From assembly GCF_963921235.1 (NCBI RefSeq), contig NC_086097.1, forward strand, positions 103,914,001-103,978,000: a stretch of DNA of 64,000 nucleotides, read 5' to 3'. The number at the start of each line of letters is the position of its first letter. Position 1 is the first letter of the stretch. The notes under the pieces were generated by a model. It was not told where the DNA came from. It saw only the letters and a list, made by a program, of their open reading frames with translations, and made no database searches. This document shows positions 1-64,000 of the stretch, piece after piece. This stretch comes from Mobula hypostoma (Eukaryota). Both the position numbers and the translations under genes were made by a program.

Positions 1-210
1 GTATTTGAGTAATATTGTAAATATAGTTTGAGCATTCTTTGTTTCAATAATTCATTATGGGTTAAATGCATAAAAACATGAACAGCATATGTCATCACAC
101 TACCATGTGACATGTACGGGCCCTACTTAAAGTAAACTCGAAGTTAGACCTGCATTCCCGGACTCCTGTATATTCCTTTGGATTAGTCTACTGTGAAACT
201 TAATAGAACA
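1..210 (+). mobile_element. Probable 3' part of a solo LTR cut by the window edge
   Basis: AT-rich LTR-like sequence with an agtaaa poly(A)-like signal, ending near 'aca'; resemblance only. Confidence 0.3.
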
Positions 211-1329
211 CAGCCAAAGTTACAATCTAAATGTGTCCTCCAATCTACCCATAATTACTCTGTTTTGTCCTACATAGCTTGGGAACTTCTGAAAAACAAA
301 GCAGTTTTCTTTCTGCCAATGAATAATGAAGGAATTGTGCTGAAACATGCAGTGGTCAGTTTCAGGCTAGTGCAGACAGCTCACTCTAGAGTTCTTTGTG
401 TTTGTTTAATTGTGCCTTTAATTGGAAAGGCGTCAAATTTTCTGGGGTGGGAATGAAGACCCAGCAAGTCAGGCAGCATCTTTGGAAAGTTGGCAGTGGC
501 TGGCCCACTCTGGGCTGAGATAAAGTTCCAATCCCACTCAGACATTGGCACAAGATGGGGGTTGCATTCTCTCTGCAGGACTGAAGGATTGCTGCACTGT
601 ATTCTCTGAGATGTTACATAGGGATCTCAGAGGGATTGAGAAAGATAATAAATCAGCCATTATTGATTGGTGTAGCAGACTCACTGGGCCAAATGACCTA
701 ATTCTGCTCTTATAATTTATGGTCATTGTCCTATGAGTCTTTCTGAGGCCTGTATAGATATCCTCCCAACATCTCTGCTAGTATGCTTCACCCAACCAAC
801 ACCTCCAAATCTGCTGCCGATTGCACTGAAGACAATGGGAGCTTGTTGTGTGAGAATGAGTGAAATGGCAGGACCCCTACATAACTGCAGTGAATTTAGA
901 TATTTGGGATGTCCTGAGATCCTCAAAGGATGAACTGCTTCATGGGGAACACTGTGTCCCAACATGGGGCAAAAATAATTTGTGTTCTTTACAAAGAGCT
1001 TTAAGCTTCTGTTAGTGAGGTATGAGGTATGTGCATTAGTAGGTATCTCTAAAAAAGGGGAGGTAGAAGATTATGATCAAGAACACTCACTGAGGCTCCC
1101 AGAAAGTGACAGACCCCTTCCTCCTTCCCAGCATTCAGTCCCACTGAGATATATCAACACATCATCTCTGACTTGTGGCCAAAGGTGAGTTTCGAACCCG
1201 GAAATGAAATCACAAAATGCTGCAAGTATTCTGACCCAATATGTTAACTTTGTTTCTCACTCTACTTCGTCATGGGTTAATGTTGATAGATGAAGTGTAA
1301 AGACCATAAGGTATGGGAGCAAGTAAGAG

Positions 1330-1555
1330 AAATGTGAGGGGGATGAGGGGGTAAGAGGGTGGAACGAGCAGTCAGCGCAAGTGGTGGATGTGGAGTTGAT
1401 TTCAACATTTAAGAGAAATTTGGATTGGTACACGGATGGGAGGGGTATGGAAAACTATGGTTCGGATGCAGGTTGATGGGGCTAGGCAGAATAATGGTTT
1501 GGCATGGACTAGATGGGCCAAAGGGCCTGTTTCTGTGCTGTACTGTTCTATGAGT
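1330..1555 (+). mobile_element. CR1 LINE 3' end fragment
   Basis: CR1 tail ggactagatgggccaaagggcctgtttctgtgctgtactgttctatg, also seen on other CR1 copies in the window. Confidence 0.75.
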
Positions 1556-4275
1556 CTGTTCATTTTCACAGATAAAACAGAATGAGGCATTTTATATTTA
1601 ATGAAACCCGCAACACGGAACTCCAAAAGTTGCACACAGAAGCACGCTAAAGAGTTTTACGTAATAACGTCATCATGTCGAACCAGTTTCTTAAAGTGAA
1701 CCTCCAACTCAGTGTCAGTGATTGTGCATAATGTACATTTCACCCAATTACGTCACCCTACACAGCACCCTCCCCCCCCCCAGTAATTCACTAGAACTGA
1801 CATTGTGAGCCTGCCTGGAGTTCAGATGAGCTACCCATGGGTCCTATGTTCCATGGGTGGAGGAACAGCAGGTACCTCTGGCTTGTCTGGAGGTGTGTCA
1901 CATGCACATGGGCAGGTTGTGATGTCAGGGGCATGGTCACGGAATTCTCCAAATCTTGGTGGGCTGGTTTAAGGCGATCTTCTGGAATACGTTCAGGTTT
2001 ACCCTTCTTATCTATCTTATCTTATCTTTTCTCCTCATTCCAAAACACAGAACGACCATCATAAAGGGGCCTAAGGGGGTGTTGGTGTGCGTCATGATGG
2101 ATGAAAACAAACAAGACGGAATGTAGGTCAACAGGAACCCAAGGAGGCTGTACGCCACGATGGGAGGTAGGAATAGGTGAAAAGGAATTGAATTTACTGA
2201 GGAGGGTGGAACGCTGTCGAGAGGCCGACCAGGAATGAAATCACTTGACACTTGTAACAGCTGCCCATATACCAGTTCTGCCACGGACATGTGCAGGTCC
2301 TCTTTTGGAGCAGTCCTGAGCCCCAGCAGGACTTGCCATTGGACCATGGATGATATGCCGTGGTGTGATATAGCCAGGTTTTTGGGCCCAGAGGTCTGAA
2401 ATATCATATGGAGTGCCAAACCGAGCAACCCAGGTGTTGACAAACACCCAGCCATGTCTGTGTCCGTAGCTACCTGGTGGTACAGTCCACCATGGTGAGA
2501 AGGTACGTGAAACTGTGGGGAGGAGAGGGGGGAAAGAGGACCAACGAGGTCCACACTGACACAGTCAAAACATCGCTCAGGAACCTCAAAAAGGTGCCAA
2601 TGGCGCCTGAACGTGACGGTTCATTTTTGCCCACTGGCAAGCTATATGAGCTGCAGTCCAATCATGCACATCCTTTCTGTGACTGTGCCAAACAGATTTT
2701 AATGCAGCCAATTTCTGTAAGGCCTTCTGGCCTGGATGTGAGAGGCCATGAATGGAGTAGAAAGCAGTCTGTCTCCATTTTGTGGACACAATGTGGTGAG
2801 GGCGACCGGTTTGGACATTGCACGGGAGAGAAACCGCAGCTTCCCCGAACTTGATGTCAGCCAACTGACTGCTGTTCAGTAAGCTTGGACCTCTGGGTCA
2901 GTAGCTTGGTCGGCTGCCATGCCGGGATCGTCATCCTCTAGCTGTACGGCCTCAGTGGCTGGCCGTGAGAGGCAATCAGCCGCAGCATTATTGTTTCCCG
3001 TGATATGTTGTACATCAGTTGTGAACTCTGGTACATAGGCCAGGAGGTGTTGCTGCCGTGAAGACTGACAGTCTGATGTTTTGGCCACATGTGTACGAGG
3101 GGTATGTGGTCAATGACTGCTCTGGAATGGTGACCCTCTGGAAGATAATGAAACTGGCGGACAGGCAGCTACAGATTGAGAAGCTCACAGTCAAACGTGC
3201 TGTACTTCATTTTCGGGGGGATGGAGCTGCCGGCTGAAGAAGGCGAGCGGCTGCCTCACGTCTCCAAACAACTGTTCATGCACAGCACCCACGGCACAGT
3301 CTGAGACATCAATAGTAATGGTGTGTTGGGGAGTGGGAGCGGCCATAGGGTCTCATTGGAAACAGCTCGTTTGGTGTCACCAAATGCCCTGGTCACGTCC
3401 ACTGACCAGTCAAGCACGTGATTGGGGGTATTACCTTTAAGCGCACTCTACAGGGGGAGCATAAGTTCAGCATCTTGCAGAATGAAGCGGTGATAGATAT
3501 CCACCGTGCCTAAAAACTCCTGTCATTTTTTAGTAGTGCAGGGTGGTGGGAAATTTATAATAATGTCTACCTTTGAAAGGTGTTTCACACCTTCTGCGGA
3601 GATGTGATGGCTGAGAAAATCAATGGTTGCAACCCAGACTGGAATTTAGCAGGGTTAATAATCAACCCGTGCTGGCTTAAGGACTGGAAAGGTACGGAGA
3701 TGAGATACGTGTTCAGATTTGGATGCACTGGGGCAAGTATGTCATGTGGGTAAACAAAAAGAACTTCTAAGTCTTGGAGTCCATCAGCCATTGGAAAGTC
3801 TGTGCTGCATTTTTCAGTCCAAATGGCACGCACAGAAACTGAACAAGGCCAAACGGGGTTATCATAGTTGTTTTGGGAATGTCCTCCAAGCACACCGGCA
3901 CCTGAGGGTAACCCCTAACTAGATCGACTTTGGAAAAAATTAACTTTCTGATTAAACATGGAGTAAAGTCTTAGATGTGTGGGACTGGGTGACAATCGGG
4001 GGTGGTGGACTCGTTAAAGCATCGGTGATCACCACGTGCCCTGCAACCACCATTGGACTTGGGGACCGTGCAGAGGGGTGAACCCCAGGGGCTATTCGAC
4101 CGGTGTACAATGCGAAGTCTCTCCATGTTGACAAACTCAGCCTTCGTGGTTGTCAGCTTTTCTGGGTCCAGTCTATGCGCACAGCAAGGACTGGTGAGCC
4201 AGTTGTGGAAATGTGGTGCTCGACCCCATTTTTATGTCTGTAGTGGAAAATGTGGGCTTGGTGAGCTTTGGGAAT

Positions 4276-4503
4276 TGTAAACCATATATATATGTTGTAA
4301 CTGGGTTACCTGTCTGGACACGCCGCTCTGCTGACTGCTCCTGTGGCTCCTCCCACAGACCCCTGAATAAAGGTGATTTCGCCATTGCTCCTCCCCCTCA
4401 GTCCAGGGGCAGACACTCAGTATGAAGGTCACGTTTTACTGCGAATAAAAGCCTTTCAGTATTTACCCTACTTCAGTCTTTTGGAGTAATTGAAGGTGCT
4501 TCA
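4276..4503 (+). repeat. 5' LTR of Mag-like Gypsy
   Basis: Direct repeat of 8451-8680; ends in CA; AATAAA at 4444-4449; first few bases missing. Confidence 0.95.
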
Positions 4504-4528
4504 ATTTTATTCACAGTAATTTTAAAGG

Positions 4529-7500
4529 ATGGAACGTACCTTGAGACCCAACAAGTTAGACTTCGACCCGTAAACACCTGAAGCTGGAAACACTTTCGAA
4601 CTCTGGCTGGCTTGCTTCGAATCATACCTAGAGGAGATTAAAGTGACCAACCCCGCAGCGAAGCACAGAGTTCTCCTCTCCAGGGTCAGTCCACGGGTCT
4701 ACTTGATGATCAGAGACCAACCGAGCTACGACGGCACGATGAGCACACTCAAAGGACAATACCTGCGGCCAGTAACACCGTCTATGCGCGGCACCGATTA
4801 GCGACACGGCATCAGCAGCCTGGGGAATCAAGTGCTGAGTTTGTCCGGGCACTACAGACACTCGTGCCGACCTGCAGCTGCCAAGAACTGACGGCAGGAC
4901 AGCATGCGGAGCTCCTAGTGAGAAACGCCTTCGTCACGGGGACCAGGTCAGTGTATGTGCGCCAGCGGCTGTTGGAAAAAGCTGATGTTACCTCAAGTTC
5001 GGCGATCGAGCTGGCCGACATGCTGGAGGCCGCTCTGCACAACTCTGAGGATCTCCAGGCACGCGATCCCCCGATGGCCTCGTGGGTGCCGCAGACCCCG
5101 CAACCCGCCAGCAAATCGACCTCGGCTGCTGCCAGTCACGAGTCCGCAAAGTGTTACTTCTGCGGACTCGAGAAGCACCCCCGGAAATGCTGCCCGGCCC
5201 GAGAAGCTACCTGCTCCAGCTGTGGAAAGAGGGGCCACTTCACCAAGGTCTGAAAGTCCAAACCGCGAACAGGATCGAGCAGCGCTGCGTGTGAAACATG
5301 GGGGTCGCCATCTTGCCTGCCGCCATCACATGTGAGACATGGGGGTGGCCATCTTGGTTGGCGCCACCTCGCACCTCCTACAACCAATGGGTGCTCATGG
5401 GGTACTCCACCACGCCGGACCAAGACAGCGACTCAACCCTGGCCTCATGACCCTCGACCAAAGCGCTCCCCAGCAGCTCGCAAGGTCAATGATGGACATC
5501 CTGGTGGAGGGGCGCAGGACAAGCTGCCTGTATGACACAGGCAGCACGGACAGTTTTATCCATCCGGACATGGTGCAGCATTGCGGACTCGTGATACGGC
5601 CGGTAAGTCAGAGGGTCACCATGGCTTCCGGGTCGCATACAACAGACATCCAGGGGGGTTGTGTAGTGATGCTAGTGGTGCAGGGCACAGAATATCGGGA
5701 CTTTACGTTACTGGTCATGCCTCAACTGTGTGCCCCTGTGCTATTGGGGCTTGACTTCCAGAGCCACCTGAAAAGCGTGACAATGGAGTATGATGGGCCC
5801 CTTCCACCAATCATTATCGTAAATCCCCAGTTTTGTAAGGATACGTCACATACCCCGCTACTGACCACACACACACACCGACCCACACATCCCACCCAAC
5901 ACCATACCAACTGCCGCACTACCGACACCACTTGCGGCCTCTCCACCCTCAGGATCCCTCCCCCACCGCTGTTGGCCAACCTGACCCCCGACTGTAAACC
6001 CGTGGCAACTAAAAGCAGGAGGTACAGCGCGGGGGACAGAGCCTTCATTAAGTCGGAGGTGCAGCGGCTGCTTAGGGAAGGGGTCACTGTGGCAAGCACA
6101 AGTCCTTGGAGGGAGCAGATGGTCGTTGTTCGGAATGGGGAGAAAAATAGGATGGCCGTGGACTATAGCCAGACAATCAATAGGTTCACGCAGCTCAACG
6201 TGTACCCTCTACCCCGCATCGCGGATATGGTCAATCGGATAGCACAGTACAAGGTGTACTCGACCATAGACCTAAAATCCACTTACCATCAGCTCCCCAT
6301 CCACCGGGAGCACTGCCCTTACACCGCCTTCGAGGCGGACGGCAGGCTTTATCACTTCCTGCACGTCCCCTAATGGTGTATCTGTCTTCCACAGAGCAAT
6401 GGACCAGATGGTGGATCAGTGCCAACTGAAGGCCACGTTCCCATATCTGGATAACATCACCATCTGCGGTCATGACTGGCAGGATCACGACAACAACCTC
6501 CAAAATTTCTCCAAGCGGCCAAAGCTTTCAATCTCACCTATAACAAGGACAAGTGTGCATTCGGGACCACCCGACTTGCTATCCTTGGGTGTGTCGTGGA
6601 GAATGGAGTCATTGGCCCTGACCCCGATCGTATGCGCCCCCTGTTGGAACTCCCTCTTCCCAACATCCTCAGAGCCCTCAAAAGGTGCCTGGGCTTCTTT
6701 TCATATTACGCCCAATGGGTCTCTAACTATGCAGACAAGGCCCGCCCCCTAGTCAAGTCCACCACATGCCCCCTCTCAACCGAGGCCCGCGCGGCCTTCA
6801 GCTGCATTAAAGGGGACATTGCCAAAGCAGCAGTGCATGCAGTGGACGAGACCATTCCCTTCCAAGTAGAGAGTGACACCTCTGACTTAGCGCTGGCCGC
6901 TACCCTCAACCAGGCGGGAAGACTGGTGGCGTTCTTCTCCCGTACCCTTCAAGGCCCTGAAATTCGGCACTCCACGGTGGAGAAAGAGGCCCAGGCAACA
7001 GTGGAAGCTATGAGGCACTGGAGACACTATCTCGCCGGCAAAAAGTTCACCCTGCTGACTGACCAGCGCTCAGTCACATTCATGTTTAGTAACCAACAGC
7101 GGGGCAAAATCAAAAATGATAAAATTCTGAGGTGGAGAATCGAACTCTCCACCTACAACTATGACATCATGTACAGGCCTGGGAAGCTCAATGAGCCCTC
7201 CGATGCCCTATCCCGGGGAACGTGCGCCAGTGCGCAGATCGACCGGATATACGCCCTACATGTAGACCTTTGCCACCCGGGGGTCACCCGGCTATTCCAC
7301 TTCGTGAAAGCCCAGAACCTGCCTTATTCCCTTGAGGAGATCGGGACGATGACCAGGGACTGTCAAGTCTGCACAGAGTGCAAACCGCACTTCCACCGAC
7401 CCGAAAAGGCACAACTCATCAAGGCCTCCTGCCCCTTTGAGCGACTGAGTGTCGACTTTAAGGGCCCCCTTCCCTCCACCGACCGCAATGTGTACTTTCT

Positions 7501-8381
7501 TAACATTATTGATGAGTGCTCGCGGTTCCCCTTCGCTATCCCCTGCCCCGATACCACTACCACGCCAGTTATAAAAGCCCTGCACAAGCTCTTCACTCTG
7601 TTCGGATACCCATGCTATATCCACAGTGACAGAGGGTCCTCGTTTATGAGTGATGAGCTGCACCAATACCTACTGGCTAGGGGAATTGCAACTAGTAGGA
7701 CCACGAGCTATAATCCCTGGGGGAATAGACAGGTGGAGAAGGAGAATGGCACGGTGTGGAAAGCCACACTCTTAGCCCTCAGGTCAAAGGGACTGCCGGT
7801 CTCCCACTGGCAGGAGGTCCTTCTCGAGGCACTCCACTCCATCCGCTCCCTGTTATGCACGTCCACCAATGCCACCCCTCATGAGCGGCTCTTTTCTTTT
7901 CCCAGAACGTTGACCATTGGGACCACCCTACCAACTTGACTGACGTCCCCGGGGCCAGTGCTGCTCCGGAAACATGCGAGGAGCAATAAGTACTCCCCGA
8001 TGGTCGAGAGGATTCACTTACTTCATGCGAACCCCCAGTATGCCTACGTGGTTTTACCTGATGGGTGGGAGGACACGGTCTCCATCCGCGACCTGGCGCC
8101 CGCAGGAGCTCCGGGCCCCTGAACACTCCATGGTGACTATTAACCCCGTATCCACCGATATATATACCCACGAGACACCGTGCACTCCAAGCCCTACAGA
8201 GACACCACACGACTCTCCCATACTGGGCGCGACGCACACGCACAAGGGATTACCAACGCCTAACGTGCTGGCACCTCACGTCAGGCCGGAGCCAGCACAA
8301 CCATGGTCGCTGGTGCAATCACCGCCGGTGCTACGTAGATCACAGCGACGGACTCGACCGCCTGATAGACTTAACCTGTAA
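4529..8381 (+). pseudogene. gag-pol of Mag-like Gypsy, disrupted by stops and frameshifts
   Basis: ATG 4529 (MERTLRP...); twin zinc knuckle CYFCGLEKHPRKCCPAREATCSSCGKRGH; protease LYDTGS; RT (SPW, DLKSTYHQ, YLDN); RNase H (VESDTS, EKEA, LTDQ); integrase HHCC and DFKGP...HSDRGS; ends PPDRLNL*. Confidence 0.92.
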
Positions 8382-8450
8382 ATATACTTGTTGTAAATAT
8401 TGTCAGTCACTTCACCCTGCGGGACTCTTTTAAGGAAAAGGAGGGGTGAA

Positions 8451-8680
8451 TGTGGTAAACCATATATATATGTTGTAACTGGGTTACCTGTCTGGACACA
8501 CCCCTCTGCTGACTGCTCCTGTGGCTCCTCCCACAGACCCCTGAATAAAGGTGATTTCGCCATTGCTCCTCCTCTCAGTCCAGGGGCAGACACTCAGCAT
8601 GAAGGTCACGTTTTACTGCGAATAAAAGCCTTTCAGTATTTACCCTACTTCAGTCTTTTGGAGTAATTGAAGGTGCATCA
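8451..8680 (+). repeat. 3' LTR of Mag-like Gypsy
   Basis: TG...CA termini, immediately preceded by the polypurine tract. Confidence 0.95.
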
Positions 8681-9994
8681 CCCAGCAGTCGAGTAAACTC
8701 ACATGCAGTGGTGCATGTGCTTGACAGGGTCGTTGTGGGGAACTTACTGGGGGAGCCGGGTAACGACACAAAGTCCTTGACATCCACAAGCCGGCAGTTC
8801 TTCAGATCGAACAACAGTCCTTGGGCACACAGGAAATCTGCACCGAGCAGAGGTCTAGTCAGTTCAGCGAGGATGAAGTCCCATGTGTAACGTTACCTAC
8901 TGAAGCAGAGCGTCACCCATCGTGTCCTGTAAGTCTGGATCCTGCTGCTGTTGGAGGTCTCCAGCGAGGTTTCGTCGCTCTTTGTCTTCTCATCAATAGA
9001 CGATGCCGACAGCACAATCACTTCAGCACCCGTGTTACACAGGAAGCATCGTCCTGGAAGGGTGTCTGTAATGAACAGTAGACAACCCTGCCAGCTGGAA
9101 CCCACAGTGTTCACAGACCTCTGATGGCCTGATGCAGTAGCACTGTTCGTGTGTGGTTTTAAAAATAAAGCATTGTCTGTTTCACAGATGTGAGCGTCCT
9201 TATGTAGACCAGGCTTATTGAGGTAGAGAAAGGAGGAGGAATGATGCACCACTGCCTGGCTGAGTGCAGACCATCAGCCATCTTTGCAAGCTCCCTATAG
9301 TCCATCACGGGTGCATTAGTGAGGGCTATGCAAACTTGATCAGGCACTTGCTGCATGAAGAGTTCTTTAAAACTAAAACAAGGATGGTGATTTCCCGGAA
9401 GAGATGGCATGTAGTCCATTTGTTCCGAAGGCCCAGCATCACTGAGACTGGGTAGGGAGAGCAACTGTTTAGTGCGCTTAGACTTTGTTAGTCCAAAAGT
9501 TTGTAAAAGGTGAGCTTCCAGTGATCAGAGTTTATCGTGTTCAGGTGGGTGTTCTGAAAGAGTCACCACTCTTGCAGCCATGGAGTTGCTGAACAATGCT
9601 ACCACATAGAAATATTTGGTGCTGTCAGTGGTGATTTCTCACAGAGTAAACTGGGTCTCAGATTATACAAACCAAGCAAAGGCACTTTGCTCCCATAACT
9701 CAGACATTTTCAAAGCAGCTGCATTGGCTGACATGTTCAATAACCTTGGAATTGTCCTAGAGCAACTGGGTCACAATGTAGGTTTTCGCAAATAAAACAT
9801 CATCCCACCAAACCAGCCTTTTAAAATGAAACCCCAACCCAATGTTGGTGATTGTGAATTATGCACATTTCTTGCAATTACATTACCCCACAACTCTAGC
9901 TTAAGTTTAGAAACCTAGTATCTTAACAACTTCATAACTGATTGATGTGGGTGCTCCCAATATGTAAAAGAAACTGTATTAGTGCTGCTTCCTG

Positions 9995-11300
9995 CACGCA
10001 TGCTGAGCACGTCGACTTCATCAACCTTACCTCCAACTTACACCCTGCCCTCAAAATTACCTAGTCCATTTCCAACACCTCTCTGCCCTTTCTCGATCTG
10101 TCTGTCTCTATCTGTGGAGACAGTTTATCTACTGATGTCTCTTATAAAAACCCACTGACTCTCACAGCCACCTGGACTATACCTCTTCCCACCCTGTTAC
10201 TTGTAAAAATGCCATTCCCTTCTCTCAATTCCTCTGTCCCATCACATCTGCTCTCAGGATGAAGCTTTTCATTCCAGAACAAAGGAAATATCCTCATTCT
10301 TCAAAGAAAGGGGCTTCCCAACTTCCACCCTCAATGCTGTTCTCACCTGTATCTCTTCCATTTTGCCCATGTCTGCCTTCACCCCATCCTCCCGCCACCC
10401 CACCAAATATAGAGTACCACCCACCAGCCTCTGAGTCCAGCACATTCTGCAGGGATCACTCCCTGCGTGACTCACTTGTCCATTTGTCCCTCCCCATTGA
10501 TCTCCTTCCTGGCACTTATCCTTGCAAGTGGAACAAGTGCTACACCTGCCCCTACACCTCCTCCCTCATTACCATTCAGGGCCCCAAACATTCCTTCTAG
10601 GTAAGGTGGCACTTCACCTGTGAGTCTCTTGGGGTCATCTGCTGTGTCTGGAGATCTCTGGTGTGGAGACCCAATGCAGATTGGAAGACGGCTTCACTGG
10701 GCACCTACGTCAATCCACCAGAAAGAAATGGGATCTCTCAGTGGCCACCCATTTTAATTCCACTTCCTATTCCCATCCTGACATGTCAATCCATGGCCTC
10801 CTTTACTGTCACAAGGAGGCCACACTCAGGTTGGAGGAGCAACACCTCACATTCTGCCGGGGTAGCCTCCATGATGGTAGACCCCCCCTCTTCACCATTC
10901 CCCATTCCCTGTTTCCTCTCTCACCTTATCTCCTTACCTGCCCATCACCTCCTTCTGGTGCTCCTCTCCCTTTACTGTACTTTCTTCCATGGCCTCCTGT
11001 CATCTCCTATCAGATTATACCTTCTTCAGCCCTTTTTCACTAATCAACTTCCCAGCTCTTTATCTCACCCTTCCCCTCTCCCCGCTCCTGCCAGTTTCAC
11101 CTATCACCCTGTGGTTCTTCCTCTCCTACTCCCCTCCCTCACCTTTTCACTCTGACACTGAACTTTTTCTCCAGTCCTGTCGAAGGGTCATCAGCAGTAC
11201 TCTTTTCCATAGACGCCGCCTGACCAGCTGAGTTCCTCCAGCATTTTGTGTGTGTTGCTCGGATTTCCAGCATCTGCAGATTTTCTCTTGTTTGTGATTG
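9995..11300 (+). mobile_element. Penelope-like element, 5'-truncated and degenerate (RT C-terminus, GIY-YIG region, terminal repeat)
   Basis: PTDSHSHLDYTSSHP..KNAIPFSQ RT thumb; ETQCRL..VATHFNS..RLEEQHL GIY-YIG region; CT-rich UTR; terminal tagacgccgcctgaccagctgagttcctccagcattttgtg. Confidence 0.85.
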
Positions 11301-11394
11301 GACAAGTTGTCTGTTGAGGGAGGAAAAATTGTGAAAACCTTGGGCAATGGTACCGACTAATAGACAATTGGAAACCCTGGTCACGAGAAAATAC

Positions 11395-11897
11395 ACTTTG
11401 ATGTCTGCTGTTGTAGCCCATCCATCTCAAGGTTCGATGTGTTGTGCATTCAGAGATGCTCTCCTGCACATCACTGTTGTAAAATGTGGGTACTTGAGTT
11501 ACTGTCACCTTCCTGTCAGCTTGAACTATTTTGGCCATTAACCCGTGACCTCTCTCATGAACAAGGTATTTTTGCCCTCAGAACGGCCACTCACTGGATT
11601 TTTTTTTTCTCACACCATTCTCTGTAAACTCTAGTGACTGTCATGCGTGAAAATCCCAGGAGATCAGCAGTTTATGAGATAATCAAACCACCCCGTCTGG
11701 CTCCAACAATCATTCCACAGTCAAAGTCACATAGGATCACATCTCTTCCCAATTCTGATGTTTGGTCTGAACAACTGAACCTCTTGACCATGTCTGCATA
11801 CTTCTGTGCATTGAGTTGCTGCCACATGACTGGCTGATTAGATATTTGCATTTACAAGCTGGTGTACAGGTGTACCTAGGAAAGAGGACACTGACTG
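11395..11897 (-). mobile_element. Tc1/mariner transposon 5' fragment
   Basis: TA followed by TIR-like cagtcagtgtcctctttcctaggtacacctgtacacc on the minus strand; Tc1 HTH remnant QADRKVTVTQ...ISECTTHRTLRWMGY. Confidence 0.75.
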
Positions 11898-11974
11898 TAC
11901 ATTAAAAACAGTAAGAAACAAAGGCTACAATAACCAGGGACAATCTACAACAGAGATGAATAAACTAGTGACCT

Positions 11975-13057
11975 GTAAAACCATAAGACAATGGAGTAGA
12001 ATTAGGCCATTTGGCCCATCGAGTTTGCTCCACCATCGAGTCTGGTTGATTTATAACACTGGACGACAAAGATTTTGCTTCCTGAATACTTTTGGGTGTA
12101 TCTTATGGATTTTGGGCTGCTGATCCTGAAAATCGCCATGAAATTTCTGTATTATGCACCATTCTTTTGAAATTGCCTGTTTTTCAATTCATAATTCAAG
12201 TCAGAGTAACTGGTGCCAAGATTAAGGAAGGCACTTTTGTTGGTCCACAAATCAAACAGGCCATCAATGACAGGTAATTCAACGAATTTCTGGTGGGACC
12301 AGAGAAAATCACATGTTGTTGAAAACTTTCTTGGCAACTACAGAACACCAAACTACATTCAGCTGGCTGACATGTCTCAAGCACATGAAACTGTATATTG
12401 CAACATGTCACTGAAGATTCACTTTCTGCATTCCCATTTAGACTTCTTCCCTGCAAATCTTGGCGCTGTCAGTGACCAGCATGGTGAAAGGTTTCACCAG
12501 GACATTGCAGTCATGGAGAAATGGTATCAGGGCAACTGGAATCCATCAACGCTGGCTGATTATTGTTGGATACTTAAGCGAGAAGTCTCAGACATTGAGT
12601 ACAAATAAAAACCATCAACAAAAATATTTTATCTTTGTTGAACTATTGACAAGTGTCAGCAGTGTTGTGTAATTAAATGCATTAAATTCAATAAAAGTTA
12701 ATTTCCTGTTACTCCAAATTCCTACATGATACAAGTAGTCTGAAATTTTATTTGTGTTCAGCTTCAAGCAGTCTATCATAACCAAAAAGAAATTCTGAGG
12801 AAGCAACACTTATGAAAAAATCTTCTCATCTGTTCTAAAGGGATGTCCTTGTATTCAGAGGCTGTGCCTTCTAGTCCTAGACTCCCCAATATAGGAAACA
12901 TCTTCTCCTTTCTCATTCTGTCTAAGCCTTTCAATATTTGATACATTTCAATGAGATTCCCTCCCCCTCTCAATTTTTCCAAGCTCAAGCAAGTACAGGC
13001 CTAGAGCCTTCAAAAGCTCCTCATGTGTTAACTCTTTTATTCCCAGGATTGTTCTTG
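11975..13057 (-). mobile_element. CR1 3' fragment, interrupted at 12057-12820 and resuming at 30042-30082
   Basis: CR1 tail on the minus strand; C-terminus LEKLRGGGNLIEMYQILKGLDRM. Confidence 0.75.
12057..12820 (+). mobile_element. Internally deleted DNA transposon, probably CMC/Chapaev3-type
   Basis: Starts CACTGGACGACAAA; transposase C-terminus KIKEGTFVGPQIK...MSLKIHFLHSHLDFFPANLGAVSDQHGERFHQDI; right TIR missing; superfamily assigned from motif memory. Confidence 0.65.
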
Positions 13058-15236
13058 TGTCAGAAAATGTGGAGAGGGTTTGTCCCAAATTCAGAGCAGT
13101 GGACACAATTCAGCAGTGAATGATAACTTTGATAATAAACCGCAAAATAACAACTGATGAGGGGCCATGAGAGACTACAGATATTAAATACAACAGGTAA
13201 CGAGGTAACTGAAGGCTCGGGGTAACTGGTTGAGGCTGGCTGCTTCGATGGGTGAACAGGGACAGCGGATGAGAGCTAGGTTTAAGTATGCTGCAGGTGA
13301 TGAGCCAGGTTACTCCTGTTAGCTGGGTGAAGACTGGGAGATGCCTGCCTGTGCAGGCCTGACAGGACCTCTCTCCTATGGCCAGCATCTGACAGCCCAG
13401 GATGATCTGGGTGGGTCTGGTGGAACTCTTCGATGAGCAATGGATTGAAGATTAAATTGGACCCAGTCGGCCAGGTAACGCACACCCCATCCACAACGAT
13501 GTCAAACCATCAACCAGTGGACTATGTACACTGGAACACCTCCACCATTCTAGGTGTAGACTGAGTGGCCCATCAATAACAGGCTTGAGCCAGGACATGA
13601 GGAAAGTAAATGTGATCCCAAGGGACGGTGGTAGCTGGAGACAGATAGTGACTGGATTGCTGCAATGGGTAATCTTGAAGGGACCAATGAACCTGGATGA
13701 GAGCTTGCAGGAGTCAGCGCGCAGCCAAATTTCGAGTGGACAACCAGACATGGTCTCCAAGCCGGAGTAGTCTGCCTGGGTGCCAAAGGATGCCTGGCAG
13801 CGGTAGATGTGGTTGGCAGCTAGGATGACCCTCCATACCCTCTTCCAAGCATTCTGGCAGCAACAAACCAGTGCCCTGGAGGACGGAACCTCCACTGTTG
13901 ACTCCTCTGCGGGGAACTGGGGGGGGACGGGATAAAATGACGAACTTCAAAAGGTGACATACCTGTAGCAAAGGTATGTGTGGATTCTGGGACGGTTCAT
14001 TCCAGAACCAATACTTTTTCCTGTACAAAAGATGCAGTTTGCACCTGAACTGGAAGGGGACTAACATCCCAGTGGGAAGGTTTGTTAATGCTGCATGGTG
14101 GGGTTTAAACTAGAGTTGTAGGGTGATGGGAACCAGAATGTCAGAACAGTCCATGGAGAGGTTGGTAAGCCCTCCAAGTCAGGAATCAAAGGCTGCAACT
14201 AGTGTCCTGAGCTGAATATATTTCAAAGCAGGAAGTATCCTAGGAAAGGCGGATGAGCTCAGGGCATGGCTAACACCTAGAATTACAATATTGTAGCCAT
14301 TAGTGAGACTCAATTGCAGGGGGCGCAGGACTGGCAGCTCAATATTCCGGGGTTCTGTTGTTTTAGACCTGACAGAGCGGAAGGGGTTAAATGGGGAGCG
14401 GTGGTGTTACTATCAGGGAAAATTGTACAGCAGTGCTCAGTCAGGACAAACCAGAGAACTCATCTAGTGAGGCTTTCTGGGTGAAACGGAGGAATAAGAA
14501 AGATAGGACCACGTTAAAGGGGTTACATTAAAGACCACCCAACAGTCTGTGGCACTTAAAGGAACAAATCTGTAGAAAGATCACAGACTGTTTCAAAAAA
14601 CATAAGGTTATTATAGTAGGTGATTTCAACTTTCCACATACCAACTGGGGGACCCTGTAAAAGGACGAGATGGGATAAAGTTTGTTAGATGTGTTCAGGA
14701 CAGTTTCCTTAATCAGTACGTAGAAGTTCCAACGAGAGAGTGTGTGATACTTGATCTACTATTAGGGGATGAGACAGAGCAGGTGACAAGAGTTTGTGCA
14801 GGGGACACTTTGCATCCAGTGATCACAATGCCATTATTTTCAAAGTAACTATGCAAAAAGATAGGTCTGGTCTGTGGGTTGGATTCTAAATTAGAGAAAG
14901 GCCAAAAGTGTGGATTGGGACAGGCTGTTTTCTGGCAAAGGTGTACTTGGTAAGTGGGAGGCCTTCAAAAGTGAACTATGAGAGTACAAAGCCTGTGCGT
15001 GCCTGTCAGAATAAAATGTAAAGATAACAGGTGTAGGGTACCTTGGTTGTCAAGAGATATTTAGGACATGGTTAAGAGGAAAAGGAGGTACATAGCAGGT
15101 AAAGGCAGGTAGGAACAAATGAGGTTATTTTTGGAGTATAAGAATACAAGAGGACACTGAAGAAAGAAATCGGGGGGGGGCGCTAAAAGAAATTATGAAG
15201 ATGCTTCAGCAGACAAGGTGAAGGAGAATCCTAAGG

Positions 15237-17487
15237 TAGTGGTCTCCAACCACCGGGCCGCGGACTGGTACCGGGCTGCAAAGCATGTGCTACCGGGCCA
15301 CGAGGAAATGATATGATTCGGCGATATGAAACGATAAGAGTCAGCTGCATCTTTCCTCATTCATTTTCATGCCCACTGTTGAACTTGAACACATGTGAGG
15401 TCATTACCCACGCGAGGTCATCAGTCGGTCATTAACCTACAACTACTTGATGATTAAAAAAACAAACGTCGCTTGAGAGTTTCTTTGGAAGAGATGGTAG
15501 GGGACATAAAAGGCCTAACGATGATGATAACGCAGAGACAGCTGAGGCCGAGACTGCAAAAAAAAAGACAGCTTCCTTCAACAGAAAATATGACAAGTCG
15601 TACATAAAATATGGCTTTATTGTGACCGGTGACTCTCACGCTCCAAGCCCCCTGTGTGTGATATGTGGAGACAAGCTGTCTAATGAGGCAATGAAGCCCT
15701 CAAAACTGCTTCAGTACCTTGAGTCCAAGCACCCTGCACTTAAAGACAAACCTGTTTTTTGAGCGGAAAAAACGTGAGCAAGCGGGACAGAAGCAAGTGC
15801 TGAGAGACACCACCTCCACAAATGCTGCTGCTCTGAGAGCATCGTACTTAGTGACTGGCCGTATTGCTAAGGCTAAGAAGCCTTTCGCTGTTTGTGAAGA
15901 ATTGATTCTGCCTTTCAAAACCAAACTGCTTTCAAAGCCAAACTGGAACTGTGGGGACGGCGAGTGGACAGGGACATATTTGACATGTTCCCAACATTAG
16001 CTGGGATGTTGGGAGAGACTGAGGCTGCACTGTCCTTTTCACAGTTGGTGCTCGATCACCTATCTTCACTCTCGACAGAATTCGAGCATTACTTCCCAAC
16101 CGCAAATGACCCAAAACTTGCAAAGGAATAGGTCCGTGACCTATTTGTGAATGTCCCCGGTGAATCATCCATGTTAGCGAGGGAAGAAGATCAACTCCTC
16201 GAGCTTGCAAATGACGGCGGGCTGAAAAGTATGTTTGACATAACATCTCTGCCGGCATTCTGGATCAAAGTCAATGCTGAATATCCTGAGATAGCCACGA
16301 AAGCACTGAAAACGCTGCTTCCATTTTCAACATCATATCTCTGCGAAGCAGGGTTTTTTCTGCAATGAATGCAATGAAAAGTAAATTGCAGAATAGACTG
16401 GACATAAGGAACCCCTTTCGAGTATCGCTGTCTCCTATCACCCTTTGATGGGACCATCTTGTCGCAGGGAAACAAGCCCAGGGCTCCCACTGATTCAGCA
16501 ATAATGGTGTGTTGCAATGATTTTATATGTTCATACGAGGAAAATATGCACTGTGTGTTTAATATCCAAACGTTACTTAAAATGTTATGATGCTATTGAC
16601 TTATAATTGACTTATCACTACATTCATGCGAGGAAAATATGCGCTGTTTAATATTAAATTCGTTAGATAAACCCTTTTAGAAACAAAATTGAGTGTATTA
16701 GCCACTTATAAGTGACTTATAGTTGACTTATCACCTATATTCCGGTCGTGATTAACACCCCCCCCACCCCGCCGGTCGGCCGGTCCGTGATGTAAAAATC
16801 CTCCCGGGAGGGGGAGAAGATGGCGGTGCAATGACAGCACGCGTGGCCACTTCGGTGATGAATATCTGTTATTTGTCAAGCAGGGGACCATGCACAATCC
16901 TGATTTGATGGAGACAGACATGAGAGCACAGCAGAACATCTGGAAGACTTCTGAAATGTCTGCTTTGCTACCGCTGCTGCTGTGTGGTAACCGGAATCTC
17001 TAGAGCTGAAGGCCTCGAAATCCTCGGCTTTGCGTGTTTCAGTGGCCGGGGAGAGGTCGAAGGCATTCGGGAGGCTGTATCAGAGAGGCTGCTCGGGAGC
17101 TCGGAGTTTTCGGACAGATGGACTCAGGATCGGCTGGGGTCGGCTGCTTCCAAGGTATCGGCAAGTTGATGGTGCCTGGAGGTTTATGGCAGGGAGTTTC
17201 TCCCTTTTGCCGCCTGCTATCGAGGACTCGGGAGTCGATCAACTTGGGACTTTGAGACTTTTTTTTACTGTGCCTATATCTGTTCTTTATCAAATTATGG
17301 TATTGCTTTGCACTGCTGTAACTATATGTTATAATTATGTGGCTTTGTCGTTGTTAGTCTTTGGTCTGTCTTGTTTTCTGTGATATCACTCCAGAGAAAC
17401 ATTGTATCATTTCTTAATGCATGTATGCATTTCTAAATGACAATAGAAGACCTGAAAAAACCTGAAAAAAAAGGTTGGGGACCCCTG
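15237..17487 (+). mobile_element. hAT-Charlie/Buster DNA transposon, internally deleted
   Basis: TIRs tagtggtctccaacc / ggttggggacccctg; 8-bp TSD tcctaagg (15229-15236, 17488-17495); BED finger (PLCVICGDKLSNEAMKPSKL) joined near 15912 to the C-terminal dimerisation domain (LLPFSTSYLCEAGF...KQAQGSH*). Confidence 0.92.
16799..17468 (+). mobile_element. Non-coding SINE-like retroposon inserted beside the Charlie right TIR
   Basis: Interrupts ggtccgtgatgtaaaaa|aaaaggttgggg; GC-rich head with AAGATGGCGG; AT-rich tail ending aatgacaatag..(cctgaaaaaa)x2. Confidence 0.6.
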
Positions 17488-18337
17488 TCCTAAGGGATTC
17501 TACAGATATATTGAGAGCAAAAGGATTGAAAGGACAAACTTGGTCCTCTGGAAGATCAGAATGGTAATTTATGCATGGAGCTAAAACACATGGGAGAGAT
17601 CTTAAATACTTGTTTTGCATCTGTATTTGCTCAGGACATGGACATAGAGTCCATAGAAGTGAGGCTAGGCAGCAACAACTTCATGGACCCTTTACAGATT
17701 ACGGAGGAGGAGGTGTTTGCCATATTGAGAAAAGTCAGGGCAGATAAATCCCCAGGGGCTGACAAGGTGTTCCCTCAGACTCTCCGGGAGGAAAGTTCAC
17801 AAATTGCCGAGGTCCTAGCAGAGATACTTCGTGACAGGAGAGGTACCAGAGGATTGGAGTCAGTGTTGTTCTGCTGTTTAAGAAAGGCTCTAAACGTAAA
17901 CTAAGAAATTACAGGCCGGTGAGCGTGACATCAGTAGTGGGAAAGTTATTGGAAGGTATTTAAAGGGACTGGATATGAGTATTTGGATACACATAGACTA
18001 ATTAAAGAAAGTCAGCATGGCTTTCTATGTAGTAAGATAGATAAATAGATAGGTAGATAGATAGATATACTTTATTGATCCCGAGGGAAATTGGGTTTTG
18101 TTACAGCGGCACCAACCAAGAATAGAGCATAAATATAGCAATACAAAAACCACAAACAATCAAACAACAAAATGCAAACTATGCCAGATGGAAAATAAGT
18201 CCGGGCGACTTCCTGGTCATCAAGGGATTGGCGGCGTAAGGAAAAGATCTCTTGGCCAAAAAGAAGGTAAACTGCCCCAAAATAGAATTTGGACGAATAC
18301 TTAATATTGTATAAATATATTAATAAAAGGGGCAAGG

Positions 18338-19323
18338 ATGATGTCTAAGAAGAAGATTAAAAAGTCTGCTCCGAAGGCTGATAAACATAAAGAGACGCAG
18401 CAAGGCAAAGGGCCTAGCTCCCCCACGGCAAGCCAGGACGGAGATAATGAGGGGAAATCGGTGACTCTGTCTTTGATTCTCGGAGAGATTCGCGAGTTCC
18501 GACAAGATAACAGCAAACAGCTGGAGGATATTAAAGGAGAAATAGTAAAAACTAACTCGAGGATAGATGAAGCCGAAGCGAGGATTGTTGGAATTGAAGA
18601 GAAGCTACAAAACGCCGAGGAAGTGATAGCAGAAATGCTAAAGCTACAAGAGCAGCTCCAGTGGAAACTAATAGATCAAGGAGGCCGCTCAAGAAGGGAA
18701 AATGTGAGGCTCTACGGAGTTCCCGAAGGAACTGAAGGTAAACCCGGATTGATGATTCCCTTCGTGGAGAAGCTGCTTAGAGAGAACCTTGATATACCGG
18801 CCGCAAAAGACCTACAGATAGAAAGGGCTCACCGTGCGTTGGCACCACAGCCTCCGGCAGGCGCCCAGCCCAGATCAATTCTGGTCAGATTTCTCAGTTA
18901 CAGAACGAAGGAAGAGGTGCTTAAATGGGCATGGCAAAAGAAAGTTTTCATGTGGAGCAACTGTAAAATCAGTTTAGACCACGATTACGCACCGGGGATT
19001 CTTGTCAGACGGAAGGAATATGCAGAAACACGGAGGGTCCTGAAGAAAACAACATCAGATTTCAGACCCTGTATCCAGCTCGGCTGAAAGTCTTTTACGA
19101 TGAAGGGACAAAAACTTACGCTACGGTGGAGGAGGCAACGTTGGACCTGGCGGACCGGGGACTACCTATTAAAGTTATCACCCAACCGGAGTCGCTACTG
19201 GAGAGGATTCGGCAGAAGTCGTGGCAGTTAGTGGGGCGAGAACGCTCCACACGAACCAGAGTGTCAAACTACAAGGAAAAGCTGCAAATAGTCAGACGCG
19301 AATGTACAGAGAATACAGACTAA
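18338..19323 (+). pseudogene. L1 ORF1p (coiled coil, RRM, CTD), frameshift near 19050
   Basis: RSRRENVRLYGVPEG, IERAHR, PRSILVRF, RRKEY motifs. Confidence 0.9.
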
Positions 19324-19677
19324 ATAACAGAAATGACTGAAAAGAGCAATTCGGACTTAAAGGTAAAATGAAAGCTGGTATCTGAAAATAAACTAGACGG
19401 AATAACTTGAATGATAGCAATATGGTCGAGACATAAATAGGAGAAAATTCTCTATGATTATTCAAACTGCGGAGGGCCCTCTAACACAGGGTGAAGATAG
19501 AGGTTATCCCTCTGAACTGAGGTGGGTCGGTGCTCACGTCTCCCTGTGGGAAGTCGGGAAAAATTTTCAAATGTTATACGTTCAAAAATGTCCAGGTTAT
19601 ATGTTTTGGTTTACTGTGGAGAAGGGATTGCTTACTGTTTGGTTAGAAAAGGAGAGTTTTTTTTCTACTAGAGAAAA

Positions 19678-22600
19678 ATGCAAATTGAATTGGTAAAAAT
19701 AATTTCCTATAATGTTAATGGGGTTTTGAATCCAATTAAAAGAAATAAGATTATGTCTAAATTGAAAAAAGAGAGGGCACAAATAGCTTTCCTCCAGGAA
19801 ACACATATGAGCCAATCTGAACATGGAAAATTAAAAAGAATGGGCTTTAAGCATGTATTTTATTCATCATATAAATTGAGCCACAAAAGAGGGGTAGCTA
19901 CTTTAATATCAAGTACTCTTAATTATGAACATATTTCAGAGACTAAAGACAAAGATGGAAGATTTGTAAAAATTACAGGAAGAATAGAAGGTACAGAAAT
20001 AACATTGCTGAATGTTTATGCTCCTCCAGGTAGTGAATGGTCATTTTATAGACACATTTTTGACCTAATGGTCAGTTCTCAAGGGGTAGTAATTTGTGGA
20101 GGGGACTTTAATATTAGATTAAATCCTATATTAGATTCTTCAAGAACAGTTACTCAGAATAAACCTCTGACTCGGAAAATAAATTTATTGATGGAGGAGT
20201 TGGGAATTATAGATGTGTGGAGGGAATTATACCCCACTAGTAAAGATTATACACATCACTCTTTCCCTCATTCAGCCTATTCAAGGATAGACTATTTCTT
20301 TATCTTTAATACAGATAGACTCAGGATAAAAAACTGTAATATTGCAACAATTGATCTGTCAGATCATAGCCCAGTCTCTATGTCTCTAATCCTGGAAAGG
20401 AAAGTGAGGAAAACACTATGGAGGCTAAACTCAGATATACTCAATAACCCGAAAGTAATGGAGAGATTAAGGGGAGAAATCAAAGAATACCTAGACCTTA
20501 ATGACACGGGAGAAACATCACCAGTGACCTTATGGGATACATTGAAAGCTGTACTGAGAGGGAAAATGATTTCCATTACCACTCACATGAAAAAAATCAA
20601 TGCACAAAAATTAGCAGACCTTCAAGGAAAATTAAAACAACTTCAAGTTGTAGATAGCAACAAAAGTAATTCAAATTTAAAACAGGAAATTAGGAAATTG
20701 CAAAGTGAAATTGACAATATTTATAGGTTGGAAACTCAAAGAAATTTTCTTTACCTGAGACAAAAGAATTATGAAGTAGGAGGTAAATCAGCTAGATTAT
20801 TAGCATATAAATTATGAAAACAACAAGCAGACAATACAATTCATAAAATAAAGAATCCAAAGACAAAGCTTGTGGAGAGTACAATAGGGAAAATTCAAGA
20901 GAGTTTTGAAACATATTATCGAGAGCTGTACTCCCAACCCCGGGCCTCCAATGAACCCTATATAGACAGTTTATTGAATTCTTTAGATCTACCTAAACTT
21001 ACAGATTCACAAAATGAAAGTTTATTAGAACCAGTAACTGCCAAAGAACTGAACGTGGCCATCTCTAGGTTAAAGGCTGGAAAGTCCCCAGGTTCAGATG
21101 GGTTTACCTCAGAGTGGTACAAATCCCTGAAGTCACAGTTAGCCCCATTACTACTTAACACCTTTAATTGAATCTTGCAGAGAAGAGAAACTCCACCTTC
21201 CTGGAGAGAAGCGATTATTTCAGTTATTCCTAAAGAAGGTGAAGATAAACTAGAATGTGGCAATTATCGGCCAATTAGTGTTCTTAATTTAGATTACAAA
21301 CTATTTACATCTATATTAGCGTGCAGATTGGAAAAGCTCTTACCTGGCCTAATCCATTTAGACCAGACTGGATTTATTCAACAAAGACGAACACAGGACA
21401 ACATAAGGAGAACTCTACACATATTAGAACAGGTTAATAAGAACGAGACAGAGACGATGGTAGTAGGATTAGACGCTGAGAAAGCTTTTGATTCAGTTAG
21501 TTGGGTATTCCTATACAGAGTGTTAGGAAGATTCGGCTTTCAAGAAAAGTTTATTAAAGTAATTCAGACTCTATATGACAGCCCTACAGCTCGAATTAAG
21601 ATAAATGGGGACCTCTCTGACTCCTTTATTTTAGAGAGAGGCACTAGACAGGGATGCCCAATTTCTCCTCTCCTTTTCGCGCTGTATATTGAACCGCTTG
21701 CCCAACTAATAAGACAGAGCGAAATCGTAAAAGGTATCAAGGTGGCAGGGATTGAACAGAAAGTGGCGTTATTCGCAGATGATGTTTTAGTCTATCTCAG
21801 TGAACCAGAAAAATCATTTATAGGATTGTTTACGCTGTTGGATGACTTTGGGAAAATATCAGGTTATAAAATAAATGTAAAGAAAACGCAGGTTATGTCC
21901 CTAAATTATACACCATCCAAAAAATTGCAGGATACATATGATCTTAAGTGGGAAGCTAGATCATTAAAATATTTAGGAATAACCCTGCCGAAGGATCTTT
22001 CAATGCTGTCACAGGTAAATTATGGGCCATTAATCTCAGAGATAAAAGCAGATATGCATAGATAGAATCTTATCCCCTTTTTTAAGTTTAAATTCAAGGA
22101 TAAATACTATAAAAATGAATATTCTTCCTCGGTTACTGTACCTTTTCCATACTTTACCTGTGGAGGTGGATGATAATCAATTCAGGGAATAGGACAAATG
22201 GATTTCCTGCTTCATTTGGCAAGGAAAGAAACCTAGAATTCAATATAACACCTTACAGTTAGGGAAGGAAGGAGGAGGTATGGGTCTTCCTTGTTTGAGA
22301 AATTATTTTTATGCTTCACAGATAACCCCTCTGTTATATTGGTGTAATAGGGAATATAAGGCTAGATGGAAGGAAATAGAATTTGAATTGGTTGACAGTT
22401 TTCCTCTACAGGCCTCAATAGCAGACAAAGGATTGATGGCCCAATTGGAAAAATTTAAAAACAGTTGGATAAATCTTACATTAGAAGTATGGCAGAAGGT
22501 GGTTAATTCATGTGGAATTAATAACATGTTAAAACTCTTCAGATAGTGTGCATATGATACCGAATTCCTTCCCAACAGAGGAGATAAAAGATTTGAACTA

Positions 22601-23466
22601 TGGATAAAGAAAGGTCTTACAACCTACCTCTCATTTATAGATGAAAGAGTATTACAAAGTTTCCAAATCCTGCAGGACAAACATGGCCTAGAACACAATG
22701 ACTTTTTTAGGTACCTTCAAGTACGAAATTATGTTAACCAGAGTTGTAGATATACAGACCTATCAACAGTAGAATTAGAATTTTTCAAGATTCTGAATTC
22801 GGCTTGCAGTTCAATACCTAGTAAATCAGTTTCTCGATTATATAATGCACTCTCCCATGCTAAAAATGTAAACACATTGTATATTAAAGAGAAGTGGGAG
22901 AAAGGAGCGGGGTGGTACTTTCAGAGGAGGCTTGGGGGAAAATATGCAGCTTTCTGTGGTCTTCGACTAATTCTTTGACTTGGAGAGAACATTGTTGGAA
23001 AAATATTATAAGATACTTTAAGACCCCATATCAGGAAAAATATAAAGATACAAACGTGACGTGTTGGAGAAAGTGCGGCTCCAAGGAGGCAAATCATTTC
23101 CATATTTTCTGGGATTGTCCTAAATTAAGTCTATATTGGGAAGGTATTCATAGAACATTAGTTAAGGTATTTAGGACCCAGATACCTTTGAACTTTGAGA
23201 CGCTCTATTTGGGGCATGTATTGTTTCTTGAACAGAAGGAAGACATAAAGTTGCTGCAGGTCCTATTAGCGGTAAGTAAGAAATCAATCACTAGAAAGTG
23301 GCTAAATCCAATACCACCTACATTAGAAGATTGGCACAAAATTATCTTGGAAATATTTAAAATGGAAAAGTTGACTTACTCCCTGAGAATTCAAAAAGAA
23401 AAATTTTATCAAATCTGGAATAAATGGATTGAATATATATCCCCAATGCGAGCAGACTTTAGATGA
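19678..23466 (+). pseudogene. L1 ORF2p (APE endonuclease, RT, Cys-rich domain) with several stops
   Basis: SYNVNG, LQETH, GGDFN, SRIDY, SDH; RT GTRQGCPISP, LFADD; CWRKCGSKEANHFHIFWDC. Confidence 0.95.
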
Positions 23467-25738
23467 ATCTCCTAATGATTTATACTGCTCTTCTCATCAA
23501 CACAGTAATATTGCTAACGTAAGCACCCCTAGTCTAAATGTTTACTGTTTTTGTTTTTTTTTTTGGAAAATAGAGAATTAATACAAGTAAAGGAAAAGAT
23601 TTGGGTAAGGGATAAAAAATGATAAAATTAAGTAAATAAGTACATAGGGATTGGATAATTATGTTTGGGGGCAGGAGCAATTATAAACAAGTTAGGATAT
23701 AAACACCTACAATGGTTGTTACATAGGCTTACATACAACATTTTGGACCAGAAGAAATGATCCAGAGGAGATATATGGAAACTATTACTAATCCACTATT
23801 ATTACTATTTTTCTTAACAATTAATACCATTACTTAGCTTAATAGATTAGAATTTCCACTGTACATAATTCTCTATTTAAGTGTCTAATTTCTTTTTATA
23901 TCATCTCAATGTGTACTTAAGAATGTATAAATAATTATAGTTGTATACATATAAAAAAATGGAAAAGGTTATACATGTGAAAAAAGTACATGATACTTGT
24001 GAATTCCTTATCCAAATAAAAATAAAATTTAAAAAATAAAAAAAAAGGAAAATAAGTCCAGGACCAGTCTATTGGCTCAGGGTGTCTGACCCTCCACAGG
24101 AGGAGCTGCAAGTTTGATGGCCACAGGCAGGAACGACCTCCCGTGATGCCCAGTGTTGTATCTCGGTGGAATATGGCCGAAGTCCAACAGTAAAAATTTC
24201 AATATGCGGTCTACAAACACGTTCCCCGATCATAATATGACCCGGATTGCACCATCTGTTGTTAACCAGAACAGTAAACCCCCAACTCCTTCACCCTTAC
24301 CGCTCTCAGTGCACTTACGGTCAGCCCAAATGGTCTGGAAGCCGTCCATGGAAAAGTTTTGATCGGGTATGTCCTTGTGCAGCCCCGTTCCAGTGAAACA
24401 CATAACACCGCACTCCCGTAATGTTCTCTGACACCTGGCTAGCGCCGTGAACTCGTCCATTTTATTACCCACCGAACTCCTCTTCTCCATAAGTCTCTGT
24501 TGTTTCGACCCGGTCCTCTTTCCTCGACTTTGTGATCCCCCTCTGCATCCTCTGTGTGTTTTCCTCCAGATTTCAGCAGGGGTGTCCGCTGCTCTGCTCG
24601 TTAAACCGGCCGGCATAAGTGCAAGCAGCTGGTCCCTGGAATAAACAATGCGACCATGCTTCTGTCCTGCTACTGAGACGTGTCAGAATGTAACTATTTC
24701 CAGCGCTAAAAACCCAAATAAAACTCTGTCTACCAGCATGTTAGAGAGGGTGCAGCTTCGACGTGTTACCGTGAAAAAAAATACAAAAAATAACGTAAGG
24801 AAAAAAGTAAGGATACTGATCGGAACGGCTGTAACAGGCTGCATGCACGACTGGCGCATGTCTAACCAATGTTATAAAGTTTTTTGAGGAAGTTTCCAGG
24901 AAAGTGGAAGAAGGCAATGCGGTGGATATTGTCTACATGGACATTAGCAAGGCATTTGACAAGGACCCACATGGGAGATTGGTCAAGAAGATTTAGTCAC
25001 TTGGCATTCAAGATGAGGTAGTAAATTGGATTAGGCAGTGGCTTTGTGGGAGAAGCCAGAGAGTGGTCGTAGATGGTTCCCTCTCTGTGACTAGTGGTGT
25101 TCTGCAGGGATTGGTGCTGGGTCTGTTGTTATTTGTCATCCATGTCAACGATTTGGATGATTATGTGGTTAACTGGATCAGCAAATTTGCAGATGACACC
25201 AAGAGTGGGGGTGCAGTGGACAGTGAGGAAGGCTGGAAAAATGAGCTGAGAAATGGCAGGTGGAATTTAATACAGATGAGTGCAAGGTTTTGCACTCTGG
25301 TAGAACCAACCAGAGTAGGTCTTACACAGTGAACGGTAGGGCACTAAGGAGTGTTGTAGAACAAATGGATCTGGGAATACAGATCCATAATTCGTTAGAA
25401 GTGGTGTCACAGCTAGATAGAGTCCTAAAGAAATCTTTTGGCATATTTGCCTTTATAAATCAAAGTATTATTCACAGGAGATGGGATGTAATGTTGAAAT
25501 TGTATAAGATGTCCGTGAGGCTTAATCTGAAGTCTTGTGTGCAATTTTGGTCATCTGTCTGCAGGAAAGATGAAAATAAAGTTGAAAATGTACAGAGAAA
25601 ATTTACAAGAATGTTGCTGGGTCTAGAGGTTTGGACTTTATCCCTTAGAAAATAGAGGATAGAGAGGAGCTTTGATAGAAATAGAAAATTATGAGGGGTG
25701 TAGATAGGGTAAATACAAGCAGGCTTTTTTCCACTGAG

Positions 25739-25959
25739 CACCAACACGAGGAAATCTGCAGATGCTAGAAATTCAAGCAACACACATAAAAAAAGTGCTA
25801 GTGAATGCAGCATCTATAGGAAGGGGTACAGTTGACGTTTCGGGCCGAGATCCTTCATCAGGACCCTGATGAAGGGTCTCAACCCAAAACATCGACTGTA
25901 CCCCTTCCTATAGATGCTGCCTGGCCTGCTGCATTCACCAGCACTTTTTTTAATGTGTA
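25739..25959. mobile_element. Palindromic Penelope-derived insertion (two inverted terminal-repeat copies)
   Basis: 11-bp TSD tttccactgag (25728-25738, 25960-25970); inverted arms centred at 25863/25864; same family as termini at ~11170-11300 and ~54290-54430. Confidence 0.85.
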
Positions 25960-28900
25960 TTTCCACTGAGGTTGGGTGGGTCTTCAACCAGAGGGCATGG
26001 GTTAAGGGTGAAAGGTGAAAAGTTTAAGGGGAACTTGAGGGGAAACTTCTTCATTCAGAGGGTCGTGAGAGTGTGGAACAAGTGGTGCATGCGAGCTTGA
26101 TTTCAACATTTAAGTGAAGTTTGGAAAGGTACATGGGTGGTAGGGTATGGAGGGTTATGGTTCTGGTGCAGGTGAATAGGAGCAAACAGCTTAAATGGTT
26201 TTAGTATGGACTGGATGAGCCAGAGGGCCTGTTTCTGTGCCCTTTGTGGAAGGGTTAGAGGTGGCAAAGTACCACAGAAATCTCTCCACTTGCTGATTGG
26301 ATCTTTCTATCTGTCTGTTGGTCTATGGAAGGTAGCCAGAGGACAAACTCACTGAGGCACAGAGGAGAAGGCAGAAGACTTGGAAGAAGTGTTGGACCAA
26401 ATGTTGCTCCCAGTACGACACAATGACCTGAGTGGAATGAACTACATGTTGGAGAACCAACTCTGCCACCTCAGCTGCTGATGGAGGTTTGCAAAGGGCA
26501 ATGAAGTGGGTTGCCTTAGACAACCAGTCTACTGTTATCATGATCACCATAGCCCCATTGGAAGCTGGTAAATCTGTGCTGCAATCCATGGCAATGTGGG
26601 ATGAAACTGGCAGGAACTGGTAGGGGGATTTGGACTGGGCACATTGAAGGCAGCCAGCTGGGAACTGACGTACATCTGTAATTGTGGTGGGCTACCAGAA
26701 CCGGCATCACAGGCAAATCAGAATCCATCCTACACCTAGATGGCCAGAGCAGGGTGAGGAGTGGGCCCACTGGAGTGCTTCAGAGCGCACAGCTGCCATC
26801 ACATACATGTGCATTTTCAGGTGTTTGCCAGAGCAAGCTCGTGCTGTAGGGTCTCGTGGATCTGGTTCTCAAGTTCCCATCGATCAGGTGTGATCTGGGA
26901 AGATGGAATGATGAGTGAGGGTCAATCTCCATTTCAGCTGGGTCAAACTGTCACGACAGGGCGTCTGCCTCAGTTTTCTTGGAGCTGGGTCAGTAGGAGA
27001 TGGCCAAATTGAACTGTTCGAAGAGGGCCAGCAAGTCCAATGTGGGTAGAGATGGATCTGAGGTTCTGGGAGTCAGTGCAGATCAGGATGGGCTTGTTGC
27101 TTCCCATCAGCCAGTATCTCCATTCCTCCAAGGCCCTCAATGTCTTCCGTTCTATATGGCACTGCGTAGAGTTGCACTTGGGCCAGCAGAAGGACCAAAG
27201 ATCTGTCTTTCCATCTGATTCTTTCTGGAGAGGATGGCCCTGGAGTTCACATCAGTTGTGTCCACCTCTACCACTAGAGGTCCAGAGGGGTTTGGGAGCT
27301 GTGGTGAAGCTGGAGTTCCCCGAAGGCACGGTCTGCAGGCCCAGAGGGATTTAGGAGCTGTGGTGAAATGCCTCCAGAGTTCCCCGAAGGCATGGTCTGC
27401 AACTACAGAGCAGGATATCCGTAAGGTAGGTGACTTGACTAGGGAGGTGAGAGGAGAAGCAATATGGCTGTAGTTTCTGATAAAACACGATAGAAATGAG
27501 AAAATGCCAAGAAGCACTGTAGCTGTTTGAGGGAGAATGGTCAGGGCCATTCAACAACAGTCCACATTTTCTCCACTATGCCTTGGGATGAAAGGATGTA
27601 ACCCAGGAAGATGACTGGAGTGTGGAAGTGGCAGTAGAGTTTGTTTTCGAGGAAACACAGAAGGACTTAATGGACACGACCAACGTGGTCCTGAAGATCC
27701 TTGGAGAAGATGGGATCTCATTGAGGTAGGTGATCACAAACCTGTCTTGGAAGATCTTGTTGCTGAAGGCTTGGAAAACAGCGAGACTGTTGGGAAGTCT
27801 GAAAGACATCACGAAGGATTAGTAGTGGCCAGTGGGTGTTACGAACGTTGTATTCCACTGGCGGATGTGGATCAAGTGTATCAGCTCTGCGGATCAGTTT
27901 GGTGAAGATCTGGGCTCTTCTGAGTGTTTCATGTGCTATACATCAAGGGGAGTGGGTAGTGGTTGTTAATGTTGAGTCCACAGTAGTTCAAACAGCGACA
28001 GAGACCCCTGTCTTTCTTTTTGACAAAGAAGAATCCTGCATCGGCTGGAAACTGGGATGGTCGAATGAAGCGATGATGCAGTGATTCAGCGATGTACTCA
28101 TTCATGGCTTGGGTCTTGGGAGGGGAGAGGGAGAATGCATGACCTCAGTGAGGAATGGTGCCCGGGAGGAGGTTGATCGTGCGACCATGTTGTCTATGAT
28201 GTTAGAGTGTGCTGGTCTCCCTTTTGCTGAAGGTGATAGCTAAGTCATGGTATTCCTGTGGGAATTTGGTGAGGTCAAGGGTTTCCTCATTTCCAGAGAT
28301 TTACAGGGTGAGGTCAGCTGGGGTTGCAGGCAGGTGGGTCCCGAACTCAGCAGGTGACCAGGTGGAGTGAGAGTCGAGAGTAGGGAGCTGGGGGTAACCC
28401 AAGATGAGAGGAGTGTTGGGTGAGTCAATAAGGAGGATTTTCAGTGACCTCTGACGCTCATATTTACAGAACAATGTGCACGCTCTGACCATCCCAGACA
28501 CCCAGGCACACCCATCAATGGCAGTGATACAGAAAGGGCAAGAGATAGGCTCGGTAGGGAATCCAAGCTGCACACAGACTCCAGTTCGGAAAGTTGTCTG
28601 CTACACAGGAATCCAACTGAACCTTCTGTGTGTGCAGGCCTGTCAGGGTATGAAGGAGGAAAGAGGGAGAGAGTCGGTTATGGTGCTGGAACAAGGGGCT
28701 GGGGGGAGATTACCAGATAGGAGGCCCGTTGTCTCTGCCTTTTGGCGCTATTTTCTGGATGCAATGGGCATTTGATGGGTAGGTGATCAGTTTCTCCACA
28801 GTAAGCACACAAGTTGTTCCTCCATTGATGGGGTTAAGGGAACTCTCCCTAACTGCGTGGGTTCTAGAGACTGCCAAGGGTCCTGCAGCCTGAAGTGGTT

Positions 28901-29456
28901 CTGGGAATGGAACTGCGGTCCTGGCTGCTGATCTGGTGATGACCTGTTCCGTAAGACGCTTGTCACACAGAGGGCCAGAGTGATGAGGCTTTCGAGGTCA
29001 GTGGGCATCTCCTGCATAGACAGCTCACCTTTCAAGCATTCTTAGAGGCCGTGATGGTAATGGGCCAGTAGCACTTCAGCACACCGCCATGAGGGACCTG
29101 AATTCCATAGTGTCATCCAGCACTGAGCATGAACCTTGAAGCAGGTGAAGTGTCTAGTCCACTGCCTCAGTTCCACTTCCCAGATGGTCAAACACCCAGT
29201 GCATCTCAGCAGTGCTGCCTCTGCATCTTGTGCTCATGTTGATGGACGACTTCCTTCAGATGAGAAACTCTGCTGGGGCAAACGCTGGTTCAGCCATCTT
29301 GACAGGAAATGTAGAGGAAGCTTGACCCAAATGCAGAGCAGCGGAATGGTTCAATAGTCAATGATAACGTTAATAATAAACTTTAAAATAACAAGCCACA
29401 AGGGGCCAAATACAAGACAGAACAGATACCAAAGACAACAACAACAAGGTAATTGT

Positions 29457-29872
29457 GTCAAAATGTTCAGATATGGCCTAAATGCAGAGAGAGAGAAGCA
29501 CTAAAGTGGGCCAACAGTTCACTGATTTTAACAAGAACTGCTGAAGAATTTAAAGGAAAAGAAAAACAATGAGCGCTAAGCCAACAGAGTCATTAACCAA
29601 AACGCTCAAACTGAAAGTTAAATGCCAACAATGCGGTTGGAAGCAATAACTAATACTGAAGGAATATCGCTCCTTTACAATGTCAATTGAAATAGTAGTC
29701 TTCTTTTCAAGACAAGGATGAGAGTAAGCAGGAAGTGTAAATGTTGCTGCGCTTTTAGTCAAGTCTTAACAAAATGAAGGGAGTTAAATACTAGCATAAT
29801 GAAACAGTAATTAGTTGGAAAGTGCATACTGATGAGTTCATTTGCCAAACCATTTCTGCAGCCTGCCTCACA
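29457..29872. mobile_element. Unclassified insertion, possibly a solo LTR, inside the sushi-like 5' LTR
   Basis: About 400 bp absent from the partner LTR (13058-13364); begins TGTCA; no clear TSD. Confidence 0.35.
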
Positions 29873-30082
29873 GCAGAGTTCGTAGCTGTGGCAACTGAAG
29901 GCTCAGAGTAACTGGTTGAGGCTGGCTAGTTTAGTGAGTGAACAAGGACTGTGGATGCAAGCTGGGTGTAAATAGGCCGCAGGTGATGAGTTGGAAATGA
30001 GTGACAGGTGTCTGGGAGACGCCTGCCTTTGCAGGCCTGACTCCTTTTGAACCCTCTCCAATGTCAACACTTCCCTTCTTAG

Positions 30083-31330
30083 AGGATAAGTTTTCAGAGT
30101 ATTTGGAGGCACATGATAGAAGAGGTCAAAATCAGCATGGTTCCCTTAAGGGAATTCAATGGATGATGCTTTTTCAGAAGGCCTTTGCCATTCTGAGGCT
30201 GCTAAAAAAGATAAGAGCCTATGGCATCACAGGGAAGATATTATCATTGAGAGAAGATTGGCTGACTGGCATAAAGCAAAGAGTGGAATAAAAGGGGCTT
30301 CTCTGGGTTGTTGCTGGTGACTAGTGGCACTCTGCAGTGGTTTTCTCTGCACATTATATATCAATGAGTTGGATGATGAAATTGATGGCTTTAAGGCCAG
30401 ATTCGTGGACTATACAAATACAGGTGGAGGGCAGGTAGTATTGAGGAAGCAGGAAGTCTGCAGAAGAACTTGGACTGATTAGAAGGATGGGCAAAGGAGT
30501 GACAGATGGAACACAATGAAGGGAAGTGCACAGTCATGCACTTTGGTAGAAGGAATAAAGGCATAGACTATTCTCTAAACAGGGAGAAAATTCTGAAATC
30601 AGGGGTGCAAAAGGGCTTGGGAATCCTTGTGCAGGGTTCCCTAAAGGTTAAAAAGGTTAACCTGCAGGTTGAGTTGATTATAAGGAAGGCAAATGCAATG
30701 TTAATAATCATTTTAAGAGGGCTAGAATATAAATGCAAGGGTGTAATGCTGAGGCTTTATAAGGCACTGGTCAGACCGCACTTGAAGTATGGTAAGCAGA
30801 TTTGGACTTCTTCATTAAGAAAAATTGTGTTGGCTTAGGAGAGGGTCCAGAGAAGGATGACAAGAATAATCCTGGGAAACAAAGGGTCAACATACGAGGA
30901 GCATTTGTTGGCTCTGGGTCTGTACTCGCTGGAGTGTAGAAGAATGAGGGGGAATTTCAAAGAAACCTACTGAATCTTGAAAGGCACAGACAGAGTGGAC
31001 AAGGATAGTACGTCTCCTGTAATGGGGGAGTGTAGTTCCAGAGGACACAGCCTCACAACAGAGGGATGTCCCTTTAGAACAGAGATGAGAAATTTCATCA
31101 GTCAGAATGTGGTGAGTCTGTGGAATTCATCACCGTGGATGTCTGTGAGGCCATGTAATTGGATATATTTAAAGCAGAGGCTGATAGGTTCTTGATTAGT
31201 GACTGTGTCAAAGGTTATGGCAAGAAGGCAGGAGAATGGGGTTGTGAGGGATAATAAATCAGTCATGAGCGATGGTGGAGCAGACTGGATGGGCTGAATG
31301 GCCTGATTCTGCTCTTATTTCTTATGGGCT
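30083..31330 (+). mobile_element. CR1 LINE, 5'-truncated and degenerate
   Basis: QNQHGSLKG, FQKAF, LRLYKALVRPHL; tail ctgattctgctcttatttcttatgg. Confidence 0.85.
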
Positions 31331-31704
31331 AATCACACCAGCAGCTATGTTTCAATTGGAGTTTGGGGAGATTTGCTATGTAACCGAAGACTTTAGCAAA
31401 TTTCTATTGATCAAGAAAGCCTCAAGAGGGGCTTGTAAATAGTTGGTTGGTTTAAAGCAAATCTTTTCATGTGCTAACCAACTCAGGACGTAAACCAGAA
31501 TATTTGTACACAGTTTCCAGGAAGATTCCATGAAAATGATGGCAACCATGGCAAGCTTCACTTGGCCTGGTGACATGGGAACACCCAAACCAGCAGTGGG
31601 AGAAGGCCTATGAGTCCCAGAACTGCTCCACCATTCAGGAAGATAAATTGGATCCAATCGTGGTCACAGGACTACTTCCCCAGTCTCTCTCCATACCCCT
31701 GGAT

Positions 31705-32228
31705 TGAGTCATACAACACAGAAACAGGCCCTTCGGTTCAATTTGTCTTTGTCGACCAAGTTGTCTATCTGGGCTAGTCCCACTTCCCCAAGTTTGTCCA
31801 ATATTCCTCTAACTCAGGAGTTCACAACCTTTTTATGTCATGGACCCCTACCGTTAACCAAGGGGTCTGTGACCCCTGCTCTAACCTTTTTATATTCATG
31901 TACCTGCCTTTTAGAGATGGAAATCGTACCCACCTCATTACATCCCACCTCTGTGTAAAAAGGTTTACTGTGTAATGAGAATCTTTTTAAATTGTTCCCT
32001 TCTCTCTTTAACTCTATACCCTCCAGATCCTGACTCTACACTTAGAAAAAGGGATGACCATTCACTCTCATGATTTTACATACCTCTGTAAGGACATCTC
32101 TCAACCTCTTATGCTCCAGGGAAAATATTCCCAACTCAACCAGCCTATTCTTACAACCAAAGTCGTCCAGTCCCAGTGGATCCTTGTGGATTTGTTCTGT
32201 ACAATTTCCAGCTTCATGACATCCTTCC
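31705..32228 (-). mobile_element. CR1 3' fragment, old
   Basis: Minus-strand CR1 tail (catacaacacagaaacaggcccttcgg on +). Confidence 0.6.
31815..31878. mobile_element. 64-bp hAT-Charlie-type MITE
   Basis: Ends caggagttcacaacc ... acccctg; 8-bp TSD ctctaact / ctctaacc. Confidence 0.75.
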
Positions 32229-35200
32229 TGGTCAGGTGTCAGATCTCTTGGTGGGAGAGCATTTTGGAGGTAGTGACTACAACTCTATCTCCTTCACCAT
32301 AGAGCTGGAGAGGGATAGGAGCAGACAAATTGGGAAAACATTTAATTGGGGTAGGGGGAAATATGGTGCAGGAATGGGAGCATAAATTGGGAGCAGATGT
32401 TCTCAGAGAAATGCATGGCAGAAATGTGGCAAATATTCAGGGAACATTTGCGTGGAGTTCTACATAGGTATGTTCCATTGAGACAGAGAAAGGATGGTGG
32501 GGTAAAAGAACCATGGTGTACAAAGGATGTAGAAAATCTAGTTAAGATGAAAAGAAAAGCTTATGAAAGGTTCAAGAAACTAGGTACTGTTAGTGTCACA
32601 ACCACGGATTCCGTAGCACATCAGATACGGCAATTGCACTCGTGAATATGCATGTGTCAGCTAATTATTATTTCATTGTGATGGTATTTAACTGCATTCT
32701 TTCCGTTGTAGTCTTTGTCAAGACTTGAGCAAAGCACAGCAATGCTTTGCTGCCTGCTTGCATTCAGCCTTGCCTGAGAAATTGGACTGTTGAGTCAACT
32801 GACTCTGAAGGTGAGCAGTATTCGTTTTGTATTCGTTATTCCTTTCATCCACAGTGTCGGCTTCATTTTCCATTTGAGAATTTTAGTTAATGGCCTTGTT
32901 TGGCCTAGTATTTATTGTTTCTTTTCCCTCTAACTCTGTTTGCATTAAAGTCTGAACTACCAACCCGCTTCTGTTACTCTCACTCCGCACTTGGGCATAT
33001 CTGAATCCGGTGACAGCAAGACGATGCCAACCAAGCATTTTCAGAGTTAGAGCGACGTTTCACCACTGCCCCATCGTTGCAACACACAGACCCATCTCAG
33101 CCATTCATTGTCAAGGTGGATGCATCCAATGTCGGCATTGGCACTGTCCTCTCTCAGCGCTCATCTGCGGATAGTCGGCCGCACCCATCTGCCTTTCTTT
33201 CCGGTCGCTTGACTCTGGCCAAGAGGAATTACGACATTGCGAACTGCGAGATTCTGGCTGTCAAGGAGGCCCTGGAGGAATGGTGACACTGGCTGGAGGG
33301 GGCAGAGCATCCATTCTTGGTCTGGTCAGATCACAAGAACCTCTCCTACATTCAGGATGCAAAGAGGCTCAACTCTCGCCAAGCCTGGTGGGCTCTCTTC
33401 TTCACCCGGTTCAATTTCATCCTCACATATTGTCCCAGCAGCAAGAATACCAAGGCCAACGCTCTCTCCCAGCAGTTCAACAGTTCTGAGGACAAGCTGA
33501 TCCAGGAGCCCACTCTTCCTCGCTCATGTATTGCTCCAGTGATCTGGGGAATAGAAGCAGAGGTGAGGGCCACCCAACAGTTGGACCCAGGCCCGGATGC
33601 GGGACCTCCCAACCGGCTGTTTGCCCCTGCTCTGGTGTGTTCCAAAGTGTTGGAATGGGGTCACTCCTCCCGTCTGGCTGGACATTCGGGAATTCAACGG
33701 ACTCAGGAGTTTATAAAGAGACAACTTTGGTGGCCATCTATGTCCCCAGATGTCCACGACTTTGTATCTGCCTGTCCCACCTGTGCTTGAAACAAGACAT
33801 CACACCAGCGTCCCGTGGGTCTGTTATGTCCACTGCCTGTGCCCCACCCCCTGGTCCCACCTCTCAGTAGATTTCATCACTGGTCTGTCCCTGTCTAATG
33901 GAAACACCACCACTTTGGTCATTGTGGATCGATTTTCCAAGGCTGCCCACTTCATTGCCCTCCCCAAGCTCCCATCGGCTCGTGAGACTGCCACACTCAT
34001 GGTTCAACATGTGATCAGGCTCCATGGTTTTCCTCAAGATATAGTGTCTGATCGTGGACCACAATTCACTTCCCGTTTTTGCAAGGCTTTCTGCCCTATT
34101 GTAGGAGCTGCGGCCAGCCTCTCGTCTGGCTTCCATCCGCAATCCAATGGCCAGGCTGAGAGTGAACAACCCTTGCCTCTTCCAGCCCCACGTGCTGGAG
34201 CTCCCAGTTGATTTGGGCAGAGATCACCCACAATAACCTCCAGTCGTTCTCCACCAGTATGTCTCCCTTTGAATTCCACAAGGAATTCCAGACCCCGCTC
34301 TTCCCTGATCAGGAGATCAACTAGGAGTTCCTGCTGCTGAACAGCTGATCCAGTGCTACAAACGCACCTGGAGATGAGCCAGGGCTTTTCTGCTGTGCAC
34401 CCAGAAACAGCATTCCCGGCAGGCTGATCGGCTCCATCGACAGGTAAGGCCATTCAAGCCAGGAGAGGAGGTCTGGATGGCATCGAGGGATCTTCCTCTG
34501 AAAGTTGAGAACTAGGAATTGGCACCGCGCTGCGTGGGACTGTTTGTAGTGGAAAAGGCTGTCAACAAGGTGTCCTATAGATTGCCTCTACCAGCATCAC
34601 TGAAGATCCTCCCAGTATTCCATGTTTCCCAGCTCAAGCTGGTTACTACTCTCCCCGGCCTCAGTCACCCCACCTCCCCCTCCTCCCTGCCTGGTAGATG
34701 GTTCTCTCGTCTATACTGTGCAGCGCCTCCTGGCATCTTGCTGGGTACCTGGTAAAGTCCAGTACCTTGTGGACTGGAAAGGGTATGGTCCAGAAGAACA
34801 TACTTGGATCCTGGCAAAGGACCTGTTGGACAAGTCGCTCATCTGGGACTTCCAGTGGACACAGGCCCGTGGCACTTCAGGGGCTGCGCAGCAGATGTGG
34901 TAATTGCGCTTGTGAACATGCACGTGTCAGCTAATAATTATTTCATTGTGATAGTATTTAACTCCATTCTTTCCGTCGTAGTGCTTGTCGAGACTTGAAC
35001 CCAGCACAACAATGCTTTGCTGCCTGCTTGCATTCGACCTTGCCTGAGAAATCAGACTGTAGTGTCAACTGGCTCCGAAGACTAGCGGTATTCGTTTCGT
35101 GTTAGTTATTCTTTTCAGCCGCAGTGTTGGCTTCGTTTTGCATTTCAGAGCTTCAGTTAATGGCCCTAAGTGACCTAGCATTTATTGTTTTCTTTTTCCT

Positions 35201-35670
35201 TCTAATTCTGTTCACATTAAAGTCTGTGAACTATCGACCCGTTTCAGTATCACTCGCTCCACACTTGGGCCATATCTGAACCATGATGACAAATGGAGCT
35301 CTAGGAAATGACAAGGTTGCTAGGAAGGAGCTTGAGAATGGAATTAGGAAAGACAGAAAGGGCCATGAGAAGGCCTTGGTGATCAGGATTAAGGAAAACC
35401 CAAGTATTCTACAAGTATGTGAAGAGCAAGAGGATGAGCAGTATGAGAATAGGACCAATCAGGAGTGAGAGCGGAAACATGTACATGGAGTCGGAGGAGG
35501 TAGCAGAGGTACTTAATGAATATTTTGTTTCAGTATTCACCAAGGGAAAAAACCTTGCCAATTGTGGGTATGATTTACAGCAGACTGAAATGCTTGAGCA
35601 TATAGACATTAAGAAAGAGGATGTACTGGAGCTTTTGTAATCATTAAGTTAAGTCACTGGGACTACATGA
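32229..35670 (+). mobile_element. CR1 ORF2 middle fragment split by the Gypsy element at 32594-35291
   Basis: GEHFGGSDYNSISF...EPWCTK...RFKKLG resumes at 35292 and continues to EVLNEYFVSVFT. Confidence 0.75.
32594..35291 (+). mobile_element. Sushi-like chromoviral Gypsy element lacking gag, protease and RT
   Basis: LTRs 32594-33015 (TG..CA) and ~34890-35291; RNase H ([15 protein letters not shown]), integrase ([14 protein letters not shown]), chromodomain (YLVDWKGYGPEEHTW). Confidence 0.9.
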
Positions 35671-35671
35671 G

Positions 35672-38600
35672 GGTTATTTCTTCAGTGGTTTGAATGGGAC
35701 ATGACTGCGCAAGCGCATGGACGTCAGCCAGTGAGAACAGCAAGAGGAGTTTGAAAAAGAAGACAGATTTATACAGCAGGCATCGGAGAAGTGGGTAACA
35801 GAGTCGAGGGAGACAGAGTAGGAAGGCTTTGGCTCAACGGGGCTTCGGTGATAAAGGGTCAGGACGAGGTAGGTTATCTATGTAGAATACAGACTGAAAG
35901 TACGTGTGTGAGGCTGGTTTTCTATGCTCAGTGTCAGATGTGGGAAGTCCGGGAGACTCCCAGCCTCCTGGACAGCCACATTTGCACCAGGTGCATCGAG
36001 CTGCAGCTTCTTAGGGACCGCGTGAGAGAACTGGAAATGCAGCTTGATGACCTTCGGGCCAGGGGAGACAGATAAGTGGGTTAACAGTCAGGAGAAGGAA
36101 GGGCAAGAGGCAGATGCTAGAGAGTACCCCAGTGGCTGTTCCCCTTAACGATAAGTACTCCTGTTTGAGTACTGTTGGGGGAGACTGCCTACCTGGGGGA
36201 AGCAACAGTGGTTGTGCCTTGGACACAGAGTCTGGCCCTGTGGCTCAGAAGGGTAGGGAAAGGAAGAGGATGGCAGCAGTGATAGGGGACTCTATAGTTA
36301 GGGAATCAGACAGGCGATTCTGTGGACACAGGAAAGAAACGTGGACAGTAGTTTGCCTCCCAGGTTCCAGGGTCTGGGATGTTTCTGATTGCATCCATGA
36401 TATCTTGAAGTGGGAAGGAGAACAGCCAGAAGTCATGGTACATATTGGTACCAACAACATAGGTAGGAAAAGGGAGGAGGTCCTGAAAACAGACTATAGA
36501 GAGTTAGGAAGGAAGCTGAGAAGCAGGAACTCAAAGGTAGTAAAAAAAAGGATTACTGCCTGTGCCACGTGACAGTGAGTATAGGAATAAAGTGAGGTGG
36601 AGGATAAATACGTGGCTGAGAGATTGGAGCAGGGGGCAGGGATTCAGATTTCTGGATCATTGGGACCTCCTTTGGGGCAGGTGTGACCTGTACAAAAAGG
36701 ATGGGCTGCACTTGAATCTGAGGGAGACCAATATCCTGGCGGGGAGGTTTGCGAAGGCTATTAGGGAGAGTTTAAACTAGAATTGCTGGGTGGTGGGAAC
36801 TGAACTGAAGTGATGGAGGAAAGGGAGGTTGGCTCACACTTAGAGAAAGCTTAGAGACTGTGAAAGGGAGGATAGGCAGGTGATAGAGAAGGGACGCACT
36901 CAGACTGATGGTTTGAGAAGTATCTATTTTAATGCGAGGAGTATTATGAAGAAAGCAGATGAGCTTAGAGCATGGATCAGCACTTGGAACTATGATGTTG
37001 TGGCCATTAGAGACTTGGATAGTGCAGGGGCAGGAATAGCTACTTCAAGTGTTTCAGAAAGGACAGGGAGGGAGGCAAAAGAGGTGGGGGTGTGGCACTG
37101 TTGATCAGGGATAGCCTCACGGCTGCAGAAAAGAATGAAGTTATGGAGGGGTTGTCTATGGAGTCTCTGAGGGTGGAAGTTAGAAATAGGAAGGGGTCAA
37201 TAACTCTAGTGGGTGTTTTTTATAGACCACCCAATAGTAACAGGGACATCGAGGAGCAGATAGGAAGACAGATTCTGGAAAGGAGTAATAATAACAGGGT
37301 TGTTGTGGTGGGAGATTTTAATTTCCCAAATATTGATTGGCATCTCCCTAGAGTGAGGGGTTTAGATGGGGTGGAGATTGTTAAGTGTGTTCAGGAAGGT
37401 TTCCTGACACAATATGTAGATAAGCCTACAAGAGGGGAGGCTGTACTTGATCTGATATTGGGAAATGAACCTGGTCAGGTGTCAGGTCTCTCAGTTGGAG
37501 AGCAGTTTGGCGATAGTGATCACAATTCTATCTCTTTTACATAGCATTGGAGAGGGATAGGAACAGACAAGTTAGGGAAACGTTTAATTGGAGTAAGGGG
37601 AATTATGAGGCTATCAGGCAGGAACTTGGAAGCATAAATTGGGAACAGGTGTTCTCAGGGGTTCTGCATAGGTATGTTACAGGAACCGTGATGTACAAAG
37701 GCTGTTGTAAATCTCGTCAAGAAGAAAAGAAGAGCTTATGAAAGGTTCAAAGAACTAGGTAATGATAGAGATCTGGAAGATTATAAGGCTAGCAAGAAGG
37801 AGCATAAGAATGAAATTAGGAGAGCTAGAAGGGGCCATGAGAAGGCCTTGGCAGGCAGGATGAAGAAAAACCCCAAGGCATTCCACAAGTATGTGAAGAG
37901 CAAGAGGATAAGACGTGAGAGAATGGGAGCAATCAAGGGTCACAGTGGGAAAGTGTGTATGGAACCAAAGGAGATAGCAGAGGTACTTAATGAATACTTT
38001 GCTTCAGTATTCACTATGGAAAAGAATCTTGGTGATTGTAGTGATGACTTGCAGCAGACTGAAAAGCTTGAGCATGTAGATATTAAAAAAGAGGATGTGC
38101 TGGAGCTTTTGGAAAGCATCAAGTTGGATAAGTCACCGGGACCAAACAGGATGTACCCCAGGCTACTATGGGAAGCGAGGGAGGAGATTGCTGAGCCTCT
38201 GGCGATGATCTTTGCATTATCAGCAGGAAAGGGAGAAGTACTGGAGGATTGGAGGGTTGCAAACGTTGTTTCCTTCATCAAGAAAGGGAGTAGAGATAAC
38301 CCAGGAAATTGTAGACGGGTGAGTCTTTCTTCAGTGGTGGGCAAGTTATTGAAGATCCTGAGAGGCAGGATTTATGAGCATTTGGAGGTACATAATCTGA
38401 TCAGGGATAGACAGCATGGCTTTGTCAAGGGCAGGTCATGCCTTGTGATCCTGACTGAATTCTTTGAGTAAGTAACAAAACACATTGAAGGTAGAGTAGT
38501 AGCTGTAGTGTATACGGATTTCTGTAAGGCATTTGATAAGGTACCCCATGCAAGGCTCCTTCAGAAAGTAAGTGGGATCAAAGGAGACCTTGTTTTGTGC

Positions 38601-41600
38601 ATCCAGAATTGGCTTGCCCACAGAAGGCAAAGGATGGTTGTAGATGGTTCGTATTCTGCATGGGGGTCGGTGACTAGTGGTGTTCTGCAGGGATCTGTTC
38701 TGATGACCCCGCCTCTTCGCGTTTTTTAAAAATATAAATCACCTGGAGCAACAAGTGAAGGGTGGGTTAGTAAGTTTGACACAAACGTTGGGGGTGCTGT
38801 GGATAGTATGGAAGACTGTCTGAGGTTACAGCAGGACATCGATAGGATGCAGAACTGGGCTGAGAAGTGGCAGATGGACTTCAATCCAGATAAGTGTGAT
38901 GTGGTTCATTTTGGTATGTCTAATTTGAAGACAGAATATAGTATTAATGGTAAGACTCTTGGCAGTGTGGAGGATCTGAGCGGTCTTGGGGTCCGAGTCC
39001 CTAGGACAGTCAAAGCTGCTGTGCAGGTTGACTCTGTTAAGGTGTATGGTGTGTTGGCTTTCATCAACCATAGGATTGAGTTCAAGAGCCATGAGGTTAT
39101 GTTACAACTACATAAGACATTGGTCAGACTCCACTTGTAGTTCTGTGCTCAGTTCTGGTCACCTCACTACAGGAAGGATGTGGAAACCATAGAAAAGGTG
39201 CAGAGGAGATTTTCAAGGATGTTTCCTGGATTGGGGAGCCTTCTTTATGAGAATAGGTTGAGTGAACTTGGCCTTTCCTCCTTGGAGTGACAGAGGATGA
39301 GAGGTGACTTGATAGAGATGGAAAAAATGATGAGGCATTGATCGTGTGGATAGTCAAAGGCTTTTTCCCAGGGCTGAAATGGCTAACATGAGGGGGCATA
39401 GTTTTGATCTACTTGGAAATGGGTACTGAGGAGATGTCAGGTGTTCTATGAGCCTCTTGGGTAGGTACGTGGTGCTTAGAAAAATAGAGGGCTATGTGCT
39501 TGGGAAATTTGTAGAATGTCTGCCAGATGGCTTTTTAGAACAGCTTGTTGTTGAGCCCACTAGGGGATCGGCTATACTGGATTGGGTATTGTGTAATGAA
39601 CCAGAGGTGATTAGAGAAATTCAGGTGAAGGAACCCTTAGATGGCAGTGATCATAACATGATTGAGTTCACTGTGAAATTTGAAAAAGAGAAGCCGAAAT
39701 CTGATGTGTCGGTATTTCAGTGGAGTAAAGGAAATTACAGTGGCATGAGAGAGGAACTGGCCAAGGTTGACTGGAAAGGGGCACTAGCGGGAAGGACGGC
39801 AGAGTTTATGGCTGGAGCTTATGCGAGAAGTGAGGAAGGTGCAAGACAGATATATTCCAAAAGAGAAGAAATTTTTGAATGGAAAAAGGATAAAGTTAAA
39901 GCAAAGGAGAGGGCATACAAGGAAGCAAAAATTACTGGGAAGACAGAGGATTGGGAAGTTTTTAGAAGCTTACAAAAGGAAACTAAAAAGGTCATTAAGT
40001 GGGAAAAGATGAACTATCAAAGGAAGCTAGCAAATAATATCAAAGAGGATACTAAAAGCTTTTTCAAATATATAAAGAGTAAAAGACAGGTGAGAGTAGA
40101 TACAGGACCGATAGAAAATGGTGCTAGAGAAATTGTAATGGGAGATAAGGAGATGGTGGAGGAACTGAACGAGTATTTTGCATCAGTCTTCACTGAGGAA
40201 GACATCAGCAGTATACCGGACACTCAAGGGTGGCAGGGAAGAGAAGTGTGCGCAGTCACAATTACGACAGAGAAAGTACTCTGGAAGCTGAATAGTCTAA
40301 GGGTATATAAATCTCCCGGACCAGATGGAATGCACCCGCGTGTTCTGAAGGAAGTAGCTGTGGAGATTGCGGAGGCATTAGCGATGATCTTTCAAAAGTC
40401 GATAGATTCTGGCATGGTTCCGGAAGACTGGAAGATTGCAAATGTCACTCCGTTATTTAAGAAGGGGGCAAGGAAGTAAAAAGGAAATTATAGACTTGTT
40501 AGCTTGACATCGGTGGTTGGGAAGTTGTTGGAGTCGATTGTCAAGGACGAGGTTACGGAGTACCTGGAGGCATATGACAAGATAGGCAGAACTCAGCATG
40601 GTTTCCTTAAAGGAAAATCCTGCCTGACAATTTTTTGAGGAAATTACAAGTAGACTAGATTAGGGAAATGCAGTGGATGTTGTATATTTGGATTTTCAGA
40701 AGGCCTTTGACAAAGTGCCACACATGATGTTGCTTAACAAGATAAGAGCCCATGGAATTACGGGAAAGTTACATACGTGGATAGGGTGTTGGCTGATTGG
40801 CAGGAAACAGAGTGGGAATAAAGGGATCCTATTCTGGTTAGCTGCTGGTTACCAGTGGTGTTCCACAGGGATCAGTGTTGGGGCCACTTCTTTTTACGTT
40901 GTACATCAACGATTTGGAATATGGAATAGATGGCTTTGTGGCTAAGTTTATGGATGATACAAAGATAGGTGGAGGGGCCGGTAGTGCTGAGGAAACAGAG
41001 AGTCTACAGAGAGACTTGGATAGGTTGGAAGAATGGGCAAAGAACTGGCAAATGAAATACAATGTTGGAAAGTGTATGGTTCTACACTTTGGCAGAAGAA
41101 ATAAACGGGCAGACTATTATTTAAATGAGGAGAGAATTCAAAGTTCTGAGATGCAACGGGACTTGGGAGTCCTCTTGCAGGATACCCTTAAAGTTAACCT
41201 CCAGGTTGAGTGGGTGGTGAAGAAGGCGAATGCAATGTTGGCATTCATTTCTAGAGGAATAGAGTATAGGAGCAGGGATGTGATGTTGAGGCTCTATAAG
41301 GCGCTGGTGAGACCTCACATGGAGTACTGTGGGCAGTTTTGGTCTCCTTACTTAAGAAAGGGTGTGCTGGAGTTGGAGAGGGTACAGGGAAGATTCACTA
41401 AAATGATTCCAGGAATGAGAGGGTTAACATATGAGGAACGTTTGTCCGCTCTTGGACTGTATTCCTTGGAGTTTAGAAGAATGAGGGGAGACCTCATAGA
41501 AACATTCCGAATGTTGAAAGGCATGGACAGAGTGGATGTGGCAAAGCTGTTTCCCATGATGGGGGAGTCTAGTACGAGAGGCCATGACTTAAGGATTGAA

Positions 41601-41960
41601 GGGCACCCATTCAGAACAGAGATGCAAAGAAATTTTTTTAGCCAGAGGGTGGTGAATCTATGGAATTTGTTGCCATGGGCAGCAGTGGAGGCCAAGTTAT
41701 TGGGCGTATTTAAGGCAGAGATTGACAGGTATCTGAGTAGCCAGGGCATCAAAGGTTATGGTGAGAAGGCGGGGGAGTGGGACTAAATGGGAGAATGGAT
41801 CAGCTCATGATAAAATGGCAGAGCAGACTCGATGGGCTGAATGGACGACTTCTGCTCCTTTGTCTTATGGTCTTAAATTCTAGGCAGTCTCTAGAGTCGG
41901 CTTCATGGTTGGCACAACATTGTGCACTGAAGGACCTGTGATGTGCTGAGAATTTCTGTC
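35672..41960 (+). mobile_element. Near full-length CR1 LINE, degenerate; its 3' tail is split by the CR1 at 39510-41874
   Basis: ORF1 zinc finger/leucine zipper (CTRCIELQLLRDRVRELE) and SGNH esterase (VIGDSIV, HIGTNN, DGLHLN); ORF2 APE (YRPPN, GDFNFP, SDHN) and RT. Confidence 0.9.
39510..41874 (+). mobile_element. Younger CR1 LINE, 5'-truncated
   Basis: Long ORF2 pieces 39510-40479 and 40875-41786 (KSPGPDGMHPRVLKE, FQKAFDKV, KFMDDTK); tail tctgctcctttgtcttatggtctt; possible 5-bp TSD aaatt. Confidence 0.92.
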
Positions 41961-42202
41961 CCTTTAGCTGGGTAAACAGAACCGTGCACAATCAATGTGG
42001 TCTGAACAGTCTCATACAGTTGCAACATGATGTCCCAACTCCTGTAATCTGACCAACAAAGGGAGTGTGCCAAATTCTCTCACCACCCTGACTACCTGTG
42101 TTAGGAAATGACAGCCCTCTCCAGTGCCCTACATAAGTCCTACTGTGGTTTAATTCACCCAAATGAAACTGAATCTATACAAGTTAAATTCCTTGGCTAA
42201 CC

Positions 42203-42556
42203 GTGTATAAGATGATGAGAGGCATTGATCGTATGGATAGTCAGAAGCTTTTTCTTAGGGCAAAGTAGCTAGCATGAGAGGGCACAGTTTTAAGGTGCTT
42301 GGGAGTGGGTACAGAGGAGATGTCAGGAGTAAGTTTTTGACGCAGAGAGTGGTGAGTGCGTGGAATGGGCTGCTGGCGACGGTGGTGGAGGTGGATACGA
42401 TAGGGTCTTTTTAGAGACTCCTGGTCGGGTACATGGAGCTCAGAAAAAATAGAGGGTTATGGGTAACCCTAGCTAATTTCTAAGGTAAGGACATGTTCAT
42501 TACAGCTTTGTGGGCCAAAGGGCCTGTATTGTGCTGTAGATTTTCTGTGTTTCTAA
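42203..42556 (+). mobile_element. CR1 3' fragment
   Basis: YKMMRGID...; tail gggccaaagggcctgtattgtgctgtag. Confidence 0.8.
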
Positions 42557-42569
42557 ATTGCCCAGTTAG

Positions 42570-43205
42570 GACCATAGATAGGAGCAGAATTAGGCCATTC
42601 AGCCCATCAAATCTGCTCTGGCCATTCTATCATCACTGATTTATTTTCCCTCTCCACCCCGTACTCCTGCTTTCTTCCCATAACCTTTGCCACCCTAATT
42701 AATCAAGAACCTATCAACTGCCACCCAATGACTTGGCCTGTACAGCATCTGTGGCAATGAACTCCACAAATTCACCATCCTTTGGCTGAAGAAATTTTTC
42801 CCCATCTCTGTTCTAAATGGATATCTCTCTCTTCTGAGGCTGTGAACTCTGGTTCTAGACTCCCCCACTACAGGAAACATCCTCTCCACATCCACTCTGT
42901 CCAGGTTCTTTCAGTATTCAATAGGTTTCATTGAGATCCCCACTCATTCTTCTAAACTCCAGTGAGTACGGGCCTAGAACCACCAAATGCTCCTCATATA
43001 TTAACCCTTTTATCCCTGGGACCATTCTAATCAACTTCTCTGGATCCTCTCCAATCCTTTATTTTAGCACATCTTTTCTGAGACAAGGGACCCAAAACTC
43101 TTCACCAAGTGCAGTCTGAACAATGCCTTATAAAGCCTCAGCATTACATCTTTGCTTCTGTACTCTCGTCCTCTCAAAACAAATGCTAACATTGCAATTG
43201 CCTTA
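42570..43205 (-). mobile_element. CR1 3' fragment
   Basis: Minus-strand MDVERMFPVVGESRTR...FFSQRMVNLW plus tail. Confidence 0.8.
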
Positions 43206-43379
43206 GCCATAGAAAGGTATTAAAACGGAGGCCCAGTCACCACCCAGTGATGCAGAATTGGTGGACCACAGGCTTTCTGAGGCTTGGAAGGCTGGGCGAT
43301 GTAAGGGAAAGACACCAGAAGGATTTGAGCTGTTAGTGCTAGGAAGGAAATGATGACACCATTGGCAGCATCTCAACTT

Positions 43380-43720
43380 CATTTGGAGATTTGGTACATC
43401 ACCAAAGACTTGCAGATTTCTATAGCTGTATGGTGGAGAGCATTCGGACTGGTTGTATCAGAGCCTGGTATGGCAGCTCCAAAACACAGGATCACAGAGG
43501 GCTGTAGACTCAGCTTGCTCCATCACCGGCAGCACCCTCTCCACCACCGAGGACACCTTTCAAGATGCGGTGCTTCCTGATGGCAGCACTTATCACAAAG
43601 GGCACACACCATTTGGGACATGCCCTCTTCTCATTATGACCATCAGGGAGGAGGGACAGAAGCCTTGGTGATGTAGGAACAACTTCCCTACCATTAGATT
43701 TCTAAATGGTCCATGAATCC
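43380..43720 (+). mobile_element. Old Rex1/RTE-X-like LINE C-terminal fragment
   Basis: FYSCMVESIRTGCIRAWYGS resembles the Rex-type FYRCTIESILT.CIT.WYG motif. Confidence 0.55.
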
Positions 43721-43921
43721 ACAAACATAAGACCATACGATGTAGAAGTAGTCCATTCAGCCCGTCCAGTTGTCTCTGTCATTTGATCATGGCTGATATA
43801 TTTTTCCTTTCAACCCCATTGTCCTGCTTTCTCCCCCAGAGACTTCGATGCCCTCACGAATGATCTCCCTGTTCCTTTTTCCCTGCATTATTTATTTAGT
43901 AATCTTTTTGTTGAAACACCA

Positions 43922-44549
43922 GCTGCGTAAGTCTGGGGGAAGGCAACATCTGGCTTCGCCAAACTCGTGAGGTTGAGGCACACTCCCCCCAAACCTCTGT
44001 TTGTGTGCGTGTTGTGTCACTCGCTACCCTGTTACAAAGTAATGCCATGAAATAACAGACAGCACACTCCATACAATTAGAGGAATTGTATTGATGAATC
44101 TTAACTAAAGGGTTAGTAAAGAATAACAAAAAGAAAAGGACCCATTCTCATTATACAGTCAAATATGCACAAGTTGGAGCTCATCTTGAACGTCTCTGTC
44201 GCTCACACGTCGGGCCCCTCGGTCAACGGGAAAGCACACACCACCTTCCGATCGTCGCTCGCAATCCATCTCGAACAAACGGATCTCCCACCGGATCGTA
44301 TGATATGACCGGTTCTCCCCAGTGTCTTCTCTCTCCATCTCCTCTCGAACAAAAGCCCCAAGCACAACCTTAGTGTCCCTCACCAGAGAAACCTCCCCTT
44401 AATCCAACCATCCTAATTGGATGGCACACATTCCACATCATCCCTTATCTTCAACAATAAGCCATACAGGCTGAAAGCAGAACAGCAGCTCTTACAGAGA
44501 TGCTAACTACCTACAGGATAACAGTAAAAATATGAACCAGGGCACTACA
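43922..44549 (-). mobile_element. Solo LTR, one end truncated; same family as 46256-46784
   Basis: Shares blocks with 46256-46784 (aagtct.gggaag, ccctgttacaaa, aaataacagacag, actaaagggttagtaaag, tgcacaagttggagctca); ends ctaca. Confidence 0.7.
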
Positions 44550-45054
44550 TTGTTTTGTTATGCCTTCGCATAGTTCTGCTGCCACTAAACAACACTCATT
44601 TCAGTTCCTGATGATCACTCTGATTCTGATGAACATACAGAGTCCCAGTTTAGACATGGGCAGCTTGGAGCTCAGGGTGAGTTTATAGAGGTACAAAGGG
44701 AAGACACTGGAACACTGACTGCAGAGACAGCAAAGGAGTGTTTTAGGAAACATAACAGGTAAACAGAAGATAATTCTATCTCTTTCCTCTAAAAATAACT
44801 CCTATCCTCTTTTCATGAGAACAGTGATTGCTTGCTGGGGAATAATCCTACAGTCAGCGATATCCCATTCTCTTTTTTTGAGAACAGCGATTGCTTGCCG
44901 GTGAATAGTCCTACAGTCAGCGATGTCCAATTCCCTTTTCAGGTGGATCTTGTGTTACTGAAGCCTATAGTGACTGTGCACGATGCAGGACTGGTTTTGG
45001 TCCTGCCCTCATATCAGCAGCTCCCAGAATGGACAACTAACTTAATTCAACAAG

Positions 45055-45700
45055 TTTTTAAGATGTGGAAACCATAGAAACAGTGCAGAGGAGATTTACA
45101 AGGATGTTGCCTGGATTGGGGAGCATGCTTTATGAAAACGGGTTGAGTGAACTCGGCCTTTTCTCCTTGGAGCGACGGAGGATGAGAGGTGATCTGACAG
45201 AGTTGTATAAGATGATGAGAGGCATTGATCGTGTCATAGTCATAGTCATACTTTATTGATCCCGGGGGAAATTGGTTTTCATTACAGTTGCACCACAAAT
45301 AGTTAATCAGTAATAAAACCATAAATAATTAAATAGTAATATGTAAATTATGCCAGGAATTAAATAGTAATATGTAAATTATGCCAAGTTAGTCAGAGGC
45401 TTTTTCTCAGGGCTGAAATGGCTGCCACAAGAGGACACAGGTTTAAGGTACTGGGGAGTAGGTACAGGGGAGATGTTTTTTACACAGAGAGCGGTGAGTG
45501 TGTGGAATGGGCTGCCGGCAATGGTGGTGGAGGTGGATATGATAGGGTCTTTTAAGAGGCTTTTGGATAGGTACATGGAGCTTAGTAAAATAGAGGGCTA
45601 TGGGTAACCCTAGTAATTTCTAAGGTAGGGACATGTTCGGCACAAATTTGTGGGCCGAAGGGCCTGTTTTGTGCTGTAGGTTTTCTATGTTTCTATGTTT
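45055..45700 (+). mobile_element. CR1 3' fragment interrupted by a Rex1 tail
   Basis: ETVQRRFTRMLPGL...YKMMRGIDR; tail (tttctatg)n. Confidence 0.85.
45234..45388 (-). mobile_element. Very short Rex1-like 3' end
   Basis: Same terminus as 18069-18105 (actttattgatcccg.gggaaattgg) with a (CATAGT)n tail. Confidence 0.7.
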
Positions 45701-46255
45701 CCTTTAACCACAGTGGTAATGGGGGTGAGACACCATGTGTGTATAGAGATGAGAGGAGTTGTGCTGCTCCCTTAGAAAAGATAGATTTATGCTAAACCAT
45801 TCTGCGCTTCTAATGACTGACATGATGAACTTTGGCTCTCCCATTTCAACCACAAGTCAGAGAGGAATGGACGGGTGCGAGGTCGAGGGGGAATAGGACT
45901 GCTGGGCTCTCTCCAGTGTGGATTGGCCTCCTGCGTTACACCATGTGAGTTGACCTTGAGTTTCCACTTTCTGTGTTCTGATTACACAACGTGAATGGAA
46001 TTAATTGTGTGCGAACCTTGGCTGACCATTCTTATCACATTGAGCACCCAGACCTTGCAGTACCTCTGTTGAATTTGCCTCTCTGAAAGGAGATACGTCT
46101 CCACATAGGAAACTGGGGACTGTTTTTACAACCCGTAAAACTCCTATTTGACTTTGAAGGAAGTGGGTACAGCATGGACAAGAGGGTCAGCATTTTGTCA
46201 GTAGATATCACTGAGTCACACTGTGCTTGTAAACCTCGTCTGCGCACTTTCCAGT

Positions 46256-46784
46256 TGTAACCCTCAGGTTCTGTTGCTGCATAAGTCTAGGGAAGACAGT
46301 CTCTGGCTGTGCGAGATCTGAGGTACAAAACTCCCATTTGTGTGGATGCTGCGTGATCTGTTCCCCTGTTACAAATCAGTACCACAAAATAACAGACAGT
46401 ACAACATAAACGATTTAGCTTTATAATTTTTAATTTGACTAAAGGGTTAGTAAAGTAAAATAAAAAGGAAAGGGCCTATTTTAATGAAACAGTCAAATGT
46501 GCACAAGTTGGAGCTCACGGTTTCCCCTGGCTTCATCGACTCCTGGCCCCATTCCAAGTCCCCTCCTTCCTGGTGTCCACGACCTCTCCATTCTGGCATC
46601 TCCTCTTCCATCTTCCGAACAAAAGACCCAGATCCTCTCGGTCTCAGGCACACAACAAGAAAAAACACTGCCTTCGTTAGACGGCGCACATTCCAAAGCC
46701 CCCATTATCACTAGCCATAACCCAAACACTGCTGCTACAGAAAAAACATTACATTTGCAGAGAAACCTTTCCCAGGGTGTTACA
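46256..46784 (-). mobile_element. Solo LTR
   Basis: tgtaaccct...agggtgttaca termini; 4-bp TSD cagt / cggt; orientation inferred from composition. Confidence 0.8.
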
Positions 46785-46789
46785 CGGTA

Positions 46790-47146
46790 TGAAGATGGAA
46801 ATAATGCAGAGGAGATTCACAGTACTCAAGTGACTGAGTTATGGAGAGAGGGTGAGCAGGTTGAGACTTTATTCACAGAGATTAAGATTATGAGAGGCAC
46901 AGATAGGGTGCAAAGTCTTTCCCTAGGGTTGAGGAATAAAGAACTAGAGGGCTTTGGTATAAGGTGGGAGGGAAGAAATTTGATAGGAACGAGGGATAAC
47001 CCTTTCACAAGCAGAGTGGGGATAGGTACATGGATGGCAGGGGTATGGAGGGCTATGGTCTAGTCCAGGTTGAAGAGACTAGGCAGTTTAAAGGGTTCAG
47101 TCCAGACTAGATGGGCTGAAGGGCCTGTTTCTGTGCATGACTCTGA
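46790..47146 (+). mobile_element. CR1 3' fragment, old
   Basis: KIMRGTDRV; tail gatgggctgaagggcctgtttctgtgc. Confidence 0.65.
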
Positions 47147-47840
47147 GTATAATAACAAACACATTTAGATAATTGCAAAAAGTCCATTTGGAGATACACA
47201 AATGACGTCTGGGGTGGGCCCAGCAGCAGCAGCAGATACTGGCACTGTTTTTCAGGATTATGTCTCTGGCAAATCATGTAGTTGCTACTTTACTTGCTAT
47301 GGTCAAGAATCTCTCATTTTTGATTATACTCACCATTTTTTATAGTCTTGCACGTGGTGTGCTTTAGTTCATAAGGTCTGTTCACCCTCTGACACGTCTG
47401 GGAGGGGAGAGAGAAGCGCGAGGTGATAGGTGAAACCTGAAGGGGGAGGGATGAAGTAAAGAGCATGGAAGTTGGCAGTCTTGCACGTGGTGTGCTTTAG
47501 TTCATAAGGTCTTTTCAGCCTCTGACACATCATGCTGTAATTGGACAAGTTCATCAAAACTTTTTGGAAAGTATTGGCAGCCTGGTCACACTGGAGTGCT
47601 ACGTGACCATAAAGATCTGGTGTTGCTGCCTTAGCAAAGGAGTTAGCTCATTTGTTCCCTCCAGTTATTTCATTCTCCTCATTTGTATGAGCTGTGTAGT
47701 TTATAACAACACAGTAGCAGTAGGTATTTGAAAAGCAGGAAAAGATTCATAGTTAATTCACTGTGATTTATCAGAGTTCCCAAAAAGGTGAGAAACTCAC
47801 ATTGTTTCCATAATTGTCCATTGTGATGTGCTACTTGCTC

Positions 47841-48440
47841 CTTTTTTTATACAAAACTATGAAATTTATTCATGTAACAGATACACAAAGGACAAACATT
47901 CAGTATTTACAAGACAGTGAATAAATACAAATTAAAATATGCTCATTACTGTCTCTAAGACAGTCAGTTCCCTGGTGGGCCCAGCATCCTGGAAACCCCC
48001 CACTGTACCCATTGTGACGGCATGCTCCCTCTCCGAGGACAGCCGGCACCAACCCACCCTCGGAAGAGGGACAGGCAGTCCGCCCTGGCAGAGCCCTCGA
48101 CTTTCTACCCCCTTGACCTGTGAAAGGGCATCTTGGCCAGGCCCAGGAGCAAGATCCTTGTGCCGGCCTGCCCCTGCCTGTAGATGAGGAGCGCGGGGCT
48201 GATGTGCAACCAGAACCTGAGCAGCAGCCCGTTCAGATACTCAGACAGGGGCTGCAACCGCTCACACTCTGTGCAAGCGTGGTACACCGACTCCTCCCGG
48301 CCACAGAACGGACAGGAGGACGGCGTGTCGGTACCCGTTGCACAGTACTGCCTGATGCAACACTTTCCACCTCAGCTCTCCAATGTACAGGGGAAGGACC
48401 TCTGCATGAAGAGATTTTCACTTCGCTGCCAGGCGGCTAA
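47841..48440 (-). mobile_element. Tx1/L1-clade LINE 3' fragment
   Basis: Cys-rich domain CPFCGREESVYHACTECERLQPL...LLLGLAKM; T-rich tail at ~47841-47870. Confidence 0.8.
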
Positions 48441-48444
48441 ATCC

Positions 48445-50205
48445 CTCATATCCAGAATCAACTTAGTAAACTTCCTCTTCACCATCTCTAAAGCCAGTAT
48501 ATCTCTTCTCAAATCAGGAGATCAGGGCTGCATGCAGTCCTCCAGGGACAGTCTCATCAGTAATCCTGCAGAATTGCAGTATGACCTCCCTGCTCTTGAA
48601 TTCAATCTCTCCAGCAATGAAGGCCAACACTGCATTTGCACCTGCAAACCAATTCTTTGCAGTTCATGCACGAGCACTCCTAAGTCTCCTGACACTACAG
48701 TATGCTGCAATCTTTCACCATTTAAGAATCTAATCTTCTATTTTTCCTTCAGAAGTGGATAACCTTGCATTTACCAGCATTGTACTCTGCTAGATCTTTG
48801 CTCATTCACTTAACCTATCTCTATTTCTGCAGACTCTCTGCACAAATTGCTTTTCAATGCAGTTAGGTGTCATCAGCAAACTTGGGCACAATACACTTAC
48901 TCCCCTCTCCAAAGCTGTGACTTTTTTTAGCGTCTCACACCAGACAGTCAGCCATTCTTGTCCAGCGCGTGGTGTCAGGATGAACGTTCCTGACTCAACC
49001 CTTTTTTTTTAACAAGGCCGAGTGGCTAGATCGACGCTCAACCCGGCACGGATGGAAAGCATACTCGGGGCGGGGTGGCCCGACTTGGATTCGAACTCGG
49101 GACCCTTCGCTCTGGAGTCCAGCGCTGATGCCATTGCGCCACCAGCTGGCACAATATATATCATGAATGGTTGTAGGCCCAGCACGATCCCTGTGGCACT
49201 CTGCTCACCATTGATTGCCAACGAGAGAAACATCTATTTATCCCTGCCTTCTGTTGGTTAACTAATCATCTGTCTATGCTAATATATTACTCCTAACTCC
49301 ATCACCCTTATCTTATAGATAGTCTTTTACGCAGTACCTTATCGAACACCTTCTGGAAATCCAAGTAGACAACTACCACCTGTTCTCCTCTATCCATTGC
49401 GCTCAGTATAGTCAAACAAGGCCTACCCTTCATGAATCCATGGTGTCAGCCTGATGGAATCATTTCTGTCCTGATGTCTGGCAGTTTCTTTATTAGTGAT
49501 AGCTTCATGCATTTTCCCCAACTACAGACATTGAGCTAACTGACCTCTGGTTACCTACATCTTTTAAACAGTGGTATGATATTCACGGTCTTCTGATCCA
49601 CCAGGACCTGCCCAGAATCCAGCAATTTTTGTGAATTGTCATGAATGTATTATAATTTACACAATTTCTTTCAGTACCCTGGGATGCATACTAGGGGACT
49701 TGTCTATCTTTAGGCCCATTAGATTGCTCAGCACTACCTCTTTAGTGGTAATGATTGCATTGGAGTCCTCACCTCCCAACACATCCATAACTTTTCTCTT
49801 TGGTATGTTAGACATGTCTTCCACTGTGAAGATGAACGGAAAATAATTGTTCAAAGCCTTGACAATTCCTACATTATCTACTATTAATTCCTCATCTCAT
49901 CTTCTAAAGCATCTATGTTCATTTTAGCCACCCTTTTCAGATTTATATAATTATGAAATGCTTACTAGCTATCTGTTCCATATTTTATGCTCACTTTCAG
50001 AATCTATCTTTCCTCTTTTATTGCCTGATGGTTCTTTGTTACTTTTTAAAGCTTTTGCAGTCTTCCAGTTTCTCACTAATCTTGGCAAATCTGAATGTAT
50101 GAGGCCTTCCTCCACACTTCCTTAGTTACCCAAGGCTGGCTTCCTCCACACTTGCATTTCTACTTTTAACTGCAATATATCTTTTTGAGTGAGCGCAGTA
50201 AAAGA
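48445..50205 (-). mobile_element. CR1 ORF2 fragment, degenerate
   Basis: NNYF..FTVED, KSPSMHPRVLKEI, DFQKVFDKV, FADDT motifs on the minus strand. Confidence 0.75.
48915..49150 (-). mobile_element. tRNA-derived SINE
   Basis: Minus strand GCCAGCTGGTGGCGCAATGG (A box) ... GAGTTCGAATCC (B box), then a non-tRNA body, internal A9 and terminal A7; interrupts a CR1. Confidence 0.85.
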
Positions 50206-51044
50206 TCTCACAACAAGGTTCAACAAGATATGAGTGAATGAGATGGGTGTTTTAACAATTCTTTTCTTTCATCATCATCTCTAACAACAACGTTAAATGG
50301 CAGATTTACATTTAATTAACTGGCTGAATTTGCATTGCCCTGGCTCCTGTGTTTAAACTGGTCCCGTACCAGAATGGCCATCCCATTGTACCCTCATAGC
50401 CTATCTTGTACAGAACTCAATGGGAATATATAACAAGGCTGTCAATGTGGATATTCATTGGTGCCTTTAAGTAATGAACTAGATATATTTTGTTAGCTGA
50501 AAGTAGCTAGGATATATGGAACCAAGGTGCAGCCTCTTTGGGCCAAGTAGGCTAATTTTGCTTCTATGTCTCATGGTGATAGTTGCCTCTGGGCAGATTG
50601 AGTGGTGGAATGCATTGGAGGGGCCAAAAGGGGCCTGCTTTGACCTTGGAAAAACATTTGTCTTGGTAATCACTGCTTTACTTTCTGTATGTTGTTCAAT
50701 CTTCTCTACTCTGATGGTGATGATCGATTAGATGTTCAGTCAGGAGGCAACTGGACAGGAACAGTCTGAGTAAGATTGCTCTAGAAATATATTAACACTG
50801 AAAGACTTCATAGATGGAGTGGCTGAAATGCCCATTCAGCAGTCTAAATTGTATTCAACTTGAAGTCTTTAAAATTTCTGCCCCAGCTTTGCCATTTGAC
50901 ATGGCCAATCTTTAACCAAAGCAATCTACTGCAGTGTTTTTGGATTAACGTTACACTTACTTTATAGTTTAAAAAAAAAACTAAGTCTGTTCCACAACTT
51001 CTGGGCCCAAATTTTTGTTGCATTATTCCTACCCTGGTTTGACG

Positions 51045-51440
51045 TGCCAAGACGTAATACTTTGCATTTATCTGAACTGAAGGCCATTGCCAATCTTTGG
51101 CACACTTACCTGGCAGACCAAGACCTCCCTGTCATTTTTGAGAACCTTCTTCAGCGTTTATGACACCACCTATTTTAGTATCACCTGCAAACTTACTAAC
51201 GATGCATTGGACATTCTTATATAAATTCCAAACAACAATGGGCCCAGCATCAACCTATGAGGCATAGCACTAATTAGGGACCTTCAGTCTGAGAAACAAT
51301 CTCGCATGTCACTCTCTGCTTCCTACCGCTGGGCTAATTGTGAACCCAGTCAGCAGGTTCTCCCTGGATCCCATGAGATAACCTTCCAAACCAGCCTACC
51401 ACCTGGAATCTTGTTAAACGCCTTCACAATGTCGACTTCG
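51045..51440 (-). mobile_element. CR1 RT fragment, old
   Basis: SKFAGDTKIGG-like motif on the minus strand. Confidence 0.55.
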
Positions 51441-51758
51441 ACTAATAATCTTGTTTGTTTTCTATGTTCCCTGTTACATTTGCTTCTCCCCAATCCAACA
51501 GAGCTTCCTTAAATGTAGGGAATTTTGCATAATTGGAAGCACCATGTAGGAGCCAGGTATCTATTTTCTGTCTGTATTGTACTGTTTATTATGGGTAATT
51601 TGTCACGTGGGTTGGGACATGGTCAAAGCAAATGAGTATAGTTATGTATACACACTTTGCCTGACTTCAGTTTAGTCTAGTTGAGTTACAGCCAGGGGTA
51701 TTTTTTTTTGTTGACAGCTCTTAATACACTAACTTAGATTTATTTTGCTATGTTGTTA

Positions 51759-52340
51759 CGTAGCCCACTAGGCTTGCCCACACGTTCGTCTAGAGGAATC
51801 AGCTTTCGGTCCCGCCAAATAGAGCATTCGTTTGGGTGGATGCTGTATAATGTACCCCAGCACAAACTCACAATGCAAATATCAGATAATACACAATAAT
51901 CAATTAAATGATTACACTTTATAACTCTTATTTTGTTGTGTCGTTACTAGAGAATAAAATATAAAAGACGAAGGTGCCACTCTTATTAAAGGTAACAGTT
52001 CGTGCACACAAAAATCGCTGGAACTCACGCCTCCAGTGTTCCTCCTTAAATGACCTCCACCGAAACGCCTCCAACCTCTGGTCCCTCGAATTCCTGTAAA
52101 CTTCGTACGGTGATCACCGGGCTCGTCCTTCCTCTTCATTCGCCTCAACCGAAAGCCCGCGAACAAACGCGGATCCCAGACATACAAGATAGAATAACAT
52201 GTCTCCCATTGGTTAGTTCCCCATTAGCTGTAATTATAACCCAAACATCGCAGCTCCAGAGAAACCATTACATCAACAGTTAGCATTACCGAGAAGCCAT
52301 TTCATTAGCCTTAGCAGTTAACATTACTGAGAACCCTACA
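51759..52340 (-). mobile_element. Solo LTR, distantly related to 46256-46784
   Basis: cgtagccc...ccctaca ends; 4-bp TSD gtta (51755-51758, 52341-52344); shared blocks such as tggatgctg and ctttataa. Confidence 0.75.
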
Positions 52341-53556
52341 GTTACTTTTAATTTCAGTAGTTTTATTGCTACAAGATCATTTGTCTTTGCTGATTTCTCA
52401 ATAAAGGATCAAATATACTTTTTCCAACTTTGGGGCTTGGTTATTGTGGAAAGCGTATCATACAGTGTCAACCCCTGTGTTTAGTCTCTGAGCAGTTTTG
52501 GTTTGTTTTCAAGCAACTGCTACATTTTATCAACAAAAATAAGTAATACCAAAGAACACCAGTCCATGCCAAAGGATTACCTCGGACCTGTTGGCAAAAT
52601 TGGAATTGCAACACTGAGAAGCCAGATTAGTTTACAGCAAGTAAAGGACCTTTTAGTTGATCCATGCTGTTTGGAATGGACAGCGCTGCCTGTCCATTGG
52701 GGACCTTGGCGCGTTTGTGCGGTGTTTGCCTGAGGGTTCTTCACCTTGTTTTATCGAAGTGCCGACTTCCAGTTGCCAACGTTTGAATTTGAAGGCTGTT
52801 TTGTTTGGTCTGGTTTTAAGCACTTTAGATGTGTGGACAGTTTGATCGTTGACCGCATTTATGATTTGAATGCCCCTAGTACTGCGGGCAAACAAAGAGT
52901 TAACTGCAAGAGGTGCAAAAAGCAGCAAGTAACATAAGTGAGTCAAAGCATGGAACTGACCCTGGAATCAGGCCCGGCAATAGAGAAATTGAACTTAATT
53001 TGAAAGTTTTAGTGGGTAGAATGGAAAGTTTTCAAAAGGAATATAAGACCAATGTGAACAAAATTAAAGGTTTAATACCATTATCTAAGGATCTTCAAGG
53101 AAATAAGGAAAATGCCATACATGTGCAGTCTTATCTTGAGGAGCTGTTGCTCAGCAATATCATATGCTGCTGTTATGACTTTCCAAGGTTGAGCAAGTCA
53201 AACAAAATGAATATTTTTCAAACATTGGATGTCTTGGTAGTGCATCCAAGGGGGATTTAAACAATAATTGTCCCAAACATGTTCTATTGAAGATCACGTT
53301 GCTGCAGCAACTGAAAATGATTCTCAAATTCCTAAGCATGTTTTGACTATGCATAGAGCAGAGGACCCACAGGATGATTAAACTTGAGCGACAGTGTGTC
53401 AGATATTAGTACTCCAAGTACTGCTGCAGAGAGAGGGCATCTTCTGTATTTAATTCCAACTCTGCACGCATTCAGTTAGAGGCTGATGAAGCAGGAGCTG
53501 ATTTGGCTGCATTAATCACATGGCAACAAATACTGAAGGGCAATCATGCTCTAGAA

Positions 53557-53743
53557 CAGTGGTCCCCAACCTCCAGGCCGCGGACCGATAGCGGGCCGCG
53601 AAGCATGCAGGGGTGCAGCGGTAGCCGGAATGCACCCAGCACATCTTTAAGAAAAAAGCCGAAATAAACAAGCTAATTAATTAGGTGCCACCCAGCACGT
53701 AAATGTTGGCCGATTGCCGATTGGGTGGCACCTAATTAATTAA
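53557..53743 (+). mobile_element. hAT-Charlie MITE left arm with internal palindrome
   Basis: TIR cagtggtccccaacc after target ctctagaa; start similar to the 15237 element; right TIR not found. Confidence 0.7.
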
Positions 53744-54149
53744 CGCCACACACCTGCCTTCTCCCCATATCCTTTGATGTGCTGTCCAGTCAGGAAATTA
53801 CAACTTCTGCTTTACCCATGGACTTGGCCTCCACCACAGTCCCATGGTGTGGGTTCCTATATTGAAAAGGCAGAGAGAGAAACAAAAATACTCGATGTCA
53901 ATGTTGATTCATTTGTTCCTCTGGTGTTAGGATTACATGAACTTGATCCCCAAGAGGTAATTTACGGTATGTACCATCAGCCTGCACTAAGGAGGCACTC
54001 TGAACTCATGTCATATCCAAGGGGCTCATGGAAACATTCTTGTTTCAGATGATATAGGTCAAAATAGCATTATAGATATTATGAGGAAGTAAAATGAAAT
54101 AACCTTACTGGTACAACAGCAACACATTTCATCTTTGCCTATAAGAGAG

Positions 54150-54430
54150 CACAACTTCCTTTGCCTCCAAAGGGATCCTCAACTTCCCAGCTCTTTACTT
54201 CACCCTCCCACTCCTGGTTTCACCCATCACCTTCTGTTTCTCCCTCCCTCTCCCCACCTTTTAACTCTACTCCTCATCATTTTTTCACCAGTTCTTCTGA
54301 AGGGTGTCGGTCCAAAATGTCGACTGTTTATTTTTTTCCATAGATGCTGCCTGGCCTGCTGAGTTCCTCCAGCATTTTGTGTGTTGCTTGGATTTCCAGC
54401 ATCTGTAGAGTTTCTCTTGCTTGTGATTGG
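54150..54430 (+). mobile_element. Penelope-like terminal repeat/UTR fragment
   Basis: Homologous to 11040-11300 (aacttcccagctcttta ... tagatgctgcctggcctgctgagttcctccagcattttg). Confidence 0.8.
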
Positions 54431-54780
54431 ATAATGGAATTGATGGCTTTGTGGCAAAGTTTGCAGATCATACAAAGATAGGTGGAGGGGTATTTAGTGC
54501 TGAGGAAGCAATGCAATTGCAGCAGGACTTAGATTAGAAGATTGGGCAAAAGAATGGCAATATTGCAAAATGTATGACAAGGTATTTGGTAAAAGGAATA
54601 ATAGTGCAAACTACTATCTAAATGGGGAGAAGGTTCATACATTAGAGGTGCAGAGGGATTTAGGAGACCTTGTGCAAGACTCCTAGAAGGTTAATTTTCG
54701 GGTTGAGTTTGTAGGTAAATGCAATGTTGGCATTTATCTCAATGGGAATAGAATATAAAAGCAAAGAAATAATGCTGAGG
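54431..54780 (+). mobile_element. CR1 RT fragment
   Basis: GIDGFVAKFADHTKIGG...MLAFISMGIEYKS. Confidence 0.75.
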
Positions 54781-56240
54781 GTTAATGCTGCGCCAATCTT
54801 GCTCTTAGGAAATGCACAGAAGAGCATGAAGAACAGTTCAACCGCGAGATGGTGGATAAGATTTTGCATTGCTTCGATGTTGATGTCTGCCTCGTGTCTG
54901 AGGAAGAAGTGGTGTCTCTATCATGACCTTGTATCCATTTGTGTGAAAGGCGGCTTTTGACTCTCAAAGTGGATAAGCAACAGACATAGTGTGCTGATGT
55001 GATAGCAGAAGATCAAAGAGCAAAAGACATGAAGGTTTTGGATTTGGATCAGGATATACCTTTGGTGGAGGGAGTACTGGGTGTGCAATGGTGTATTCAG
55101 TCTGACACTTTCAAGTTTACGATCACGTTCCAAGATAGTCCACTCAACCTGCCTACTGGTGCACAGCACACACTTGCAGCTGCACAGTGCTTTTATCATG
55201 GGAAGTCTACAGTCACTTTCCATCCCTTGTCTGCAGCTCACCGGTCCTATGAAGGAAAGTTGTACGGACTCATCGTGGAGGACGGAGTTGTACATGCAGC
55301 TTCAGTTTTTTAGCACTTCGTTGCTGAAGTATATCAAGAATGAAACTTCCAGGTTTTGAACTTCCATTGCTAGTGGTTTCAGAAATTCTTAATGTCTCAC
55401 AAGCGTCTCAATGGAAGCATGTAAACATTTCAAGCAACCCAGCAGTTGTGGCCTCAAGAGGGTTGAAGGTGAAATCATTCCTGAAGAATGAGATATGGTG
55501 TCAGGGCCTCAGCATCTCCTTCGCCTGAGGAAATGGCCTGTGAATCCTGATTGTTCTGGAGAACTTCCGTTGGATGATCTGGAAGTCAAGAAGAGTGTTA
55601 CAATGAATGTTATGCAGATTGAAGAGGAGGTGGACATAGTAACACATTTCACTGCTCCTATATCTTGGTTTTATAGATTGGAGCCGAGAGAAAAAAAATA
55701 GATCAGCCATGATGAAATGGTGGAGCAGACCAGATGGGCAGAATGGCCTAGATTTTGCACTTATATCTTCTGGTCTTCTGGTCTTATAATCCATCACTTC
55801 TCACCATGAACCTGTTTGAGCAAGACATATTGATTTTATAATCCATCACTTCTCGTCTTAGACCTGTTTGAGCAAGACACTTGCCTGGATTCTCAAATTT
55901 ATGAATCTGATCTTGTTTCTTAGTCAGAAGAAGCAATTGAACATTACTCTTGCTCAGTCTGACTTGGGTGAAGAACAACAAGTGTATTCCTTGGAGAGAA
56001 AGATTGACAAGGCCAAAGGTCATATCAGCTGAGATTGTCTTTCAGTGGAGGAACTTGGTGGAGAAAGGCTAAAATGGAGATGATTGGGTTTTGCTGAATG
56101 AAGAAACTTCCAAGTGAACCTCCATTTACACTGTTTGGAGTGGACTAATTTGGATCTTTTAAGGTGAAGAGCAGGAGGACAGTGAAGAGGTATAGGGTCA
56201 TATTTACCTGTCCAGCTCTATGAGGTGTTCATATTGAAGT

Positions 56241-57595
56241 TGTTGTGTTTGTGCAACTACATATCAATTAAATAAAGGCAAGTACATGGGAGGTGGCTTT
56301 ACCTGTTGTTTTTACATCGCAGGAGGAGAGAGAGAGAGAGAGAGAGAGATCAGAGTGCATGTATAGACAACAGATCAATGAGTTATCAGTCCATACATAG
56401 CGCTAAGGGGAGTCATTGCTCTAAAAGAAATAGATCCCTACATTACACTTTCTCCCCCTTTAGATTAATGTAACATAAAAATTTCCTTTTAACAAACCAT
56501 AGTCAAATAAACATGCTTTCACAATAACACTCAATTAACTTTGCGATACTAAAGATTCAGCCTTTTGGGTGTCACTCTTTCTTTCAGGGTAGCACCTTTG
56601 GACCTGTGAAATGGCATCAGGGTTGGCGGGTGTCTTGTCAAAGACAACTTTTTCTGTTGCAGGTGTCATGTTGCTGTTAGTGACACGATAATCACTAATA
56701 ATAATAGTAATAATAATAATAATAATTATCACGATAATAATAGGCTGTAATGTGCCCGTCTTGTTGGATGCCATCGACTGAGGTGTGTTCTTCACTGAGC
56801 AGCCAGTATCTGGTCCACATGATGCCTCCATGTCTGATCTCCAATATCCACTCTGTACATTGGTGGTCCAGTTCTTGCAGATATCCTACAGGGTGTCCTC
56901 CCTCTTGTCTTCTCGGTAATCACGTGCTAGGACTACCTGTCCAATCTCGAAGCTCCTTGCTGCGTCACTTGGCAACCGGCTGAACTGTTTATTCTGCAGA
57001 TCTGGTTTCAGGAGGTCCCTGTGAGAGCTCAGATTCCTGTTCATGGACAGTATTGCAGTTGTTTGATTTGTCATCGCATCAACAGAGTTCTGATACGTAA
57101 ACAGGAAATTGTCCACCTTGTGCTGTAGAGAAATGTCCTTCTAGTTAATGGACTTCTTGAAGGTTTGGATAAACATTTCAGTGAACTCATTCATTGCTGG
57201 GTGGCAAAGAGCTGACTTGAAATGTTTGATGCCATTTTTCTTCATGAACACTCTGAACTCTTCTGATGTGTATTGTGGTCTGTTGTCACTCACAATTTGT
57301 TCAGGTAGGCCATTTCTGGTGAAGATAGTCCTCAGAGCGGAGATGATCTTTACTGAGATGGTTGACTTTATTGGTATGACCTCTGACCACTAAGACTAAG
57401 CATCTACAGCAATCAGAAACATGGGGTCCATGAATGGCCCAGCAAAGTCGACATGCACTCTTTGTCATGCTGACAACGACCACTCCCATGGGTGTAACGG
57501 TGTCTGTGGGGCTACTGTTTTAACTTTGTGGCATTCCGAACAGCTTTTTGTCAAGTCTACAATCTGCTGTCTATTCCTGGCCACCACACGTAGCT
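56241..57595 (-). mobile_element. Gypsy 3' portion: integrase plus 3' LTR
   Basis: LTR 56241-56447 (TG..CA) with (GA)n; PPT ctttctccccctt; integrase LHPWEW, RVHVDFAGPF, GLPEQIVSDN. Confidence 0.85.
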
Positions 57596-58669
57596 CCATA
57601 GAACCATAGAACATTACAGCACAGAAACAGGCCTTTTGGCCCTTCTTGGCTGTGTCAAATCATTTTTCTGCCTAGTCCCACTGACCTGCACCTGGACCAT
57701 ATCCCTCCATACACCTCTCATCCATGTACCTGTCCAAGTTTTTCTTAAATGTTAAAAGTGAGCCCACATTTACCACTTCATCTGGCAGCTCATTCTACAC
57801 TCTCACCACTCTCTGCGTGAAGAAGCCCCCCCCCCAATGTTCCCTTTAAACTTTTCCCCCTTCACCCTTAACCCATGTCCTCTGGTTTTTTTCTCCCCTA
57901 GCCTCAGTGGAAAAAGCCTGCTTGCATTCACTCTATCTATACCCCTCATAATTTTATATACCTCTATCAAATCTCCCCTCATTCTTCTACGCTCCAGGGA
58001 ATAAAGTCCTAACCTATTCAACCTTTCTCTGTAACTGAGTTTCTCAAGTCCCGACAACATCCTTGTAAACCTTCTCTGCACTCTTTCAACCTTATTAATA
58101 TCCTTCCTGTAATTTGGTGACCAAAACTGCACACAATACTCCAAATTCAGCCTCACCAATGCCTTATACAACCTCACCATAACATTCCAACTCTTATACT
58201 CGATACTTTGATTTATAAAGGCCAATGCACCAAAAGCTCTCTTTATGACCCTATCTACCTGTGACGCCACTTTTAGGGAATTTTGTATCTGTATTCCCAG
58301 ATCCCTCTGTTCTACTGCACTCCTCAGTGCCTTACCATTTACCCTGTATGTTCTACCTTGGTTTGTCCTTCCAAAGTGCAATACCTCACACTTGTCTGTA
58401 TTAAACTCCATCTGCCATTTTTCAGCCCATTTTTCCAGCTGGTCCAAATCCCTCTGCAAGCTTTAAAAACATTCCTCACTGTCCACTACACCTCCAATCT
58501 TTGTATCATCAGCAAATTTGCTGATCCAATTTAGCACATTATCATCCAGATCATTGATATAGATGACAAATAACAATGGACCCAGCACTGATCTCTGTGG
58601 CACACCACTAGTCACAGGTCTCCACTTTGCGAAGCAATCCTACACTACCACTCTCTGGCTTCTTCCATT
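57596..58669 (-). mobile_element. CR1 3' part (target of the L1 insertion; resumes at 63228-63263)
   Basis: ORF 57803-58459 QRDLDQLEKWAEKWQMEFN...; SKFADDTK; tail at 57596-57640. Confidence 0.92.
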
Positions 58670-61600
58670 TTTTTATATATAATTTTTATTAAATTTTCAA
58701 AAAGAATACATGAAAAGATAAAATCTACCCCCCATCCCCTTAACCCTCCCCCCACCATATATAGTCCTACCTAAAAGAAAAAAAGAAAAAAAAAGAAGAG
58801 CCGCCTGGGTATTGGAAAGTTTCCACATGCTCCATGGGATTCAAAATAAATTTGGTATAATTATTCGTTACTTTCCCCAAGTAACCAAATTCTTTGTCGG
58901 AGCACTTAAATATGACATCCTATCTTTTGTAAATAAGGGCGCCAAATATTCAAGAATGTTACATAATTATCTCTTAAATTATAAGTAATTTTTTCAAGTG
59001 GAATAGAACTAGCCATTTCATTATTCCAACGATCCATACTTAAATACGAATCAGATTTCCAAGTAACTGCTATAGTCTTCTTAGCTACTGCCAATGCAAT
59101 TTTTATAAATTCTTTCTGATATTTATTCAATTTAAGTTTCGGTTTTATCCCTTCAATATCACCTAATAGAAATAATACAGGGTTATGTGGAAGTTGAATT
59201 CCAGTAATTTGTTCCAATAAGATTCTTAAATTTATCCAAAAGGGTTGAATTTTAAAACAAGACCAAGTAGAATGTAGAAAAGTACCAATTTCTTGATTAC
59301 ACCGAAAACATTTATCAGATATATTTGAATTTAATCTATTTATTTTTTGTGGTGTAATATATAATTGGTGTAAAAATTATATTGTACTAATCTAAGTCGA
59401 ACATTTATTGTATTTGTCATACTGTCCAGACAAAGTCTTGACCAATTTATTTCATCAATATTAATATTCAGATCTGTTTCCCATTTTTGCTTTGACTTAT
59501 GGGTTCCTTGTTTAATTGTCTGTTCTTGAATCAAATTATACATACAAGAAACAAATTTTTTAATTTTTCCTTTTTGAATTAAAATTTCAATTTCATTAGC
59601 TTTTGGCAAAAACATTGTTTGACCCAGCTTACCTATTAAGTAAGCCCTTAACTGAAAGTAACAAAAGAAAGTATTATTAGATATTTTATATTTATCCTTT
59701 AATTGTTCAAATGACATCAATATACCTCGCTCAAAACAATCTCCTATAAATTTAATCTCTTTTTGGTACCAATTATATAAAAGTTGATTGTCCATTGTAA
59801 AAGGAATAAATCTGTTTTGAAACAAAGGTCTCCTTGCTAATAGAGATTTCTGTGTTTCCTTATCAACATTTATCTTATTCCATAGATCAATCAAGTGTGT
59901 TAATATAGGAGATTCTTTCTTTTCCCGTATCCATTTAGATTCCTATTTATATATAAAATCTTCAGGTCTATTTTCTCCTATCTTGTCTAGTTCTATTTTA
60001 ATCCATGCTGGTTTTTGATCATCGAAAAAAGATGCAATAAATCTAAGTTGATTTGCTTTATAGTAATTTTTAAAGTTTGGAAGTTGTAACCCTCCTAACC
60101 TAAATTTACATGTCAGTTTTTCCAATGATATTCTTGACATTTTACCTTTCCAAAGAAATTTTCTCACAGATTTATTTAACTCTTGAAAAAATTTCTGTGG
60201 CAATTGTATTGGTAATGTTTGAAACAAATACTGTAATCTCGGAAATATATTCATTTTTACAACATTGACTCTACCTACTAATGTTATTGGTAGTATCATC
60301 CATTTGTCAAGATCTTCTTGAATTTTTTTCAATAGTGGTAAATAATTAAATTTATATAAATTCTTTACATCACTATCAAGTCTTATACCTAAATACTTTA
60401 TACCATTTACCGGCCATCTAAATTGGGTTACTAATCGACATTGACTATAATCTCCTTTAGTAAGAGGTAAAATTTCACTTTTATCCCAGTTTATTTTGTA
60501 ACCTGATACCTTCCCATATTCATCCAATCCAGAAGATAATTTATGTAACGAATGTTGTGGGTTTGTTAAATAGATCAAAACATCATCGGCAAAAAGATTA
60601 ATTTTATATTCCTCTTGGTTAACTCTAAAACCCATAATATCTGGATCCAATCTAATTAGTTCTGCTAATGGCTCTATCGCCAATACAAATAGAGCAGGTG
60701 ATAATGGACAACCTTGTCTAGTTGACCTTTTTAGCTGGAATGGTGTTGAAATTTGAGAGTTTGTCACTACTTTAGCTTTAGGGTTAGAATTTAAAGTTTT
60801 AATCCAATTTATAAAAGATGTTCCTAACCCATATTTTTCTAATACTTTAAATAAAAAATCCCATTCTAATCTATCAAATGCTTTTTCTGCATCCAAAGCT
60901 ACTACTATACTCTTCTCATCCCTTTTTTGTGCCAAATGAATTATACTGAGTAGCCGAGTTACATTATCTGCCAGTTGTCTATTTTTAATAAAACCTGTTT
61001 GATCCATATGTATTAATTTTGGTAAATATTTAGATAATCTATTCGATAAAATTTTTGCTATTATTTTATAATCCGTATTCAATAAAGAAATAGGCCTGTA
61101 TGATGTTGGTTTCATAGGATCTCTGTCCTTTTTTGGCAATACTATTACAATCGCTGTTGAAAAAGATTCTGGAAGTTTATGTATTTTTTCTGCTTGACGT
61201 ATCAGTTCCATAAAAAGAGGAAATAATAAATCTTTAAATTTTTTATAAAATTCAGGTGGAAAACCATCTTCTCCTGGAGATTTATTACTTTGAAGTGATC
61301 CTAAAGCTTCTTCAACTTCTTTTAATGTAAAAGGCATATCTAATCCCCTCTGTTCTTCCAAATTCAATTTTGGAAGAGAAACTTGTGACAAAAACCTTTC
61401 TATCTCATTAACATCGTTTTGGGATTCTGATTGATATAATTCAGAATAAAAATTTTTAAAGGTTTCATTTATTTCAAGAGGTTTATAAGATATTTTATTT
61501 GCCCTTGTTCTAATTGCATTTATTGTTTTAGAAGCTTGTTCTGTTTTCAACGGCCAGGCAAGAATTTTATGTGCTCTCTCACCTAACTCATAATACCTTT

Positions 61601-63227
61601 GTTTAGATCTTATAATTGCTTTTTCCGTTCTATATGTCTGAAGCGTATTATATTGTAACTTCTTATTAATAAGTTGTCTTCGTATTTCTTCTGACATATA
61701 CCGTTGTGTCTCTTTTTCCAATTGATCTAGTTCTGCCATATATTCTTTCTTAATTTTAGATGTATAACTTATTATCTGTCCCCTAAGATATGCTTTCATC
61801 GCATATTCACCAGATACAAGAACAAACTCAGGAGAGCGAGATAGATTGAAGATGAAGATTGGGCTTAAGAATGGATTTGTTGGATTTTTGAAGCTGAATG
61901 AATGTATAAATATAGTATTAATTATATGAGGGGGGTAAGAAAGGTTAATACTGGAGGAAATTAGCTGGGAATAATAATACTAATTTTGTCTATATATATA
62001 TAACTTTTTTTGTTGCAGGGGAGCTGGAAGAAGCACTGATCGATTGCTACGTTAATCATGTGTGCAAGCGTGACTTTTGCTGCGACCCGTAAAATGGAGG
62101 GGGGTAGTGTTGTGTATCTTTTCATTCACAACATTAGTGGGGGGGTATTTTGTTTTTTCTTTTTTTTCTATCTTTTTTTTCTCTTTTTGCCTGGAAGGTT
62201 GGGGGTGGGGGGGGAACACATAGCATCATGGTGAAGTTTAAAGAGATTCCCCAAGGAACTATGAGAGTTGAGAAGATAAGTAATGTTTTAGATTGGAGTA
62301 ACTTTGTTAAGAATAATGACTAATTTATTGAATTTTTTGAGTTTTAATGTTAATGGGCTTAATGGACCAGTGAAAAGAAAAAGAATCTTAACATATATTA
62401 AAAAAATGAAGATAGATTTAGCTTTTTTACAGGAAACACACCTAACAGAAACAGAACATCAGAAACTAAAGAGAGATTGGGTGGGTAATGTTGTTGCGGC
62501 CTCATTTAATTCAAAAGCGAGGGGAGTAGCAATTTTGATCAATAAAACGTTACCAATTAGAATACAAAATGTAATAACTGATTCTGTGGGGAGATATGTG
62601 ATTATACATTGTCAACTTTTTTCCGAACTATGGACTTTTATGAATATTTATGCACCAAATGAAAATGATGCAAAATCCATACAAGAAACTTTTTTGAATT
62701 TGGCGGATGCACATGAAAAAATATTAATTGGAGGAGACTTTAATTTTTGCTTAGACCCAGTCTTAGATAGATCAACCAAGGCTGTTATAAAATCGAAGGT
62801 AGTAAATCTAACTTTATCATTGATGAAAGATTTAAATTTGATTGATATATGGAGAAGAATCAATCCTAAAGAAAGAGACTATTCGTTCTATTCCCATAGA
62901 CATAAAACTTACACAAGGATAGATTTTTTTCTATTATCAATGCATATTCAACATAGAGTGAAAAATATGGAATATAAAGCAAGAATATTATCAGATCATT
63001 CTCCTTTATTAATGACAATAATAATGGCTGATAAGGAAGAAATGGCTGATAAGGAAGAAGTGGCTTATAGATGGAGATTTAATTCAACATTATTAAAACA
63101 TCAAGATTTTTGTGATTTTATGAAAAAGCAGATTCAATTTTTTTTGGATACAAATTTTCATTCAGTGGAGGATAAATTTATATTATGGGATGCGATGAAA
63201 GCATATCTTAGGGGACAGATAATAAGT
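58670..63227 (-). mobile_element. L1 LINE with 5' inversion (minus-strand 3' body 58670-61804; plus-strand inverted segment 61805-63228)
   Basis: 14-bp TSD tggcttcttccatt (58656-58669, 63228-63241); poly-T at the left end; RT on minus strand, endonuclease on plus strand. Confidence 0.95.
58906..61804 (-). pseudogene. L1 ORF2 RT and C-terminal part
   Basis: KSPGEDGF, YRPISL, LDAEKAFD, TRQGCPLSP, LFADD; stop near 59943 and frameshift near 59350. Confidence 0.93.
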
Positions 63228-63228
63228 T
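62316..63228 (+). pseudogene. L1 ORF2 APE endonuclease (inverted segment)
   Basis: MTNLLNFLSFNVNGLN, LQETH, GGDFN, TRIDFF, SDH, WDAMKAYLRG. Confidence 0.93.
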
Positions 63229-63263
63229 GGCTTCTTCCATTGAGCCAATGTCTAATCTAATTT

Positions 63264-64000
63264 AGAACGTAGAACATAGAATAGTACAGCACAGTACAGG
63301 CCCGTTGACCCACAATGTTGTGCCAACCCTTAAGACCTGCTTCCCATATAACCCCCCACATTAAATTCCTCCATATACCTGTCTAGTAGTCTCTTAAATT
63401 TCACTAGCATATCTGCCTCCACCACTGACTCAGGCAGTGCATTCCACGCACCAACCACTCTGAGTAAAAAACCTTCCTCTAATATCCCCCTTGAACTTCC
63501 CACCCCTTACCTTAAAGCCATGTCCTCTTGTATTGAGCAGTGGTGCCCTGGGGAAGAGGCACTGGCTGTCCACTTTATCTATTCCTCTTAATATCTTGTA
63601 TACCTCTATCATGTCTCCTCTCATCCTGCTTCTCTCCAAAGAGTAAAGCCCTAGCTCTCTTAATCTTTGATCATAATGCATACTCTCTAAACCAGGCAGC
63701 TTCCTGGTAAATCTCCTCTATCTCCTTTCCAATGTTTCCACATCCTTCCTGTAGTGAGGCGACCAGAACTGGACACAGTACTCCAAGTGTGACCTAACCA
63801 GAGTTTCATTACCTCGCAACTCTTAAACTCTATCCCTCGACTTATGAAAGCTAACACCCCATAGGCTTTCTTAACTACCCTAGCTACCTGCAAGACAACT
63901 TTCAGGGATCTGTGGACATGTACCCCCAGATCCCTCTGCTCCTCCACACTACCAAGTATCCTGCCATTTACTTTGTACTCTGCCTTGGAGTTTGTCCTTC
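63264..64000 (-). mobile_element. CR1 3' part running off the window
   Basis: EEQRDLGVHVHRSLK...RGDMIEVYKILRG; (ttctatg)-like tail at 63264-63285. Confidence 0.88.

Follow-up and report, generated by a model that had tools for sequence, protein, structure and literature searches.

Several retrotransposons are described as priming reverse transcription with their own RNA, and these are the closest described systems to the element reported here. In the excerpts cited, Tf1 is presented as a self-priming element whose primer-binding site (PBS) matches its long terminal repeat (LTR) over 11 nt (PMC7175516) and whose cDNA ends carry a copied PBS (PMC11042837), and a "pretzel" of three duplexes is given for Tf1/sushi, with both flanks of the PBS paired with the LTR as well (PMC10085805). 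The section used from Neumann et al. gives a rule for recognizing self-primers, namely at least 10 bases of complementarity starting 0–5 bases after the LTR, with plant Tcn1 and the TAR copia elements Houba and Osr-1 as predicted cases (PMC6317226). Skipper and fungal GalEa are described, in the portions cited, as having no PBS and no LTR complement (PMC5006619, PMC5445492), and self-priming has been proposed as ancestral (PMC3601003, in part). Within the parts of the literature covered, Repbase lying outside that scope, we found no report of self-priming for an animal lineage other than the chromoviruses, just Tf1/sushi, Tcn1, and plant TAR copia. To our knowledge, Tf1-type elements are the only ones in which self-priming has been demonstrated experimentally; in the literature covered it is otherwise a prediction, made for chromoviruses and one plant copia lineage.

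We examined a 64,000-nucleotide stretch of DNA (the window), which contains a 4.4-kb LTR element with domains in the order gag-PR-RT-RH-IN; stops and frameshifts interrupt its reading frame, which begins at 4529 (Table 1). The LTRs, polypurine tract (PPT), and domain order place it in Ty3/Gypsy, and it is a dead copy of a compact lineage of about 4.0–4.4 kb with a single ORF and no chromodomain. The first four bases of its 5' LTR are gone, as judged from the start of the 3' LTR at 8451, and no left target site duplication (TSD) was found when one was sought with TG..CA on the 5' side (4265-4277). The flanks at 4265-4277 and 8681-8690 belong to a multi-copy CsRn1-type element that was split by the insertion; TSDs of relatives are 5 bp. 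The insertion is antisense to this older Gypsy element, between the latter's protease and RT, and the assignment of both older segments to the CsRn1 type is our assumption from their motifs. The RT active site reads YxDN, not YxDD, in the window (6444-6455), in 9 of 13 intact relatives (L001, L005, L007, L011, L025, L028, L043, L051, and L082), and in 29 of 110 scored proteins. Because intact ORFs with near-identical LTRs have YxDN, it seems compatible with activity.

Table 1. Features of the window element and of the older Gypsy element that it interrupts.
Feature	Position	Strand	Basis and remarks
LTR arm, predicted self-primer	4436..4450	+	14/15 vs 4505-4519; same register in 26 families; ends AAAA then GCC
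Candidate polyadenylation signal AATAAA within arm	4444..4449	+	Sequence
Inner stem-loops from predicted cut	4449..4502	+	Fold; long stem in window, local 4–6 bp hairpin in most relatives
Single spacer base, LTR CA to paired stretch	4504..4504	+	Register CA+2
PBS position, complement of LTR arm, without TGG	4505..4519	+	Sequence and contig depth
5' LTR	4277..4503	+	97% identity to 8455-8680; loose ends at 4277 and 4503; first 4 bases absent
3' LTR	8451..8680	+	TG...CA; has arm, without PBS partner
gag, broken	4529..5265	+	Stop 4571, frameshift near 4771, stop 5251; tblastn of intact relatives and ORF list
Twin zinc-knuckle region of gag	5152-5250	+	Second knuckle interrupted by stop at 5251
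Aspartyl protease	5495..5758	+	PF13975, E 4e-11
Reverse transcriptase	6010..6778, ends approximate	+	Frameshifts around 6370-6500; active-site motif YLDN at 6444
RNase H	6779..7156	+	PF17917, E 4e-24; acidic motifs there
Integrase (HHCC; core 7427-7717)	7259..8107	+	PF00665, E 7e-17; stop 7937; chromodomain not found
Polypurine tract	8432..8450	+	Sequence; similar purine tract 5' of relatives' 3' LTR
Older Gypsy, RT/RNase H/integrase part	2522..4180	-	tblastn with control L128
Older Gypsy, protease side	8680..9081	-	tblastn with control L128; same older element as 2522..4180

The window holds other repeats besides. A sushi-type chromovirus relic at 33035-34211 (plus strand) matches chromodomain-bearing fish proteins, and relics at 26323-27550 and 13452-14109 (both minus strand) are presumably sushi-type chromoviruses as well, going by their motifs. 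Relatives of the window's chromovirus and CsRn1-type relics were sought in the genome contigs, and none were found. Two LINE copies with endonuclease and RT frames lie at 18305-23466 (plus) and 58906-63260 (minus) and are taken by us to be L1/Tx1-type; many LINE fragments, presumably CR1-type, are scattered besides.

An earlier note on this DNA had reported that no TGG-type tRNA primer site follows the 5' LTR end at 4503, and that the bases there are instead the reverse complement, at 14 of 15 positions, of a segment inside the LTR that is also present in the 3' LTR. Inspection of the sequence bore out both statements. One explanation of such a match would be chance complementarity; the arm is AT-rich, and 2 of 3,000 random 27-mers from the window reached at least 14/15 against the window LTR, as did 0 of 3,000 shuffled PBS sequences. 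The folding energy of the region 4430-4530 is -27.7 kcal/mol (z -4.49), a value equaled by none of 200 shuffles, and the pairs of the inner stem had a probability near 1 at all nine transcript start points modeled. The one mismatch, which had been said to fit CpG decay, does sit at a CpG position. In copies of the window family read from contigs of four other runs (X1, X5, X9, and X15), the pairing base at 4513 accounted for 3056 of 4214 of contig depth in X1 (73%), 11483 of 17246 in X5 (67%), 59.6 of 76.4 in X15 (78%), and 0 of 77 in X9. As the pairing base is the majority in X1, X5, and X15, the window mismatch is mostly private decay. A variant within the LTR at 4443 was also common (36–99% of depth), with no partner change among the matches listed; its linkage between arm and PBS is not readable from these data, because 3' or solo LTRs supply most of the depth over the LTR.

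We then turned to related families. An alignment of 43 proteins led to 80 of 511 related metagenome-contig stretches and a further 12 from genome contigs, at 42–64% identity, and a search for relatives in viral contigs found none. The nearest named proteins were from the stingray Hypanus sabinus (74–87% identity), which makes a cartilaginous fish the probable host, and relatives at 50–61% were in cnidarians, nematodes, a tapeworm, a rotifer, an octopod, a crinoid, a tunicate, and insects; the host range of the protein relatives spans cnidarians, nematodes, flatworms, molluscs, arthropods, echinoderms, tunicates, and rays. Many Gypsy elements were also seen in bacterial genome bins (L083-L092, G001-G004; 15, 92, 142, and 3 RT matches), which points to heavy eukaryotic contamination of those bins. 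The related families, at 46–64% protein identity, have LTRs that are mostly unalignable. There were 32 rows with an LTR pair, and because the LTR ends were cut in L007, L011, and L048 and others were unfit (L049, L053, L078, L081, L082, and L084 being contig overlaps or unrelated repeats, and L052 a second element on the opposite strand), the start of gag was used as the anchor, chosen blind to hairpins. It could be placed in 46 of 93 sequences, once faultily (L089), and when looked for in the 51 remaining loci it was not found in 45. Within 170 bases upstream of the anchor, 34 of 45 loci had a perfect stem of 11–19 bp, and in 32 of these 34 the 3' arm began at CA+2, that is, one spacer base after the CA that ends the LTR.

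After removal of L089 and of L019 and L036, which had too little upstream DNA, 43 loci collapsed into 28 families, and the first member of each was taken to stand for it. A complement of at least 11 bases was present in the family's own LTR in 24 of 28 cases, against 11 of 756 cross-family swaps at a fixed split. The misses were L030, L031, L043, and the window, the last because its single mismatch breaks the perfect run. The covariation check that the earlier note had set for itself therefore passes strongly, and the swap result together with the fixed offset refutes chance complementarity, to which we now give a negligible probability. Other comparisons agreed. In 12 of 22 two-LTR elements (four families, L012 and L013 being one insertion) the LTR ends could be determined independently, from TG..CA and a 5-bp TSD, and in this set TGG was found in 0 of 12 and a perfect stem of 13–19 bases from +2 in 10 of 12. 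Two permuted contigs, from families outside the test set, had stems of 14 and 15 bp; L001 and its sister copies differed by a change on one side of the stem that is mirrored on the other; and the lengths of the A-run and T-run covaried. As controls, 20 Gypsy regions were fetched, and the 11 with usable LTR pairs had TGG within 8 bases in 10 cases and a self-complement of only 5–7 bases in all 11. The lineage thus lacks the tRNA-type TGG PBS of the controls, and it has at least 10 LTR-complementary bases starting 0–5 nt after the 5' LTR, as the published rule for self-primers describes.

The exceptions could be listed individually. L019 and L031 had no stem, the junction was deleted in L014, and L002, L003, L050, L070, and L092 were damaged; L030 and L055 share one mismatch, and L043 and L042 have stems of 9 bp. 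Both L019 (1-92) and L031 (1-119) have long intact frames with no recognizable stem 5' of gag, so that each has a damaged leader, an assembly join, or is a true exception. L051 (113-190) represents a deviant family with an arm ending in AAAT, T as the spacer, and a PPT ending in TA; the stem is nonetheless kept. Among the control elements, L126, L127, L130-L133, L135, and L136 had integrase before RT, an order that we assume to be that of the Gmr1 type; those of this group with readable LTRs (L127, L130, L135, and L136) had a TGG-type PBS, and L132 was without one. Collectively, these data show that the pairing feature is real and lineage-wide.

To describe the stem in register, 26 families with a stem of at least 11 bp, one mismatch allowed, were aligned; the CA+2 offset is built into this alignment. 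The arm is 13–16 bases long and the loop 20–69 nt. At positions 1–13, Watson-Crick pairs filled 334 of 338 cells, and not one G-U pair occurred at positions 1–14. Pairing then dropped to 18, 15, and 15 of 26 at positions 14, 15, and 16, and to the chance level of 5–7 of 26 at positions 17–19. The arm ended in AAA in 25 of 26 families, had a G ten bases before its end in 24 of 26, and was mostly followed by G/ACCT. From the first base after the arm, a hairpin of at least 4 bp could be formed in 20 of 26 families (mean 5.8 and maximum 12 in 1,000 shuffles), and this small hairpin contained 11 G-U among its 78 pairs, nine of them the closing pair. G-U pairs are tolerated where selection acts on RNA structure but do not arise by templated copying, and the absence of G-U from the stem thus suggests that the PBS is rewritten from the primer in each cycle.

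The same alignment bears on whether a host tRNA or tRNA half could be the primer, with the LTR match as a secondary matter. There is precedent for such priming, in that tRNA halves are described as primers of some copia lineages in the section cited from PMC6317226. Against it stand the absence of TGG from all 12 TSD-bounded elements and the arms themselves, which comprise 24 distinct 11-mers among the 26 families, with every family's PBS matched to that family's LTR, so that no single tRNA could serve. We consider a tRNA primer very unlikely. A separate ARAGORN search of the retrotransposon loci returned no tRNAs; its tRNA-Gly call in the window at 7126-7216 (minus strand) is likely false, as it falls inside the RNase H/integrase coding sequence. 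An Rfam search of G002 and G003 gave mostly tRNAs, on large, presumably bacterial contigs.

The interpretation that we favor with considerable confidence is that this lineage primes reverse transcription with its own RNA, in the manner of Tf1. Such a reading had been offered in the earlier note and is now supported by the 24 of 28 own-LTR pairs, the CA+2 offset, and the lack of both TGG and G-U. Weighing against it are the variant at 4443, the exceptions listed above and, as described below, the promoter motifs and the missing pretzel arms. The end of an LTR is set by the start of minus-strand synthesis, so a duplex one base after the CA sits where a primer must. In the predicted cycle, transcription would start at the arm or a few bases before it (4436-4440 in the window), and the 5' end of the RNA would fold onto the PBS. 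The element's RNase H, motifs of which are present in the relatives, would then cut between the final A of the arm (4450) and the G/ACC with which the small hairpin begins. The freed 3' end would prime minus-strand DNA from 4504 back to 4451, and plus-strand synthesis would copy the primer into a new PBS; with the new PBS copied from the primer, arm and PBS would stay strictly complementary. Polyadenylation would have to lie 3' of the cut, because a repeat is needed for strand transfer. In about half of the families the signal would be the AATAAA/ATTAAA of the arm, and pairing would then mask it too, but solely in the 5' copy.

Hiding the signal could in principle be the whole purpose of the stem, some other primer being used. 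The polyA hairpin of HIV-1 reportedly hides a 5' polyadenylation signal in this way, 14 of 26 families have AATAAA/ATTAAA at the end of the arm, and the arm's partner is present at the 5' LTR only. The other 12 arms, which have no canonical hexamer, pair equally well; moreover, occlusion needs neither a start at CA+2 nor a complete lack of G-U, and no TGG site is left for a tRNA. As the sole function of the stem, occlusion is therefore improbable. The suggestion made earlier, that the hairpin buries the 5' polyadenylation signal, may apply directly in those 14 families and does not extend to the remaining 12; it is plausible for about half of the families, and since the arm-end hexamer is confined to these, it does not account for the stem in general.

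The position of the transcript ends bears on another alternative, in which the RNA 3' end serves as the primer: the transcript would end at the A-run of the arm and its tail would pair with the PBS, while RNase H would make no cut near the 5' terminus. The arm's AAA terminus suits this scheme, as does the lack of a promoter motif that would pin the start to the arm. A conserved TATA box upstream of the arm was sought across families, and none was found. YHAGY is the initiator consensus, and an initiator-like match had its A at -11 in 12 of 26 families; despite this, the start is not cleanly readable, because pairing runs to -13 or beyond. The window LTR has a second AATAAA, at 4366, and in three runs a variant amounting to 27–47% of depth turned it into TATAAA; an initiator-like motif follows 34 bases later, at 4400 (4397-4403). 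The two motifs may mark a possible alternative start about 36 bases upstream of the arm, and an upstream start would suit a 3'-tail primer. Such a primer would also need a polyadenylation signal upstream of the arm, and a canonical hexamer was present there in just 4 of 26 families, two of which have one in the arm too; by comparison, 17 of 26 have one in the arm or 3' of it (14 at the arm end and 3 in the loop only). It would also leave the conserved hairpin after the arm unexplained. We regard priming by the RNA 3' end as quite improbable, and self-priming from a cleaved 5' end as the better account.

The lineage resembles Tf1 and Tf2 of S. pombe, Tj1, Tosmo1-3, Tcry1, and Tf1/sushi in that the PBS pairs with the element's own LTR and not with a tRNA. 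Further likenesses to Tf1/sushi are a similar length of pairing (11 nt in Tf1), a 5-bp TSD, and RNase H. Unlike Tf1/sushi, the lineage has no chromodomain or GPY/F, has two zinc knuckles, and has the loop length given above; unlike Tf1, it has a local hairpin at the predicted cut and often a polyadenylation hexamer in the arm, and its mode of priming is read here from sequence. Across RT-RNase H-IN it is about 27–30% identical to fish chromoviruses. The additional duplexes of the pretzel were not apparent: for the 3' flank of the PBS the family's own loop was best in 0 of 26 families (mean rank 0.50), and for the 5' flank in 2 of 24, one being the window, whose U5 end pairs back. With no preference of either flank for its own loop, the element probably operates as Tf1 does without belonging to the Tf1/sushi group. 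Tcn1 and the TAR elements show the same arrangement after the LTR but belong to another superfamily or other hosts, and Skipper and fungal GalEa, which have no LTR complement, differ from the lineage.

The earlier statement that the element is not a chromovirus was upheld, in that the chromodomain was found in 0 of 10 intact relatives and GPY/F in 0 of 13, and the family forms a clade (100/100) apart from the fish chromoviruses. Two CCHC-type knuckles were present in the gag of all 13 relatives. In the RT-RNase H tree the family is a long-branch clade (100/100), and its sister group in both best trees was Mag-type, with support of 96/96 in one (subject to a long-branch warning) and 84/96 in the other (with more Mag-type rows and a mixture model). 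It fell outside the Mag-type clade (99/97), as sister to 6–7 Mag-type rows and not nested among them; these rows were labeled by motifs that we take to be diagnostic and not by reference sequences. The description "Mag-like" is accordingly apt for the type of gag and the best tree fit, but not as membership of the Mag-type clade. The first tree left out 9 of 52 rows, and the trees included fish chromoviruses and no fungal chromovirus. An AU test of the family as sister to chromoviruses gave p values of 0.40 and 0.22 and did not reject it. The proposal of a separate self-priming lineage thus holds in so far as the family stands apart from chromoviruses in the best trees, but an independent origin is unproven, because the AU test keeps chromovirus sisterhood and the trees contain no fungal chromovirus.

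Among named groups, the twin CCHC gag is common to the lineage and the Mag clade (A, B, and C; Mag, SURL, and Jule), as described in the excerpt cited (PMC2577118), and a Mag-type control (L129) had a TGG PBS, unlike the lineage. The part of supplement 1 of PMC6238403 that was consulted places the Cigr-1 clade (Ciona intestinalis; molluscs, annelids) under the Mag lineage, a listing that fits the position of our family in the trees. No Cigr-1 reference sequence was among the named protein hits. Cigr-1 itself is said to have 245-bp LTRs, one 3.6-kb ORF, and a gag like that of echinoderm SURL, a size and gag type that fit the lineage in this comparison by description only. The lineage may therefore be the Cigr-1 clade. 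A new placozoan Gypsy clade has also been described, in the portion cited of PMC2871265.

As to novelty, the odds that self-primed animal Gypsy elements have been noticed before are about even. Repbase may hold notes on such elements. We advance only tentatively the combined claim that this is an undescribed, animal-wide Gypsy lineage that self-primes independently of chromoviruses and does so with a new architecture, in which the primer is often also the polyadenylation signal and the site of RNase H cleavage is flagged by a small hairpin. Self-priming in a widespread animal lineage close to Mag would be relevant to the question of whether the mechanism is an ancestral trait or one gained several times. 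The lineage, with many intact relatives and 24 different natural primer sequences, also offers a substrate less complex than the Tf1 pretzel on which to study how an RNase H can cleave double-stranded RNA at a single site, and the absence of G-U offers a sign of primer copying that needs nothing but sequence and could be used on other candidate self-primers. LTR finders that depend on a PBS would miss such elements, and the elements themselves, being self-primed, would escape control by tRNA fragments.
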